Part shown: positions 1 through 64,000 of the stretch, one piece after another
How the letters are laid out: each line of letters opens with the position of its first letter
Position numbering within the stretch: the first letter of the stretch is position 1
DNA from: Candidatus Thorarchaeota archaeon
GTDB taxonomy: Archaea; Asgardarchaeota; Thorarchaeia; Thorarchaeales; Thorarchaeaceae
Assembly (NCBI GenBank): GCA_048884965.1
Contig: JBHLQH010000004.1
Location: forward strand, 64,001-128,000
DNA: 64,000 nt
Direction of reading: 5' to 3'
The notes under the pieces: generated by a model
What the model was told of the DNA's origin: nothing
Seen by the model: only the letters and a program-made list of their open reading frames with translations
Database searches by the model: none
Made by a program: the position numbers and the translations under genes

Positions 1-1463
1 TACGTTGTGGGTGCGTAGGCTGCCACCATGTTAACTAGGTCAGGGCTGTAAGGGTTACCTGCTCCAGTATTGTAGTAGTTGAGCGTAAATGCAACATCTT
101 CACCAGTTAGTGGCATTCCATCAGACCAAGTCGCATTCTGAAGCATATTGAAAGTTATCCTCATATGTCCATCAATAATTGCTGGATTGTCGGCATGAGT
201 TTCCACTAGCCAAGACTCCGCGAGCCAAGGCATATCGCTACCATCAGGACCCAGAGTGATCAGAGGGTCTAGCAACATATCAAGAACTTGCTGGGTGTAG
301 CCAGATCCTGCTGCCATGTGGTTGAATGTATCTACATCCTCAGAGTTACTCCACACAAGAGTTCCACCAAATGGACCACCTAGTGAATCCTTCAGATGGA
401 CCTTCATATTTGTCCAGTAACCTGGGATACCATCAAGAACATCTTCTTGGAACCCTTCGAACTTATCAGTTCTGTATGGGTAGAGCTGAATGTTGTTGTA
501 GAGAATGATCTCTGGACACTCATAAACGAATATCTTCTGCATCTCAATTGCAGCCTCATAGACCTCCTCAAAGGTTGTACCTGTCTTCAATTGAGGAATC
601 CATGAATCATAAGTTGCATTGCGGAAATTGGGCAAGTTGAGGTAGGGTTCAGTTGCATAGGCAGAACCAAACTGGGTCTCTAGCCAATCAACATCCATTG
701 TATTGAAACTAGTACCGAGAAAGACGATATCATAATCACCGTGGAAGTACAAACGATTAAGATAGTCATAGAAGTCAGTTGCTTGAGAGTCCCCATCGAT
801 ATCTAGAGCTTCAAGTGCCTCTGCTAAAATCTCACCACATTGAATAGCGATAGCTGAAGTAGATGCACATTCAACAAGGATGTCAAAGTCGCTTCCATCA
901 GGAGCTTCTCGGATACCATCCTCATCAACATCCAGAAAGCCAGCATCATCAAGCAGTTGATTCCCGTAAACAACATTGGCTTCATAATAGGTATATGGCA
1001 GCTGTCCCTCTACTGAGTAAAGGTGACCTTCAGGAATGCAGCTGTCCAACGGTTGGGACAGACCATCCCATACGTCGTCAGATATTGCTTCCTTATCAAG
1101 TGCAAAAGCAATAGCACGTCTAAGCGCAGTAATGTTCAACGGATATTTGTCACAGTTGATCTCAACGTAACCATATCCCATTCTTGGTTTATGAAATACC
1201 TCGATATCCTCAGCTTCGACCAATGTTTCAAGAAACGCGGGATCAAGCTGATCATCGATCAAATCGATAGTGCCATCCTGAATAGCAATGACTCTCTGGT
1301 CTTCTTGAGTGATGACATCGAATACTATTTTGTCGATGTATGGACCACTCTTCGCATGACCTGGCACGGTTTGTGCAGCAACGAGAGCTGGGGAAACTGC
1401 CATTAAAAGAAAAGCAGTTACCAATGTCATTGCCAGGAGGCGCTTCTGTGTATTTGACAGCAT
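1..1463 (-). CDS. ABC transporter substrate-binding protein, family 5 (peptide/nickel); runs off the left edge
   Basis: Not in the ORF track because there is no stop in the window. Manual translation from the ATG at 1463 (GGAG upstream) gives MLSNTQKRLLAMTLVTAFLLMAVSPALVAAQ (signal peptide), then GPYIDKIVFDVI, YPLNITALRRAIAFALDKEAI and LLDDAGFLDVDEDGIREAPDG, typical SBP_bac_5 motifs. The same frame reads NMVAAYAPTT at the window edge. Confidence 0.85.
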   Translation of the reverse strand, partial: MLSNTQKRLLAMTLVTAFLLMAVSPALVAAQTVPGHAKSGPYIDKIVFDVITQEDQRVIAIQDGTIDLIDDQLDPAFLETLVEAEDIEVFHKPRMGYGYVEINCDKYPLNITALRRAIAFALDKEAISDDVWDGLSQPLDSCIPEGHLYSVEGQLPYTYYEANVVYGNQLLDDAGFLDVDEDGIREAPDGSDFDILVECASTSAIAIQCGEILAEALEALDIDGDSQATDFYDYLNRLYFHGDYDIVFLGTSFNTMDVDWLETQFGSAYATEPYLNLPNFRNATYDSWIPQLKTGTTFEEVYEAAIEMQKIFVYECPEIILYNNIQLYPYRTDKFEGFQEDVLDGIPGYWTNMKVHLKDSLGGPFGGTLVWSNSEDVDTFNHMAAGSGYTQQVLDMLLDPLITLGPDGSDMPWLAESWLVETHADNPAIIDGHMRITFNMLQNATWSDGMPLTGEDVAFTLNYYNTGAGNPYSPDLVNMVAAYAPTT

Positions 1464-1687
1464 TGTGTTTTTTCTCCATTCTCCGAGTCGAAGAGAGATG
1501 CGTTGCGGTGTGCAACACTTGTTATACACTCGAGAGTTTCGTTAATAGGGATGAATGCACTCCAAGCTATGTGTGAGAATGAGTATAGTGCTTTGCGTTC
1601 ATGGAAAGCGTCAGCAACCCGATTTGACTTATGAATACGGAATCAGCAATCTATATGTTGAAGTGTTTATCGCAAAGAAAGCTGGTA

Positions 1688-2755
1688 ATGACGATGGATT
1701 CCAGAATAGAAGAACATGCCAAGATAATAGTGGAATGGAGTACTGAGATCAAGAAAGGCGAGATGGTAGCAGTCGTTGCTAGTCCCCTATCTCACGACCT
1801 AGCTGTCGCGGTAACCAAGGAGATCGCGAAAGCGGGAGCACAGTCAATGACGTTAATGAATAGCGAGGAGATAACAAGGGCGTTCTTCGATGGCGCAAAT
1901 GATGAAACCCTCAGCACTGAGCCATCACATTTACGAGCTCTCACGGAGAAATGCGATGCTTACATAGTCATACGTTCACCAATGAATGTCACAGCACTAG
2001 CAAATGTTGATCCTCGGAAAATGCTTCTTCAGAATAAGGCAAACCAAGAGATTCAAGCTGTACGTCTATCGAAGAAATGGTGCCTAACAGTCCATCCCTG
2101 CCTTACATTAGCACAACAGGCTAATATGAGTATGAATGAGTACCAGGATTTTGTATATGGAGCTACTCTCATCGATTGGAAGGAGGAGAGCAAGAACCTA
2201 TTCTTGATGAAGGAACATCTGGAACGACACACCGATATCCGATACATTGGACCAGAAACTGACCTCTTTGCGAAAACTGAGGGAAGGATCTGGATAGCAT
2301 CAGATGGAAAACACAATCTACCTAGCGGCGAAGTCTTTACAGCCCCAGTCGAGGATTCAGTTGAGGGGAAAATATACTTCGATATCCCATTCTTGCAGCA
2401 AGGGAAAGTCATAGAGGGTGTCAGGTTGACTTTCGAAAAGGGGGAGGTAGTAGACTATTCAGCTGAAAAATCACAAGAAACCCTTCAGTCTATCATTGAA
2501 ACAGATGAGGGATCACGTAGGTTAGGAGAGATGGCGATTGGGACCAATAGAGGTATCAAACAATACACTCTCAATATGCTCTTTGATGAGAAGATCGGAG
2601 ACACCATCCACTGCGCCCTAGGTCGAGCCTACAAGGATTGCAACGGATTGAATGAATCAGCAATTCATGTTGATATGATTAAAACGATGATCGATGGTGA
2701 AATCATCGCAGGTGACGAGACTATCTACTCCAAGGGTAAGTACTTCTATGAATAG
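1688..2755 (+). CDS. M29 family (thermophilic metalloprotease, AmpS/AmpT-like) aminopeptidase
   Basis: NLPSGEVFTAP, RRLGEMAIG, LFDEKIGDTIHCALGRAY and NESAIHVDM motifs. Start moved to the ATG at 1688 (or 1694). Confidence 0.9.
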   Translation: MTMDSRIEEHAKIIVEWSTEIKKGEMVAVVASPLSHDLAVAVTKEIAKAGAQSMTLMNSEEITRAFFDGANDETLSTEPSHLRALTEKCDAYIVIRSPMNVTALANVDPRKMLLQNKANQEIQAVRLSKKWCLTVHPCLTLAQQANMSMNEYQDFVYGATLIDWKEESKNLFLMKEHLERHTDIRYIGPETDLFAKTEGRIWIASDGKHNLPSGEVFTAPVEDSVEGKIYFDIPFLQQGKVIEGVRLTFEKGEVVDYSAEKSQETLQSIIETDEGSRRLGEMAIGTNRGIKQYTLNMLFDEKIGDTIHCALGRAYKDCNGLNESAIHVDMIKTMIDGEIIAGDETIYSKGKYFYE

Positions 2756-2786
2756 GTTTCTAGAAGACAGCGGTAAATACACAAAT

Positions 2787-2809
2787 AGGAACGGAGAAAC
2801 ACCGTTCCT
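2787..2809. terminator. Hairpin between convergent genes (putative terminator)
   Basis: AGGAACGG-agaaaca-CCGTTCCT, a perfect 8-bp stem between two stop codons. Confidence 0.55.
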
Positions 2810-2829
2810 TATGCACTTTACATCTAGCC

Positions 2830-3867
2830 TTAGGACTTAGGTATGCATATTGTGAATTCCGATCCCCTGCATTCTTCCTTCTCAAATCTAGGCTTGAATT
2901 TGATTCTCCCACCATATTTCTTTGCGATTCTTACACTTTGGGTTATACCTATACCTCCAAAGCGTCGCTCTGAATCGAATAAAGTTCCAATAAGATGCTT
3001 GGGAATACCAGGACCATTGTCAGAAATGGCTATCTCGTATAATGAGCCACTTTTGGTAGCATGAACCCACAGTATCTTTGTTTTGGAAGGATTGTGTACA
3101 ACTCCATTCTCCAAGATGTTAATGAATAAATTCTCAAGAAACGCATCAGCCCTTACGATAGCATTTTGAATCTCGATTTTCAAATTGACTTGGACAGAGG
3201 GATGACGATATCGAAGGATTTTGACTGCTTGCATGAGGACATCCTCAAGGATGACATCATGTAAAGGGACATTCAGGAATCCACGTGTGGATTGGACCTT
3301 CTCAATGATTGTCCCTAGAGATCCTACTGAGTCGATGATAGCCTCGATAGCATCCAGTGACTCAGCTCCACTACAGGTATCACCGAGAATCTCAGCACCA
3401 AGAAGAGTTGCCTGAAGCCTATTCCTGAGATCATGTGCCATGATATCAAGAACTGCCTCAAGTTCCTCTTCAGCACGATATCTTGCAGAAACATCAGTCG
3501 CGATGTGAATCACTCGATCAAGTGTGCCGTCATCTGCGTAAATGGGAGTGCATGAAACCAAGTATGTTCCACCCAGCGCTTCGATGAGCATCTCATTGGT
3601 TTCTAGCTTCAGTGAGTCTTTGAGGGCAGTAAGTGGACAGCCACATGCAGGTTCGTCAGATTTATGGAATATTTCATGACAGAACTTTCCGTTCATTTCT
3701 TCCTCTGGACGATTCAAGGTGTTAACTGTGGCCTTATTGACTAGAAGAACCCTGTAGTCTTTATCAAGAATCATAATAGGATGCCCGATAGCCTGAAAGA
3801 TATTCTCCCATTCCTTGACATGGACATCATGAGTCTTTGTCAAACTAACCTCTCCTCCGAACAGCAA
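2830..3867 (-). CDS. PAS-domain sensor histidine kinase
   Basis: PAS domain with a Cys-rich insert (FCHEIFH..PACGCP), H-box MAHDLRN, N-box NILENGVVH, DNGPGI and GGIG. Confidence 0.85.
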   Translation of the reverse strand: MLFGGEVSLTKTHDVHVKEWENIFQAIGHPIMILDKDYRVLLVNKATVNTLNRPEEEMNGKFCHEIFHKSDEPACGCPLTALKDSLKLETNEMLIEALGGTYLVSCTPIYADDGTLDRVIHIATDVSARYRAEEELEAVLDIMAHDLRNRLQATLLGAEILGDTCSGAESLDAIEAIIDSVGSLGTIIEKVQSTRGFLNVPLHDVILEDVLMQAVKILRYRHPSVQVNLKIEIQNAIVRADAFLENLFINILENGVVHNPSKTKILWVHATKSGSLYEIAISDNGPGIPKHLIGTLFDSERRFGGIGITQSVRIAKKYGGRIKFKPRFEKEECRGSEFTICIPKS

Positions 3868-3942
3868 CCTTTCATGTATGACTCTTCATCCCTTTTGGCT
3901 TTTCCTAGGTAGAGAATGATGTGCGAATGTCTTTAAGGTACC

Positions 3943-4884
3943 ATGTTCGAGGTTGATGAAGAGGTTAGGTTAGTGACGACAATCAAGGGCTGCAATGATA
4001 CAGAAATCATCGTGACCTATCCAATCGTTGGAGCGATTTGGGGAGCAGAGGAGTTCCTAAGGAAGAAGATGCAAACCAAGGATTGGGACTCGATGAATGT
4101 CATTCAAGAAGCATTCATTTCTAAATTCCTAGCTAAATGCAAAAAGGAAGTTCCAACTGTCCGAGAAATCGAATGCATAGCGCATCTAGATGTCATGGTC
4201 GTCAATGAGTGGCTAAAGCGACATGGATTCTCAATATCACTGAACCCAACATCATCTGAGGGAATCTCCACTGCCAGCAAACTAGACTTGACAGGCTATT
4301 GGGCAAGCATTGGAAGAGTGAGTGAGGTCTACTGCGAAGATGGAACGAATTATCCGGGTGTCAAAATGGATTCAGGTTATACCTTCTTCAAAACTGATGG
4401 GATTGAGAATCCAATTGTTAGGATTAAGACTGAGGCAGATGATGAAGTCTATGTGCTCATGATTGACAAGGCCCCAATCGGATTCGCGATGGTGGACTTC
4501 ATCGAAGACATACAGTCAAAGATGAAGCAAACAATGATTGATCATTCTGAACTCATCTTTCCTATGATAGATTTGGATATTGAGAAATCTCTTGATTGGA
4601 TACTTGGGATGCGGTTGAATGTTGATAGTCCAAGTGCATCATTCTACGAAATTGCCCAAGCTCTTCAACAAATAAAATTGAAGATGAATGAGAAGGGATT
4701 TCGAGTAAAGAGCGCTGCTGCGATACAGATGATCTTAGGTTCCGCACTATTCGAGAAAGCAGAACCATACATCGTTGATAGACCCTTTCTGATGTGGATT
4801 CGCAGACCTTCTCTTTCAAAGCCACTGCTTGTTGGATATTTCAACAGAGATGTTTGGAAGAATCCTGAAGGTCTTGATATGTAG
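3943..4884 (+). CDS. Divergent serpin-like protein
   Basis: C-terminal LKMNEKGFRVKSAAAI...YIVDRPFLMWIR...PLLVGY resembles the serpin hinge/RCL and the F-x-x-DRPF signature; the upstream LIFPMIDL resembles the serpin lPkF strand. Confidence 0.55.
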   Translation: MFEVDEEVRLVTTIKGCNDTEIIVTYPIVGAIWGAEEFLRKKMQTKDWDSMNVIQEAFISKFLAKCKKEVPTVREIECIAHLDVMVVNEWLKRHGFSISLNPTSSEGISTASKLDLTGYWASIGRVSEVYCEDGTNYPGVKMDSGYTFFKTDGIENPIVRIKTEADDEVYVLMIDKAPIGFAMVDFIEDIQSKMKQTMIDHSELIFPMIDLDIEKSLDWILGMRLNVDSPSASFYEIAQALQQIKLKMNEKGFRVKSAAAIQMILGSALFEKAEPYIVDRPFLMWIRRPSLSKPLLVGYFNRDVWKNPEGLDM

Positions 4885-4964
4885 GTCAAAGATATATCGG
4901 CTCACGAAAGGCTTATTCATACAACACGAGAAGAGTTACTATCCACGTCAATCGAGGGACTCAT

Positions 4965-5369
4965 ATGTGCTATGCTAATGCTGACAATGAAGGAAATCCC
5001 GTGGGGATGATGGCCGGAATTTGTATCATGATGTTGTCGTTCTTTGGTGGGTTCCTCTTCATGATTGACAACATTGACAACTTGGGTGTCGGAGGTATCC
5101 TATTCTTCCTCATGGTCGTTCCAATGTTAGGATTCTTTATTGGATTCGTTGTGATCTATAAAACTAACAAGAATATCTTCCCTACTACTGGGATGTTCCG
5201 TCCGACAAGATCAACCAGTCATGAAGTCAGCTATGTCTATGAACCTCCCGAAAAATGTCCCAATTGCAAGGGAATACTGAGTGCGGAAACAATCGAATGG
5301 GTGGGGCCATTAACTGCAAAGTGTCCCTATTGTGGGAGCTCGGTAAAAACTGAAAAGCGGAGAGTATGA
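4965..5369 (+). CDS. Two-TM membrane protein with C-terminal zinc ribbon
   Basis: Two hydrophobic helices followed by CPNC-x16-CPYC. Confidence 0.7.
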   Translation: MCYANADNEGNPVGMMAGICIMMLSFFGGFLFMIDNIDNLGVGGILFFLMVVPMLGFFIGFVVIYKTNKNIFPTTGMFRPTRSTSHEVSYVYEPPEKCPNCKGILSAETIEWVGPLTAKCPYCGSSVKTEKRRV

Positions 5370-5633
5370 CCCTCACGAGTTTACTGAGATTATGCACAGT
5401 TTCGAAAATAATTACACGACTGCCTTTTATTAGCCACAAGTTCGATATATTAGAATCACGTTCGATTATGTGTAATTCTGAATTCGAGGAGAGATTATCT
5501 AGGAACCTTATGTATGAATTGATGGTACAATAGTCAAGATATTTACCATCTTATTTGATGATAATCTCACGAATGGGATGCTTGGGCACCACCTTTGCAG
5601 AGGATGAGAGGTGCGAACGTGAAGAGAGCTTGC

Positions 5634-7868
5634 ATGAGAAACCAAGTAGCATTAGTAGTGCTACTAATATTTGTCCTTGGCGTAGGTGTATCCCTGACAA
5701 TTGCGCATCCACTAAAATCCAGCTCATCATATATTAGTCCGGATTCAAAGGATACTCAAAGGGCGAAGCCAGCAGTTGCTGTGTCTTATGTCGATCATGG
5801 TCCGATAGTTGTTCAGGATAATGAGGATTTCGAAGATGGTGATTGGGAAGGAGACGGCTCCAAGTTTTCGCCCTATACAATAAGTGGTTTCAAGTTCAAT
5901 ACTACGGGGATTGCTATTTTCATTGAAAAGACGACTGCCTTTTTCAAAATAAGTGATTGCCTTTTCGTTGGAGGCTGTACAACTACTGGAATATATCTTG
6001 ACTCTCTTGAGAATGGTACTGTTGAGAACAGCTTCTTCACAGGAATAGGTTTTGGGTTAAGAAGCGATAAGGCAGATAGCATTCTCGTGAATGGGTCCTC
6101 ATTCTCTGAATGCCACACCGGTCTCGAACTAGAAAAGACCAATAACACAACTATCATCTCATCAACATTCGTATCAATGACGACAGCTATTAGCATATCA
6201 AAATGTGACTCAGTTCAAATCGAGTCTTGCATATTTGGGGACAATGAATATGGTGTACATCTTGTGAAAGGAAATGAAATTTCGATAATAGATAGCATCT
6301 ATGATGAAGGTAAAATCGGATTTCTTTCAGAAGATAGCGAGGATGTGTTTGCTAACAAGTCTGTTTTCTCTAGTTTGCTTTATGGTATCTTTCTCTCAGA
6401 TACTGAAAGATCAGACATCCTGAATAGTGATTTCGTAGGGTGCAGCTATGGCATCTATGTGCTAAATTGTGATGAAGCCAACATTAGAAGTAATCAGATT
6501 TCGAATGACGATTATGGAGTGTATCTTACTTCAGCTGACTTGTTCAATGTGACTTCTAATCATATTGAGAACTGTGGTTATGATGGTGTGAATGTAAGAA
6601 CCACTGACAATGGGCTGATTAAAGGCAATATCATCGAAAACAATGATAGGTACGGCATTCGTTTGCTCTCATCAGACGACATTATAATATATGGAAACGA
6701 GATTGGATGGAACGACGAAGAGAATGCGATTGATTTGATAGGAACATTACCATTTATTCCAACGAATCAATGGCATGATAATTCCAGCCTTGGCAACGGG
6801 TACAGTGACTACACCGGAACAAGTACATACGTTATCCCCGGTACTGTTGCCAGTGTCGATAAGTATCCAAAGCACATTCTATATGTATCATCACCAAGCG
6901 ATGTCGCTATTGAGCTCGGAGAGAGTATGATACTTGAGTGGGACTCATCCGCCGTCAATCCCGATAGTTATCGCATTACTCGTGATTCTACAATACTTAG
7001 AGAAGATGATTGGGTTTCACCATCCATCTCGATAGAGATACCAGACAACCTCACTCCAGGTATCTATCATTACACCATCTGGCTAAATACAACCAGCAAT
7101 CGTGTAATAATGGATTCAGTTCAGATTGTTATTAGCGATACGACAAGCCCTGTATGGATAGAAACCCCATCTGATCAATCTATAGAATCTGGAGATGATT
7201 TCTCCTATCTCCTCCAAGCGACTGACCTAGGCGGAATTGCGTTCTATTGGGTCAATGATACTACTCACTTTTCTATCGCTGATAATCTACTTGAAAGTGT
7301 TGGAATACTACCCTTATCTCGCTACCCGATAGAAGTGAGAGCATATGATCCAGATGATAACTATTGCACATCCATCCTAATCGTTTCGGTTACTGATTCC
7401 ATTCTTCCAGAGTTGTCGCATCCTGAAGATCTCGAATATGAATATGGAGCTTCTGAGAATTACATTGAATGGACTTTCTCTGATGAGAATCCAAATTACT
7501 ACAAAGTCTATCTGAACGATGAGTTGCGACAACAAGGAAATTGGAATGAGTCGTCTGATTCAGTTAGAGTCAATGTAGATGGTCTCTCATTAGGAGAGCA
7601 TGTCTTCCGTATAATCATCTTTGACATGGGCAACAACTCTGTATCTGATGAGGTTACGGTTATGGTGGTTGAAGCGACCACCACAACTACAACTGAAACC
7701 TCAACATCAACAACTGATTCTACAGGATCAAATACGAGCCCATCATCAACGGAAGTACCTGGCCCAGACCCGCTTCTGATTCCAGTCCTGATTCTTGGGG
7801 CAGGAATAGCTACTACTTTGGTCTTGTTTGTTCTCTTTTCGAAAAGGGAGATCCTATCAAGGGGGTAG
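5634..7868 (+). CDS. Cell-surface protein with right-handed beta-helix (NosD/pectin-lyase-like) repeats, Ig-like domains, Thr/Ser linker and C-terminal TM anchor
   Basis: Signal peptide, repeated xGIxLxxSxxxxIxxNxF units, DTTSP/DSILP Ig-domain boundaries, TTTTTTETSTST linker, TM helix with basic tail. Start set at the ATG at 5634. Confidence 0.8.
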   Translation: MRNQVALVVLLIFVLGVGVSLTIAHPLKSSSSYISPDSKDTQRAKPAVAVSYVDHGPIVVQDNEDFEDGDWEGDGSKFSPYTISGFKFNTTGIAIFIEKTTAFFKISDCLFVGGCTTTGIYLDSLENGTVENSFFTGIGFGLRSDKADSILVNGSSFSECHTGLELEKTNNTTIISSTFVSMTTAISISKCDSVQIESCIFGDNEYGVHLVKGNEISIIDSIYDEGKIGFLSEDSEDVFANKSVFSSLLYGIFLSDTERSDILNSDFVGCSYGIYVLNCDEANIRSNQISNDDYGVYLTSADLFNVTSNHIENCGYDGVNVRTTDNGLIKGNIIENNDRYGIRLLSSDDIIIYGNEIGWNDEENAIDLIGTLPFIPTNQWHDNSSLGNGYSDYTGTSTYVIPGTVASVDKYPKHILYVSSPSDVAIELGESMILEWDSSAVNPDSYRITRDSTILREDDWVSPSISIEIPDNLTPGIYHYTIWLNTTSNRVIMDSVQIVISDTTSPVWIETPSDQSIESGDDFSYLLQATDLGGIAFYWVNDTTHFSIADNLLESVGILPLSRYPIEVRAYDPDDNYCTSILIVSVTDSILPELSHPEDLEYEYGASENYIEWTFSDENPNYYKVYLNDELRQQGNWNESSDSVRVNVDGLSLGEHVFRIIIFDMGNNSVSDEVTVMVVEATTTTTTETSTSTTDSTGSNTSPSSTEVPGPDPLLIPVLILGAGIATTLVLFVLFSKREILSRG

Positions 7869-7957
7869 TTTGCTATTGCTGGCAAGACGATAGTCTTTTT
7901 ACTCACGAGTAGATTGAGGTTCCGAATTCATGCGTTGAAGGCAATGTGAGAAGGAAA

Positions 7958-8548
7958 ATGTCGAAGCGTATCTATACAAGAAAAGGAGACAAAGGTAAAA
8001 CAGGACTATTATCAGGAGAACGAGTAGACAAGGATCATCCAAGAGTTGAAGCATATGGCACAGTGGATGAGCTCATAGCTAGTATGGGTGTAGCAAAAGT
8101 TCATTCGAGCGAGCGCATTGCAAATCACATCCACTCTATTCAGCAAATCCTATTCTATATTGCCGCAGAGCTGGCAACCAATGTAGAAGCGGTTCAATCG
8201 CCAGATGATCCAATCCTCAAGTTGAAGAGAGTGACAGAGAATGATGTAGTTGAACTTGAGAGAATTGCTGATGAGCTCGTTGAAGAACTCCCTCTACTGA
8301 AGAATTTTGTAATTCCCGGAGGTACCAAAGGAGCCTCGTTCCTGCATGTTGCAAGGACGGTGTGTAGAAGAGCAGAACGTAGGATCATTTCATTCTCAGA
8401 AGAGAACCCAGTAAATCCCGAAATAATCAGATTTGTCAACAGGTTATCGGACCTTCTATTTGTGATGTCGCGATATGAGAACCTCGAAGAAGGGGATGGA
8501 GATAATGTCATCTCAAGAGAAGGAGTAAGACGACAAACACTTGAATGA
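7958..8548 (+). CDS. pduO: PduO-type ATP:cob(I)alamin adenosyltransferase
   Basis: IYTRKGDKGKTGL, RVEAYGTVDEL, FVIPGG, LHVARTVCRRAER and NRLSDLLF motifs. Confidence 0.93.
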   Translation: MSKRIYTRKGDKGKTGLLSGERVDKDHPRVEAYGTVDELIASMGVAKVHSSERIANHIHSIQQILFYIAAELATNVEAVQSPDDPILKLKRVTENDVVELERIADELVEELPLLKNFVIPGGTKGASFLHVARTVCRRAERRIISFSEENPVNPEIIRFVNRLSDLLFVMSRYENLEEGDGDNVISREGVRRQTLE

Positions 8549-8550
8549 AA

Positions 8551-10155
8551 TCAATCCCTCTTGGAGCAACATCGGATCGCGAGAAACCGTAGATAGCTTC
8601 TCAATTCGTCGGAGAGATGAGAGGCAGTCCAATCCGGACAGTTTTCCTCATCAACCTTCAGCGAGTCTATGCCCACCTTTCTTAGGTGATAACGAATCTT
8701 TAGAAGACCATTATCATCAGTTACCAGTCCGATACCTAATGCACTCAAAATCTCCTGACCATATACAGTAAACCATAATGCTTCTGTATCATACACACCA
8801 TTATTCTTTATCACGTGCACACATTCAATCTCAGCTCGTCTTAGTTCGATAGTCTTGGGAGCCAATACTGCAAGAACTGGCATCGAACGTACGAGATCAA
8901 GATCAATAAAATGGGTAGAACCACCATTTCGAACCTGCTGCACAAGGGCCGTTGATAGTTCCTCGCTCAGTAGATATCTTGCTTCGTCATAAGAGGCATC
9001 ATCGCCAATATGACGAGCTATCTCAAGAGGATCACCATCAAATCCAGCTAGATGGTTTAGATTGAAGTACTCAATGAAGGATACCCGTAGGTGATACCTC
9101 GCGAGCGGATTCAACTTCTGATTGAGATCACTGTAAAGTTCTCGTACATATTCAAATCCCTTGTCTTCCATTAAATCTTGGAGATTTGCTGTAGTAACCC
9201 GATTGCGTACTGATTCGAGTCCCTGAGACCATAATAATGAACTAAAGGGAAGCACACCAAATGAGTTTCTTGGGGCCATATTGAGATCGACTAGATGAGG
9301 TAATCCAAAAAGAGGCCAGATATCAAGGGAATTGGAATCAATTCCGGAGATATTGATGGATTCAATGGCTTCACATTTCATGAGAGGATACAGGTCAAGA
9401 TTGGTAATCTTGTTCTGAGAGATTCCTAAAGAAACCAGCTCTTTGCAGAATCTAAGATAAGAAAGATCTAGTTCTTGGACCTGTGTCCAATCCATCAGAA
9501 GTGAATGCAGATTCGGTGAAGTAGATAGGAAGCTAAGATCTATTGATGAGAGAGGATTCTCATTGACATTGAATACTTTGAGTACGAATTTGTTCTTGAG
9601 AGGCTGCGTATCAATCTCACGAATCCAGTTCTTAGATATATCAAAGCTTTCGAGAGCATCGGCATTGGTCAAGGGAGAAGGGTCAAGAGCATCAAGCTGA
9701 TTGTTGCTTAAGTTCAACTGACGAAGCATTGTACAATCTGTCAACGAGGAGAGATTTATTGAATGAATATGATTGTAAGAAACGTCCAAGACCTCTAGGT
9801 CACTACACCGGTCTATTGAACCTAGTTTTAATCCCTTCAAGAGATTCCTATTCAGTCGTAATTCTCTAAGGGTTTCATTGAATCTTAGAAGAGACAAGTC
9901 AAGATGGAGTAGTTTGTTATTGGAGATATCGAGATATTGAATATTCTTCAGGATAGAAAGATCAGAGATATCAATACGCTCTAAACGATTCTGACTCAGT
10001 TTCAGAGTACGTAAATTATCTAATTCGCCAATCTGAGATAGATCGATTTCAAAGATATTTAGACCTGAAAGGTCTACAGTCTCAGTATCCACTGGATAGG
10101 AAGCAGTTTCCTTTTTTCGAGTGAATCTGAAGAAATCGATATCAATGCTATTCAT
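8551..10155 (-). CDS. Leucine-rich repeat protein with unknown C-terminal domain
   Basis: About 11-12 repeats of LxxLxLSxNxLxxIDL (~24 aa period) in the N-terminal 290 aa. Confidence 0.88.
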   Translation of the reverse strand: MNSIDIDFFRFTRKKETASYPVDTETVDLSGLNIFEIDLSQIGELDNLRTLKLSQNRLERIDISDLSILKNIQYLDISNNKLLHLDLSLLRFNETLRELRLNRNLLKGLKLGSIDRCSDLEVLDVSYNHIHSINLSSLTDCTMLRQLNLSNNQLDALDPSPLTNADALESFDISKNWIREIDTQPLKNKFVLKVFNVNENPLSSIDLSFLSTSPNLHSLLMDWTQVQELDLSYLRFCKELVSLGISQNKITNLDLYPLMKCEAIESINISGIDSNSLDIWPLFGLPHLVDLNMAPRNSFGVLPFSSLLWSQGLESVRNRVTTANLQDLMEDKGFEYVRELYSDLNQKLNPLARYHLRVSFIEYFNLNHLAGFDGDPLEIARHIGDDASYDEARYLLSEELSTALVQQVRNGGSTHFIDLDLVRSMPVLAVLAPKTIELRRAEIECVHVIKNNGVYDTEALWFTVYGQEILSALGIGLVTDDNGLLKIRYHLRKVGIDSLKVDEENCPDWTASHLSDELRSYLRFLAIRCCSKRD

Positions 10156-10357
10156 GGTCCAGAGCTCTATGAGACTTATTAGCTCCTAGATTTCATCCGA
10201 TGCTAAAGAATCTTCTACTACTGCCAAAATACTGACCTGATGGATAATATTCAAAGAATAGCTGAAATCGTGATGGAAGGAGTCGCACATCACCAAGTAT
10301 GGAAAAACCACTAGAATTCAATGGAATCATATCTGATTGGTCAAGAGGGTAATCTTT

Positions 10358-10648
10358 TCAGGGTCTCCAACCCAAACCAGCTGGGGGAGTCCTAATGACG
10401 GAATCAAGCCCATACTCCGCTAATACAGATTTGCCACGTTCCGAGTTCATTACATATAGTGGCTTTCTCATATCAGCAAGATTGGGTACCTTCTTGCATA
10501 TCTTCGTTTCAGTAAGATGACTTAGGGCAAGGGTAACGGTCCTAGGAGATAGCTCCACTCTATCACATATCTCATGCGGACTAATTGGGCCATGGGCAGC
10601 AACGACTTGTAATACGGTCAGAATCCCAGCTGAAATTTGACTAGCCAA
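10358..10648 (-). CDS. Small archaeal winged-helix DNA-binding protein
   Basis: GPISPHEICDRVELSPRTVTLALSHL HTH and PNLADMRKPLY wing; TTG start. Confidence 0.7.
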   Translation of the reverse strand: MASQISAGILTVLQVVAAHGPISPHEICDRVELSPRTVTLALSHLTETKICKKVPNLADMRKPLYVMNSERGKSVLAEYGLDSVIRTPPAGLGWRP

Positions 10649-10755
10649 TGCCTCGCACCTCTCTATCGGTATGACTTTTCCATGAAAAACTCATAGTAAA
10701 AGTCTTTCCAATCGTGTAATGCACCAAATTCAATTGAGACCTCTTGTGTGGGGGT

Positions 10756-11121
10756 TCACACATACCCTTTGCTTCTCTTCTCAGATCTAAGCTTTTGTGC
10801 TTCAAACAGTGCATATCCAGTGCATGAGGTAAAAAAGAAGAATATGGCAAAGGTACCTAGAGCAAAGACCTCGGGAAGAAGAAATGGGAATAGTTGAAAG
10901 TGATCTACAAAGACGATGAAGGAATCTGGAAAGAACGCAATCAGAAAAAGATCAACAGCTAGAAAAACTGCAAATATCACAATGGCAAGGAAGAAATCCT
11001 TTGCTGTCGCACATCTGAAATTACAATAATGAATCTTGGAACCACTGAAAGCTGAGTTTGCCCCTGGCTTTCCACACCAAGCGCATATTCGGTCAATATG
11101 CTTAGTTTCAATATCGTTCAT
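10756..11121 (-). CDS. Membrane protein with N-terminal treble-clef (TRASH/MYM-like) zinc finger
   Basis: CAWC...YCNFRC followed by two hydrophobic helices. Confidence 0.6.
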   Translation of the reverse strand: MNDIETKHIDRICAWCGKPGANSAFSGSKIHYCNFRCATAKDFFLAIVIFAVFLAVDLFLIAFFPDSFIVFVDHFQLFPFLLPEVFALGTFAIFFFFTSCTGYALFEAQKLRSEKRSKGYV

Positions 11122-11174
11122 TACACTCCAACCACAAGACAGTACGTGCGAATAGAAAATCTACTAAAGTTAAA

Positions 11175-11837
11175 TCATTCGGGTTTTCGTGCAATTACTC
11201 TGACATACCCACGTAAATCATTTGGCTTGATCAAAAACCGCTCAGTTCCAAAATTATGCATTGTCCATCCATCAAGCTCCTCTCGAAGATCATTCTCTGT
11301 TATGAAACGGATAGGAGGGTCGGTTTCAAAGTGAGGGAGAATATTTCCTGAATATACAAAGAAACCTCCAGGCTTAATCGCACGAAGGATTTCCTGTAGT
11401 CGTGGAATTGCTCTATCGAAAAGATATTGGAGAGATTGCAGGATCACAATGACATCATATGTACCGACTCCCAAATCCCAGCCATCGATATCACCCAAGC
11501 GGACATACGCCTTGTCATCTAATCCTAGAAGCTTGATTCTCCTGTTTGCTACGCTTACTGCACTAGCAAGAGCTTCTATCCCTTCCACTATACATCCGTG
11601 CTTGCTCAGGTAACATACACCACTACCGTCCCCACAAGCAAGTTCCAATACCTTAACGTCAGAGAAATCGGTCCTTCCAGATACCATAAGTGCATGCAGC
11701 AGCATTTGGACCATGTAGGGAGAATCATATTCCTTCAACTCCTCATCGGATTGCCCAAGCATCTTTTTGTAGATGGTGTCCCATCCACTCATCCATTTCT
11801 CAGGAGCTGCAACTGGAATATTCTCGCTATTCGTCAT
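11175..11837 (-). CDS. Class I SAM-dependent methyltransferase
   Basis: VLELACGDG motif I, YDVIV motif and IKPGG motif. Confidence 0.88.
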   Translation of the reverse strand: MTNSENIPVAAPEKWMSGWDTIYKKMLGQSDEELKEYDSPYMVQMLLHALMVSGRTDFSDVKVLELACGDGSGVCYLSKHGCIVEGIEALASAVSVANRRIKLLGLDDKAYVRLGDIDGWDLGVGTYDVIVILQSLQYLFDRAIPRLQEILRAIKPGGFFVYSGNILPHFETDPPIRFITENDLREELDGWTMHNFGTERFLIKPNDLRGYVRVIARKPE

Positions 11838-11956
11838 TGCGTTCAGATGCGGCGTTATGATACTCTCTGATAAGCAATTTGCTCATAGCAACATTGAGCT
11901 ACTCAATTCATTATCTTTATCTCAGCCTATGCATCAGGAAATTTGGAGAGAGTATC

Positions 11957-12388
11957 TTGTCGGACAAGAGAGAAATGTTGGTCCAACTGATAATGGAACG
12001 TGATATCAGTTCAATTCAGATAATGGCATCGGATCTTTTGATTGATGAAGATACTATCCGAGATCTCCTGAAAGAGCTTGTTGAGGAGGGAAGACTTCAG
12101 GGATACATCACAGAAGATGGTCGAAGATTCTTCAGAAAGGATATTCCAATTCATCCCTCCAAGAAGCCAAAGCAGGAAGATGTACCCGAATTCATGAAAT
12201 ACAATTCAACACCAGGCATGTTCCTGGCAGTTATTGGCATAACCATGATGATCATGGCAGGAGTACTTCTAGCACTCTTTCCAAGAATCATATACTATGA
12301 AAATGTAGGAGTATCTCTTCTTCTCATTGGTGTGGTAGTAGCACTATCAGGTTGCTACTATATTGGAAGAAGAAAAACCCCGATGTAA
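11957..12388 (+). CDS. PCI-like winged-helix protein with two C-terminal TM helices
   Basis: ISSIQIMASDLLIDEDTIRDLLKELVEEGRLQGYITEDG matches the PCI-type wHTH pattern; two TM helices follow. Likely TTG start at 11957 after GGAGAG. Confidence 0.65.
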   Translation: MSDKREMLVQLIMERDISSIQIMASDLLIDEDTIRDLLKELVEEGRLQGYITEDGRRFFRKDIPIHPSKKPKQEDVPEFMKYNSTPGMFLAVIGITMMIMAGVLLALFPRIIYYENVGVSLLLIGVVVALSGCYYIGRRKTPM

Positions 12389-12461
12389 CTTCAAAATCTC
12401 ATTGTTCATAGGGAGCTGTTTAAGTAGGAGCTTTTGTGGAACCGGAGTAGGCGACTCCAAT

Positions 12462-13415
12462 ATGCAGGAAATTCTTGTTGATATTCTGTTGATTGCTGCG
12501 TTCGCAGTAGTTGTGGGAACCTTATCTTCTATGGTTGGGATCGGTGGCGGAATCATTAACACACCCCTTCTGATTATCATCTTCGGGTTGACAGCTCAGA
12601 CTGCACCAGCAACTGCTTTAGTTGCAGCATTGTTTGTTGCTATTGCAAGTACTGCAGCATACTATCGCCAGAATCCCAGACCTATTATGATTAAACCGGG
12701 TTTATTTCTTGCAATCACGACCGTGCCGGGATCGCTTGCAGGTGTCGCTCTTAGGGAGTTCATCCTTGATGATTACATATTACGTATCATATTTGGTATC
12801 GCTCTTTTCCCAGTTGCACTGAAGATGCTTTTCGCGAAAAAAAGAGGAAAAGCAGATGATATTACATCCTTCAATTTCTCGAGTATTTCAAGAAATAGAT
12901 TACTCCTTACCATAATAGGTGGATTTGTCGGAGGTGTTTCAGCTGGCCTTCTCGGAATTGGTGGTGGTGCCATCGTCGTACCCGTGCTTACTATGATGAT
13001 GGGTTTGCCAATTCATGCGGCTGTGGCAACATCAATGCTTACGATGATCTTCACCGCCTCAGCAGGTACAGCTCGTAATTTTGTAGGTGGTCATATAGAT
13101 CCATTCTATGCGCTTGCATTAGGCATTGGAATGGTCATTGGAGCCCAAATAGGACCAAAACTAGCATGTAGAGTCAATGCAGTCCAACTAAAGCAGGTCT
13201 TCGGATTGATTCTAGTATTCCCATTAGTGAAGATGATGTATCTTGGTCAGATGCTCCTGGATCCAAGCAACGAGAGTTTCCTGATGGCAACCATAGGGGA
13301 TGTCATCATTTGGCTAGCAATTATTGTACCTGTGGGTCTCTTAAGGTTGTATCAGATTCGAAAGAGTAGGGAGCCACATGTGATTGAACCATGTGACTTA
13401 CCCGCACCAGAATAA
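12462..13415 (+). CDS. TauE/SafE (sulfite exporter) family membrane protein
   Basis: Duplicated GIGGG motifs (MVGIGGGII, LLGIGGGAIVVP), AVATS, and about 9 TM helices. Confidence 0.88.
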   Translation: MQEILVDILLIAAFAVVVGTLSSMVGIGGGIINTPLLIIIFGLTAQTAPATALVAALFVAIASTAAYYRQNPRPIMIKPGLFLAITTVPGSLAGVALREFILDDYILRIIFGIALFPVALKMLFAKKRGKADDITSFNFSSISRNRLLLTIIGGFVGGVSAGLLGIGGGAIVVPVLTMMMGLPIHAAVATSMLTMIFTASAGTARNFVGGHIDPFYALALGIGMVIGAQIGPKLACRVNAVQLKQVFGLILVFPLVKMMYLGQMLLDPSNESFLMATIGDVIIWLAIIVPVGLLRLYQIRKSREPHVIEPCDLPAPE

Positions 13416-13459
13416 TCATCAAGCGGAATACTCAATGCATCTTTGGAGTTGCATAAGAA

Positions 13460-13909
13460 ATGATCATCAAAGGTGACCGAACTCATATCGAGTGGATAGT
13501 TAGACATAGAGTAGAGATGTTTCGTTCCATGGGATGGACTGAATCAGATCTCATTGTCACCCAAGCTGTCACCAAGAGATTCCTTCAGGATGCATGGGAT
13601 ACACAGAACCCAGAGGTGTTTTTGAAATCCATTGATAATACCATAATCGGTGGTGCAACCGTATCATACTATGGCGTTCTTCCAGATAATCGGAATCCAT
13701 CAGGAAAATGTGCATATGTTCTCAATATGTTCGTAGAGCCAGAGTATAGAGGTAGAGGATTCGCAACAGAAATAATCAGACACATCATTGGCTCTTGTAA
13801 AGAGAAAGGCATCAATAAGATTGCATTGCACGATACAGAAATGTCAAAGCGAATATACGAGAAGGAAGGATTCGCGCTGAGCAAGAATTACTATCAGCTG
13901 ATCATCTGA
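13460..13909 (+). CDS. GNAT family acetyltransferase
   Basis: NMFVEPEYRGRGFA acetyl-CoA motif and IYEKEGF. Confidence 0.88.
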   Translation: MIIKGDRTHIEWIVRHRVEMFRSMGWTESDLIVTQAVTKRFLQDAWDTQNPEVFLKSIDNTIIGGATVSYYGVLPDNRNPSGKCAYVLNMFVEPEYRGRGFATEIIRHIIGSCKEKGINKIALHDTEMSKRIYEKEGFALSKNYYQLII

Positions 13910-13993
13910 TCATCTGCAGATGAGCAATTTGACTCCTTACAAAAGCATATATCTCAAAATGCGATATTAATTATAGTTAAGGAGTCTATAGGA

Positions 13994-14455
13994 ATGACAG
14001 ATGAGAAGATGACCCTACATGAGTTCCATACCAAATTGGCGAAGGAAACTAATAATGGAATCTGGCCAACCCTGGATAAAGAGAAACCATCTCTCGAAGA
14101 ACTAGAAGACGCACTACATATGGCACACACTTCGACATTCCACTGGAGTAAAGTTGGAGAGCCCATCAATATCGCACGAGGCGAATACATGATCTCTCGA
14201 GTTAATAGTGCGATGGGACGAGGAGATTCCGCTTTAGCTCATGCGGAGAAGAGCCTGAGAATAGCACAATCAACAGAGCACAAGGATTGGGACATTGCAT
14301 TCGCATATGAGGCGATTACAAGAGCGTATGCCGCACTTGGTGATGAGTCAAAGTTCAAGGAATTCAAATCACTTGCACAGAAAACCATTGATTCGTTAGC
14401 CGAGGAACAGGACAAGCAAATATGTCAAGGCGAGCTTGACAAAGCTGGGTTTTGA
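13994..14455 (+). CDS. Conserved all-helical (TPR-like) hypothetical protein
   Basis: Clean ORF with AHTSTFHW...NIARGEYMISRV...AFAYEAITRAYA helical pattern. Confidence 0.65.
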   Translation: MTDEKMTLHEFHTKLAKETNNGIWPTLDKEKPSLEELEDALHMAHTSTFHWSKVGEPINIARGEYMISRVNSAMGRGDSALAHAEKSLRIAQSTEHKDWDIAFAYEAITRAYAALGDESKFKEFKSLAQKTIDSLAEEQDKQICQGELDKAGF

Positions 14456-14541
14456 TAGACCTAGGATCTTGGATTCAAGTGGACTTTTCCAATATTGCCT
14501 AATTGTGTGATTTGATATTGAAAGACTGATGCATTGTTCTC

Positions 14542-15453
14542 ATGCCCGATATTCCATATATCCAGACAAGCGTTTTCGTAGATAACCGATATGGGTTTGG
14601 TGGAAATCAATTAGCAACCTTTTGGAATGCTAAGAGTAATGAGAGTCTAAATCAAGAGATTATGCAAGGCATAGCACTTGAGATGAATTTCTCAGAGTCC
14701 ACATTTATTGAAAAACCAACGAAATCCGACTATATTGTAAAGGTACGAATCTTCACACCAGCTAGGGAATTAAGATTCGCGGGTCATCCCACGATTGGAA
14801 CAGCCTTTGTTCTGAAAGAGAGTGGGATCCTAAAGAGTTCATCTCGGCATGCAATCATGGAGCTTGGTATTGGTCCTATTCCTGTAGATTATTTGGATAA
14901 TGGAGCTATCCGAATGAAACAGAATGAGCCTGAGTTCCTTGAAATGTGGGGAGATAAGGTTTCTATCGCATCCGCTCTTGGTATTTCCTCAAACGCTATT
15001 GACACAAGATCTCCTATGCAATGGGTTTCAACTGGATTCCCATTCCTGATGGTTCCTATGAAGTCATTAGAGGCAGTAAAGAGTGCAAGTCCGAATAGTC
15101 CAGAGATTCTTTCTGCACTCGAGGGACAAATTAGTAAGCAGATTGTCCTCTTCAGTACGGAAACCGAGAACTCAGATTCCCACCTTCATGTCAGAATGTT
15201 TGGTCCAGAGGTGGGGGTTGTTGAGGATCCTGCTACGGGCAGTGCTGCAGGTCCTTTGGCGGCATATGTTGAGCAATACAATCTCTTGAATCGGGATTTG
15301 CCAGGGCAGGATATCATCATTGAACAGGGTTATGAAATTAGACGACCAAGCAGATTGACCGCAAGTATCATCGGAGAGAAAGACTTCACAGGTGTGTATG
15401 TTTCAGGTTTGACAAGGCTGGTCGCAAAAGGTACATTCTTCATTGAGGAATGA
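14542..15453 (+). CDS. PhzF family isomerase (DAP-epimerase fold)
   Basis: GGNQLA, EMNFSESTF, RIFTPARELRFAGHPTIG and EDPATGSAAG motifs. Confidence 0.92.
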   Translation: MPDIPYIQTSVFVDNRYGFGGNQLATFWNAKSNESLNQEIMQGIALEMNFSESTFIEKPTKSDYIVKVRIFTPARELRFAGHPTIGTAFVLKESGILKSSSRHAIMELGIGPIPVDYLDNGAIRMKQNEPEFLEMWGDKVSIASALGISSNAIDTRSPMQWVSTGFPFLMVPMKSLEAVKSASPNSPEILSALEGQISKQIVLFSTETENSDSHLHVRMFGPEVGVVEDPATGSAAGPLAAYVEQYNLLNRDLPGQDIIIEQGYEIRRPSRLTASIIGEKDFTGVYVSGLTRLVAKGTFFIEE

Positions 15454-15496
15454 TTCGGAGTTCAGTATTGAAACTTCAGACCTTGGATAGCCATTT

Positions 15497-16294
15497 ATGA
15501 TGAAAGGGAGATTGAAGTTACTGGAAATAATGAACTATACAGATAAGGTCACTAAATCCTTTCAGAGCTTGCTGAAGGAATTCAATGAACAAGGAGATAT
15601 TGGATACTGTGGATTCAAGAACGTCTACGAGAGCTTACTTCCAGAGCAGCAAAAAAAGCTTCAAAAAATAACGGAGGATCGATTTTCCTCGTACTATCAA
15701 AGCGGCTCATTCATCAGTATCGCTATTACTTTCAAAGACCCAATAATAGATCTGATTGATAGTCCTCAAAATGACGAACCCAACTATGAGACCTGGAACA
15801 AGTATGCGAGTGAGTATGATAGAATCAATCAAGTATTGAATAAAATCGCGAGAGCACTTGCGTTGCAATTCGAAGGTATTCCTCTAACAGCAACAATCGG
15901 AGGCGTTATTGAGAAAGTGAAGCATGTCAGCGACTACTTTCCAATGGTCATTTCCCATCGAGCGATAGCGGAACAAGCAGGTCTAGGATGGCGGGGAAAG
16001 AATCAATTGATAATCCATGAGAGATATAGTTGCGCAATTCGATTTGCATCAGTAATCGTCAATCTTCCATTAACTTATGGTTCAGTAGCTGCATCAAAGT
16101 GTGGAGAATGTACAGCATGTGAGGATGTTTGCAAATTCATAAAGAATAGAGATATGCTTGAAGACTACAGAGAGAACTGCAGAAGGTATATCCTCTTTCT
16201 CAAATCAAAGGGGATAGAGAAGGACATCTGTGGAAAGTGTATCAAGGCGTGCTATCGGAGCAGTATATTTCATAATCAGTTTTCTCTAGGTTGA
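15497..16294 (+). CDS. QueG/reductive-dehalogenase-superfamily Fe-S (probably cobalamin) protein
   Basis: SHRAIAEQAGLGWRGKNQLII, CGECTACEDVC, ENC and CGKCIKAC (8 Cys, enough for two 4Fe-4S clusters). Confidence 0.75.
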   Translation: MMKGRLKLLEIMNYTDKVTKSFQSLLKEFNEQGDIGYCGFKNVYESLLPEQQKKLQKITEDRFSSYYQSGSFISIAITFKDPIIDLIDSPQNDEPNYETWNKYASEYDRINQVLNKIARALALQFEGIPLTATIGGVIEKVKHVSDYFPMVISHRAIAEQAGLGWRGKNQLIIHERYSCAIRFASVIVNLPLTYGSVAASKCGECTACEDVCKFIKNRDMLEDYRENCRRYILFLKSKGIEKDICGKCIKACYRSSIFHNQFSLG

Positions 16295-16301
16295 GAGAGA
16301 A

Positions 16302-18482
16302 TCAAGTAGATCTTCTTACCTGACTCATAGGAATACTAATGCAAAAAATAGTTTGCTCACTATGTTCTAATGAGATTGTCCAGCCATGGGCTTCAACAAT
16401 CCGCCTTACAATATTGAGACCCAATCCTCCATGATCCTTTGTTGAGAACCCCTGTTGGAAGATCATATCATGAATCGATTCAGGAATTGGTGAGCCATCG
16501 TTCTTAAAGAGGATAGAAACACCAGCATCATCGGTGCGTGAAGTGATCTCTATTGTTTGAGCATTCCCATGCTCAACGGCATTGGTCAGAAGATTCTGAA
16601 TGACTTGCATTGTCTTCTCTCGATCGCATGAGATTTCAGGGAGATTGTCAATTCGTATGCTAACAGAGTCCGGTAGGTTTGCCACAGCGACTTCCTCTAT
16701 CAATCGCGAGAGATTGACTGGGGTTGGGGAACCAATCACCATTCCAGCATCTGCAAGAGAAACTGAACGGGTCAGTAGTGACTCCATTTGAAGGGCAATC
16801 TGGATTATATCATCAGCATATTGCATTTTTTCCGTTTCTTTCATTAGCCCAGCAAATCCAACAATTGACTGGATATTTGATCGCAAGTCATGAGCCATTG
16901 AATGAGCGTATTTACTCAATTCTTCCCGCTCCTTCATAATTGCCTCTTCATTTCTCTTTCGATCGCTAATATCTCGAATATGTGATTGAAGTCCTTCTAC
17001 GATTTCTCCTTCTAGCACCAGAGTGCTGTTTAGATGAAAGTAAAATCTAGAACCATCTTTACGCTTTCCAATACCTTCGAAACCGATAGGATCAGCCCGT
17101 TTCTCCAGTATGCTCTTCATGAATACATCTTTAGCACCTTCGATGGATTCAGAGTCAAGGTAATTCGTGAAATGTGTTCCAATCACCTCATCACGTTCAT
17201 ATCCAAACATCTGCAGGAGTCTATCATTGCAGAAAACCACACGACCAGCTGGATCAAGATTGACAACACCATCGGAGATATTCTCGTATAGTCGACGATA
17301 TCGTTCCTCGGATTGTTTCAACGCAGATTCAGTAGAGATTCTATGACTGATATCTCGAGTGATCCCCACGATTCCTCGAGGTTTCCCGTGTGAGTCGAAT
17401 ATTGGAGATGCGGTTGTTTCTACCCAGATCGTACCTTTCTGAGAGTGAAACATCTCAAGTTCTATTGAAATCGGATACTCTGGAATTATACCATCTCGAA
17501 GCTCTTGAATATGAGGTCCAAGGGTTTGAATCATTCTCTCAAGAGACTCAGGAGTGATTATCTCCGCCCAAGTTTGGGAGAGAGACTCCTCTTTTGAAAG
17601 ACCTCGTAGATTTGATACAGAAGGACTCAGATATGTTCTATTCAAATCAAGATCAAGTGTAAATATCACATCAGACGAATTTTCGGCAATAAGACGAAAG
17701 TGCTCCTCACTCTCCGCCAACGCCTCCTGCACTGTTAGTTGGGAAGAAATATCACTGAATAATCCTAGGACATATGTCTTGCCACCAATTGTGATTGCAT
17801 TAGATGTGATATTTGCGATAAGTACACTACCGTCCTTTCTAAGTACAGGTATCTTTTCTGCTACTTTCTTCAATCCTGCCGCTTGAAATTCGAACTCATC
17901 GACAACATGAGCGAGATCCTCAGTAGGATGTATCTTATCAACAGAAAGATCAGCTAGATCCGCGGGGGAATATCCAGTCATCTCATAGAAAGCTCGATTC
18001 GCAGCATATCCTTTTCGTGATTCGCGATCCACAATGAAGATGCCTTCAAGGGCATGATCAAAAACCACCTGATGCCGTTCTATAGTTTCACGCATTATCA
18101 CGAGACTTCTGATTATATGAACGAGCTCTTGGTATTGTGACTTAGGATCCCCACCTTTCTCAACATAATATGCAGCTCCAAGATTCAATGCTTTAATTGC
18201 GATTTCCTCTCTACTTCTACCTGTGAATATTATGAAAGGAATATCTGAATGGTTTTCTCGCACCTTTTCAAGGAATTCTAAACCATCCATGAATGGCATC
18301 TGATAGTCCGAAACAATTACGCTGAAGTATCTGGAATCAAGTTCACCTAATCCCTTCTCAGCACTATCGACAGCTACAATCTCAAACTCAGGATCTAGTT
18401 GTTCGATATATTGCTTGACGACCTTTAGCATATTCTCATTATCATCGACAAACAATACTCTAATTGCCATTCGTGCCACCAT
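16302..18482 (-). CDS. Hybrid sensor: receiver domain, 3 PAS domains, histidine kinase
   Basis: VLFVDD, VSDYQMP and YVEKG receiver motifs; three PAS/PAC units; MAHDLRS, NLLTNAVEH and GLGL. Confidence 0.9.
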   Translation of the reverse strand: MVARMAIRVLFVDDNENMLKVVKQYIEQLDPEFEIVAVDSAEKGLGELDSRYFSVIVSDYQMPFMDGLEFLEKVRENHSDIPFIIFTGRSREEIAIKALNLGAAYYVEKGGDPKSQYQELVHIIRSLVIMRETIERHQVVFDHALEGIFIVDRESRKGYAANRAFYEMTGYSPADLADLSVDKIHPTEDLAHVVDEFEFQAAGLKKVAEKIPVLRKDGSVLIANITSNAITIGGKTYVLGLFSDISSQLTVQEALAESEEHFRLIAENSSDVIFTLDLDLNRTYLSPSVSNLRGLSKEESLSQTWAEIITPESLERMIQTLGPHIQELRDGIIPEYPISIELEMFHSQKGTIWVETTASPIFDSHGKPRGIVGITRDISHRISTESALKQSEERYRRLYENISDGVVNLDPAGRVVFCNDRLLQMFGYERDEVIGTHFTNYLDSESIEGAKDVFMKSILEKRADPIGFEGIGKRKDGSRFYFHLNSTLVLEGEIVEGLQSHIRDISDRKRNEEAIMKEREELSKYAHSMAHDLRSNIQSIVGFAGLMKETEKMQYADDIIQIALQMESLLTRSVSLADAGMVIGSPTPVNLSRLIEEVAVANLPDSVSIRIDNLPEISCDREKTMQVIQNLLTNAVEHGNAQTIEITSRTDDAGVSILFKNDGSPIPESIHDMIFQQGFSTKDHGGLGLNIVRRIVEAHGWTISLEHSEQTIFCISIPMSQVRRST

Positions 18483-18682
18483 GTTGTTCTTAGTTTTTCA
18501 GCTACAGACTTGGATTTCGTCTATTCCCTCTACTTTTTCTCAGGTTATATTGTTATTTACTATTATCATATAATAATACTTATAACACACGCGGTTTGAA
18601 CAACGAATGAAGGCAGGACATATCTTTGCACTTCTTAAATATACCAAATACTCGTTCACAATAAGGAAAGCGGTGACAGACT

Positions 18683-19039
18683 ATGTTGAAAGGAGTCTTC
18701 TTACTTAATCAAGCTGGAGAAACCATAATTTCTCTTGGAAATGGAATGCCTGATGGCGACTCATCTATGCTTGGTGGTCTTGTAGGGGCGGTTCAGATGT
18801 TCGTACACAAGATGTCCTATGAAGATGTTAGATCCATATCTCTTGATGATCTGATGATGTACATGAGGAAAGTTGGAGATAATCATCTTGTTACACTGCA
18901 CGATGAAAATGATGCTCTAGCAGAGATACAGAGTCATCGTATTTTTAAATTCGTCAGTGAGAATCCAGCAATAGGTAGTAGTGAAGGGTTCGTAAAACTA
19001 GTCACTACAATGCTAGATAGTGAAGAAGAATCCTTTTGA
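18683..19039 (+). CDS. Longin-like domain protein
   Basis: 118 aa beta-beta-alpha-beta-beta-beta-alpha pattern (GVFLLNQAGETII...MLGGLVGAVQMF...VRSISL), as seen in Asgard longin-like proteins. Confidence 0.65.
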   Translation: MLKGVFLLNQAGETIISLGNGMPDGDSSMLGGLVGAVQMFVHKMSYEDVRSISLDDLMMYMRKVGDNHLVTLHDENDALAEIQSHRIFKFVSENPAIGSSEGFVKLVTTMLDSEEESF

Positions 19040-19049
19040 AAAACAATAG

Positions 19050-19072
19050 GAGTGGAGAGAAATCCTCCACTC
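19050..19072. terminator. Hairpin between convergent genes
   Basis: GAGTGGAG-agaaatc-CTCCACTC, a perfect 8-bp stem. Confidence 0.55.
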
Positions 19073-19088
19073 ATATCAATGATATTCA

Positions 19089-20510
19089 CTAGTTATCGGA
19101 TGTACCGGTAATATCGAGAGCTTGTGAATCAGATGGCGTCGCACCTGCAAACTGCTTCAGTTCTTCGAAATCAGGATCTATGTTTGTTTTTCGCAGAATC
19201 AATGCTGCAATTATGAGGAATGGAGCAAAGAATGGTCCCCACCAGAGGTAACCGAATTCAGTAGTGCCAGTTGTGATCTCAGATAGATCCATGAACCATC
19301 CAAGTAGTACAGCTGAAACAGCTTGGAACATATTCAATGGCACTCCCTTGAATCCTTCATATATTCCAGCTCGACTTTGCCCCGTTTGAAGTTCATCCAC
19401 ATGGGCGATATCGGCAGGAACAATGTAGCTCATTAGATAATACACAGCCATAGTTGCGGCGAGAGGTATAAAGTACAAAGTTGCCACTATGACATTCGAT
19501 AGTGGTCCAATAAGCGCTCCAAGGAATGGGGTCAAACACAGAAGGATTGCCAGAACAAAGAGGGAAAGATACATCGATTTGCCTTTGCCCACCTTTGCGA
19601 CAAGCTTAATCCAGATGTACAAGAAGATCATGATCGAAGCTAAGAGTGCCAGTGCTGGTGGCAATAGGGTTTCCAAAGATGTCAATAGCAATATTTCTTG
19701 AGCATATCCGACAATCTGTGATGTGATTGCCGAGAAACTGAATGACAGGAATCCTACCACGAAGAACCATTTGACATATACATCATTCCGTAACACGGTT
19801 TTTGTTTCTTCCCGAATACTTCGCTGTGGAATCACAATCCCTTCCTTCTCTCGGATCAAGAAGATGGATGGTAGGTAGAATAGAACCGTTATCAGAGCAA
19901 AGATGAGCACTATCATTAATCCCAATGAGGAAAGACCCGGAGTAGCTCCGATGAAAAGCACAGGTGTGATAAAACCAATTACAACTCCCAATCCATTGGC
20001 GATCCAATTTGCAGTGTTCTGCATACTCGATACCAAAGGACGTTCATCTTCTGTTGTAATTTCTGGCATCCATGCTTGAAATGCAGTAAGCAAGAAGGCA
20101 TAGAAGAACTTGAACGCGCAAATACAGAGTAGGTAATAGCCAAAAATAATCCATCCCAATCCAACATTCCCAGCCGGATCCGCTGCATAGGTTGCCGTAT
20201 CAAGAAACCAGTTAGGTACAAACACCAAGAAGCCCGTGATTGCTAGACCTGGAGCTCCAATCATCACAAAGGGTTTTCTGCGCCCCCACCTTGTGTCAAC
20301 ACTATCGCTGTAGTATCCAGTGAGCCAATGAGTGAGTCCGATGATAACATAGGACACACCTAGCGCAATCCCATTCAAGAACCAATTCAACTCAAATACC
20401 GTGCCATATATCCAGAAGGCGGTCAGACCAACTAGAGAAAGCAGAAAAGAAGAGCCGAATCGGCCCATGCCATAGGCGATTTTCTTGTAAAAAGGAAGCA
20501 TGTTTTCCAC
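19089..20510 (-). CDS. MFS transporter, glycoside-pentoside-hexuronide (MelB-like) family
   Basis: KKIAYGMG, GYYSDSVDTRWGRRKPF, PEITTEDER and DIAHVDELQTGQSRAGIYEG; about 12 TM helices. Confidence 0.88.
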   Translation of the reverse strand: MENMLPFYKKIAYGMGRFGSSFLLSLVGLTAFWIYGTVFELNWFLNGIALGVSYVIIGLTHWLTGYYSDSVDTRWGRRKPFVMIGAPGLAITGFLVFVPNWFLDTATYAADPAGNVGLGWIIFGYYLLCICAFKFFYAFLLTAFQAWMPEITTEDERPLVSSMQNTANWIANGLGVVIGFITPVLFIGATPGLSSLGLMIVLIFALITVLFYLPSIFLIREKEGIVIPQRSIREETKTVLRNDVYVKWFFVVGFLSFSFSAITSQIVGYAQEILLLTSLETLLPPALALLASIMIFLYIWIKLVAKVGKGKSMYLSLFVLAILLCLTPFLGALIGPLSNVIVATLYFIPLAATMAVYYLMSYIVPADIAHVDELQTGQSRAGIYEGFKGVPLNMFQAVSAVLLGWFMDLSEITTGTTEFGYLWWGPFFAPFLIIAALILRKTNIDPDFEELKQFAGATPSDSQALDITGTSDN

Positions 20511-20567
20511 CTCATGCGAGAAAAGCTACCTGAATCGAATATGCAATCTACGATTTAAATATGCGGA

Positions 20568-20596
20568 GGGATGATGGGTTCATATCCCACCACCCC
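20568..20596 (-). terminator. G/U-rich hairpin downstream of copA
   Basis: Minus-strand RNA GGGUGGUGGG-auaugaa-CCCAUCAUCCC, pairing with G-U wobbles. Confidence 0.4.
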
Positions 20597-20617
20597 ATTT
20601 TTTAAAGTGCAAAACGA

Positions 20618-23449
20618 TTATGACCGAACATCTTCATTCTTGTATCTCTCAGGGTCGGCGTCAAACGTGTCCTTACAGTATTGCGCACAGAAATAGTACT
20701 TCTTTCCTTCGTACTCACTCACCAGAGTTGCAGTTGCCGTATCCACATCCATCTTACAGATTGGATCAATCGCCACTGGAGTTGTAGCTTCGTGTTCAGG
20801 CGTAATATCCTCATACTTCTCCGGATCAGCCTCAAAGGTATCCTTGCAATATTGTGCACAGAAGTAGTAGCGTTTGTCCTTATAGTCAGAGAAAAGCTCA
20901 GCTGTTGCGATATCAACCTTCATCTTGCAGATTGGATCTATTACAACATCTCCTTCTTGATAGGCAGCAACTGGAGTGGATGCTTTCTTGATCCCCGGGT
21001 GTTCGGGTTTGAATCGATTCAATGTCAGGGCATTTGCGACAACACTAACGCTTGAAAGAGCCATTGCAAGTCCAGCGAATTGAGGTTGTAGATAGAGTCC
21101 AGTTGAAGGAAAGAGCAATCCAGCAGCTATTGGCAAGAGAATGATATTGTATATGAGAGCCCAGAAGAATCCTTGTTTGATTTTGCTCATTGTTAGCTTC
21201 CCAAGCTGAATACCTGTGACAACGTCTTGGAGGTTATCTTTCACAAGGACTATGTCACCCGATTCAACTGAAATATCAGTACCAGAACCTAAAGCAATCC
21301 CTACATCTGCTTGTGCAAGTGCGATAGCGTCATTTACACCATCTCCAGCCATGGCCACCACTCGTTGTTCAGCTTGAAGTTTCTTGATTTGATTCGCCTT
21401 TTCATCAGGGAGCACTTCAGCTAGTACATGATCGATACCAACACTTAGTGCAATTGACTTAGCAGTGGTTTCTTTGTCACCAGTTAGCATCCAAACATCA
21501 ATGCCCATGTTCCTGAGCGACTGAACAGCTTGAATCGAGCTATCCTTTAGTTTGTCTGCTATTGCAAGTATTGCCAGAGGTTTCCCATCTCTAGCAGCAT
21601 AGACAGTTGTCTTCCCTTGCTGCTGAAGCTTATTGTCATATTCCTCAATCCCGGGGAAGTCAATAGAGTTGTCCTTCATGAGTTGTAAATTGCCAATGAG
21701 AATCTCATACCCATCTATCTTGCCTTGGACTCCTTTTCCTGTCAGGTAGATGAAACCAGTTGCTGGCACAATACTGAGAGCTTTCTCCTCAGCATAATGT
21801 ACTATCGCTTCTGCAAGAGGATGCTCGCTGTTCTTCTCAATTGAAGCGATTAGTCTGAGTGCTTCATCTTCACTTACTTCACCAAGGGTCATTATATCAG
21901 TCACAGTAGGTCTACCAATAGTCAGAGTCCCCGTCTTGTCGAAGACTATTGTATCAACGATAGGAATTGTTTCAAGACCATCTCCGGTCTTAATCAATAT
22001 ACCATGCTGAGCACCTTTTCCTATTCCAACCATGATGGCAGTAGGTGTTGCAAGACCTAGTGCACAAGGACAGGCTGCCACGAGTACAGCAATTGTGAAA
22101 TTCAAAGCGAGTGTCCAATCGGCAGCAATGCCAAAGATTGGATATGCAAAGAAGGTCCAGAACACAAAGGTCGCAATTGCAAGGAGTAAAACAATTGGCG
22201 TAAACACCTCTGCAATCGCATCAGCCTTTCTCTGAATAGGTGGTTTATTGGTCTGAGCTTCTTCAACCATCCTTACGATGTGGGAGAGGACAGTGTTTTC
22301 TCCAACATTTGTCGCGCGTATTTGCAGAACACCATACTTGTTGACTGTCCCTCCAACAACTGAGTCCCCAGATTTCTTTTCTACAGGAACAGGTTCTCCG
22401 GTTATCATGGACTCGTCTACAGATGACTTACCTTCAACCACTTGACCGTCGACGGGTACTCTATCGCCTGGTCGTACTAGGACCAAATCATCGACCTCGA
22501 CATCCTCAATGGGTACTACGGATTCTTCCCCGTTGCGAATGATAGTGGCAACTTTTGCTTGCAAGTCCATAAGCCCTCGAATTGCCCGTGAAGTGCGACC
22601 CTTTGCAATTGATTCAAGAGTCCGGCCTAGAAGAATGAAGCTGATCAACAATACAGAGGCATCATAAAAGGAGTTGTAGCCTGTTAGGACAAATGTAGTC
22701 GCAACTGAGTATCCATAGGCAGCACTCGTACCAAGCATTATTAGCGTGTCCATGTTCGTCTTGAGATGTTTTGCAGCTCTAAGTGCGGCTTTGTAGAATG
22801 GATAGCCGCCTATGAATTGTACAGGAGTTGCAAGGAGGAACATAATCAACATCCTAAGCATCTCATCAGGTATTATGGCATCTAATACAGAGAAATGAAT
22901 TAGTACAACAGGAATTGCGAGTATTGTAGAGAATATTAGCAAGAGGGAATAGAATCGGATTTCTTTCTCACGAGCTAAAGATTCCCTATCTGCTCTGACG
23001 CCTTCCGAATCTTCTGGTTCGAACCCAATGCTCTTCAGGGTCTTTCGAATAATCTTGTAAGTCACGAGCGATTCGTCGTATTCAATAAGCATTCTCTTTG
23101 ATTCTGGAAAATGCTTAACGGAAATGATACCATCAAGTGAAGTCAGCTCTTGTCCCATTCGTGTCCAATCTTCTTCCCTGGGACCGCCTTGAATGGTCAA
23201 AGCCATGACAGCTCGTTTGGGACGATACCCTGTCGACTCGATAGCTTTTTCCAAGGTATCCCGATTTACTGATGTAGGATCATATTCTATGATTGCTTTT
23301 TCATCAAGCAAGCTCACTGTCGCCTTTATCACGCCATCTTTTGATAGTAAGGTCTTTTCTATCGTTGCTACACATGATGCGCAATGCATCCCTTCAATTC
23401 GCATAGACATCCGTGAATTGCCTGTTGTGCTCTTCTCACTTTGACTCAT
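20618..23449 (-). CDS. copA: Cu(I)-exporting P1B-1 ATPase with N-terminal HMA domains and two C-terminal YHS/TRASH domains
   Basis: [40 protein letters not shown] in TM7 and MALSS in TM8; two DPICKM...YYFCAQYC repeats. Confidence 0.93.
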
Positions 23450-23460
23450 TCTTATCACCC

Positions 23461-23940
23461 CTAATGTTCGTGTTCCAAATAGAGATCGTTCTTATACGCC
23501 CTAGCACAATGGATACAACAAAATCCAAGCATGACTCCATCAATTTCCTCTCGATGGACTCCATCAAAGACTCTAGCGCCGCAGCTGGCACAGGTTTCCA
23601 GTGTAGGTTCCAATGCAGAAGCAGTGATTGCAGAAAACCGTTTGAAGAGACGATTTGTGAACTTCTCGCCTTTCTTTGATAGAGAGTATACGATCTTCGG
23701 TCGTCTACCTGAAGCTTCGTCCGTCTTGTTCACGATCTCAAGAGCCTCCAATCTCTGTAGGAATGGATAGAGCGTACCAGCGCTTAGAGAGATACCAGTT
23801 CGATTCTTGAAAGCACGCATGATTCCATAGCCATGGATTGGTCCTTCATGTAGAAGGAGCATTATATAGAACTGGGAGAAGTCTGATAGAATGGATGATA
23901 TCTCTCCAGACTGACTGTCTTTTGCATCGTAGAACTCCAT
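23461..23940 (-). CDS. PadR family regulator with C-terminal TRASH metal-binding domain
   Basis: HGYGIM...[13 protein letters not shown]...YSLSKKG (PadR); CASC...FCCIHC (TRASH); directly upstream of copA. Confidence 0.85.
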
Positions 23941-23971
23941 AACGGACTCACTTCCTATAGTATCCCGATAG

Positions 23972-24013
23972 ATATATCGGTACGGATATATTATATATCG
24001 GGGACGATATATA
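23972..24013. promoter_or_regulatory. Tandem palindromic operators upstream of PadR-TRASH/copA
   Basis: ATATATCG-gtac-GGATATAT (23972-23991) and ATATATCG-ggga-CGATATAT (23993-24012), with a 21-bp period. Confidence 0.7.
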
Positions 24014-24058
24014 TACTTACTGATGTGGTGAGAAACGATTTGTTAGTGAAGTGAGAAA

Positions 24059-24646
24059 TCACCCAATGAAGAGGTCACTTTGCTTGTCTTCATGGGCGTC
24101 TGACATCATCTTGAGAAGATCAGTGAATGTGTTCTCAATGTTGTAACCGGTCTTTGCAGAAGTCTCCTTGAAAACAGCAGGGACGCTTAGCTTCTCGATG
24201 AAATATTCAGTGAATTTCCGCCCCTCATCTGATGTAACGATCTGGGATTTAGGTCGACCCTCTCGAATGTCAGTCTTATTCCCCACAATCACTGTAGGAG
24301 GCAGAGGGCCCATATTCTTGTATGCTTCAACAAGCCATTTACTAGCATTGTCAAAGGACTCTCGGTCCACAGTTGAATAAACAAGGATTATGCCATTACA
24401 GCCGTGGTAGTAGTGTCCACGAACTTGTGCGAAGGATGGCTGACCTGCAAGATCCCAAATGATGAATTTAATTATCTCATTATCAAATAGAACGCGCTTC
24501 GTAGCTAGATCAACACCAATCGTAGCGATATGGCCTTCAATGAACTCATCCCCAAGATAGTTACGCCTGATTGATGTTTTGCCTACAGACCCATCACCGA
24601 TAAGGACAGCTTTCATTACTTTGCTACCGTCGTCCTGATCTCTCAT
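24059..24646 (-). CDS. Rab/Ras-superfamily small GTPase
   Basis: G1 GDGSVGKT, G2 ATIGVD, G3 WDLAGQ, G4 GNKTD and G5 ETSAK. Confidence 0.93.
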   Translation of the reverse strand: MRDQDDGSKVMKAVLIGDGSVGKTSIRRNYLGDEFIEGHIATIGVDLATKRVLFDNEIIKFIIWDLAGQPSFAQVRGHYYHGCNGIILVYSTVDRESFDNASKWLVEAYKNMGPLPPTVIVGNKTDIREGRPKSQIVTSDEGRKFTEYFIEKLSVPAVFKETSAKTGYNIENTFTDLLKMMSDAHEDKQSDLFIG

Positions 24647-24773
24647 CCAGCTACATCCTCAACTCTTCGGGGGAACATTGTGATTTTTCATCTCAGCAAG
24701 TACCCCTCATTACAGTAATATGAACAACTCATGCATTCATCAAAATAAGGTTAGTGCTAGTTACAAAGGCCAT

Positions 24774-26006
24774 TTAACTATTGAAGGATACAATGGCATC
24801 ATTCACCTTTTTTGCATGCTTTTTCGGGTGAATTGTACCACATCGAATAGCATGGCAATCATGAAAATGAGCGAATGACCACAACCCATCTCGCAAACGA
24901 AGAACTCCTTCCTCCGATAGGAGGTCTGGATGCTCGAGATAGAGTGAGATGAGCTCTAGTACACCATCCTTTCGGTGAACCTTAGCATCAACCCTTCCGC
25001 GAAATTCATTTTGATCAAGGACTGGCAGAACAAAGTATCCATGCTTCCGTTCTGGCTTGGGTACATAGCACTCTATCTTATAGTCAAAATCCCAGATACT
25101 CTTGGGATAATGACGCTCTCGGAGAATATTATCGAAGGGTGTTAGGATCTTAACAGGATGTTGCCCATCAGGCGAGTATTCATCCTCAAGCCGGCATAGA
25201 TGATCCTTGTGAATGAAATACCGATTCTTTTGTCCAAAGTCTACTTCTTCAATTACGTCTCCGAGCAGAGTATCGAGGTAAATCTCTATGGCACTCCGTT
25301 GATTCTTCCAAATCAGGTTTGCAGCCATTCCACCTGTGTAAAGCTTAATGTCCCTATAATCAGCGATTCCTAATGACTTGAGAATCGTTTCAACCAGAAA
25401 AAGAGGAATATCATCAAGAGCCATCGGTTCTGTATCGATTCCAGCTGGAACAACGCGTTCAGGGATATCATAGTACTTCTGGAATCCTTCTCTATGCGAA
25501 ACCATCAGTCTCCCAATGGTCATAAGATACTCTAAAGCTCGCTTCTCCTTCTTCCAATCCCACCAGCCATCACTTTGTGATGTACGCTCTCCGAGGTCTT
25601 TGCTCTTTGTAGCGCCATCTTTCTTTATTTTTCTGTAGACTTCCTCAACAACTTCCTTGTTATCTAAGCCCCATTTCACATACCATCCAGACTTTCGCTT
25701 ACTCATCATTTCCATTTTCCAAGCGTAATAAGGAAAAGACTCCATTGGCATCAGACACATGGAGTGGGACCAATACTCGAACAACTTGCCTTCTTTTTCT
25801 AGTTTCCACACATCTCCCTCTCGATAGTCAGGAAATCGATTATAGGTAATGAGATTATGACTGCGACTCACAACAGAGATTGTATCGATCTGAATATTGT
25901 GAATGCGCTTTGCAACATCAAGAACGGACTTGCTGGGAGCGTCTGTCCTCAATCCTTGTATGTCCAAAATCAGACTACGGACGTGTTCTGGAGATGCTTG
26001 AAGCAT
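24774..26006 (-). CDS. ycaQ: AlkZ/YcaQ (HTH_42) family crosslink-repair DNA glycosylase
   Basis: IQIDTISVVSRSH (QxD motif of the YcaQ type), LFEYWSH, WWDWK, LTPFDN and YKIECYVPKPERKHGYFVLPVL...GRVD. Start moved to the ATG at 26006. Confidence 0.88.
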   Translation of the reverse strand: MLQASPEHVRSLILDIQGLRTDAPSKSVLDVAKRIHNIQIDTISVVSRSHNLITYNRFPDYREGDVWKLEKEGKLFEYWSHSMCLMPMESFPYYAWKMEMMSKRKSGWYVKWGLDNKEVVEEVYRKIKKDGATKSKDLGERTSQSDGWWDWKKEKRALEYLMTIGRLMVSHREGFQKYYDIPERVVPAGIDTEPMALDDIPLFLVETILKSLGIADYRDIKLYTGGMAANLIWKNQRSAIEIYLDTLLGDVIEEVDFGQKNRYFIHKDHLCRLEDEYSPDGQHPVKILTPFDNILRERHYPKSIWDFDYKIECYVPKPERKHGYFVLPVLDQNEFRGRVDAKVHRKDGVLELISLYLEHPDLLSEEGVLRLRDGLWSFAHFHDCHAIRCGTIHPKKHAKKVNDAIVSFNS

Positions 26007-26062
26007 AAAGTTGAACGACTCAATGTCTCTTAAGTAGAGTTCTCTCAACGAAACTGAGTAGT

Positions 26063-27100
26063 CTAGAACCGCTTCTTCTTTGATTTGTAAGAAGCATAAC
26101 GAGTGCGAAGTTCTGAAGAGAACCATTCGCTTTGCTCATCAATTCTTGATAATGAGTATAACAAATCATATGAGATCCAACGACTCGCTTCTGGTCGAGT
26201 CTCGTACTCCCAAAGACCGTACTTGTTCTGTTGCTGTTGTATCCAAGAGACCAATTCATCTACTCGAGCATCAGATCGATTGGCACCAATACGCCCACAA
26301 AGGTCCAAGACTAATGCGGGATCAAAGTTCGCATGGTATGTGAGATTGCCACGATGTTGTTCGAACCCGATGATTCTAGCGGTATTGAAACCCAGAGTTC
26401 TTCGATCCCGAGTTTCTCTGGCAAGTAACAGATCTAATGCTCTCTTTGCCTCGGCACTTGTTCTTCTTTGAGGATGATAGGCTAAGCAAGTCAGAGCAAG
26501 TGTTGTATTGGTTCGGCAGCCCCATTGAGTATGAGGCATCTTTCTATACCCAGCTTGATACCCATAGACCTCGCCAATTTTGCCCGCAGGCCAAGATCCA
26601 TCATCAAGACGTTGATCCAAAAGCCATTCATACGCAATTTCAGCTCTCTCGTCAGTACTGTGACCACTCGCTGCAATCCCTAGAAGAGGGAGTGATGTTT
26701 GAAGTGGTACCATGGTGTACTGCCGCTTCGGTTCTGAGATTCCATCATATGCATGCGGGATAGGCCAAGTTCCGTTCCTCTGTTGCGCTCTGAAGATATA
26801 CTCTACACCGTTGAGAATTGTAGGATGTTCTTTTGGAAAGCCCAAATAGCCTAAGCGAAGCAGAGAAAGGGCAGTTGATCTCACTGGATTCTTCCTTTGA
26901 GCTTCAGCTCCATCCAAGTCACTCCATGAACCATCCTTGTTTTGCGACTTGATGATCGAGCTCGCTAGAGGATCATCCTCTCTCATCGCCTGAAGTTCCA
27001 GCACTTCCTCTTCGTCTTCGGAGAAGTTCAATAATCTCCGAAGTATAAGGTATCGAAGATTGGGTGAACGATCAGCAAGCAATAGAGGTATCCAAGTCAT
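26063..27100 (-). CDS. Prenyltransferase/squalene-cyclase-like (alpha/alpha barrel) repeat protein
   Basis: QW-type repeats SQNKDGSW, QQRNGTW, QRLDDGSW and QQNKYGLW; no obvious DxDD motif. Start overlaps the uvrA-like stop (ATGA). Confidence 0.7.
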   Translation of the reverse strand: MTWIPLLLADRSPNLRYLILRRLLNFSEDEEEVLELQAMREDDPLASSIIKSQNKDGSWSDLDGAEAQRKNPVRSTALSLLRLGYLGFPKEHPTILNGVEYIFRAQQRNGTWPIPHAYDGISEPKRQYTMVPLQTSLPLLGIAASGHSTDERAEIAYEWLLDQRLDDGSWPAGKIGEVYGYQAGYRKMPHTQWGCRTNTTLALTCLAYHPQRRTSAEAKRALDLLLARETRDRRTLGFNTARIIGFEQHRGNLTYHANFDPALVLDLCGRIGANRSDARVDELVSWIQQQQNKYGLWEYETRPEASRWISYDLLYSLSRIDEQSEWFSSELRTRYASYKSKKKRF

Positions 27101-30100
27101 TTCTTCACCTCCAGCAGATTTCTCAGATGGACAGCTGTTGGGGTATTACCATTAGAAACCTCCAATGGAGTACCCTGGGCAATGACATACCCTCCCTCAG
27201 GACCACCCTTCGGACCGAATTCGATGAGATGGTCACAAGCGGCCAGTAAATGTGGATGGTGCTCAATTACAACTACACCATTCCCATTATCGACCAGTCT
27301 ATTCAATACTTCAACCAAGCGTTCAACATCCTCCATATGTTGACCAACTGTGGGCTCGTCGAATATGAACAATGTGCCGGGACTTGATTTCTTTGATATT
27401 TCTTGAGCAATCTTGAGACGTTGTATCTCTCCCCCTGATAAGGTTCGGCTGGGTTGCCTGAGACCAAGGTAACCTAGTCCCACATCCAACGCCGCTCGTA
27501 ATTCATTCGATACACGAACATCATCCTTGAAAATCTCATAGACTTCTTCCAATGTCATCTCATTCAATTCCGGCAGTGAGATACCTTGGATCCGAACTTT
27601 CCAGGCTTCCTGTGAATAGCCAGTACCATTGCATATCTCACAATCAGTAAAGAGATCAGGAAGGAATCCCATCTCGATACGGATTCGACCATTTCCGTCA
27701 CATGCTGTGCAGGGCTTCGTTATCTGCTCGACATCATAGCCTAGTCCCATGGCATCCTCACTCTCTGAATATATCTTCGCTAAGGGTTTGAAAAGATCCA
27801 ACGCCTGACCGGGACTAGAGATTCCCTTTCTACCTTGATCCAGTATTATTGTTTTCTGAGGAGTGCCCTCGAGAGTATCATACTCACCCGGCTCCAGCGG
27901 TTCATAGGAAACACTTGTAGTGAATTTCTTTGGAGCAATTGCACGACCAATGGTATCAATCATGAAGGTGCTCTTTCCGGATCCAGACACCCCACAAATA
28001 CCAACGAGAACGTCTGTAGGTATCCTCACTGTCAAGTTTTTCAGATTGTTCTCTCTTGCACCACTGATGCTCATCCATGATCTTGAGATGCGGTAGTTCC
28101 TTCTGGTTGCGGGTCGCTTCTTGCCTGATAGCCAAAGTCCAGTAATTGTATCGCTCTTTCGAAGCTCAGCAAGATTTCCAGATACTAGTACCCTGCCGCC
28201 ATTTCGACCAGACCCAGGCCCGATATCAAGTAGGAAGTCAGCAGAATTGATGACATCGTGGTCGTGCTCTACAATGATAACTGAATTGCCTTCATTGGTA
28301 AGATCCTTGAGGACATCTATCAGTGCGTTCACTTCTGAAGGATGCATACCTCGAGTCGGCTCATCTAGAAGTATCGTGAGGGAAGTAAGACCACTGCCAA
28401 GTAATGACGATAGGACTAGGCGCTGAGCTTCACCAGCGGACAATGTAGAAGCAACTCGATTTATGTGAAGATATCCCAGACCGACCTTCTCTAGGAACTC
28501 CAATCTGGTCATAATCTTGCGAAGTGCAGAAACCGAAATCGGATTATCGTTGATTTCCGATGTGAGCGGAATAAGAAACTCTCGTAGGTGAGATAGTGTC
28601 ATGCTCTGCAATTCATGGATGTTATGCTTCAGAATCTTGACTTGCAGATATGTATCTCGCAATCCAGTACCTCTACAACTTTTGCACGGTTCAGTCCTTG
28701 TGTAGGTCCCTCCAAAATCCCAGTCGCTCACCCATTTGTAGAAACCAGCCCATTTTCCTTTCCCTGTTACTTCGACCTTCTTCCCTCTTCGATTTCCAAT
28801 ATAGGATATCTCCATGGGCTCTTGGTTCGGGTCCCCATACAAGAAGACATTCTTTGCTTCCGCAGACAAATCATCCCAAGGAGTCATCTTTGGATCAAAA
28901 TCATATCTTTGGCCTAGCGCCTTAAGTGCTCCTGCAGCCCAGCTTGTTGGAGTACAGAAGTATCCTTTGGGAAAGTATCCCGGAGAGTACATAGCACCAT
29001 CACAGATAGGCTTCTCTGGGTGTATGATGAGCTTCTCAGGCATAGGTACCTGTTGACTTCCTACGCCACTACAGGTTTCGCATGCTGAAGTATAGGTTCT
29101 AGAGTTGAAATCCCTTGGTTTGAAGAGAGATTGAGTGAATCCACATTTCTTGCAGACCCACTTATCCAAGCGTGAAAGTTTGGACCCACACGAGGGACAT
29201 GTTCTCGTACCTATCTGAGCGAAAAGGACGGTGAGATTCTCAGCTATCTCAGTCACCGTTCCTACCGTCGTTCGACGAGCATAGACGGACCAGTAACCAG
29301 CTCCTCGTCTTCTTCGGGAGCTGATCGACAGTGTTACTCCAAGACCTGACACACTCTCGACCGGTGCTTCAGGACCCTCACTTGTGGCATGTCGTTCGTA
29401 TACGGAGAGGGTCTCATAGAATCGTCGCTCAGCTTCCGCCTGAAGGACATCGCGGACAAGGGAACTCTTTCCTGAACCTGAGATACCAGTCACTACCGTC
29501 ATCTTCCCTTTTGGAATATCAACATCGACATCTCGAAGGTTGTTAGCAGAAGCCTTCCTAACCGAGATGCTTTCAGAAACATAATGACTCTCAAAGTCGG
29601 TCCCATCTTTTGGCTCAACTGTCTTTTCTTCTCTCAGCGCCTGGGCCGTCGGACTGTCCCTAGTATCCATAAGGTCATCAAATGGACCGGCATAGAGCAA
29701 CTGACCTCCCTTGGGACCTGCACCGGGTCCAAGGTCAACGACCCAATCAGCACTTTTGATCACATCGGTATTGTGTTCGACTACAACCAATGTAGCTCCA
29801 GCCTTGACCAATCGGTCTAGCACTTGCAAGAGCCCAGACAGATCAGCAGCATGCAAGCCAGTAGAAGGCTCATCAAGGATGATCATCTTGTCCTTCAGAG
29901 CACGCATGCCTAGATATTTCGCAAGTTTGACGCGTTGACTCTCTCCACCACTGAGAGTGGGAGAAGGTTGCCCTAGGGATAGATAACCAAGACCAATATC
30001 AACTAGTGCGTCAAGTACTCGAACCGCACTTGTCCGTTTGGCTACAGGAATTCGCGTTTCATCCTTCAATAGGTCCCTCACATCTCTAATAGAAAGTTCA

Positions 30101-31992
30101 TAAATCTCAGAAATCGACAAGCTTCGTTCACCAAACTTGACTCTAGATTCTAGAACCTCATCCTTGAATCGCTTACCATTGCATTCTGAACATGTAATCC
30201 AGACGGAGGGAAGATACCTCATCTTTACCTCGATGCCACCCATACCCTTGCATTCTGTACACCCTCCCTCAGGAGTATTGAATGAGAAGTGCGATTTTGA
30301 AAGATCGGTTTCCGCTGCAAAGATGTCCCGTATCATATCCGCTAGTTTTGTGTATGTCGCGGGATTGGATCGAGGGTTCTTGCCAATCGGTTTTTGGTCA
30401 ACAATGATTGGAGAAGGTGCGAGGCCCTCAACGCCAGCACATCCGATTGATTTGCCTTCATGAAGAGTTGGTACAAGTACATGATTGACCAAGGTGCTCT
30501 TTCCCGACCCAGAAACACCCGTAATGACAGTGAACCGGGACAAGGGAAACGTAACGTCGATTCCAAGGAGATTGAACTTTTTTGCTTCTTTGATCGTGAT
30601 GAAGTCCTTAGGAGGGTCTCTCGGTGTAGGACGGAAGACCTCTTGTCTTCCACTGAAGAACTGACCAGTCACAGTTCCTGATTCCCAGAGACCTTTTGGA
30701 GAACCAGAATAGACTATTTCGCCACCATTGATACCTGCACCAGGTCCAAGATCTACCGCGAGGTCTGCATGAGCGGCTGCAATTGAATCATGCTCAACAT
30801 AGATGACTGGACCTGGGAGGTTTCTAAAGGCGGGAAGAATTCTTTCAGTGTCCTTTGGATGTTGTCCAATTGTAGGCTCGTCAAGCAGATGCACGATATC
30901 CTCCAAACGACTAGTTAGTGAGATAGCTAGACGAACACGTTGACTTTCTCCACGGGATAGGCTTGGCGAAGGGCGATTTAGCTCTATGTACCCCAATCCC
31001 ACATCCTGAAGAGCAACTAGTCGCCTCTCTATTTCAGTCCGAAGACGAGCTGCGGTTCGAGGTAGGGCTAGTGACGTCAATAGAATCTTTAGGTCGTCAA
31101 CACTGAGTTCTAGGATGTCTGTGAATCTAAGTCCATCCAAGGTTACAGAGGCTGCTTGTGGATAGAGACCGGTCTGATTGCAATCATCACAACCAGTTCC
31201 ATTGCACGAATTACAGGACCTATTGAAATGCTTTGGTTCAAGATCTCCAAAGTAAGTTCCACATTCGGTGCACTGATTCGAGAGCGCGTATTCCATTCTG
31301 GCTTCCTTACCGCGAACAGAGATTGCCCCTGAGCCTAATGCTGCCGCTTTATTCACCGCAGCCCGTAGGTCCCCAATCTGGACCTTACTCGAGAATCTTG
31401 CTACAACCACCTCGATATCATACTCAGATGAGCTGTCAAGGTCCGAAATGACAGGAGATCCATTAACGAGAACATCGGACGCCTCGAATTCTTGCCTAAG
31501 GAGCGCAAGTAGCGTTCTGTGACTACCTTTGCTCCTACGAACAAGTATTGCACGAAGAGCAATTGCTTCCTTCTTCAGGCTTTTCTGCACTTGCTCAACA
31601 ATCTCATCTTCTGTTAATTTGGAAAACTGCGATCCGCAAACATGACAGTGCCGCACACCAAAACGAGCGAACAGGATCCGAAGAAAGGGATGCATCCCAG
31701 ATGCAGAGGCGAGGGTCGAGTTAGGGTTTCGATTAAGCAAGTTCTGCTCGACTGCAATGGTCGGACCAATACCGGTTATTGAGTCAACATCAGAAGAAGC
31801 AAGTCTAGATGTCGCTCGCCCCATATTGTAAACATCTAAGAATCGACGTCTTGCCTCATTATAAACAGTATCGAAGATCAATGAGGTCTTCCCAGATCCT
31901 GAAACCCCAGTCACAACAGTGAGACCATCTCCTAAGTCGATGGACAGGTTCTTTAGATTGTGCTCTCGTGCACCTCTGACTTTGATCTTCAT
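27097..31992 (-). CDS. Double-length (tandem-fused) UvrA-like ABC ATPase, 1631 aa
   Basis: Four GA-x2-[HFN]NL-type leaders with GxSGSGK Walker A, four LSxGExQR signatures, four DEP Walker B, four EH motifs, and CxxCxGxG zinc fingers. Confidence 0.9.
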   Translation of the reverse strand: MKIKVRGAREHNLKNLSIDLGDGLTVVTGVSGSGKTSLIFDTVYNEARRRFLDVYNMGRATSRLASSDVDSITGIGPTIAVEQNLLNRNPNSTLASASGMHPFLRILFARFGVRHCHVCGSQFSKLTEDEIVEQVQKSLKKEAIALRAILVRRSKGSHRTLLALLRQEFEASDVLVNGSPVISDLDSSSEYDIEVVVARFSSKVQIGDLRAAVNKAAALGSGAISVRGKEARMEYALSNQCTECGTYFGDLEPKHFNRSCNSCNGTGCDDCNQTGLYPQAASVTLDGLRFTDILELSVDDLKILLTSLALPRTAARLRTEIERRLVALQDVGLGYIELNRPSPSLSRGESQRVRLAISLTSRLEDIVHLLDEPTIGQHPKDTERILPAFRNLPGPVIYVEHDSIAAAHADLAVDLGPGAGINGGEIVYSGSPKGLWESGTVTGQFFSGRQEVFRPTPRDPPKDFITIKEAKKFNLLGIDVTFPLSRFTVITGVSGSGKSTLVNHVLVPTLHEGKSIGCAGVEGLAPSPIIVDQKPIGKNPRSNPATYTKLADMIRDIFAAETDLSKSHFSFNTPEGGCTECKGMGGIEVKMRYLPSVWITCSECNGKRFKDEVLESRVKFGERSLSISEIYELSIRDVRDLLKDETRIPVAKRTSAVRVLDALVDIGLGYLSLGQPSPTLSGGESQRVKLAKYLGMRALKDKMIILDEPSTGLHAADLSGLLQVLDRLVKAGATLVVVEHNTDVIKSADWVVDLGPGAGPKGGQLLYAGPFDDLMDTRDSPTAQALREEKTVEPKDGTDFESHYVSESISVRKASANNLRDVDVDIPKGKMTVVTGISGSGKSSLVRDVLQAEAERRFYETLSVYERHATSEGPEAPVESVSGLGVTLSISSRRRRGAGYWSVYARRTTVGTVTEIAENLTVLFAQIGTRTCPSCGSKLSRLDKWVCKKCGFTQSLFKPRDFNSRTYTSACETCSGVGSQQVPMPEKLIIHPEKPICDGAMYSPGYFPKGYFCTPTSWAAGALKALGQRYDFDPKMTPWDDLSAEAKNVFLYGDPNQEPMEISYIGNRRGKKVEVTGKGKWAGFYKWVSDWDFGGTYTRTEPCKSCRGTGLRDTYLQVKILKHNIHELQSMTLSHLREFLIPLTSEINDNPISVSALRKIMTRLEFLEKVGLGYLHINRVASTLSAGEAQRLVLSSLLGSGLTSLTILLDEPTRGMHPSEVNALIDVLKDLTNEGNSVIIVEHDHDVINSADFLLDIGPGSGRNGGRVLVSGNLAELRKSDTITGLWLSGKKRPATRRNYRISRSWMSISGARENNLKNLTVRIPTDVLVGICGVSGSGKSTFMIDTIGRAIAPKKFTTSVSYEPLEPGEYDTLEGTPQKTIILDQGRKGISSPGQALDLFKPLAKIYSESEDAMGLGYDVEQITKPCTACDGNGRIRIEMGFLPDLFTDCEICNGTGYSQEAWKVRIQGISLPELNEMTLEEVYEIFKDDVRVSNELRAALDVGLGYLGLRQPSRTLSGGEIQRLKIAQEISKKSSPGTLFIFDEPTVGQHMEDVERLVEVLNRLVDNGNGVVVIEHHPHLLAACDHLIEFGPKGGPEGGYVIAQGTPLEVSNGNTPTAVHLRNLLEVKK

Positions 31993-32593
31993 GGGACGGC
32001 AACTCGTTAAGGACTTTGAATGCAGTAAACCGAGATATGTCTATTTCACTCTCTATTGACGAGCTATCCTCTAAGTCTTCTCATAGTACTGTAGATTGAT
32101 TAAGAAGATAACTAAGTCACTACGTTGCCTATTTGAGCAAGATAACTTCCTTCTTTGGATTCGCAGAATCAAGTTAGGAATTGCTACGACTTTCAAAGAC
32201 GATGATGATATTGATACCAGTCATCTCTGACATCTTTTCTATCTCATCCACATTCCACATCATATTCAATGATGACGTGATAGAAGGGTGTTCTTACTAT
32301 TGACTTCTCTATTCGACAAATCCCCATCGAAATATTACTATTCAACGATAATAGAACTAAAGACATAAATACGTTAATTGTCGAATTAAATGAGAGAGCG
32401 ATGATTCCAGACCTGATTTCCCTATTGATCTGCATATTGATGATGCTAGCAGGCTTAGGTCTGATAGCGTTGACAGATAAAACGTTAGAGTATCTGATAT
32501 AGAGCGGAATGAATTTAGCCACCGTCCCTCATGTAATCCACAAACATTATTACAACTGATTCCATATTTGATAAAATTCACGAAGGGATTAGA

Positions 32594-33115
32594 TTGGTAG
32601 TCTTCGCAGTATACGATCCGATCAAACATGAACGAGATTTTATTCAACTCAATATCGAATACATAGGATGGATTGCAGACCAAGTACTCAAACGCTATGG
32701 AATTGATTTTCTGAAATCTACGGGAATGTCTGTAGAAAAGTACGTTCGGACAAATTACGAGAATTTCATATCTGTGCCAGTAGAAGAAGGGAGACTATTG
32801 ATTCTTGAAGATTCTGGAAAAGTAATAGGAATGGGTGCCCTTACCAAACATGATATGGACGAAGGCGAGATCAAACGAATGTATGTCAAACCTGAGTATA
32901 GGGGAAAGGGATTTGGAAAGAAGCTTTTGATGAAACTTATTGATATTGCTAAAGATCTTGAGTATACTGCTCTACGATTGAATACGGGGGGATTCATGGA
33001 TACTGCACAGTATGTTTACACTAGTGTCGGATTCAGGAAAATACCTGAATATACAGAGTCCGAAGTGCCAATTCCTTTGAACCATCAATGGTTTTTCATG
33101 GAGTTGGAATCGTAG
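32594..33115 (+). CDS. GNAT family acetyltransferase
   Basis: GEIKRMYVKPEYRGKGFG, LRLNT and YTSVGF; TTG start after GAAGGGA. Confidence 0.85.
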   Translation: MVVFAVYDPIKHERDFIQLNIEYIGWIADQVLKRYGIDFLKSTGMSVEKYVRTNYENFISVPVEEGRLLILEDSGKVIGMGALTKHDMDEGEIKRMYVKPEYRGKGFGKKLLMKLIDIAKDLEYTALRLNTGGFMDTAQYVYTSVGFRKIPEYTESEVPIPLNHQWFFMELES

Positions 33116-33124
33116 GAACAGAGT

Positions 33125-33916
33125 TCATGTTCGTATGACTATTATTTGCCCCTGTCTACTTACACCAAGTTGCAGGTTTCCTTTGTAGGCGTTGACATAC
33201 GCATTCTCAAGTATGATGTCTTCACCCTCATTAACCTGTCTGATAGTATCATTCCACAGAACCAGTTTCACTGATCCTGTTTCATCAGTGAATGTCACAT
33301 TTGCAACTTGGAGCGGTTTGCCGTCTTTTGAAATTACGTCTCTTGTTTCAGATACTTCTTCAATTCTACCTTTGATTTTTAGTCCTTTCATCCCATCTTG
33401 AAGGTCTTTTATCAAAACATATGATGGCTCATAGGAGTCATCGGTTATCTTCACGTAATATCGCAAATCGAAAACCGGGACCCATCGTAGAATGCCTTCC
33501 TGTCTGAATCCTATCTTCTCATAGAATCCCTTTGTTCTAACATTCCATTCAGGTGTATCAAGAGTCCACTTCTTTACCTTAGGGTAGTTGCTCTCTATTA
33601 GTCGAAATGTTCCTGTCCCAATTCCTTTACGATGAAATTCAGGATCAATGAATACACCATAGATGTATGCATGCTCTTCTGATACCTTGTAGACTCGTGT
33701 GCCTCCAACGATCTGCCCATTGAAAAGAAATTTCCAATAATCTGTTCTCTCGCTTTTGGTATCTCGTCTATGTGCTTCAACTGAGTCATAGCCATCTGGA
33801 CCTCCGGGACCAGGTGCTCCGACATCCACATCAGAATCAAAAGCTCGTTTCGAGATATTAGCAAGAATCTCAGCATCTTGCGGTTTTGCAAGTTCTATCG
33901 AAATCAGTCCTGTCAA
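33125..33916 (-). CDS. GNAT acetyltransferase fused to an SSB/RPA-type OB fold
   Basis: The first ~160 aa contain FIDPEFHRKGIG and FYEKIGF. The last ~97 aa (IKDLQDGMKGLKIKGRI...DETGSVKLVLWND...GEDIILENAYVNAYKGNLQL) follow the archaeal SSB OB-fold pattern. Confidence 0.85.
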   Translation of the reverse strand: MTGLISIELAKPQDAEILANISKRAFDSDVDVGAPGPGGPDGYDSVEAHRRDTKSERTDYWKFLFNGQIVGGTRVYKVSEEHAYIYGVFIDPEFHRKGIGTGTFRLIESNYPKVKKWTLDTPEWNVRTKGFYEKIGFRQEGILRWVPVFDLRYYVKITDDSYEPSYVLIKDLQDGMKGLKIKGRIEEVSETRDVISKDGKPLQVANVTFTDETGSVKLVLWNDTIRQVNEGEDIILENAYVNAYKGNLQLGVSRQGQIIVIRT

Positions 33917-33919
33917 TCC

Positions 33920-36808
33920 TTACCCCTCCTGAATGACATCACTTAGGAACCTGCCAGTGAATGATTTGTTGTCTTTGGCTACATCTTCTGGCGTTCCAGT
34001 TGCTATTACCTCTCCACCCTCATCGCCACCTGATGGTCCCAAATCTATGACATAATCCGCACTCTTTATGACGTCCATATGATGCTCAATGACTAGTATT
34101 GTATTCCCTTGTTCTACAAGTCGATTCAAGCAATCTAAGAGCTTTTGAATATCAGCGAGATGGAGACCTGTTGTTGGTTCGTCGAAAATGTATAATGTAT
34201 CACTCGATGCCTTCAATTTTCCAAGCTCTTTTGAAAGTTTGATACGTTGAGATTCGCCTCCACTCAACTGATTCGATGGCTGCCCAAGCTTGAGATATCC
34301 AAGACCTAACTCATCCATGGTCTTAAGCTTGTGATGAATCAGATTTACATCTTCAAAGAAGGTCATTGCCTCTTCTACAGTCATGTCGAGGACCTGTGCA
34401 ATGTTCTTTCCTTTGTACTGAATCTCAAGGATTTCTTTTGTATATCGATCACCTTTGCATGCGGGACAGATGCTCTCGATATCAGGCATAAATTGCAATT
34501 GAGTAGTGACTATTCCCTCACCTTTGCATTCAGGACATCTACCACCACTATTCTGATTGAAGCTGAAATCAGCCATCTCGTAGTGATTATCTTTTGCCTC
34601 AGGGAGGTCAGCAAATAGTGAACGTATCTTATCAAAGAAACCAACGTAGGTTGCCGGATTTGACCTAGAAGATCGCCCTATGTTCGTCTGATCGATATTC
34701 CTCACATCTCGAAGATTCTCAATTCCTTCAATTCTATCATGTTTACCCGGGATGATTCGCCTATCTCTGAAGACAGAGTGCAGTTTCTTGTAGAGAATCT
34801 CATTGATCAAGCTACTCTTTCCAGATCCAGATACACCAGTAATGCACACGAAGAGACCGAGAGGAATCTCTACGTCGACACCTTTCAGGTTGTTCTCTTG
34901 TGCGTTGAAAATCCTTAATGCATGCCCATTGGACTGTCGACGGTGCTCTGGTGTCTCAATCCTTTTCATTCCTCTAAGATACTGCCCAGTAACAGAGTCC
35001 TCATTTTTCTGAATATCTGCAATAAGCCCTTGAGCGATAACTCTCCCTCCATGAACTCCTGGACCGGGACCCATCTCAATTATGTAATCTGCGGCCTTCA
35101 TCGTTTCAACGTCATGCTCGACAACTATTACCGTGTTACCGACGTCACGTAACTTTTTGAGAGTATCAATTACTTTAGTTCCGTCTCGAGGATGAAGTCC
35201 GATTGAAGGTTCATCAAGAACAACAAGCATTCCCATAAGCTCCGATCCAATCTGGGTGCTTAGTCTAGTTCTCTGCAGCTCACCACCAGAGATAGTGTCA
35301 GCCCGACGATTCAGACTAAGGTAGTAGAGACCAATGTCTAGCATCAGGTCAATCCGTTTTTTCAATTCATCAAGAATAGGACCTGCGATATGCTCCTTCT
35401 CTGCAGGAGTCTGAATATTATCAAGGAATGACCGTAGTTCCTGCAAGGGCAGGATAGATAATTCATGGATAGTCCTGTCGCCAACCTTCACAAGCATCCG
35501 TTGAGGAAGAAGCTTTGTACCTTTGCAATCAGGACACAGACTCTCGACCATGCGTTTCTCAACCCAATTGTACCCAGGGTCATTCTGCTTGCGTTCCTTA
35601 CACAAACGACGATACCATGCATCCAATCGGGGCACAATCCCTCTGAAAGAGAACATCTTCCCAAAGTTTTCGTGGTCCCTAAGCTCATCAGGAGGACGTA
35701 GCATCTCAAACTTCTCACCACCTGTTCCATAGAACAGTTTGTGCTTTACATCCTCAGATAGTTCCTTGTAAGGTGTATCTAATGAGAAGCCAAAGTGCTC
35801 CCCCATGCTATAGGCCATACAATAATGCCAGTTAATGATGCGTTTGTAAGTGCTGGGATCTATATTCCATGAACCTCTATCAATAGCTCCTTCTCGTAGA
35901 CTCTTATCGGGATTTGCCACCATAAGGATAGGATTTGCTGTCATATGAGTGCCTAACCCCCCACAAGTTCTGCAAGAACTATCACCTTCATTCGAGGAGA
36001 AGTACCATGGGAGAAATTCGCCAGCTAGAATATGATGTTCAGAGCATGACAAAGATGAGTAGAATTCCGAGGATTTCGGAGCATTCTCCGGATTTGTTAT
36101 ATTCAGTCTGAGAAATCCTTCTCCAATCCTCAGACACTCGATGATAGAATTCACGATTTGCTTTGTCTGATCTCCATTTATTGTGAACTTGTCCAAGATT
36201 CCTTCAATACGATACTCCTCTTCCTCGTCAAGCTCTATATTATCAGAGGTGCTTCTTAGTTCACCGTCGAGCCTGATATTTCTGCAACCATGATTTCGTA
36301 TCTCATCGATGAGATACTCATAGTTCTCACCATATACCTTGAAGAACGGAGCTAGAATCTCGATGGTAGTTCCTTGTGGCAATGATTGAATATGTTCAGC
36401 GATTTGATGTGGAGTCTTCGCGGGAATCTGACTTTTACAATATGGACAATGAGGTATACCTACTGTTGAGAATAGCAAGCGTAAGTATGTCTGTATCTCT
36501 GTTAGGGTTCCCACGGTGGATCTTGGATTTCTCACCCCACGAGCTTGAGAGATCGAAAGAACAGGAGAGAGACCTTTTACCGAGTCCACTGCTGGTTTCT
36601 TGATCAATGGTATGCGAGACCTTGCGTAGGCAGAGAGCGACTCCATGAACCTGCGTTGACCTTCTCCATACAGAACATCGAACGCAAGTGATGATTTTCC
36701 ACTCCCTGACACACCTGTAACCACGGTTAGTTTGTCACGAGGAATCTCGACATCTATATTCTGCAGATTATTTTCGCGAGCTCCTTTGATACGCACAGTT
36801 TTGCTCAT
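33920..36808 (-). CDS. uvrA: UvrA-family ABC ATPase (single, full-length)
   Basis: [63 protein letters not shown], a second ABC module with LSGGESQR, and zinc fingers. Confidence 0.9.
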
Positions 36809-37749
36809 AGCATCTCACTCTCCATGCATAGGTATCCTGCCTCATAAACCTCGAATCGACTCCTACTTGTAAGCTTCAACGGATACACCATCTTTTGGAG
36901 TAGTCCCAACCTTGCAAGAAACTCGCAGGATGAAATCAGTGTGAAGGTATCATTGCGATTAAGCTTCTTTCTAAAATGCTTGTCAATCTGCGATATGCCA
37001 CAATGACCACCTTGTTCAAGGATATAAGCAGCAATAGGCTCGAAGAGAATGTCAGCGTATTTCTCTAAATAACTCTGGCAGAGATTATAGCCTGTTTCGC
37101 AAGCTTCCAGGGTCACACCTTCTTCAAGCAGAGAGAAATAGCTCTTCCCGAAAAGATCAGGATTGTATTTCCTTGCTTGTAGAGTGACCTCTCGAGATGG
37201 AACATCACCATGTGACAGAACTTCCAGATGAGCTACTTGAAGTATCAATCCGTTAAGCCATCTGAATGCCAACATGGCATCTTTCTGATGTACGATACTC
37301 TTGCGAACTTTACTCAAGTAACCAAGCGCGTTGTCAGCATAAATCATCATCCCAAGTGATTTGTCTCTGTCACCAATCCGAGAGGGATTCTCATAATATT
37401 CTGTTATCGTATCATCATTAGAGAATAGCAATTTACCAGTATATATGATATGATGGAGAACAGAGCCTTGTAAAGGAACATCCATCCAATCTCGAAAATT
37501 CTTCCTTGAATGGACATCAATTTGAATCAGGATATCACCATCCTTCAGCCAATGTTGCTGATATGGAAGAGATTCATCCTTAGTTATGATTAGCATGTCA
37601 ATATCGGATTCAGACCACACATCCCCACGCACCAGACTCCCATAGACAATTGCCGCAAGGATATTGGAATCTCTTTGTAGTTGTTCAACAAAGGAATCAA
37701 GGGCTGAGGTATACTCAGCAATTATATCGTTTTGTCTGTCCACACTCAT
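36805..37749 (-). CDS. Pol-beta-superfamily nucleotidyltransferase domain protein with C-terminal helical/wHTH region
   Basis: [23 protein letters not shown] (hGS-x9-10-DxD) plus a third Asp strand (IQIDVH). Stop overlaps the uvrA start (ATGA). Confidence 0.8.
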
Positions 37750-37753
37750 TAAA

Positions 37754-38635
37754 TCACTTCTCCTTTATAGGGTGATATAAATCGAGCATGAAATCACCAT
37801 CACTTCCGTCCGGTGATAGTGCATGTTCAAGGCAAGGTCCTTTAGCCATCATGTATTTGCTTGATCTAACCCATTCATCCAGCTTCTTCCAGCTTTCAAG
37901 ATACCCATTTTCCTTGAAGAATTCAGATTCAAGCTCCTCTGTCAAGTTACACGTAATGACAGCAAAGTTCCCACCCTTGAACTCTTTATACTCCATACCC
38001 TCCAAGAGCTCATATTCTCTGTCAACTACCATCCAGAACTCGTATCCATACTCCGAACTACCAGGTTCAGGATTCGGATTGTTGAAACCATAGACAGGGT
38101 GTTTCCGAGGTTTGTTAAGCAAACCCAGAGGTTCAGCCCACTCACGCATCTTCTGCCATGCATCGTTCTCTGGGGAACGACTTATTACTCGAACACTTAC
38201 AACTCGATGAGGATTGAGCTTCACTATGCGAACATCTGATTCTTCGATATCATCTGTTTTCTTTGAATGAGCCTTCAGTATTAGCTCTGCGCGTTTCGCG
38301 GATTCCGCATTCCTACGCCTCACGGATTTTGCATAGGTCTCAACGATTGCAGATATGAAGAGAACTCCATCATCGGTTATTTCATACAGACCGCGTTTCG
38401 GATTAGAAATCATCTCAGCTGATAATAGCTTTGAAAGGTGATGAGCAAGGGCTGTTTTGCTTAAACGAACAACATGAAGAAGATCATCAAATTCCTTGGG
38501 ACCTTGAAGAAGTGAGGAAAGCATCTCGAGCCGGGACCGATTGGAGATAGAGGAGAGGAGATATTCTATATCATTAGTGAAATCATCAAGTATTGATGAC
38601 CATTGATGTCTTTTCACCTTGCTCATCTTAACCAC
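37754..38635 (-). CDS. ArsR-type HTH regulator fused to a GyrI-like small-molecule-binding domain
   Basis: SNRSRLEMLSSL...LSKTALAHHLSKL...YEITDDG (wHTH); VRIVKL..RVVS...SPENDAW...YGFNNP...YGYEFW...GGNFAV...CLEH...DLYHPI (GyrI-like). Confidence 0.85.
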   Translation of the reverse strand: MVKMSKVKRHQWSSILDDFTNDIEYLLSSISNRSRLEMLSSLLQGPKEFDDLLHVVRLSKTALAHHLSKLLSAEMISNPKRGLYEITDDGVLFISAIVETYAKSVRRRNAESAKRAELILKAHSKKTDDIEESDVRIVKLNPHRVVSVRVISRSPENDAWQKMREWAEPLGLLNKPRKHPVYGFNNPNPEPGSSEYGYEFWMVVDREYELLEGMEYKEFKGGNFAVITCNLTEELESEFFKENGYLESWKKLDEWVRSSKYMMAKGPCLEHALSPDGSDGDFMLDLYHPIKEK

Positions 38636-38646
38636 GATACAGAGAT

Positions 38647-38701
38647 TAAGTACATTTATTATTAAACATTTCTTTGAACGTAAGTACTATTTTTACTGAA
38701 C
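38647..38701. promoter_or_regulatory. Imperfect 21-bp direct repeat upstream of the ArsR-GyrI operon (candidate operator)
   Basis: TAAGTACATTTATTATTAAAC (38647-38667) and TAAGTACTATTTTTACTGAAC (38681-38701), 16/21 identical. Confidence 0.4.
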
Positions 38702-38764
38702 AATTTCATCTTCATCGAATGCCTGAGAGTTTCTCGAAAACTGTACACTTATCCGATGGAAACT

Positions 38765-39358
38765 CTAGATGTCAAATTCTAGCTTGTTTTCTTCCCACCA
38801 TTGCCGCCATTCTTTCATAATCCGTTCTCGTCCGGACAGTGTAATGCCATCGACAAAAGAAGGCCCAGGATTCCCAAGCAGGCGTCGTAGCATCACAATT
38901 TGCCCCATGTGACCCATATAATGATAGGCCATCCTGTACAGGGTTTCTAACAATGATTCACTAGGATTACCTGCAAAAGCTTGGTAGAATTCGGAGGGCT
39001 CTAATCCACGAAGATACTCCTTGTTACAATCACTCATATTGAGATAAGTATCAAGTAAATTACGGAATGATAAAGGAGGATGGATGCGTGAAATCTCATC
39101 CTTGGTTGTTCCATAGCGAAAGTATTCACACAACTCTTCAGAATAGAACCGGGTATTTTGACATGTCAAGTTCACAACCCAATGGTAATGAACAGCGCAA
39201 TGACCAAAAATCCATCCTATAGAATTCAGCATTGGTGAAGCTGATGCATATATTTGATCTGATGAAAGACCCATCAAAGAGTGAAGTAGGTTGCATTCTG
39301 CAATCTCAACTGAAGCTATGCCTATTTGTGCGACATTGAGTTCCATGTAAACACCCAC
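38765..39358 (-). CDS. DinB/YfiT superfamily protein
   Basis: NSIGWIFGHCA and YHYMGHMGQI His motifs (metal triad of the DinB four-helix bundle). Confidence 0.85.
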   Translation of the reverse strand: MGVYMELNVAQIGIASVEIAECNLLHSLMGLSSDQIYASASPMLNSIGWIFGHCAVHYHWVVNLTCQNTRFYSEELCEYFRYGTTKDEISRIHPPLSFRNLLDTYLNMSDCNKEYLRGLEPSEFYQAFAGNPSESLLETLYRMAYHYMGHMGQIVMLRRLLGNPGPSFVDGITLSGRERIMKEWRQWWEENKLEFDI

Positions 39359-39520
39359 AAAAGGGATGTTTACGTATTATATAGAGCTTTTCAGCGACGC
39401 TTCTTTCATTTTAGCTCCTTATAAAGGGAGGATGTATTTGGCCATTCGAAAAATAAATCCGGCAGAACCTTATATGCCACTTTTCCATGCCATTATTCAT
39501 CAGTTAGGAGAGGTTGTAAG

Positions 39521-42424
39521 ATGAAGCGCACGCTTATTCTTATCATTTTAGTAATATCCACATTCATGGTCTTCAATCCAACCCCACAGAATCAATCACC
39601 TTTTGTTGAACTCGGAAGGGAGATTTCTATTATTGAAGACTTCAATGATAGTGGAGAGAAGCAGGATGTGACTGTCCGCTTTGATAGAGAGCTAACTCTA
39701 TCAGAGATAGAATACTATGAGAGTAGAGGTATAGACTTCGGAGAAAAGATTCAGAACATCGGTTCAATATACATTGTGAAAGCATCACAACTTGCCCTAG
39801 ACAATCTTGGGAAGGATACTAGGTTTGAGAGCACAGAACCACTGAAACAACCAAGGTATCAAATGCCAAGAGATGTTTCGATAACTGATTGCTATGCGGA
39901 TATCGCTCAACAAATGCAGGACTACTATGGATGCAACCTTACAGGAGAAGGGATTCTAGTTGCAGACTTAGACACTGGCGTTCAGTGGAGACACCCGGAT
40001 TTCTTCTTTGCCGATGGACCGAGTATACACTACTTTGAAACTTCAGGGACTCCACCGAATATGTGGATTTTCAATAATGGAACAGATGGAGTAGATCTGA
40101 ACAACAATTTCGCAATCGAAAGCAACGAGAAGCTCTATGCAATTGATGTCAATGAAAATGCCGCAATAGATGCTGATGTCGATTGGATATGGTTAGATAA
40201 TGGAACCACAGTAGGGGCTATTGATGATGGTGATGCATTCTTTGCAGTAAACGATACAGACTCCGATAATGTAGTAGAAGGTGTTGATTACTTAGTCAGA
40301 TTAAAGACACCTAAGACGAAGTATCTCGTTCACAAGGTGTCTGGATTCATTCAAGCTTGGGAGAGAGGAGTCAATTTAACTTCAAGTACATTCTATGATA
40401 CGGATGGACATGGTACTGGTGTAGCAGGAATTCTAAATGGAGGGCAATTAGGGTATAGAAAATATGTCGGAGTTGCACCTGACGCAGAGCTCATGGCCAT
40501 CAATATCTTTGGTAATGATGGCCTTACAGTAGAGGAAGGGCTTGTCTATGCAAGAGATCATGGAGCAGATGTGATACTCATAGAGGTAGGCTCTTGGACG
40601 TATGAGTTCTTAGATGGATCCAGTAATGTCGAATTAATGATTGATACACTAACAGCAAGTGGCATACCGGTTATTGTGCCGGCTGGAAACCTTAGAGGAG
40701 CAAATCGACACGCAGCAAGAACTGGAACAGCCAATACCATACAATCAACGGACTTCCGAATCCCAACATCACTTGGAGCGACAGAAGTATATCTCACAGT
40801 TCTTTGTGACAAATTGGTGAATAATGCTCAAGTGAATATCACCGAGCCAACTTCCTCAGGCAGCATTGTACACCAGCTCAGTTTCGGAATCGGTTACTAT
40901 CAATGGACCACTGCATCATATGGCGTTAATGTCACAATAGATGCGTTCATTGCGAATTCAACGAGAGCTGGTTGGTACATGATTGCTGTTGATATTAGAG
41001 GAACTATAAAGGACACATCCTACTGGTCTATTGATATTGAGAATACTCAGAATGCTCAATATCACTTCTACATCTCTGATGACGCAAGTGCATGGAGTGG
41101 AGGAGCAGAATGGTATGGACCACATGGAGTCACGAATCAAAATACGATTACATGGCCATCAACAGCGGATACAGCAATATCTGTTGCATCATATCACACT
41201 AGATCAATATGGGCAACAGCAGGTTCTTTGGCGTCGTTCTCATCAGAAGGTCCCAGAGTTGATGGAAATAGTAAGATGTCAATTGCTGCGCCTGGAGGAT
41301 GGGATGTCATCTCAGCATGGTCAAGTGACTCTGCATGGGCAACATGGTATGATAATTACGGAGGTCTCGCGTTAGATTCCGTATTTGGAGGATATAGACT
41401 CTTTAGCGGAACTTCAGCATCTGGACCTCATGTTGCTGGGGCAGCAGCACTTATCCTCCAGCTCAATGCAGATTGTGGTTCAATTGTTAAGGACATTATC
41501 GAATCCACAGCATATAATGACGGGTTTACAGGAGTGATACCTCCGCCACCCGGGGTAGCGAATATCGGTTGGGGGTATGGTAAGCTTAATGTTTCAAATG
41601 CAATAGAAGAAACGATGAAGCTCCCCGTCATCTGGGAAGTACAGGAAAATCCCTTGCCACCAGAATACAATGAAACATTCGTTGTAACAGTCAATGTGTC
41701 AAATGCTGATTTTGTGGTCTTCGATTGGACTTCCAACGCTTGGTCATCAATGATTCATTCAAACATGACTCTATCTAGTGGAGTGTATACAGCTTCAATA
41801 CCTAGTCATGCGTACTCAACTGCTATAGAATACAAAGTGATACCGATCAACTCCTCTGCTATTGGAGGACCAGTATATGGTGGAGATTACACTGTTGTAG
41901 ACACTATTGCTCCTGTAATAGGTTCATACTGGCATAACGCTACAGGGACAGTTGTTGATCCAACATTCATAGACATCGCCATCCAAGCAACGGAACCCGT
42001 AAACGCATCAGGCATATGGGCAGTGGATATAGAGTTCACACTGGATAACTGGGTATCTATAAACTACATCACAATGACCTACAATGGAACCCATTGGATT
42101 GGTATGATAACCCCCGCACCAGCACCATTCACTGTCCAGTTCAGAGTCGCGGTATGGGATAATGCGATGAACATAGCAAGGACATCCAGCTTCTCGTACA
42201 CTGTGACACCGGCAACGACTACGACAACAACTACAACCACTACAACCACAACGACCACAACAACAACTACAACAGATACAGGTACTACTTCGGATACTAT
42301 TACTGGACCGACAACGACTTTCAACTTGCCAGAATGGATTCAAGAAAACATGACCTTGGTGTTAGTTGCTGGAACAATCCTGTTGCTGCTGATCATCATA
42401 GTAGCGTGTAGGCGACGGAACTAG
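39521..42424 (+). CDS. Membrane-anchored S8 (subtilisin-like) serine protease
   Basis: Signal peptide; catalytic DLDTG, DGHGTGVAG, oxyanion PAGN and FSGTSASGPHVAG; Ig-like domains, poly-Thr linker, TM helix and RRRN tail. Confidence 0.92.
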   Translation: MKRTLILIILVISTFMVFNPTPQNQSPFVELGREISIIEDFNDSGEKQDVTVRFDRELTLSEIEYYESRGIDFGEKIQNIGSIYIVKASQLALDNLGKDTRFESTEPLKQPRYQMPRDVSITDCYADIAQQMQDYYGCNLTGEGILVADLDTGVQWRHPDFFFADGPSIHYFETSGTPPNMWIFNNGTDGVDLNNNFAIESNEKLYAIDVNENAAIDADVDWIWLDNGTTVGAIDDGDAFFAVNDTDSDNVVEGVDYLVRLKTPKTKYLVHKVSGFIQAWERGVNLTSSTFYDTDGHGTGVAGILNGGQLGYRKYVGVAPDAELMAINIFGNDGLTVEEGLVYARDHGADVILIEVGSWTYEFLDGSSNVELMIDTLTASGIPVIVPAGNLRGANRHAARTGTANTIQSTDFRIPTSLGATEVYLTVLCDKLVNNAQVNITEPTSSGSIVHQLSFGIGYYQWTTASYGVNVTIDAFIANSTRAGWYMIAVDIRGTIKDTSYWSIDIENTQNAQYHFYISDDASAWSGGAEWYGPHGVTNQNTITWPSTADTAISVASYHTRSIWATAGSLASFSSEGPRVDGNSKMSIAAPGGWDVISAWSSDSAWATWYDNYGGLALDSVFGGYRLFSGTSASGPHVAGAAALILQLNADCGSIVKDIIESTAYNDGFTGVIPPPPGVANIGWGYGKLNVSNAIEETMKLPVIWEVQENPLPPEYNETFVVTVNVSNADFVVFDWTSNAWSSMIHSNMTLSSGVYTASIPSHAYSTAIEYKVIPINSSAIGGPVYGGDYTVVDTIAPVIGSYWHNATGTVVDPTFIDIAIQATEPVNASGIWAVDIEFTLDNWVSINYITMTYNGTHWIGMITPAPAPFTVQFRVAVWDNAMNIARTSSFSYTVTPATTTTTTTTTTTTTTTTTTTTDTGTTSDTITGPTTTFNLPEWIQENMTLVLVAGTILLLLIIIVACRRRN
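42215..42274 (+). repeat. (ACN)20 codon repeat encoding a poly-Thr linker
   Basis: acg act acg aca aca act aca acc ..., 20 consecutive Thr codons. Confidence 0.9.
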
Positions 42425-42431
42425 CAAGAAT

Positions 42432-42468
42432 AGAAGCTCTCCTGTAGGGAGCTTCTCCATCCTTTTTT
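42432..42468 (+). terminator. Hairpin plus T-tract terminator after the S8 protease
   Basis: AGAAGCTC-tcctgtagg-GAGCTTCT followed by CCATCCTTTTTT. Confidence 0.65.
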
Positions 42469-42545
42469 AGAGCCAAGAATATATTTTGCGGATTCCATAA
42501 ATTAATAGTAGAATTGGCAATCAAGTAGTATAGGAGCGAAATCAT

Positions 42546-43196
42546 TTGACAGAGGAATCCAAGTGCGACCCGATCTATTTTGATGAAACTTGTGGGTTCA
42601 TTGACAGAGTGAAGGCCCAACTTAGACTGACACAAGGCACTGAAATCGCACGAAGATATCTGGCGATGAATGCATTTGACGGCATCCTTCCAGTTTTGGG
42701 AATCATTATGGGCGGATTTGCGTCCCTAGCCTTCCAAGATTCACTAGTAATATTTGAAACTTCGATTCTCGCTATTTTCGCAACGAGTTTTGCTATGCTC
42801 ATCTCAGGCATAACATCATCCTATCTTACCGAAGGAGCGGAGAGAAAACGAGATATCGAGGAACTAGAGCGCGCCTTGCTGAAAAGCCTTGATGGTAGTA
42901 TAATTGTAAAGGCGACAAAAACAACAACATTAGTGGTATCTTTCATAAATGGTATTTCGCCATTTGGTGCAGCCATGATCACATCCGCTCCCTTGCTCTT
43001 GGTATTTCTTGGTTTACCAATAGCAACCGCATTCGCATTCTCTGTTCTCGTTGCAATGCTGCTGCTCTTCATCCTAGGCCTCTTCTTGGGAAGGATCTCG
43101 AAATCGAATATGCTTGCCTATGGGTTGAAGACACTAGCAGCAGGAATACTAGTTGTGATCATGATATGGTTCTTCTCAAATCTAACAGGCTATTGA
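42546..43196 (+). CDS. VIT1/CCC1 family (Fe/Mn transporter-like) membrane protein
   Basis: RRYLAMNAFDGIL, ISGITSSYLTEGAER and LFILGLFLGRIS motifs. Confidence 0.8.
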   Translation: MTEESKCDPIYFDETCGFIDRVKAQLRLTQGTEIARRYLAMNAFDGILPVLGIIMGGFASLAFQDSLVIFETSILAIFATSFAMLISGITSSYLTEGAERKRDIEELERALLKSLDGSIIVKATKTTTLVVSFINGISPFGAAMITSAPLLLVFLGLPIATAFAFSVLVAMLLLFILGLFLGRISKSNMLAYGLKTLAAGILVVIMIWFFSNLTGY

Positions 43197-43199
43197 AGA

Positions 43200-43610
43200 T
43201 CAATTCTCGGATGGATACCGTGCTGAATAGAGATAGCTTGTCAGTAAGAAGAAGACAAGGATCACTGGTATAACAAGTGACACGAGAGACCCTTCTATGG
43301 TGACAAATTGATTGGATATGGCAATTAACCTGTTGATGTAAATCCCTACTATAACAGGAAACACTGTAATCAAGAGAATATCCTTCCTCTCTATTGGCTT
43401 TCTATCAGCCCATAACAGGAGTAGGGTCCAACCAAACATGAGTGGGGCACCCATACCCATCGCAAACATATAATCAAAGCCCGGAGCAAATGATTCGAAG
43501 CCCTCCATAACTGCAAAGAGATCTGGAGAGATCATCGCCAAACCAACAAACGCATCAATTAGGGCACCTGCCCAATAACTGATTCTTAGTAGTAGTATAT
43601 TTCGTTCCAT
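43200..43610 (-). CDS. Four-TM hypothetical membrane protein, divergent from a MarR gene
   Basis: Four hydrophobic helices, LMFGWTLLLLWADRKPIERK. ATG at 43610 preferred because the 43631 ATG lies inside an operator box. Confidence 0.7.
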   Translation of the reverse strand: MERNILLLRISYWAGALIDAFVGLAMISPDLFAVMEGFESFAPGFDYMFAMGMGAPLMFGWTLLLLWADRKPIERKDILLITVFPVIVGIYINRLIAISNQFVTIEGSLVSLVIPVILVFFLLTSYLYSARYPSEN

Positions 43611-43625
43611 TTCAATCACTTTTAT

Positions 43626-43690
43626 TTCCATATTGGAATGTTTTCACAGTGGAATTAATAACGATATATATAAATATTCCCACTGTGGAA
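43626..43690. promoter_or_regulatory. Three TTCCA-N3-TGGAA palindromic boxes flanking an AT-rich TATA-like core
   Basis: TTCCAtatTGGAA (43626-43638), TTTCAcagTGGAA (43642-43654) and TCCCActgTGGAA (43678-43690) around ATATATATAAATA. Confidence 0.72.
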
Positions 43691-43723
43691 ATAATTTAGT
43701 ATGGATAGAACTGGCGAGGCGAA

Positions 43724-44161
43724 ATGATGTCGAATATTGAAGAGATCGTGGAACTGTTTACGAAAATTCTAGAGTCAGTCACCTTTGCCATTGAAGAGCT
43801 GGAATTCAATCAGCATCAGGTAGGGAGAGGTATTTTCATCATCGATTATATTGGGAATAATGAACCGTGTAATCTGAAGGATATCTATGAGAATACAAAA
43901 TTCCCTCCAAGCACAGCGTCTCGAAGGGTAGACGAGCTCGTGAAAGCTGGATTCATTGAAAGAGCAAGATCAGAAGAAGATAGACGAGAAATCATTCTTC
44001 AATTGACTGAGGATGGTCTTACAGTCTTCAGGATCTTCAGAGATCATCGAATCAAATCGCTCAAGCAATTTCTCAAGTCATTTGATTCGAACGAGGTTGA
44101 AAACTTCACGCGGATTCTTCGACACCTTGTAGATAATCATGAAGATATCTTTGTCATCTAA
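43724..44161 (+). CDS. MarR family transcriptional regulator
   Basis: PPSTASRRVDELVKAGFIERARSEEDRREIILQLTEDG. Confidence 0.9.
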   Translation: MMSNIEEIVELFTKILESVTFAIEELEFNQHQVGRGIFIIDYIGNNEPCNLKDIYENTKFPPSTASRRVDELVKAGFIERARSEEDRREIILQLTEDGLTVFRIFRDHRIKSLKQFLKSFDSNEVENFTRILRHLVDNHEDIFVI

Positions 44162-44235
44162 TGGTTGTAGTCCTGTCAACAAAACTAAGTAGAACATAAT
44201 GCATACCATACTCACGTGTATTGGGAGGTTATCCA

Positions 44236-45075
44236 TTGAGCATAGAATTACCTGAGATAGAAATTCTATCCAAACAGATGAATGAGATAATGACTTCAAA
44301 GAGCATATCTGATGTGCGTGTGGAGAATTACGAAAAGCTCCAGAATTCAAGCTTCTTCAATAAGGATACCACTACGTACAGTAATCTTGTTGGTTGTAAA
44401 ATTAGGGAAGTTACAGGAAGAGGAACCGTCATCAGAATCAGAATGGACAAAGAAAGGAATCTCTTGTTAGCTCCAGAAATGGGCGGAGAGCTTAGATTGT
44501 TCTCAAACGAAGCTGATATGCCTAAGAAATATCATCTTCGAGTGGACTTCACAGATGGCAGTATCTTCTCGATCTATCTGAAAGGGTATGGATTAGTTTA
44601 TGCCTCAAATGATTCGAATCTCTCCAATGTCTACTCGTATAACAGAGATTTCCTTAATGGAGTTTCACCATTAGAAGAGGATTACACACTTGATTATGTA
44701 AAGAGAGCCCTTGAAGAGAAAGATAGGAATCTGAAGACCCTACTCGTAGGGAAAGAAGCCATTGTTGTAGGATATGGTAATGCAGGATTCCAAGAGATCG
44801 CATTTGATTCTGGAATTCATCCCAAAAGAAAGAGTTCGACACTATCCATTACAGAAAAGAAGGCTCTGTTCAAGGCTATTAGAAGAGTCACAGATATGAG
44901 AATCAAGCAGGGAGGAAAGGACTCATTCACCGATCTATTCGGGAACAAAGGAAATCATGTTCCACTGATTGGAGGACATCTGAGAGATATGGCATGTCCA
45001 AAGTGCGGTACGATCATCGAGAGGTTGATGTTCGGTGGTGGACCTACCTATCTTTGTCCATCTTGTCAAATCTAA
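44236..45075 (+). CDS. Fpg/Nei (MutM-like) DNA glycosylase homologue with atypical active site
   Basis: SIELPE N-terminus, H2TH GYGNAGFQEIAFDSGIHP and CPKC...CPSCQ zinc finger; TTG start at 44236 after GGAGGT. Confidence 0.85.
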   Translation: MSIELPEIEILSKQMNEIMTSKSISDVRVENYEKLQNSSFFNKDTTTYSNLVGCKIREVTGRGTVIRIRMDKERNLLLAPEMGGELRLFSNEADMPKKYHLRVDFTDGSIFSIYLKGYGLVYASNDSNLSNVYSYNRDFLNGVSPLEEDYTLDYVKRALEEKDRNLKTLLVGKEAIVVGYGNAGFQEIAFDSGIHPKRKSSTLSITEKKALFKAIRRVTDMRIKQGGKDSFTDLFGNKGNHVPLIGGHLRDMACPKCGTIIERLMFGGGPTYLCPSCQI

Positions 45076-45149
45076 AATATCTCATTTCATCAACACATTG
45101 ACCACAGATAGAAAGAAATGGGACTCAATATGCTGGAAACGTGAGGAAC

Positions 45150-45890
45150 ATGGTAGAGCTGATAATTGGAGAACTCACACAGACTGACATCATCCTAGCA
45201 CTATTCACTGGTCTGGCAGGAGGCATAATCCTGGCATTGGCATATGTGATGGCTGAGAGAGGTGTAGACCATTGGAAACCTAGGAAAATGGTCCATATCG
45301 GGATGGGCTCAATCATTGCTCTAACTGTTCATGCCTATGCCACCATCAGTGGACCGGCCTTAGCTGCAGGCATCTTCCTGACCATTCTTATGTATGCATG
45401 GGCTCATAAGAGTGATTTAATCGCGGAACTACTAGTTGCTGGAAGTAGAGAAAATGAGAGTTCTCTCAATACCTTCGCTTCGGGATTCATGGGAATGATT
45501 GCATTCATGGTGGCATTTCTCCTATTCTTCCAACGTCCAGAGATCTTTGTTGCAGCAATCTTGGCAGTGGCTTGGGGTGATGCTGCAGGTGAGGTTGTGG
45601 GAAGGTCTGTAGGAGGAACGATTTCTAGTAGAAAATTCCGAGGGAAATCAGTTGAAGGAAGCTTTGGCGTTTGGACCATGACTATTGTGTCAATTATGGT
45701 AGCTATGTTTCTGTACTCTATAGATGCGTGTCCATTATGTGTAATCGGTCAAATAGCGGTTATAGGAATCGTCATTATGATCATCGAGCTATTCAGTATT
45801 GGATGGACTGATAACTTCCTTATTCCTCTAGCAACAGCTTTCCTCATGTGGCTCCTGATATTCCCCGGGATGCCACTCTTTCTGGCCTAA
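45150..45890 (+). CDS. CTP-dependent polyprenol/diacylglycerol kinase family (dolichol/phytol kinase-like)
   Basis: RKMVHIG, WGDAAGEVVGR, KSVEGS and TDNFLIP; multiple TM helices. Confidence 0.82.
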   Translation: MVELIIGELTQTDIILALFTGLAGGIILALAYVMAERGVDHWKPRKMVHIGMGSIIALTVHAYATISGPALAAGIFLTILMYAWAHKSDLIAELLVAGSRENESSLNTFASGFMGMIAFMVAFLLFFQRPEIFVAAILAVAWGDAAGEVVGRSVGGTISSRKFRGKSVEGSFGVWTMTIVSIMVAMFLYSIDACPLCVIGQIAVIGIVIMIIELFSIGWTDNFLIPLATAFLMWLLIFPGMPLFLA

Positions 45891-45896
45891 ACTGGC

Positions 45897-46802
45897 TTAC
45901 TCCCAATCAATAATCCGAGTGATGCCACTCTCACCAAGCTCACAGACTAGCTTCAGCTCCGCAAGAATACTTGTCCATCCGACATCATAACCAACCGCAG
46001 CTTCAGGAGATTTAAAGCCATGATGATGGAGGCTAACAAGGGTCGAATCCTTTACCTCTTCAAAGCGAATATTCACCAATGTTTCGGGTTCATCTCCGTA
46101 GACCCAAGTGAATTCGAGCTCTTTCTCGGGAATCATTTTGCGAAATATTAGCGGACCTTTTCCCTCTGCCCACCATGTATAGATACCAGCATATTGTCTA
46201 TCAACGACTGGATCATCAGCTCGAATGAAATGTCGAAGCTTCTCTGGATTCACCCAAACATCAAAAGGCAAAACTGGAGGAGCTCGTATGAGAACACTCA
46301 GCCGAATATCCTGAGAATCATACGGAGTTACTCTTAGAGGATGATAATCAGTATAATCGAACTTGAAAGCAGGTTCGCCTAGCTCAATCACAGCCTTGAA
46401 ATTTGCCAAAAGGATATTCCAGTGATCTGAAAGATGAAGGTCCTTCGCTCCATCTGGTATCGCCCCATGCTTCACATCTATTTGCGTTCCAATGGGGATT
46501 GCAACGAACCGAATGACAAAGAGCGTTTCGGAGCCGAGGATGCCCCAGCTAAAGAGTATAGCCCTAGGGGACTTATAGCGCCGAATATTCCAGGTGTTCT
46601 CCATCTCTGGCGTTGTGGGTGCATTCTTACCAGAGAAGCGAATGTAACCATGGGGGGATAAATCAGCGCTGATTTCATTTCCCAACCATTGTGTCATAAT
46701 GACAGGATTAAGGAAGCTCTCCCATACCTCATCTAGCGGATGAGCTATCCGAACTGACAGGTGAATGATAGGCATTACATCCTCCACTGGCTGTTCAGCC
46801 AC
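45897..46802 (-). CDS. Tandem SRPBCC/AHSA1 domain protein
   Basis: Two repeats of IxAPxxxVW/F..xPExLxxW/F, with HWNILLANFK and GWTSILAELK C-terminal helices. Confidence 0.82.
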   Translation of the reverse strand: MAEQPVEDVMPIIHLSVRIAHPLDEVWESFLNPVIMTQWLGNEISADLSPHGYIRFSGKNAPTTPEMENTWNIRRYKSPRAILFSWGILGSETLFVIRFVAIPIGTQIDVKHGAIPDGAKDLHLSDHWNILLANFKAVIELGEPAFKFDYTDYHPLRVTPYDSQDIRLSVLIRAPPVLPFDVWVNPEKLRHFIRADDPVVDRQYAGIYTWWAEGKGPLIFRKMIPEKELEFTWVYGDEPETLVNIRFEEVKDSTLVSLHHHGFKSPEAAVGYDVGWTSILAELKLVCELGESGITRIIDWE

Positions 46803-46924
46803 GATACCACACTCTCTATTTCAATACTCTATGTTCCTTATCTTTTTGCTTATTGAATCAACAGAACATGTGAGTACAGACATATCAGCATTTTCCGTTT
46901 ATAGACTATCAGGTAGTGGAACTC

Positions 46925-46961
46925 AAATAAGAAAGAAAAAAAGAGAGGGTCTTTCGACCCC
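46925..46961 (-). terminator. GAAA-tetraloop hairpin plus long T-tract
   Basis: Minus strand GGGGTC-GAAA-GACCCT-CTCTTTTTTTCTTTCTTATTT, about 10 nt after the stop at 46971. Confidence 0.7.
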
Positions 46962-46970
46962 ACAATCGAT

Positions 46971-48143
46971 CTATTGCATTGGTTTATTCAAGGGCCACTT
47001 TCGCCAAAGGTATGCGAATACCAGCTGAACCCAGAGAAGGACCAGTAGGAATGGAGTCAGGTTGTCGAAGAAAGGATTACCTACATACAGGATGGAGAGA
47101 ATTGGTGCGATATAGTAAGATGCAATGAAGAAGATAGTTCCTAAGACAACAATGAATATCAAGCGTATCAGGAAATTCTTACTTTGGCTGTAGCCTTTCG
47201 GCCAGTTATCCATGAAAAGAGATACCGCAATTACAGCCATTATCAACCAATCCGCATAGGCAACATTCCACAATCCTACTGCCACAGCTTGCTGAGTTAG
47301 TCCAGGGTCAGGAAAACCAAAGGCAAAAAACATTGGAACAGTTATGAAAAAGCCAACATATCCTGCTACGATTACCCAAAGATAACCTAAGACTATACAG
47401 ACGATGAAGGCAACAATACCGATTAGAGGTTGTTTGCCCGCTTTATTCCATGGCCAATACTCGAATGCCATCAATGTCAATAGTGAGAAGAATATCGTCC
47501 ATTGTGTCCAAGCCATGTTTATGCCGTATGCTGGTAGTACCCATGATAGGGGATCAGCAAGTACAGCCGCAGGATTTCCAAATGGGAAGAATAAGAATAA
47601 CCAGGTCACTAATGTGATTATCCATCCAATGATGAACACGATAGCTCCACGTACTGGTTGCTTCTTGTCGAATACAGGCCAATACATTGTTCCCGCAACC
47701 CACAGTACTGCAAAGGAGAAGCAGGCTCCGGAAAGAGACCCGAAGATTGCCCAACCAACGCCAAGTCTAACAAATGGGTCTACAATACCCAAACTTGAAG
47801 CGTAAGCCTCAGCAAACGCATTTGCCACAAAGAAGAAGACGAGAGCAACGACTACATTCAGAATAGTAGCTGCTAGTCCAACCTTCCATGGTGTCTTCAA
47901 TTTATAGAATGGCCAATTCTCAAACCAAATGGCAAAAAGAACAGCCATCAAGCCAAAACCACCAAATAATGATATAGCCGCAGAAAATGGAGAAAAGCCA
48001 ATCACATACCATACTGCGATTGATACAAGGAATGTCCAGATCAATGCAATAATACCTGCGATAGGTTGTTTCCAGCGCGGCATCATTACCAACGGTGCTT
48101 CTTCAGCTTCAGGGATTCCGATTTTATCACCCGTTAATGCCAA
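46971..48143 (-). CDS. Ten-TM membrane protein built from five internal repeats (putative transporter/channel)
   Basis: Recurring aromatic-x-x-WP motifs FENWPF, TMYWPV, FEYWPW, MDNWPK and WRKWPL at roughly 75-85 aa spacing. Confidence 0.72.
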   Translation of the reverse strand: MALTGDKIGIPEAEEAPLVMMPRWKQPIAGIIALIWTFLVSIAVWYVIGFSPFSAAISLFGGFGLMAVLFAIWFENWPFYKLKTPWKVGLAATILNVVVALVFFFVANAFAEAYASSLGIVDPFVRLGVGWAIFGSLSGACFSFAVLWVAGTMYWPVFDKKQPVRGAIVFIIGWIITLVTWLFLFFPFGNPAAVLADPLSWVLPAYGINMAWTQWTIFFSLLTLMAFEYWPWNKAGKQPLIGIVAFIVCIVLGYLWVIVAGYVGFFITVPMFFAFGFPDPGLTQQAVAVGLWNVAYADWLIMAVIAVSLFMDNWPKGYSQSKNFLIRLIFIVVLGTIFFIASYYIAPILSILYVGNPFFDNLTPFLLVLLWVQLVFAYLWRKWPLNKPMQ

Positions 48144-48448
48144 ATCTCTACACCTCTCTCAAAAAAGGAGATTAGCTAAAATCTAATACATTCCCCCTAC
48201 TTTAAGACTTCGAAAACTAAAACGAATAGTGATTTGAGCAACGGGAACCTAAAGCACTCTCTGTCAGAATCATCATGATGTAGGACCAATGTCTGAAGAG
48301 CAAGAATCAAGGGAATTTGATTAAAGCACTAACAAGCCTATGGGTTTCTTGGTCTGAGTCCAAATCTTTGGTATCCATCCATAGTAATAGCAATTTGCTA
48401 ACTCTGCATTTTTTAGGTAGAAAGACACTCTTAGACTGGTGAGAAACC

Positions 48449-49222
48449 ATGCAAGTAGTAACGATTGATGAAAGAGAGATAGCATACAAGATAAGTGGTA
48501 ATGAGTCAGGTCCAAAGTTGATTCTAATCCACGGACTCTTCGTTAACAGTGACTGTTGGAGAGATCAGCTATCATTCTTCGAAAAGAACTACCATGTTAT
48601 GAGATTTGATTTGTACGGACATGGACGTTCTCACAAGCCGGGCAAGAGATTTACTATTAGAAACTATGTAACTGATATGGTGAACCTTCTGAATCATATT
48701 GGGTGGGTTGAGGACCTTGTCATAATGGGGCATTCACTTGGAGGGATGATTGCTCTTGTCTTTTCCTTGGAGAACCCAGCAAGTGTTAGCAAACTCGTCA
48801 TTTCTAGCTCCTACTGCTTCGTTAGCAATGAAGCTATTACAGATGTTGCTGGACGAGTCAACAGCAATCCCATCGAGAAGTTTGGATTAGGCATAGGCAA
48901 ACGGGGTCTGAATCCCTACAATGAGGAGGATGCACAATGGATTGCCAAGCAGGTAAGCGATCACCTTACAAGTAATGATGCCCTACTTGCTACCGCAGCC
49001 TCAGCAGGTTTCAATATTTGTGAGAATCTGAGGAATTTGACCATCCCGACCCTCCTTATCGTAGGAGAGAAGGATATCACAACACCAGTTTGGGCCTCTG
49101 AGATGTTACACGAATGGTTACCTCATTCTGAAATTGAGGTGATTTCTGGAGCAGCGCATTTAGTTATCATTGATCACTCTGAGGAATTCAATACATTAGT
49201 GGCAAAATTCCTTGAAAAGTGA
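48449..49222 (+). CDS. Alpha/beta hydrolase (enol-lactonase/esterase-like)
   Basis: LIHG oxyanion, FDLYGHGRS, GHSLGG nucleophile, GEKD and GAAH. Confidence 0.9.
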   Translation: MQVVTIDEREIAYKISGNESGPKLILIHGLFVNSDCWRDQLSFFEKNYHVMRFDLYGHGRSHKPGKRFTIRNYVTDMVNLLNHIGWVEDLVIMGHSLGGMIALVFSLENPASVSKLVISSSYCFVSNEAITDVAGRVNSNPIEKFGLGIGKRGLNPYNEEDAQWIAKQVSDHLTSNDALLATAASAGFNICENLRNLTIPTLLIVGEKDITTPVWASEMLHEWLPHSEIEVISGAAHLVIIDHSEEFNTLVAKFLEK

Positions 49223-49291
49223 GCTGCAATCCACACGAGGATTCCTTATTTTGAGAGAAACCAAGTGGGCAAAACCTGAAGGGAGAAAGAT

Positions 49292-50782
49292 ATGCCAGAT
49301 GCTGAGATAAAAAATAATGGCAGCATCAACTATCAAGCAAGGAATCGCATCCTTCGCGAGCTGCTCCTCCATACCCATGATGCTATCAGTATTCTATCTC
49401 CAACAGGAGATTATCTTGAGCAGAATCGGGAACATAGAGAGTTATTGGGTTTCGATAACAGGGAACTAATCGGGAACTCCCTATCTATGATAATGTGTGA
49501 GGAGGATTTCAAAAAAGTAACTCACAGCATACAGAATGAAGGAGTGTTCATCGGAAACATCCAGACTGAGAAAGCTGATGGTTCAAGTATTCTTGTCGAG
49601 ATGCATATCTTTGAGATAAGAAATGATGAGGAATCACTTGAATGCCATCTTTCAATATCCAGAGAGCTTACAGAAAGCGATCAGATAAGGAAGGCATTGG
49701 AAGAGAGTGCAAAGAAATATCGAACCTTATTCGAGAATGCCAATGATGCAATATTCCTCATGAAGGATGATGTGTTTATAGAATGCAATGATAGGACTTT
49801 GGAAATGTTCGGATGCACAAGAGAACAAATACTGCAAAATACACCATATCGATTCTCACCATTGACTCAACCTGATGGCAGAGACTCAAAAGAGAAAGCA
49901 TTGGAGAAAATCAATGCGGCATTTGCGGGAGAACCTCAGTTCTTTGAATGGCGTCACATCCAATTCGATGGTACACCCTTTGAAGCAGAAGTAAGCTTGA
50001 ACGCAATCGAGTTTGGTGAGATGCATGTCTTACAGGCCATTGTTAGAGATATCACTGAAAGAAAAGAAGCTGAAAAGACTCTAAAAGCAAGCCATCAACA
50101 ACTGGAAAATGCACAATCAAGAGCTCAATTCTTCAACGATCTGTTATCTCATGACCTTGTAAACATCAACCAAGGCGTGTTGGCAAGTCTAGAACTGATT
50201 TTGATGGATGACCTACCAGAAGGCATTCGTGATTTACTCATGCAGACAGCGGCACAGGTCAAGAGAGGAATCACGGTGATGGCAAATGTAAGGAAAATTT
50301 CCGAGATTGAAAGTGGCGAATCTCCTCTTGTGCCGGTGAACCTTCGAAGTTCCATGAAAATCGCAATTGATCTCGTGTGTCAAAGCTTTCCCGAAAGAGA
50401 GATTGATGTCAGATCGGATATTGATCCAAACCTCCTCTTGGCAGCCGATAGCTTATTGGTGGACCTCATCTACAATATCCTACACAATAGCGTGAAACAT
50501 ACTGCAAATGATCCTGTTATAATTGACGTGAATGTAGAGAATTCGGGAGAGAGTGATTTCATCAAATTGTCAATCGAGGACAATGGAAGAGGAATTCCTG
50601 ATGACATCAAGCCTCTAGTCTTTGATCGTTTTGCAACTGGTAGATATCAGCAATCAGGCATAGGTTTGACCTTGGTCAAGACCATCATTGATCACTATAA
50701 GGGGAAGGTTTTGGTGGAGGATAGAGTAAAAGGAGATCATACTCAGGGAACTCGATTTCTATTCTATATACATAAAGACTAA
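49292..50782 (+). CDS. Two-PAS sensor histidine kinase
   Basis: PAS/PAC x2, [26 protein letters not shown] and SGIGL. Confidence 0.88.
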
Positions 50783-50911
50783 TTGAAAAGGATGTGGAAC
50801 ATACGAGAAAGCAGGGACCTTTATCAGAGCAAGTACAATGTCGCCCTCGGGAGATTCGTAGTCTATGCCCTGCATATTGTAGGCAGTATCCTTTCAGTGG
50901 AGATAGCAACA

Positions 50912-53530
50912 ATGAATAATGAGGAGGTACCTTCACCAACAGAACTCGGTGAAAATGACTCCAGGTATAAAATAATCCTAGATGCCTTGGGGGATGCTAT
51001 TCATGTTGTCGATAGAGATCTGAGAATCATCTACCAGAATCCAGCTTTTACAGAGTGGCTTGGTTCTTTGAATCGGGAGACAATAATTGTTGGAAAGACT
51101 ATTGGAGAAGCGTTCCCCTTCATCTCTGAGGAAACTCTTGATGAGTATAGGAGACTTTTCTCATCGGGTCACACGCATCTTGTGACTGAGAATACAATCC
51201 TTGAGGGAAGAGAAGTCATTACTGAGGTCAGAAAGATACCAGTCACTGAAGATGGGAAAGTTATCCAAATCATCACGCTTCTACGCGATATTACAAAGCA
51301 AATCAAGTCGCAACAGATGATCTCAGAATCTGAAGAGCGATATCGGAGGCTCTATAGAAATCTCTCTGATGCACTTTTTCAAACGGACACCTCGGGTACA
51401 ATTACTATGGCAGGAGAGAGGGCAAAGGCGATTTTCGGGTATGAGAAGGATGAGTTGATTGGGCATCGCTTCACTGAGCTGTTGGCACCTTCTGAGATCC
51501 CTCGAATAATGGAGGTATTCAGAAAACGGCTATCTTCCTTGGAGGACAATCCAGAGGGTATAGAGGCTGAAGGGATGAAGAAAGATGGTACAACCTTTAG
51601 GTTCCATATCACGAATACGATTCTTCTCGATAATGGAAAACCCATTGGCTATCAGTCACTTGTTAGAGATGTGACGGAGATGAAAAGAGCTGAACTCGAG
51701 ATTATGCAAAAAGAGGAGAAATATCGTGCATTATTCGAACAGAATAATGATGCAGTATTCATACTAGGTCAAGAGGGGGAAATGGTTGAATCGAATCATC
51801 GAGCTGAGGAAATTTTTGGATATACTCAATCGGAATTGGAGGGCAGTCCTTTTCGGATGCTCCTTACCGATCTTGATGAGTCCTTTATTCAATACGTCAC
51901 AAACACTCTCGTATCCGAAGAAGAGATGCCAGTTGTCGAACTTGACTTTAAAATGAAGGATGGTACTCGCTTCCCTGGTGAAGTTAGGCTTTCACTTGTA
52001 CGAGATCAAGAGAAACGCCCAATCTACTGCCAAGCAATTGTCAGAAACATTAGCGAACGGAAGAAGAATGAGAGTGCTATCAAGGAAGAACACGACAGAG
52101 CTCAGATGTATCTAGATATAGCTGGAGTTATGCTGGTTGCCTTGAACTCAAAGGGAGAGATTATTCTCCTGAATCAAAAGGGTTGCGAGATCCTTGGGTA
52201 TACAGAAGAGGAGGTCATACTCAAAGATTGGTTCTCCGTGATGGTCCCTCATGATTATCAAGAAGCTACAAGAAATGCTTTCGCACTCCTCATGCAAGGC
52301 AAGGGAGAGGCAGTCACTAGCTTTGAGAATACCGTTGTTACAAAAACAGGGGATATTCGTCTAATCTATTGGCAAAATGAAGTACTAAAGGACAAAGACG
52401 GAAACATCATGGGTACACTCAGCTCGGGCGAGGACATTACTGATAGGAAGAAGATTCTCGATGCCTTGAAGACTGAGAAGAAACGGTATCAGATCCTTTT
52501 CGAAACAGCCCCTATTGCGATTGCTGTAACAACTGATGAGGGAGAGTTATTGGATGCGAATTGGTCATTTCAAGAGTTGCTAGGATACACATTGGAGGAA
52601 TTTCAAAAGCTACCAGTTCGTGACCTATATGCGATTTCTTCGGAACGAGATAGACTCTCTTCAGTCCTTGAAAGTGAGGGCAAAGTCAGAAATTTGGAAA
52701 CAGTACTCAAAAAGAAGGATGGAGAGAAGATAGATGCACTACTGAACGTGGATTATGTCGATTACGATGACAGAATAGTACGACTAACTACAATCCGTGA
52801 CATCACTGAGCTGAATCACACAAGGAAGAAGTTAGAAGAGGCACGAGCGAGAGCTGAATTCTATGCGGATCTACTTGCACACGACTTGAACAATGTGCAT
52901 CAAGGCATTCTGGTAGGTGCTGAGCTTCTTCTTTTAAACGAAAGTCTTGAAGAGGTACCAAGAAACCATGGAATAGCGATTAGGGATCAAGTAGCAAGAG
53001 GGATAGATCTCATTGAAAACGTGAGGAAACTCTCTAGAATGGAAGCAGATACAGCTCCAGCATTAATGGAAGTCGACCTTCACACCATTTTGGCGAATGC
53101 ATTGATGTTAGCACAACATGCATTCCCAATGAAGAATGCTCATTTTGATATAAGATTCAAGCCAGGACAGGTCATTGTATTGGCAGACGAGTTTCTAATT
53201 GATTTGTTCTATAACATGATTCACAATGCAATGAAGTTCGATGTCAGCAATGAAATCGAAATAGCTATTGAGATTAGTAGAGGAGAGAAGGAAGGTTTTG
53301 TCGAAGTTGCCATAATTGATAGCGGGCCAGGTATACCTCCTGATAGAAAAGAGGACCTATTCAGTAGATTGGAAAAAGGGAGGACATTGGGTTCAGGAAT
53401 GGGATTGACACTAGTCAGGCATATCGCAGAGCGGTATGGAGGTAGAACATGGGTAGAGGACAAAGTTCCTGGAGTGCATAACAAGGGCTCAAAGTTTGTA
53501 GTCGAACTTCCAACGTTCAGAGATCCATAA
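50912..53530 (+). CDS. Five-PAS sensor histidine kinase
   Basis: Five PAS/PAC units, LLAHDLNNVHQ, NMIHNAMKF, DSGPGI and GSGMGL. ATG at 50912 preferred. Confidence 0.88.
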   Translation: MNNEEVPSPTELGENDSRYKIILDALGDAIHVVDRDLRIIYQNPAFTEWLGSLNRETIIVGKTIGEAFPFISEETLDEYRRLFSSGHTHLVTENTILEGREVITEVRKIPVTEDGKVIQIITLLRDITKQIKSQQMISESEERYRRLYRNLSDALFQTDTSGTITMAGERAKAIFGYEKDELIGHRFTELLAPSEIPRIMEVFRKRLSSLEDNPEGIEAEGMKKDGTTFRFHITNTILLDNGKPIGYQSLVRDVTEMKRAELEIMQKEEKYRALFEQNNDAVFILGQEGEMVESNHRAEEIFGYTQSELEGSPFRMLLTDLDESFIQYVTNTLVSEEEMPVVELDFKMKDGTRFPGEVRLSLVRDQEKRPIYCQAIVRNISERKKNESAIKEEHDRAQMYLDIAGVMLVALNSKGEIILLNQKGCEILGYTEEEVILKDWFSVMVPHDYQEATRNAFALLMQGKGEAVTSFENTVVTKTGDIRLIYWQNEVLKDKDGNIMGTLSSGEDITDRKKILDALKTEKKRYQILFETAPIAIAVTTDEGELLDANWSFQELLGYTLEEFQKLPVRDLYAISSERDRLSSVLESEGKVRNLETVLKKKDGEKIDALLNVDYVDYDDRIVRLTTIRDITELNHTRKKLEEARARAEFYADLLAHDLNNVHQGILVGAELLLLNESLEEVPRNHGIAIRDQVARGIDLIENVRKLSRMEADTAPALMEVDLHTILANALMLAQHAFPMKNAHFDIRFKPGQVIVLADEFLIDLFYNMIHNAMKFDVSNEIEIAIEISRGEKEGFVEVAIIDSGPGIPPDRKEDLFSRLEKGRTLGSGMGLTLVRHIAERYGGRTWVEDKVPGVHNKGSKFVVELPTFRDP

Positions 53531-53945
53531 GGGTCACAAGGGCTTCTCCTTCAAGAACGATCTTCTTGTCCTGATTGGTACATATCGTCTTCAATCTGAT
53601 GTGCTTCTTCTCATCAATCTTCTCAATGACCTCAACAGTAGTGGTGATCGTATCACCAATACGTACAGGCCGCACGAATCTCATTGATTGCCCAAGATAG
53701 ATTGTACCTGCTCCAGGAAGATGCATGCCAATTGCAGTGCTAATGGAAGCTGCAGTAAGAATACCGTGCGCAATTCGACTCTTGAATAGAGTCTTCTTCG
53801 CCCATTCTTCATTGAAATGAATTGGATTGTAATCGCCGCTAAGCTTCCCAAAGCTTTGTATATCATCTTCAGTTATGGTGTGTACTACTTCAGCACTATC
53901 ACCTATCTTGACATCCTCGTATCTTGTTACACTGATTTCACTCAT
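53517..53945 (-). CDS. MaoC/PhaJ-like (R)-specific enoyl-CoA hydratase
   Basis: FGKLSGDYNPIHFN (hydratase-2 D-x4-H), RIAHG and FVRPVRIGD; ATGA overlap with the upstream gene. Confidence 0.9.
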   Translation of the reverse strand: MSEISVTRYEDVKIGDSAEVVHTITEDDIQSFGKLSGDYNPIHFNEEWAKKTLFKSRIAHGILTAASISTAIGMHLPGAGTIYLGQSMRFVRPVRIGDTITTTVEVIEKIDEKKHIRLKTICTNQDKKIVLEGEALVTLMDL

Positions 53946-54970
53946 ACCTTCCATTCACCCCACTTGATGGTAATTGCATTCCAAGACCATCCGATTCCTG
54001 CAGCTGTAAGAACCACAACATCACCATCCTTTATCTTGCCAGTTTTCAATCCTTCCTCGATAGAAACGATTGCATCATTTTGACCCATATGGCCCCACTC
54101 GTCGAAATACGTTGATTGATCATAGGGATGAATTCCAATCTCTCGCGCCACGTATTCGAACGCACTTCTTTTCATCCTGATCAGACCAAGATAATCAATA
54201 TCGTTTCTGGTATATCCACTTCGTTCAAGGGATTGGTCAATTACCTTAACGAAATTATCCATAGATAATCTATCAAGACGGCCCTTCAAGCCTTCTGGGT
54301 CTGGGACGTTCAAATAGATCAGTCGTTTCTCTATTGCCTCACAGCTTATTGGCATTACCGTCCCACCGGCAGGAACATACACATCCTCGGAGAACTGCCC
54401 ATCAGAGATGACACTGCCCTCTAGGACAACATTATGTGGATAGTCGGCACGAAGAATCATTGCGACTCCACTCGCAGCCAAATCATGCATGAATCGACTT
54501 GAAAGGTTAGAATAATCAATTAGGTCGCAATTGCGATATCCACTCGCGATCAGAACTCGTTTGTAATTGAGAGTGTCCATGAGTGATTTTGCCAATAGCA
54601 TAGCGACAACGAAAGTACCACATCGCTGGTTCACATCAAAAGCCCACGCTTTCACTGCACCTATCTCACCTTGGAGCTTGATGCCATATGTCTGCATTGG
54701 ATGTTCCGCATACACTTCTCCAGCCCATATCACTAAGTCTATGTCTTCTGAAGGATTGATTCCTGCACGGTCGATTGCCACCTTCGCGGCCTTCACGCCC
54801 ATTGCCACAGTATGGTCATCAGGGCCCGGAACAGCCTTGCTCTTCATCCCCATCTTTGAGATGATAACATCCACTGGAGTCCCAGATTGCGAAGAGATGA
54901 ATTCTGCACTATGTCTTTCCTTTGGTATATAGACTCCAACAGATTCGATTCCAATGAGCCTTGAATTCAT
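53942..54970 (-). CDS. FabH-like (3-oxoacyl synthase III, thiolase fold) condensing enzyme
   Basis: GVYIP, IDLVIW, AFDVNQRCG (catalytic Cys), WGHMGQND and LTAAGIGWSW. Confidence 0.85.
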   Translation of the reverse strand: MNSRLIGIESVGVYIPKERHSAEFISSQSGTPVDVIISKMGMKSKAVPGPDDHTVAMGVKAAKVAIDRAGINPSEDIDLVIWAGEVYAEHPMQTYGIKLQGEIGAVKAWAFDVNQRCGTFVVAMLLAKSLMDTLNYKRVLIASGYRNCDLIDYSNLSSRFMHDLAASGVAMILRADYPHNVVLEGSVISDGQFSEDVYVPAGGTVMPISCEAIEKRLIYLNVPDPEGLKGRLDRLSMDNFVKVIDQSLERSGYTRNDIDYLGLIRMKRSAFEYVAREIGIHPYDQSTYFDEWGHMGQNDAIVSIEEGLKTGKIKDGDVVVLTAAGIGWSWNAITIKWGEWKV

Positions 54971-56493
54971 GCTCTCTCCTCCTTCTCTAGCTCACGCTTC
55001 AGTATCTTTCCAGCTGCGCTTTTTGGAAGGGTTTTGCGAATCTCATAATACTTCGGAATTTTATAGCGAGCCAGCTTACCTTCCAGATATTCTCGGATTT
55101 CATCAAGCTCCATAGAGGAGTTCTCTTTAAGGGATACGAAGGCTTTTCCAACCTCCCCCCATTTCTCATCGGGGATACCAATCACAGCAGCTTCCAGAAT
55201 AGCAGGATGCATGTAAAGAACCTCCTCAATCTCCGTAGGAAAGACATTCTCGCCTCCACTGATGTACATGTCCTTCTTCCTTCCTACTATATAGTAGAAG
55301 CCCTCTTCATCAATTATGACCAAATCACCTGTATGTACCCATCCATCTGGTTCAATGGTCTTCGCAGTTTCCTCAGGTTCGTCCCAATAGCCATTGAAAA
55401 TGTGGGGACCTCGTAGAAGCAACTCACCAGCTGAACCAAAAGGAACAGGATTGTTATCATCGTCAACAACCTTGGTATCACAGTGGAAAACCGGAAACCC
55501 AACAGAGCTCGGCTTCCGTTTGATGTCAGATTCAGGGAGGTAGAAATTATTGGGTCCTACCTCTGTTAGACCGTAACCCATCTTGAAGTGTCTACCTTTC
55601 TTCCAATAGTTCTCCATTATTGCTACGGGACAAGGGGCACCTCCACTAATGAAGATGCGAACAGTATCGAATGAGGATGTAGCGAATTCTTTTGCTTGAG
55701 CCATCATCTGAAACATAGTCGGCACTCCAATGACTATACTACACATTTCTCTATCGATAACTTGAAGGGTTTCGCTGGGATTGAAATCTCCCATTAGGAT
55801 GGTACGAGCTCCTAAATGATAGAAGGGCACTAAGAGGACATTCCACCCCCCGGTATGGAATAGCGGAAATAGAAGAGGCTGAGTGTCATCAGAGCGAAGC
55901 TCCCAAGATGTGATTGTGTTCACTGAGTTCCAGAATATTAGCCGGTGTGATAAGATAGCACCCTTAGGGAGACCTGTCGTTCCCCCAGTGAACACGATGA
56001 GATGAGGATCATTGAAATCAAGCTTTTCTCGTTCAATTGGGTCAGCGCTGGTTTCTTTCATCGAGTCACCAAGATCTTGATTCATCAGTATAATCCTACA
56101 TTCAGAAAGTGTGTTTTCTGATGGACGAAATCCCTCTACCAAGTCAGGATCCAGAAAGAGTATTTTGGGGGAGGTCCTTTTGAGAAGATATTCTGTTTCC
56201 GGGGCTGCTAAGCGGACATTGAAGGGGACCATAATAGCTCCTATCTTCCCTGTTGCCAGAAAGAGATCAATCATCTCGATACGGTTCTTGGAATATGCGG
56301 CAATACGGTCACCCTTCCGTACACCGAAATCGTGCAGCATTCGAGAGAGTCTGTTGGCACGATCATCCATGTCGTCATATGTGTACCTTTTCCCCATAGC
56401 ATGATCAAAAATCGCTTCTTTATTGGGGGTCAGTTCCGCTCTTCTCTTGGACCATTGACCAATCCATGCCCAATCTTCGCTTTGGTATGTCAT
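54967..56493 (-). CDS. Acyl-CoA synthetase (fatty-acid-CoA ligase / MenE-like)
   Basis: FTGGTTGLPKG, PLFHTGG, GYGLTE, GWVHTGD, SGGENV and LPKSAAGKILK. Confidence 0.92.
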   Translation of the reverse strand: MTYQSEDWAWIGQWSKRRAELTPNKEAIFDHAMGKRYTYDDMDDRANRLSRMLHDFGVRKGDRIAAYSKNRIEMIDLFLATGKIGAIMVPFNVRLAAPETEYLLKRTSPKILFLDPDLVEGFRPSENTLSECRIILMNQDLGDSMKETSADPIEREKLDFNDPHLIVFTGGTTGLPKGAILSHRLIFWNSVNTITSWELRSDDTQPLLFPLFHTGGWNVLLVPFYHLGARTILMGDFNPSETLQVIDREMCSIVIGVPTMFQMMAQAKEFATSSFDTVRIFISGGAPCPVAIMENYWKKGRHFKMGYGLTEVGPNNFYLPESDIKRKPSSVGFPVFHCDTKVVDDDNNPVPFGSAGELLLRGPHIFNGYWDEPEETAKTIEPDGWVHTGDLVIIDEEGFYYIVGRKKDMYISGGENVFPTEIEEVLYMHPAILEAAVIGIPDEKWGEVGKAFVSLKENSSMELDEIREYLEGKLARYKIPKYYEIRKTLPKSAAGKILKRELEKEERA

Positions 56494-56582
56494 AGCAAGC
56501 TCACTTTTCGATAATAAGCAATTACTAACAATGTTGATTGAAAATCTTGTGGTCTATCAAAGATATACCCATATACAGTTAT

Positions 56583-56598
56583 GTAGTCATTTGACTAC
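56583..56598. promoter_or_regulatory. Palindrome in the divergent promoter of the acyl-CoA operon and a kinase
   Basis: GTAGTCA-tt-TGACTAC, perfect 7-bp arms. Confidence 0.45.
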
Positions 56599-56653
56599 TT
56601 AGATTGTATTCAATGTCCGATTTCTATACCAAAATTCAATTGGATGGCTAGAG

Positions 56654-59635
56654 ATGAACCCCGAAGTGAATCAAAAGGATGCAGACGACCTTCTTAGGTA
56701 TTACGCCCTAGTTGATTCTATGAATGATGCGTTTGGAGTGGTAGATAATAATAGAATTTTCATCTATGTAAACAAGAGATTTGGCGAGTTACTAAACTAT
56801 GCACCGACAGAGATTGTTGGCAGGCATATTACGGATTTTTTGGATGAGAAGAATAGAGGAATCCTTGCAAACAATATTCGAAAGAGGGAACAAGGTCTTT
56901 CATCCCAGTATGAAATTGAATGGACTACTAGCGATGGAAAGCAGATACCGACTATAGTTTCTGGTGCCCCTTTGGTCGATGAGGAAGGAATTCATAGAGG
57001 TTCATATGCAGTAGTCACGGACATCTCAGCTATTAGGTATGCCAGTGAGGCCCTTAAAACCAGCGAAAAGCTATACAGATCAGTCGTAGAAACCATGAAC
57101 GAGGGTCTTCTCCTTGTAGATCCAAATTATATCATCACATACGCAAATCCAAGCTTCTTCAGGATAATGGGTTATAGCGAAGCGGAAGTAATAGGTAGAT
57201 CAATTGTCGATTTCATCCATGAGAACATGAAGGATGAGGTTTCCACTTGGGTCGATCAAAGAAAGACCGAGTTCTCTCAGAATTATGAGATTGCTTGGCA
57301 GTCTAAGGAGGGTAAGATAGTTTATACCTTCACAACACCAAGAGGCATCTTTGATGCCGAGGGAAGTCTATCAGGAATCCTTGGTGTTATTGTGAATATT
57401 ACTGCAAGAAAGGAAGCCGAGGAAGCACTAAAACACTCCGAACAGAGATACAGAGCACTCTTCCAAGAAACTCCAATTGGAATTATTACAACTACTGTTA
57501 AGGGTGATATAAGCGGAATTAACCGCACTGCATTAGAAATCATAGGTTCAGAGTCGGAAGAGCAAACAAGAAAGATCAACATATTCTCTTTTCAACCGCT
57601 CATCGATGTAGGCATTCCTGAAGCGTTCAAACAGGTTATCGAAGAAAAGAGAATCATTGAAGGTGAACTTCGATATCGTTCTAGTTGGGGAAAAGAGGTT
57701 TACTTGCACTACAAGCTCTCACCTATGATTTCTCAGAGTGATACTGTTGATAGTATACTTGTTGTATTTGATGATGTGAGTGAAATACGAAAAGCTGAAG
57801 ATGCCATAAAGCAATCAGAGGATAACTACAGAACACTGGCCGAGAAATCATTGCAAGGCCTCTCAGTTATCCAGAATGGAGTCTATGCATACGTGAATCC
57901 AGCCTTTGCGCAGATAGTTGGGTACTCCCCAGGTGAGATCCTGGCAATGGAGTCAGATGAAGCATGGACCACGTTGATTTATCCAGACGATAGGGCATAT
58001 CTATTGGAACTGGCAAAACTAAGGAATGATGGAAAACCCACTCCCAATCCATATGAATACAGATTGGTACGAAGAGATGGTACAGTTCGTTGGGTAGAGG
58101 CATTTGCTAACAATACCGTTTTTGGCGGAGAGAAAGCAACTCAGATTCATGTGATCGACATTACTGATAGAAAAGTTGCCGAAATGCAATTGAAAGCTTC
58201 GCAAAACATGCTCCAACTTGTTATGAATAACATTCCTCAATTCATCTTCTGGAAAGATACCTCTTCCATCTATATGGGCTGCAATGAGATTTTTGCAAAA
58301 GCTGCAGGTGTAAAGACTCCTGAGAATATTGTTGGAAAGACGGATTTTGACCTTGCATGGAGAAGAGAAGAAGCCGAAACATTTCGTGAAAGCGATCGAG
58401 AAGTGATGGAAACGGGGGAACCCATATACGATATCATTGAACTTCAGCTTCGTGCGGACGGCAGAGAAGCATGGCTAAGGACATCCAAGGTCCCATTATT
58501 GGATGAGCATGGAAATGTTATTGGTGTACTTGGAACTCAAGAAGATGTCACTGAGAAATTGGAAACAGAAGAGGCCATTAGGAAATCCGAAACCAAATAT
58601 CGAACTCTTGCTGAGCAGAGCATTCAAGGACTTACAATCGTTACTACTGATGGATTTGCCTACGTGAATAGGGCGTTCGCAGATATGGTAGGGAGACCTG
58701 TGAAGGCACTCCTTGAGATGGTCGGTGATGAGATTTGGGAGGTCCTACATCCTGAGGATAGACCAATCCTGAAAGAAAGAATGGAAGCTCGAATAGAGAA
58801 ACGAGCGTTGGCTCCTCGCCATGAATATCGAGTCCTACGACCTGACGGTTCCTTGAGATGGCTTGAAGCGTACGCACAAACCATCGACTACCAAGGATTG
58901 GTGGCAATTCAAACAGTATGGGTTGACGTGACTGAGAGACGAAAGGCTGAGAAAGAGGTTCGCACTGAGAAGGACCGGGCAACACTATATCTAGACCTGA
59001 TGGGTCACGATATTCGTCAGCAACTTCAAGTTATCATGAACAGTGCTACGCTTCTCAGGACAGCTACTGAAGAAGATGTGCGGACCTCCTTCTTTGGCAT
59101 CATTGAGGAGGCTGTTCAACGATGCTCCAGACTGATTGAAGAGGTAAGAGCGACAGAGTATTTGATGACACTGCCGATGGCAAGTAAGAATCTTCTTATT
59201 GCAATTCAAGGCTGCATACAAGCTCTCGCACCACACTCAACCTACACACAATTTCACCTGAGCGCGCAAGTGTCGGATGCCATAATCTTGGCAGATGATT
59301 TCCTTGAGTTATTGATAACGAACATATTGATGAATGCAATCGAACATAATCCCAAGAAAGAGAAGAATGTCTGGATTGATATAACGGAAGATCATAACAA
59401 CTACTATGTGATGGTAGCAGATGATGGACCGGGAATAGGCGACAAACGAAAGACCGAGCTCTTTGATATGGCTCGACGGTTTGGTGGAGTAGGATTACAT
59501 CAATCAAACCAGATCATTGAGAAATACGGTGGCAGTATCACTGTGATGGATCGTGTGGAAGGTATGCCGGGGAATGGAGCAAAGTTCCAAATGTCATTCC
59601 CAAAGAATGGGATAACGGATACTAAGAGCCAATAA
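56654..59635 (+). CDS. Six-PAS sensor histidine kinase
   Basis: Six PAS/PAC units, LMGHDIRQQLQ, NILMNAIEH, DDGPGI and FGGVGL. Confidence 0.88.
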   Translation: MNPEVNQKDADDLLRYYALVDSMNDAFGVVDNNRIFIYVNKRFGELLNYAPTEIVGRHITDFLDEKNRGILANNIRKREQGLSSQYEIEWTTSDGKQIPTIVSGAPLVDEEGIHRGSYAVVTDISAIRYASEALKTSEKLYRSVVETMNEGLLLVDPNYIITYANPSFFRIMGYSEAEVIGRSIVDFIHENMKDEVSTWVDQRKTEFSQNYEIAWQSKEGKIVYTFTTPRGIFDAEGSLSGILGVIVNITARKEAEEALKHSEQRYRALFQETPIGIITTTVKGDISGINRTALEIIGSESEEQTRKINIFSFQPLIDVGIPEAFKQVIEEKRIIEGELRYRSSWGKEVYLHYKLSPMISQSDTVDSILVVFDDVSEIRKAEDAIKQSEDNYRTLAEKSLQGLSVIQNGVYAYVNPAFAQIVGYSPGEILAMESDEAWTTLIYPDDRAYLLELAKLRNDGKPTPNPYEYRLVRRDGTVRWVEAFANNTVFGGEKATQIHVIDITDRKVAEMQLKASQNMLQLVMNNIPQFIFWKDTSSIYMGCNEIFAKAAGVKTPENIVGKTDFDLAWRREEAETFRESDREVMETGEPIYDIIELQLRADGREAWLRTSKVPLLDEHGNVIGVLGTQEDVTEKLETEEAIRKSETKYRTLAEQSIQGLTIVTTDGFAYVNRAFADMVGRPVKALLEMVGDEIWEVLHPEDRPILKERMEARIEKRALAPRHEYRVLRPDGSLRWLEAYAQTIDYQGLVAIQTVWVDVTERRKAEKEVRTEKDRATLYLDLMGHDIRQQLQVIMNSATLLRTATEEDVRTSFFGIIEEAVQRCSRLIEEVRATEYLMTLPMASKNLLIAIQGCIQALAPHSTYTQFHLSAQVSDAIILADDFLELLITNILMNAIEHNPKKEKNVWIDITEDHNNYYVMVADDGPGIGDKRKTELFDMARRFGGVGLHQSNQIIEKYGGSITVMDRVEGMPGNGAKFQMSFPKNGITDTKSQ

Positions 59636-60488
59636 TAACCTCGATCTCTTCATCAGATTTAGATCCAATACCCAGATCGACAGCATGCTTGATTTGTGGA
59701 ATCTCCCATACATCCATGTTAAGCCGATTCTCCGCATCATAGCTCTGCAGCATCTTTACACCTTCAACATCAATCGCGACCATATCTCCACTAGCAAGGA
59801 TTACTTCTGAACATTCAACCTGTCCATACATAGGACCTTGGGTCACAAAACACTCTCGAGCATCCATGACGATCAATGATGGACTGAAGTATGATGCCAA
59901 GTCTACGACCTTCTGTTCAAGCTTTCGAGCGTGCATCATTATTCGATCAGTCTTCTTTAGCCAGCCTACGAACAGCTTCATTGCTCCAGTGAAACGGGCT
60001 AGACGATGGGTCTTTAGACAAGGAGCGAGAACTAATGTGCCTGGATTCACAACTGGACTACCAAGAGAACCGGACCTCATATACTTCCCTTTTGGAAACT
60101 TGACCTTGATCCACTTATGCTCCTCAAGAAAAACAAACTCAGCATCCAGAGAGTCTAATACATCAAAGAATCCGATCTTCTCAGCTGTTTCACGTGCAGA
60201 TACTCGGAGTGTGGAGCTATCGATAACCCTCAACTTTCCGGCGCCATTCTCAAGGAGTAATTCTCCCAAAGCCTTGAGGAAATCAGGAGCGGTAGATGCC
60301 GGGTAGGGATCTGCAGTATTGAGATTGGGTTTGATGGTCACCAAGTCCCCTTCCTTTATTACCTTCTTGAATCCCCCGATTAGTTCTACAGCTCTATCGA
60401 TTGATTCCTTCAGATCTCCTGACACGATTACCTTTCCTACAAGAGATTTCCCATTCTCGGAGTACGGTGTTCCCAACATCATTACCAC
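59622..60488 (-). CDS. DUF362 family (Fe-S) protein
   Basis: VTIKPNL, PCLKTH..A.FTGAMK and ILASGDMVAID motifs. Confidence 0.8.
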   Translation of the reverse strand: MVMMLGTPYSENGKSLVGKVIVSGDLKESIDRAVELIGGFKKVIKEGDLVTIKPNLNTADPYPASTAPDFLKALGELLLENGAGKLRVIDSSTLRVSARETAEKIGFFDVLDSLDAEFVFLEEHKWIKVKFPKGKYMRSGSLGSPVVNPGTLVLAPCLKTHRLARFTGAMKLFVGWLKKTDRIMMHARKLEQKVVDLASYFSPSLIVMDARECFVTQGPMYGQVECSEVILASGDMVAIDVEGVKMLQSYDAENRLNMDVWEIPQIKHAVDLGIGSKSDEEIEVIIGS

Positions 60489-60541
60489 TCAGTGTTAGTG
60501 AGTTTATACCAAAATAGTTTGTGAAATAGATGCATTCAATT

Positions 60542-60572
60542 AAAAGAAAAAACGAGGGGGCTTGCCCCTCGT
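60542..60572 (-). terminator. GC hairpin plus T-tract after the surface-protein gene
   Basis: Plus strand AAAAGAAAAA-ACGAGGGG-gcttg-CCCCTCGT; on the minus strand the stem is followed by TTTTTCTTTT. Confidence 0.72.
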
Positions 60573-60586
60573 CTATCCTAGTTGGA

Positions 60587-63500
60587 TTACTTCTTTTTCC
60601 GTTGTGCTGGCTTGCCAGCTGCTCTACGATTCATGATGAATTTAGCTAGCAAAAATCCTAGAATTACTGTCCCAGCTCCAATAAAGAAACCATAGGATGA
60701 CATGATAGTACTGAAGCTCTCTGCTATTGCACCAATTAGATCGGGATTAGCTACTTCATACATTATTTCTATACGGAGCACATTACCTGCATAGTCTTCT
60801 GCTTCGAAGGCAATGGTGTGCTCACCATTCTCTACTTGGGTCGTATCCCATGAAACAGTATCGTTGACACCATCTTCTGTTGTAACAAAACTGCCGTCTA
60901 CATAGAAACGAACCTGTTCAATTCCACTTCCTGCATCATAACCTGAAATTGAGAATGTAACAAGTCCTTTTACAATTGCTCCTTCAGTAGGCCCATTGAG
61001 GCTTAGTGAAGGATTGTCAGTATCACCAACATTGTACTCCAGTGGCTCAGCATCTGAACCTATGTAAGTTGCTTGGTCATAGATATCGTATGCAACCACA
61101 TAGTACAGTACTGTATTCCAATAGTCTTGTGCTGGAATAACTCCTGTATATACTGGACCATTATTACCCATCTCAAGAGAGATCCAAGCTTGACTCAAGA
61201 TCAATGATGGCGGCGCCGTGTATGGTTCGACGGCATAAAATAGTGTCACGTTCTTAATGTTAGATACATCTAGCACTGTGACAGAAACAGTGGTATCTTC
61301 TCCGTAGTCGGGTTGACTGGGATTTAGCATGAGCGAATAGACAAGAGGTGAATGAACATCATTTTGAACATTCACTAATACAGAATCCTCACTCATGAGT
61401 CCTTCATTATCAAACGCCACTACTGAAATGGTATGTGTACCGTTAGAAACAGATCGTGAGTCCCACATGAATGAATATGGTGAGGTTGTGTCATTATATA
61501 CAGAGGTCGAATCGATCAGGTACTCAACTCTTTCAATGCCACTGCCAATGTCACTTGCTGAAGCATTGATAAATGTTGAATCTACAATCATGCTTGCGTC
61601 AGAAGGAGTATCTAATGTCACCGATGGATTGATGTCATCACCCACGATGAAATTGTAGTCATTTCCTCCATTATCGCTAACTGTAAGGTGCCCCGCATAG
61701 TCTGCTATTGTAGCAAAATAGTCTACTGATGTACCCCATGGAAGCGTAGGAATTGTTGCCGTCCAGTGTGAGAACTGATAAGAAGCTGGTACTGAAAGCC
61801 AACCAGACCCTGAGTTGTAGTATACCAAAACCTCTTCAACACCGGCTCTATTGTCGTCCGCGTTTATGTTCACTGTGGTTGGTGAGTGATAGACGGGAGT
61901 GACTACTACTGGTATTCCTGTTGGTGATACAGAATCGGTAATGGTCACATCATCGAAAAGGATAGAGGTCTTCCCCGTTCCATCTGAATACACCCAAAGT
62001 TGAATCGATGTTACATTCCAAGAGTTGGCACCAAAACCAGCTTCGGCATCACTTGCGAGATATCTTACTGTGTGAATCCATGTTGATGTGGTATTCACTT
62101 CTGGTACGATGTAATATACCTCATTCGATTGATTTGTAAGTGACAGCCCAGAGTCGAGTGCAAGATAGTAATATGCATAGTAATACCCTTCGAAAGTAAC
62201 TTCCACGTATGCAAACCCATTGATTGAAGATGTGAATTCATCCAAGCGCCACCAAAAGTCAATACATCCCCCTGAATCCAATTGGTATCTGAGATCTCGA
62301 GTTAGTCTGGCTGATTCACCAGCAGCTGGTGTTATGTTCGCTGCCCAATTACCACTATGTGAATCATGAGTGTGATTGAAATTCGACTGAGTGCCAAAAT
62401 TGTTCCACCCTGGAATTTCATATGTTGTGGATCTTCCATCTGCTTCCATTTCAAAGCCAGGATCACCAGTTGGATAGCAAATTACGCGTAAAGAATCAAT
62501 CAAGATTTCAGCTGTGGCATTTGAATATCCTTGAGTATATGTATACAACTCATAACTATAGACTCCAATATCCGTAAAACCAATTTCGTTCACAAAATCA
62601 TAGAGATCTATGTGGAAGTGATTCCATTCTCCTCTGGAACCAAACCCTGGTGCTTCTAGGTAGTAATATGAATAGGTCGGTTGAGAATAATTCCCTCCTA
62701 TACTGGCGTTCATATTGTTGCCAAAATAATAGCTCACCGATGACCAATATGTATCATTGCTGAAATAGATGCTCAAATAACTTGATTGACTAAGTCCATT
62801 GAAAGTGTCCTGATACTTCCAATCAAAATCAAAAAGCAAGATATCAGGAGCGTATGGAGTTATTCCAAGTGGATTGCCTAGATCTTGATGAATCCAAGCA
62901 CTGCTATAGGATCCATCTACCGTACTAGAAGCAGTAAGGTTGAGTGCTTTCGCACCGTGGATACTGTCACTTGATAAAGAAACATAGCTCTCATCGGTTT
63001 GACCACTCGACCCCCAATATCCTCCATCCCCAGTTTCAAAGTTGCCATTTCTCGATTGTAGATAATCATACGCGGTGGCATTAGTTACAGAGACATCATC
63101 GATAATAGCTTCTGAAATTCCACCTGAATTCGTTTGAGAATAAACTTGGAACTGTAATTGAGTGATATAGAGATTGCCTGATGCTGACCATCCAGGTCTA
63201 GCATTGAAATCATCAAACAGATTCTGATTGAAGTGATTCCACTGTAGCATGGATTCATTTAGTAGATATCTAGTGGTAATGGACGAATTTGAGCCAAAGC
63301 TATTACCAGCGGCTAGATAATAGACGATATAGTAGTATGATCCATTATAAAACTCGACCGAGAAGAAACAAGAACTACCTACTGAAATATCAGGAATAGC
63401 AACGGTATACCACCAGAATTCGAGCTCAAGGCTTTCATCTATATTTGCTGATAGCCCACCAGGGTATTGAAGTAGGTTTGCGTAGCTGTCAGAAAACTCG

Positions 63501-63832
63501 GACCCTTGTGCTTGAATCCTACCCGAATAAGAACCGTTTGCTACAAAATCTTGGTATGTATCATTTGATCTAGACCAAGTAGTGTGGTAATAATCCCAGC
63601 CTTGAGGTCCGCCAAAATCGTCGGATTCCTCAAAATCCCAATTCCGTTTGAGTACATTGAGACTGTCGTCAGCAACATTCGCAGCGGAAGTTACTATTCC
63701 TGACCCTTCATGCTCAATTGGATTATAAATCACATTCTGATCTGCAACCATCACTATTTCTGGTGAAATTAAAAGAGGACCAAGAAATAGAAAGACGATT
63801 AGTACAGTTACGTACGTCTTTGACATATGCAT
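60587..63832 (-). CDS. Large surface glycoprotein: three jelly-roll/CBM-like repeats, four Ig-like domains, C-terminal TM anchor
   Basis: Signal peptide; repeats opening NWDFE/NGNFE/DPGFE and closing IIDDVSV/LIDSLRV/LFDDVTI; two WD[ST]xxVxNGxHTI Ig domains; TM helix and RKKK tail; many N-x-S/T sequons. Confidence 0.8.
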   Translation of the reverse strand: MHMSKTYVTVLIVFLFLGPLLISPEIVMVADQNVIYNPIEHEGSGIVTSAANVADDSLNVLKRNWDFEESDDFGGPQGWDYYHTTWSRSNDTYQDFVANGSYSGRIQAQGSEFSDSYANLLQYPGGLSANIDESLELEFWWYTVAIPDISVGSSCFFSVEFYNGSYYYIVYYLAAGNSFGSNSSITTRYLLNESMLQWNHFNQNLFDDFNARPGWSASGNLYITQLQFQVYSQTNSGGISEAIIDDVSVTNATAYDYLQSRNGNFETGDGGYWGSSGQTDESYVSLSSDSIHGAKALNLTASSTVDGSYSSAWIHQDLGNPLGITPYAPDILLFDFDWKYQDTFNGLSQSSYLSIYFSNDTYWSSVSYYFGNNMNASIGGNYSQPTYSYYYLEAPGFGSRGEWNHFHIDLYDFVNEIGFTDIGVYSYELYTYTQGYSNATAEILIDSLRVICYPTGDPGFEMEADGRSTTYEIPGWNNFGTQSNFNHTHDSHSGNWAANITPAAGESARLTRDLRYQLDSGGCIDFWWRLDEFTSSINGFAYVEVTFEGYYYAYYYLALDSGLSLTNQSNEVYYIVPEVNTTSTWIHTVRYLASDAEAGFGANSWNVTSIQLWVYSDGTGKTSILFDDVTITDSVSPTGIPVVVTPVYHSPTTVNINADDNRAGVEEVLVYYNSGSGWLSVPASYQFSHWTATIPTLPWGTSVDYFATIADYAGHLTVSDNGGNDYNFIVGDDINPSVTLDTPSDASMIVDSTFINASASDIGSGIERVEYLIDSTSVYNDTTSPYSFMWDSRSVSNGTHTISVVAFDNEGLMSEDSVLVNVQNDVHSPLVYSLMLNPSQPDYGEDTTVSVTVLDVSNIKNVTLFYAVEPYTAPPSLILSQAWISLEMGNNGPVYTGVIPAQDYWNTVLYYVVAYDIYDQATYIGSDAEPLEYNVGDTDNPSLSLNGPTEGAIVKGLVTFSISGYDAGSGIEQVRFYVDGSFVTTEDGVNDTVSWDTTQVENGEHTIAFEAEDYAGNVLRIEIMYEVANPDLIGAIAESFSTIMSSYGFFIGAGTVILGFLLAKFIMNRRAAGKPAQRKKK

Positions 63833-64000
63833 TCTCTCCTAAATCTCAAAGCGAATTTTGAAACTATAAAATGGTGCTTAGGTTTGGAATAAACCAGTAT
63901 AACTGTTTTGCATATCTTAGATTATGTAACCTTATCATTATATTCATAAGTTTTCAAAATAAACGATTGTTAAAATAGGGAGAGCCAATCAGATGATTCA

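Follow-up and report, generated by a model that had tools for sequence, protein, structure and literature searches.

Nine adjacent genes between positions 24774 and 39358 of a 64,000-nucleotide stretch of DNA from a Thorarchaeota-like Asgard archaeon (hereafter the window) include two UvrA paralogues, which raises the question of whether they form one conserved system guarding DNA against genotoxic compounds, as an initial sequence-only reading had proposed, and of what UvrA proteins do in a window that holds neither uvrB nor uvrC. All nine open reading frames were confirmed at their coordinates, and the gene families that had been named for them were borne out by Pfam. We find that conservation extends to two modules that are independent of each other, and not to a single island.

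Layout and conservation of the region

The spacing described for the first unit was reproduced: the gene of an ArsR-GyrI protein is followed after 4 bp by a nucleotidyltransferase (NTase) gene, which overlaps a uvrA gene by 4 bp, and this in turn is followed after 3 bp by the gene of an acetyltransferase (GNAT-OB), with a dinB-like gene located 129 bp upstream of the ArsR-GyrI gene. In the second unit, the gene of a fused double UvrA overlaps that of a 345-aa alpha/alpha-toroid protein by 4 bp, again as described, and the 56-bp gap reported between the toroid gene and an AlkZ/YcaQ-like gene is correct if the latter starts at the ATG at 26006; its longest open reading frame extends to 26126. 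The gene of a putative stand-alone GNAT acetyltransferase (32594–33115, plus strand; PF00583, 62 bits) sits in convergent orientation between the two units, which are separate transcription units.

The absence of uvrB and uvrC from the window was confirmed, and the sole matches in the genome lie on contig C14. A genome-wide search for a separate canonical uvrABC, which the sequence-only reading had suggested, found a uvrB-uvrA-uvrA' operon and uvrC on this contig, in a genome with five UvrA-like genes. Because this operon and uvrC occupy another contig, both window UvrAs are extra paralogues, in accordance with the accessory, non-housekeeping status that had been claimed for them.

The nine-gene island fared less well as a conserved unit, since, apart from the window, the modules adjoin each other solely in a close relative (locus L133), where the juxtaposition is repeated at ∼79–85% protein identity. 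In nearly all other genomes with both modules they are found on separate contigs or at a large distance from each other; in G087 ∼11 kb separates them. With only two adjacent occurrences, the idea that all nine genes act jointly is unsupported. Among 301 genomes of the phylum, the NTase was found in 34 and the toroid in 73, the latter in none of the five other same-genus genomes searched, and the NTase–UvrA pair is deleted in two same-genus genomes. This patchy distribution and the deletion of the pair speak for an accessory status of the modules. The toroid is present in 17 of the 34 NTase carriers and in 56 of the 267 non-carriers, a comparison that is descriptive only, the genomes being related. 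UvrB is found in 232 of the 301 genomes, including most carriers of either module, and two genomes with both modules (G140 and G218, incomplete metagenome-assembled genomes of 93% completeness) have no UvrB_inter match. The proposed theme of DNA-adduct defence is echoed by alkylation-repair and detoxification genes near the modules elsewhere: DNA_alkylation proteins of the AlkD type recur there, as do DinB-like and glyoxalase/bleomycin-resistance proteins, and Fpg and PolX are also among the annotated neighbours.

GNAT-OB and DinB are more loosely linked. The GNAT fused to an Ssb-like OB fold (33125–33916, minus strand; PF00583, PF21473) keeps its position in L008 and L135, but it belongs to a widespread, mostly unlinked family: members occur in 85 of the 301 genomes, and 26 of 30 loci examined have no UvrA, NTase or ArsR-GyrI neighbour. 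The DinB-like protein (38765–39358, minus strand) matches the DinB_2/MST thiol-transferase families (PF12867, 32.9 bits; PF04978, 26.8 bits, just below the 27-bit cut-off). It had also been placed with the first unit, but no homologue adjoins any other NTase–UvrA operon in loci spanning ∼1.5 kb on each side; in L023 and L027, the gene upstream of the double UvrA encodes a homologue with 43–45% identity. The links of GNAT-OB and DinB are lineage-specific. The stand-alone GNAT is a syntenic neighbour in four loci (L008, L133, L136 and L138).

The NTase-linked UvrA and its probable regulator

The 962-aa UvrA paralogue (33920–36808, minus strand) adjoins a KNTase/YgxA-like NTase in 30 of 30 Asgard loci examined, drawn from four families of the phylum, and the two genes are adjacent or close in three bacterial-type loci as well (L012, L096 and the P0134 locus). 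A second copy in the same genome, on contig C3, pairs a UvrA with a double NTase. The predicted conservation of the order ArsR-GyrI/NTase/UvrA holds in other Asgard loci, with the ArsR-GyrI gene heading the pair in at least eight of them (L008, L010, L104–L106, L108, L110 and L111). An IS-type TnpB and an M78/DUF4411 pair are found near locus L010.

The ArsR-GyrI protein (37754–38635, minus strand) combines in one chain an ArsR-type winged helix–turn–helix (HTH_5, PF01022, 29.8 bits) with GyrI-like (PF06445, 58 bits) and Cass2 (PF14526, 56 bits) matches. By sequence, this union of an HTH and an effector-binding domain is that of GyrI-like one-component regulators, and the protein is likely the regulator of the first unit. 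The NTase (36805–37749, minus strand; PF18765, 47.5 bits), whose stop codon overlaps the uvrA start, belongs to the KNTase/YgxA-like group, as it has a Pol-beta-type core with an intact GS...DxD motif (G37, S38, D49 and D51 conserved) and a helical substrate domain, followed by a C-terminal winged-helix-like domain (model pLDDT 93). Its best Foldseek match is the YgxA-like 3C18 (E 5.6e-14, TM 0.68/0.73), and it also matches the kanamycin nucleotidyltransferase ANT(4') (E 2e-9, TM 0.55/0.67), both of which share its NTase domain and subsequent helical domain. This kanamycin-nucleotidyltransferase-like fold agrees with the earlier assignment to a drug-modifying type of family, though the window enzyme is only 16–18% identical to these proteins and differs from them in its winged-helix-like domain and its pairing with UvrA.

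The single UvrA had been likened to DrrC and Ecm16, which together with UvrA2 form class II, accessory paralogues that need neither UvrB nor UvrC to act on drugs bound to DNA and that are without the UvrB-binding domain and first zinc finger (PMC9328131). This identity did not hold. The protein has full class I architecture, with two ABC modules and two Walker A motifs, the UvrB-binding and insertion domains (UvrA_inter, PF17760, 66.9 bits; UvrA_DNA-bind, PF17755, 55.6 bits) and a zinc finger at the C terminus, so that the loss that defines class II is absent. It scores 1118.6 bits against TIGR00630 (cut-off 729.8) and 1138.1 bits against NF001503, just under the cut-off of 1147. In a phmmer search of the PDB it aligns end to end with class I UvrA (E. 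coli; PDB 9gxk, 2r6f, 3zqj, 3pih) at 969 bits, while the scores with the class II entries (PDB 7sh1, 2vf7) are far lower, at 556 bits for Deinococcus UvrA2 and 461 bits for Ecm16. In a phylogenetic tree, NTase-linked UvrAs form their own clade (100% SH-aLRT) that is placed beside class I with 97% support, and the class II proxies, plasmid-borne UvrAs of ∼820–880 aa without the UvrB-binding region and not including DrrC, group as a clade apart from it.

It nevertheless departs from class I in several respects. It does not adjoin uvrB, a place that is taken by another UvrA on contig C14, and in its separate, NTase-adjoining clade the first CxxC of a zinc module is replaced by C-x-E-H. At the columns of the E. 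coli UvrB surface it carries Gln for R216 and Ile for E222, and all six NTase-linked UvrAs examined have Gln or Asp at the former, whereas R216 and E222 (E. coli numbering) are retained in both uvrB-linked UvrAs of contig C14. The E. coli R216A E222A mutant has been described as disrupting the UvrB interaction surface (PMC3025350). With its complete UvrB-binding domain and its score above the TIGR00630 cut-off, the NTase-linked UvrA may still work with UvrB. A functional analogy of the window UvrAs to DrrC, Ecm16 and UvrA2 is plausible, although, unlike DrrC and Ecm16, they have no biosynthetic gene cluster nearby.

The double UvrA, its toroid partner and the glycosylase

The fused double UvrA (27097–31992, minus strand) has 1631 aa and four ABC nucleotide-binding sites by Pfam and NCBIfam. 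When its halves were aligned to four single UvrAs, the N-terminal half was found to keep a UvrB-binding-like domain and to have lost the insertion domain, with the reverse in the C-terminal half. In contrast to class I UvrA, the protein is thus built from two fused, diverged halves that have each lost the domain which the other keeps, the C-terminal half resembling class IIa UvrAs in being without the UvrB-binding domain. The halves form two separate long-stem clades in the UvrA tree; across 20 orthologues there is no variation in any of the four Walker A motifs and signature motifs or in the six zinc modules, and no N-terminal half carries Arg at the R216 column. The chlamydial-type long UvrA (NF001885, an 1809-residue model) is likewise double-length, but was rejected as a match at 874 bits against a cut-off of 3054. 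To our knowledge, no toroid partner is known for the chlamydial type.

The toroid protein (26063–27100, minus strand; SQHop_cyclase-like repeats, Pfam SQHop_cyclase_C, PF13243, 38.8 bits) belongs to a family of 1445 homologues, nearly all of ∼345 aa. It adjoins the double UvrA in 74 of 80 loci, the exceptions being mostly truncated contigs, and these loci span Asgard archaea, Bathyarchaeia, Chloroflexota, KSB1, Aminicenantes and Spirochaetales. The proposed conserved order of the two genes is therefore upheld, and judging by this gene order the toroid is an obligate partner of the double UvrA. Its model (pLDDT 86) shows an (alpha/alpha)6 barrel of generic type, for which the C5 thioester domain and squalene cyclase give the best structural Z (14.6), and no enzyme family matches closely. 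Class II terpene cyclases and thioester-domain barrels share the general fold at Z 14–14.6 over 247–257 residues with an rmsd of 4.2–5.1. We considered and rejected a class II terpene or squalene-hopene cyclase, which has two beta-gamma domains where the toroid has one barrel of 345 aa and is tied to a double UvrA (TM 0.3–0.47); NCBIfam cyclase models give 21–25 bits against cut-offs of 323–851, and the DxDD motif is absent from the toroid sequence and the family consensus.

Complex prediction with residues 1–470 of the double UvrA placed the toroid on the UvrB-binding-like domain (residues 150–249) with a score of 0.77, which 58 of 80 solved complexes attained but only 2 of 110 mismatched pairs; the best control, in which the toroid was paired with an unrelated protein, gave 0.40. 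Contacts agree between runs to 78% or more, with a partner pLDDT of 79 or higher. The predicted interface brings double-UvrA residues 150–168, 187, 193, 218–221 and 238–249 against toroid residues 4–39 and 292–306, and includes positions that are invariant in the double UvrA (G156, L161, L164 and L165) and in the toroid (L6–L8, S12, R16, L20, E32 and L36).

The AlkZ/YcaQ-like protein (24774–26006, minus strand; 410 aa from the ATG) is a DNA glycosylase of the HTH_42 family by sequence, with 158 bits to PF06224 (cut-off 25.9) and an alignment to PDB 9zd6 at 3e-33. These enzymes are defined by the PF06224 fold and an (H/Q)-Phi-(D/Q) catalytic motif (PMC9040887, in which only 12 archaeal HTH_42 proteins were counted), and the window protein has Q39-I40-D41 at the motif position, the Q-Phi-D variant of YcaQ-like enzymes. 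The family is shared with E. coli YcaQ and Streptomyces AlkZ, from which the window enzyme differs in being archaeal and in its link to the double UvrA–toroid pair, with no biosynthetic cluster. The QID motif is retained in 10 AlkZ homologues near double-UvrA loci. Within ∼4 kb, an AlkZ gene with this motif is found in five Thorarchaeota loci and, with the genes arranged differently, in five Chloroflexota loci. The earlier AlkZ/YcaQ assignment thus stands for the family and for its recurrence beside double UvrA in two distant lineages, but the motif is that of the broad-specificity YcaQ type instead of the AlkZ of producer organisms.

Proposed functions and their alternatives

On balance, we favor a reading in which two independent conserved accessory UvrA-paralogue modules have, in this lineage, come to neighbour each other and a YcaQ-type glycosylase, along with several loosely associated genes. 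The gene content, the domain make-up, the separate uvrABC genes, the conservation of both pairs, the UvrA clades and the motif states are observed. Both UvrA-based pairs probably protect DNA from compounds that bind it or from bulky adducts; specificity for such adducts or xenobiotics, independence of UvrB and every enzymatic step are inferred, as is the chain of sensing, inactivating, stripping and repairing envisaged at the outset. In module 1 (37754–38635, 36805–37749 and 33920–36808, here also 33125–33916), a GyrI-type small-molecule-sensing repressor or activator would control an operon for a kanamycin-nucleotidyltransferase-like enzyme, catalytically intact by motif, and a class-I-derived UvrA without the UvrB-contact Arg. 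The UvrA may scan DNA for bulky adducts or bound compounds, and the NTase may act on the target so located. A hydroxyl of the compound is the most likely target, with DNA ends or proteins less likely. In module 2 (27097–31992 and 26063–27100, here also 24774–26006), a single-chain UvrA pseudo-dimer with one UvrB-binding-like domain and one insertion domain would recruit the toroid where UvrB would otherwise dock, and the YcaQ-type glycosylase may contribute to this process by acting on guanines that are alkylated or crosslinked.

A bolder version, which we hold only tentatively and think rather doubtful, makes the double UvrA and toroid a UvrBC-independent surveillance machine, in which the toroid would be the catalytic effector, removing or opening bulky adducts alongside the glycosylase, and has the NTase-linked UvrA clade scan DNA so that a compound bound there is nucleotidylated. 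If true, these would be two undescribed output branches of UvrA sensors, common to Asgard archaea and bacteria; we found no published description of either the NTase–UvrA or the double UvrA–toroid pair.

The extra UvrAs could instead be sub-functionalized parts of ordinary UvrABC nucleotide excision repair, handing lesions to the single UvrB and UvrC and widening the lesion range, with the NTase and toroid auxiliary or regulatory. The class I architecture, model scores and tree position of the single UvrA are consistent with this, as are the presence of UvrB in most module carriers and the one UvrB-binding-like domain retained in the double UvrA. We nonetheless consider it unlikely, since the UvrB-contact Arg is replaced in the NTase-linked UvrAs and in the double-UvrA N-terminal halves while both uvrB-linked UvrAs keep it, and since the toroid is predicted to sit on the UvrB-binding-like domain; G140 and G218, being incomplete, add weakly to this. 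Improbable, in our view, is a role in defense against phages or mobile elements, in which a UvrA-like ABC ATPase would sense DNA that is foreign or modified, with the NTase or toroid serving as effector. The UvrA-like proteins do match PADLOC mad3 (281–377 bits) and other ABC defense ATPases (mad8, AriA), the NTase weakly matches the candidate families PDC-S09 and PDC-M05A and the NCBIfam model HalB (Foldseek TM to HalB 0.30–0.47), and the patchy distribution over archaea and bacteria looks horizontally transferred. However, the PADLOC matches cover only generic ABC and NTase cores, other components of those systems are absent, and AlkZ, toroid, GNAT-OB and DinB have no PADLOC match. The annotated recurrent neighbours are repair and detoxification proteins (AlkZ among them), with no restriction, CRISPR or abortive-infection gene in the annotated recurrent clusters, and the regulator carries a drug-binding GyrI-like domain.

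We give equally little weight to chance juxtaposition of unrelated genes, by which the common theme would come from family names only. The nine-gene arrangement is unconserved, the modules are mostly apart elsewhere, and GNAT-OB, GNAT and DinB are common families found mostly in other settings, all of which fits this view. Against this, the module cores are among the strictest gene pairs seen here (30/30 and 74/80), the toroid is more frequent among NTase carriers in the descriptive comparison above, the juxtaposition recurs in L133, and two distant lineages, with differing gene orders, both link AlkZ to module 2.

Gene content of the cluster and the UvrA proteins of the genome

An ORF listing and Pfam scans of the window returned nine genes of the families, and at the coordinates, given in the sequence-only reading, which had treated them as a single genotoxin-defence island. 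In order of coordinate, these encode an AlkZ-like protein (24774-26006/26126), a 345-aa SQHop_cyclase-like protein, hereafter the toroid (26063-27100), a 1631-aa double UvrA (27097-31992), a GNAT (32594-33115), a GNAT with an Ssb-like OB domain (GNAT-OB, 33125-33916), a 962-aa UvrA (33920-36808), a Pol-beta-type nucleotidyltransferase (NTase, 36805-37749), an ArsR-HTH protein with a GyrI-like domain (ArsR-GyrI, 37754-38635) and a DinB_2 protein (38765-39358). All lie on the minus strand except the GNAT at 32594-33115, which is on the plus strand, and the gaps and overlaps reported between neighbouring genes match the ORF coordinates. The best matches with a named source were to Candidatus Thorarchaeota, which makes the assignment to Asgard archaea reasonable. 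We refer to ArsR-GyrI, the NTase and the 962-aa (single) UvrA, here with GNAT-OB, as module 1, and to the double UvrA and the toroid, here with the AlkZ-like protein, as module 2.

A genome-wide search for separate canonical uvr genes found uvrB, two uvrA genes and uvrC on another contig, C14. The assembly comprises 4.09 Mb in 99 contigs, with 95.7% completeness and 7.2% contamination (the window being C4:64001-128000), and encodes five UvrA-like proteins: two on C14, one on contig C3 and two in the window. At C14:36669-44406, uvrB (36669-38654), a 969-aa uvrA and a second, 949-aa uvrA are joined by 4-bp overlaps, and uvrC follows at C14:49691-51502, ∼5 kb beyond the tandem uvrA genes. The two tandem proteins are class I UvrAs, 49% identical to each other, and both retain R216 and E222, the residues that in E. 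coli UvrA form the UvrB interaction surface (PMC3025350). Since a canonical uvrB-uvrA set and uvrC are present elsewhere in the genome, both window UvrAs are extra paralogues. The single UvrA is also not the sole partner of a distant uvrBC, an outcome that the sequence-only reading had named as counting against it; the C14 uvrB has uvrA genes of its own adjoining it.

The nucleotidyltransferase–UvrA pair

The NTase belongs to a family of ∼442 representative clusters at 50% identity, and a UvrA adjoined it in all three contexts read at first, at NTase identities of 46%, 66% and 33%. A more distant NTase (35% identity) overlaps its UvrA, and a distant double NTase (34% identity) has one 1.6 kb off. 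Among 301 genomes of the phylum the NTase is carried by 34, spread over four families, and UvrA is directly adjacent to it in 30 of the 30 loci returned. These loci have two layouts. In one, a single NTase precedes uvrA, and ArsR-GyrI often stands ahead of both; in the other, a double NTase comes after uvrA. The genome of the window has a locus of the second layout at C3:7-4569, where a tandem double NTase comes right after a 943-aa UvrA and the gene reaches the contig end; the first NTase unit there reads S-N-I-N, having lost both catalytic Asp residues, and the second reads S-D-I-D. In the NTase of the window the catalytic residues G37, S38, D49 and D51 are conserved. Its structural model (pLDDT 93) best matches 3C18, an uncharacterised YgxA-like structure (TM 0.68/0.73), followed by the kanamycin nucleotidyltransferase ANT(4').

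The single UvrA has the full class I architecture by Pfam and scored 969 bits against class I structures, versus 556 against Deinococcus UvrA2 and 461 against Ecm16; it lies above the TIGR00630 cut-off and slightly below that of NF001503. In a maximum-likelihood tree of 23 rows, in which plasmid-borne UvrAs without the UvrB-binding region served as class II proxies, six NTase-linked UvrAs of archaeal and bacterial origin form one clade (100% SH-aLRT), which joins the E. coli, Bernardetia and two C14 UvrAs at 97% and is separate from the class II proxies. On domain content and scores, we rejected the DrrC/Ecm16-type identity that had been suggested for this protein. The column of E. coli R216 holds Q or D in all six NTase-linked UvrAs, while both uvrB-linked ones have R there and E at position 222. 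At the zinc module of E. coli C253/C256, the first CxxC reads C-x-E-H within the NTase-linked clade. The loss of R216 and the C-x-E-H reading are derived states common to this clade.

The remaining genes are less regular companions of the pair. GNAT-OB follows uvrA only in the window and in two homologous loci, L008 and L135, and its family occurs in 85 of the 301 genomes, mostly unlinked to module 1. We rejected GNAT-OB as a general module member, because a UvrA, NTase or ArsR-GyrI neighbour was absent in 26 of 30 loci, read with flanks of only ∼1.5 kb. DinB was not seen beside the module 1 homologues in other loci, most of which reach only ∼1.5 kb to each side.

In two genomes of the same genus, at loci L136 (G164:C228) and L138 (G227:C241), the NTase-UvrA pair is deleted, and what remains is ArsR-GyrI, ∼50-60 NTase residues, then GNAT-OB and the convergent GNAT. 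L136 additionally keeps the last ∼64 residues of UvrA between the NTase stub and GNAT-OB. This decay of the operon shows the pair to be dispensable.

Upstream of ArsR-GyrI, at 38636-38764 on the minus strand, are two GTACTTA-containing repeats ∼34 bp apart with an A/T-rich, TATA-like stretch, TTTAATAATAAA, between them. The repeats and this stretch may be the operator and promoter of module 1, as candidates recognized by sequence pattern.

The double UvrA–toroid pair

Homologues of the toroid number 1445 at the level of 90%-identity clusters, nearly all of ∼345 aa, and the best 120 of these are >50% identical. In an Anaerolineae bacterium, a Lokiarchaeon and a Thorarchaeon, the three contexts read, a double UvrA of 1624-1632 aa overlaps the toroid gene by 4 bp. 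Scanning a genome collection for the toroid yielded 80 loci, which belong to Thor-, Hermod-, Prometh-, Heimdall- and Hodarchaeota and Bathyarchaeia on the archaeal side, and to Chloroflexota, KSB1, Aminicenantes, Spirochaetales and one Patescibacteria-labelled bin on the bacterial side. The double UvrA lies upstream of the toroid in 74 of the 80, mostly directly adjacent, and most of the exceptions are contig ends. Its N-terminal half keeps a UvrB-binding-like domain and has lost the insertion domain, while the reverse applies to its C-terminal half. Across 20 orthologues, no variation occurs in any of the four Walker A and signature motifs or in the six zinc modules. In the 23-row UvrA tree the two halves fall into separate clades, each on a long stem. 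GC content over the double UvrA (26001-32000) is 0.46-0.48, versus ∼0.42 for most of the window, which fits either a horizontal origin or a protein composition bias.

The toroid was modelled at pLDDT 86 and has the fold of a generic (alpha/alpha)6 barrel, with the complement C5 thioester domain as its best match (Z 14.6, 248 residues, rmsd 4.2) and squalene cyclase at Z 14.3; Foldseek TM scores are 0.3-0.47. As the matches from Foldseek on the PDB and from VIA-align are to this generic fold only, the fold searches yield no function. We rejected a terpene cyclase, because the DxDD motif is absent and the scores against the family models are very low.

We predicted the complex of double-UvrA residues 1-470 with the toroid from row-matched alignments, and obtained a score of 0.77 against 0.40 for the best control, in which the toroid was kept. 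Of 80 solved complexes, 58 reached that mark, as did 2 of 110 mismatched pairs. Runs agreed in at least 78% of contacts, with a partner pLDDT of at least 79. The predicted interface places double-UvrA positions 150-168, 187, 193, 218-221 and 238-249, in the UvrB-binding-like domain, against toroid positions 4-39 and 292-306; on both sides, the interface includes several residues that do not vary within the respective family. Since fold searches gave no link of the toroid to UvrB, the score is unlikely to reflect memory of a solved UvrA-UvrB complex. The modelling lends support to the predicted binding of the toroid to the UvrB-binding-like domain of the double UvrA.

When the ORFs flanking the 80 toroid loci were all clustered, the neighbourhoods of module 2 proved to be lineage-specific. 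Five Thorarchaeota loci have the order double UvrA, toroid, DinB-like gene, one variable gene, AlkZ and AlkD-type DNA_alkylation, with a Ras GTPase near, and five Chloroflexota loci have AlkZ, a methyltransferase, a metallophosphoesterase (in four), double UvrA and toroid. AlkZ is therefore linked to module 2 in two distant lineages, in different orders. The AlkZ-like protein of the window and all 10 linked homologues read Q-I-D at the catalytic motif, a YcaQ-like variant of broad specificity that is not tied to biosynthetic clusters (PMC9040887). In ∼10 Lokiarchaeial loci the order is BtrH_N/DUF4872, DUF3795, methyltransferase, an extra UvrA, double UvrA, toroid and glyoxalase; the extra UvrA (∼834 aa) lacks the UvrB-binding domain and immediately precedes the double UvrA. 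These loci are L050, L056, L057, L060, L063, L068, L079, L082, L083 and L094, and in them the gene after the toroid is usually of the glyoxalase/bleomycin-resistance type. In L015/L021, from Thorarchaeota, the gene immediately upstream of the double UvrA is Fpg-like and has a DNA ligase beside it, and XPB-type helicases are found further downstream.

Relation of the modules, possible function and flanking genes

Adjacent in the window, the two modules also lie close together in one relative (L133, ∼79-85% protein identity), in the order ArsR-GyrI, NTase, UvrA, convergent GNAT, three other genes and then double UvrA, with GNAT-OB absent. At the locus of another close toroid relative, both module 1 and AlkZ are absent nearby. 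In nearly all phylum genomes that carry both modules, these are on different contigs or far apart; in genome G087 they are separated by ∼11 kb. The toroid is present in 17 of 34 NTase carriers versus 56 of 267 non-carriers, a comparison that is descriptive only because the genomes are related. Chance clustering of unrelated genes is one rival reading of the region; the nine-gene arrangement is not conserved, while the NTase-UvrA (30/30) and double UvrA-toroid (74/80) pairs within it are. As the modules are rarely adjacent or close elsewhere, we regard the two modules as independent and their juxtaposition here, with some loosely attached genes, as lineage-specific.

The best-supported reading is that these are two accessory UvrA-based modules that handle bulky adducts or DNA-bound xenobiotics, for which we infer all enzymatic steps. 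It draws on four observations: the canonical excision-repair set is separate, the regulator is of a drug-sensor type, the NTase fold resembles that of antibiotic nucleotidyltransferases, and repair and detoxification genes recur nearby. For a second rival, in which the modules extend ordinary nucleotide excision repair, the class I placement of the single UvrA speaks in favour and its altered R216 position against. UvrB occurs in 232 of the 301 genomes, the few module carriers without a match being incomplete MAGs, and with UvrB so common a presence/absence survey is not decisive on the independence of the modules from UvrBC. For a third rival, anti-phage defence, the PADLOC matches were confined to generic ABC and NTase models.

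UvrA hands damage off to UvrB in excision repair, and class II paralogues such as DrrC and Ecm16 displace drug without a partner; to our knowledge and within the literature searched, these are the only two outputs described for UvrA. Our literature search found no paper describing the NTase-UvrA or double UvrA-toroid pair, nor a UvrA classification extending past classes I, IIa and IIb. The accessory modules show two further partnerships, both conserved across archaea and bacteria, one with a nucleotidyltransferase and the other with a toroid predicted to sit on the UvrB docking domain. If confirmed, they would represent new branches of prokaryotic DNA-damage or genotoxin handling, assign roles to two large uncharacterised families (toroid, ∼1,400 homologues as 90%-identity clusters; NTase, ∼440 representative clusters), and supply archaeal cases of protection against DNA-targeting compounds that is inducible and under GyrI control. 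The predicted double UvrA-toroid interface is a directly testable hypothesis. New from the window are the co-location of both modules in an Asgard genome, the presence there of a second NTase-UvrA pair and of tandem canonical UvrAs, the repeated linkage to a YcaQ-type glycosylase, and the predicted docking of the toroid on a UvrB-binding-type domain.

On one side the cluster is flanked by an S8 peptidase, a MarR-family regulator and an Fpg/Nei-type glycosylase, the latter two at 43724-45075, 4-5 kb off the cluster. The opposite flank holds a Ras-family small GTPase (24059-24646), PadR and a copper-type P-type ATPase. This GTPase gave >30 tblastn matches across the many contigs of its own genome, and numerous Ras-family copies are expected in an Asgard genome.
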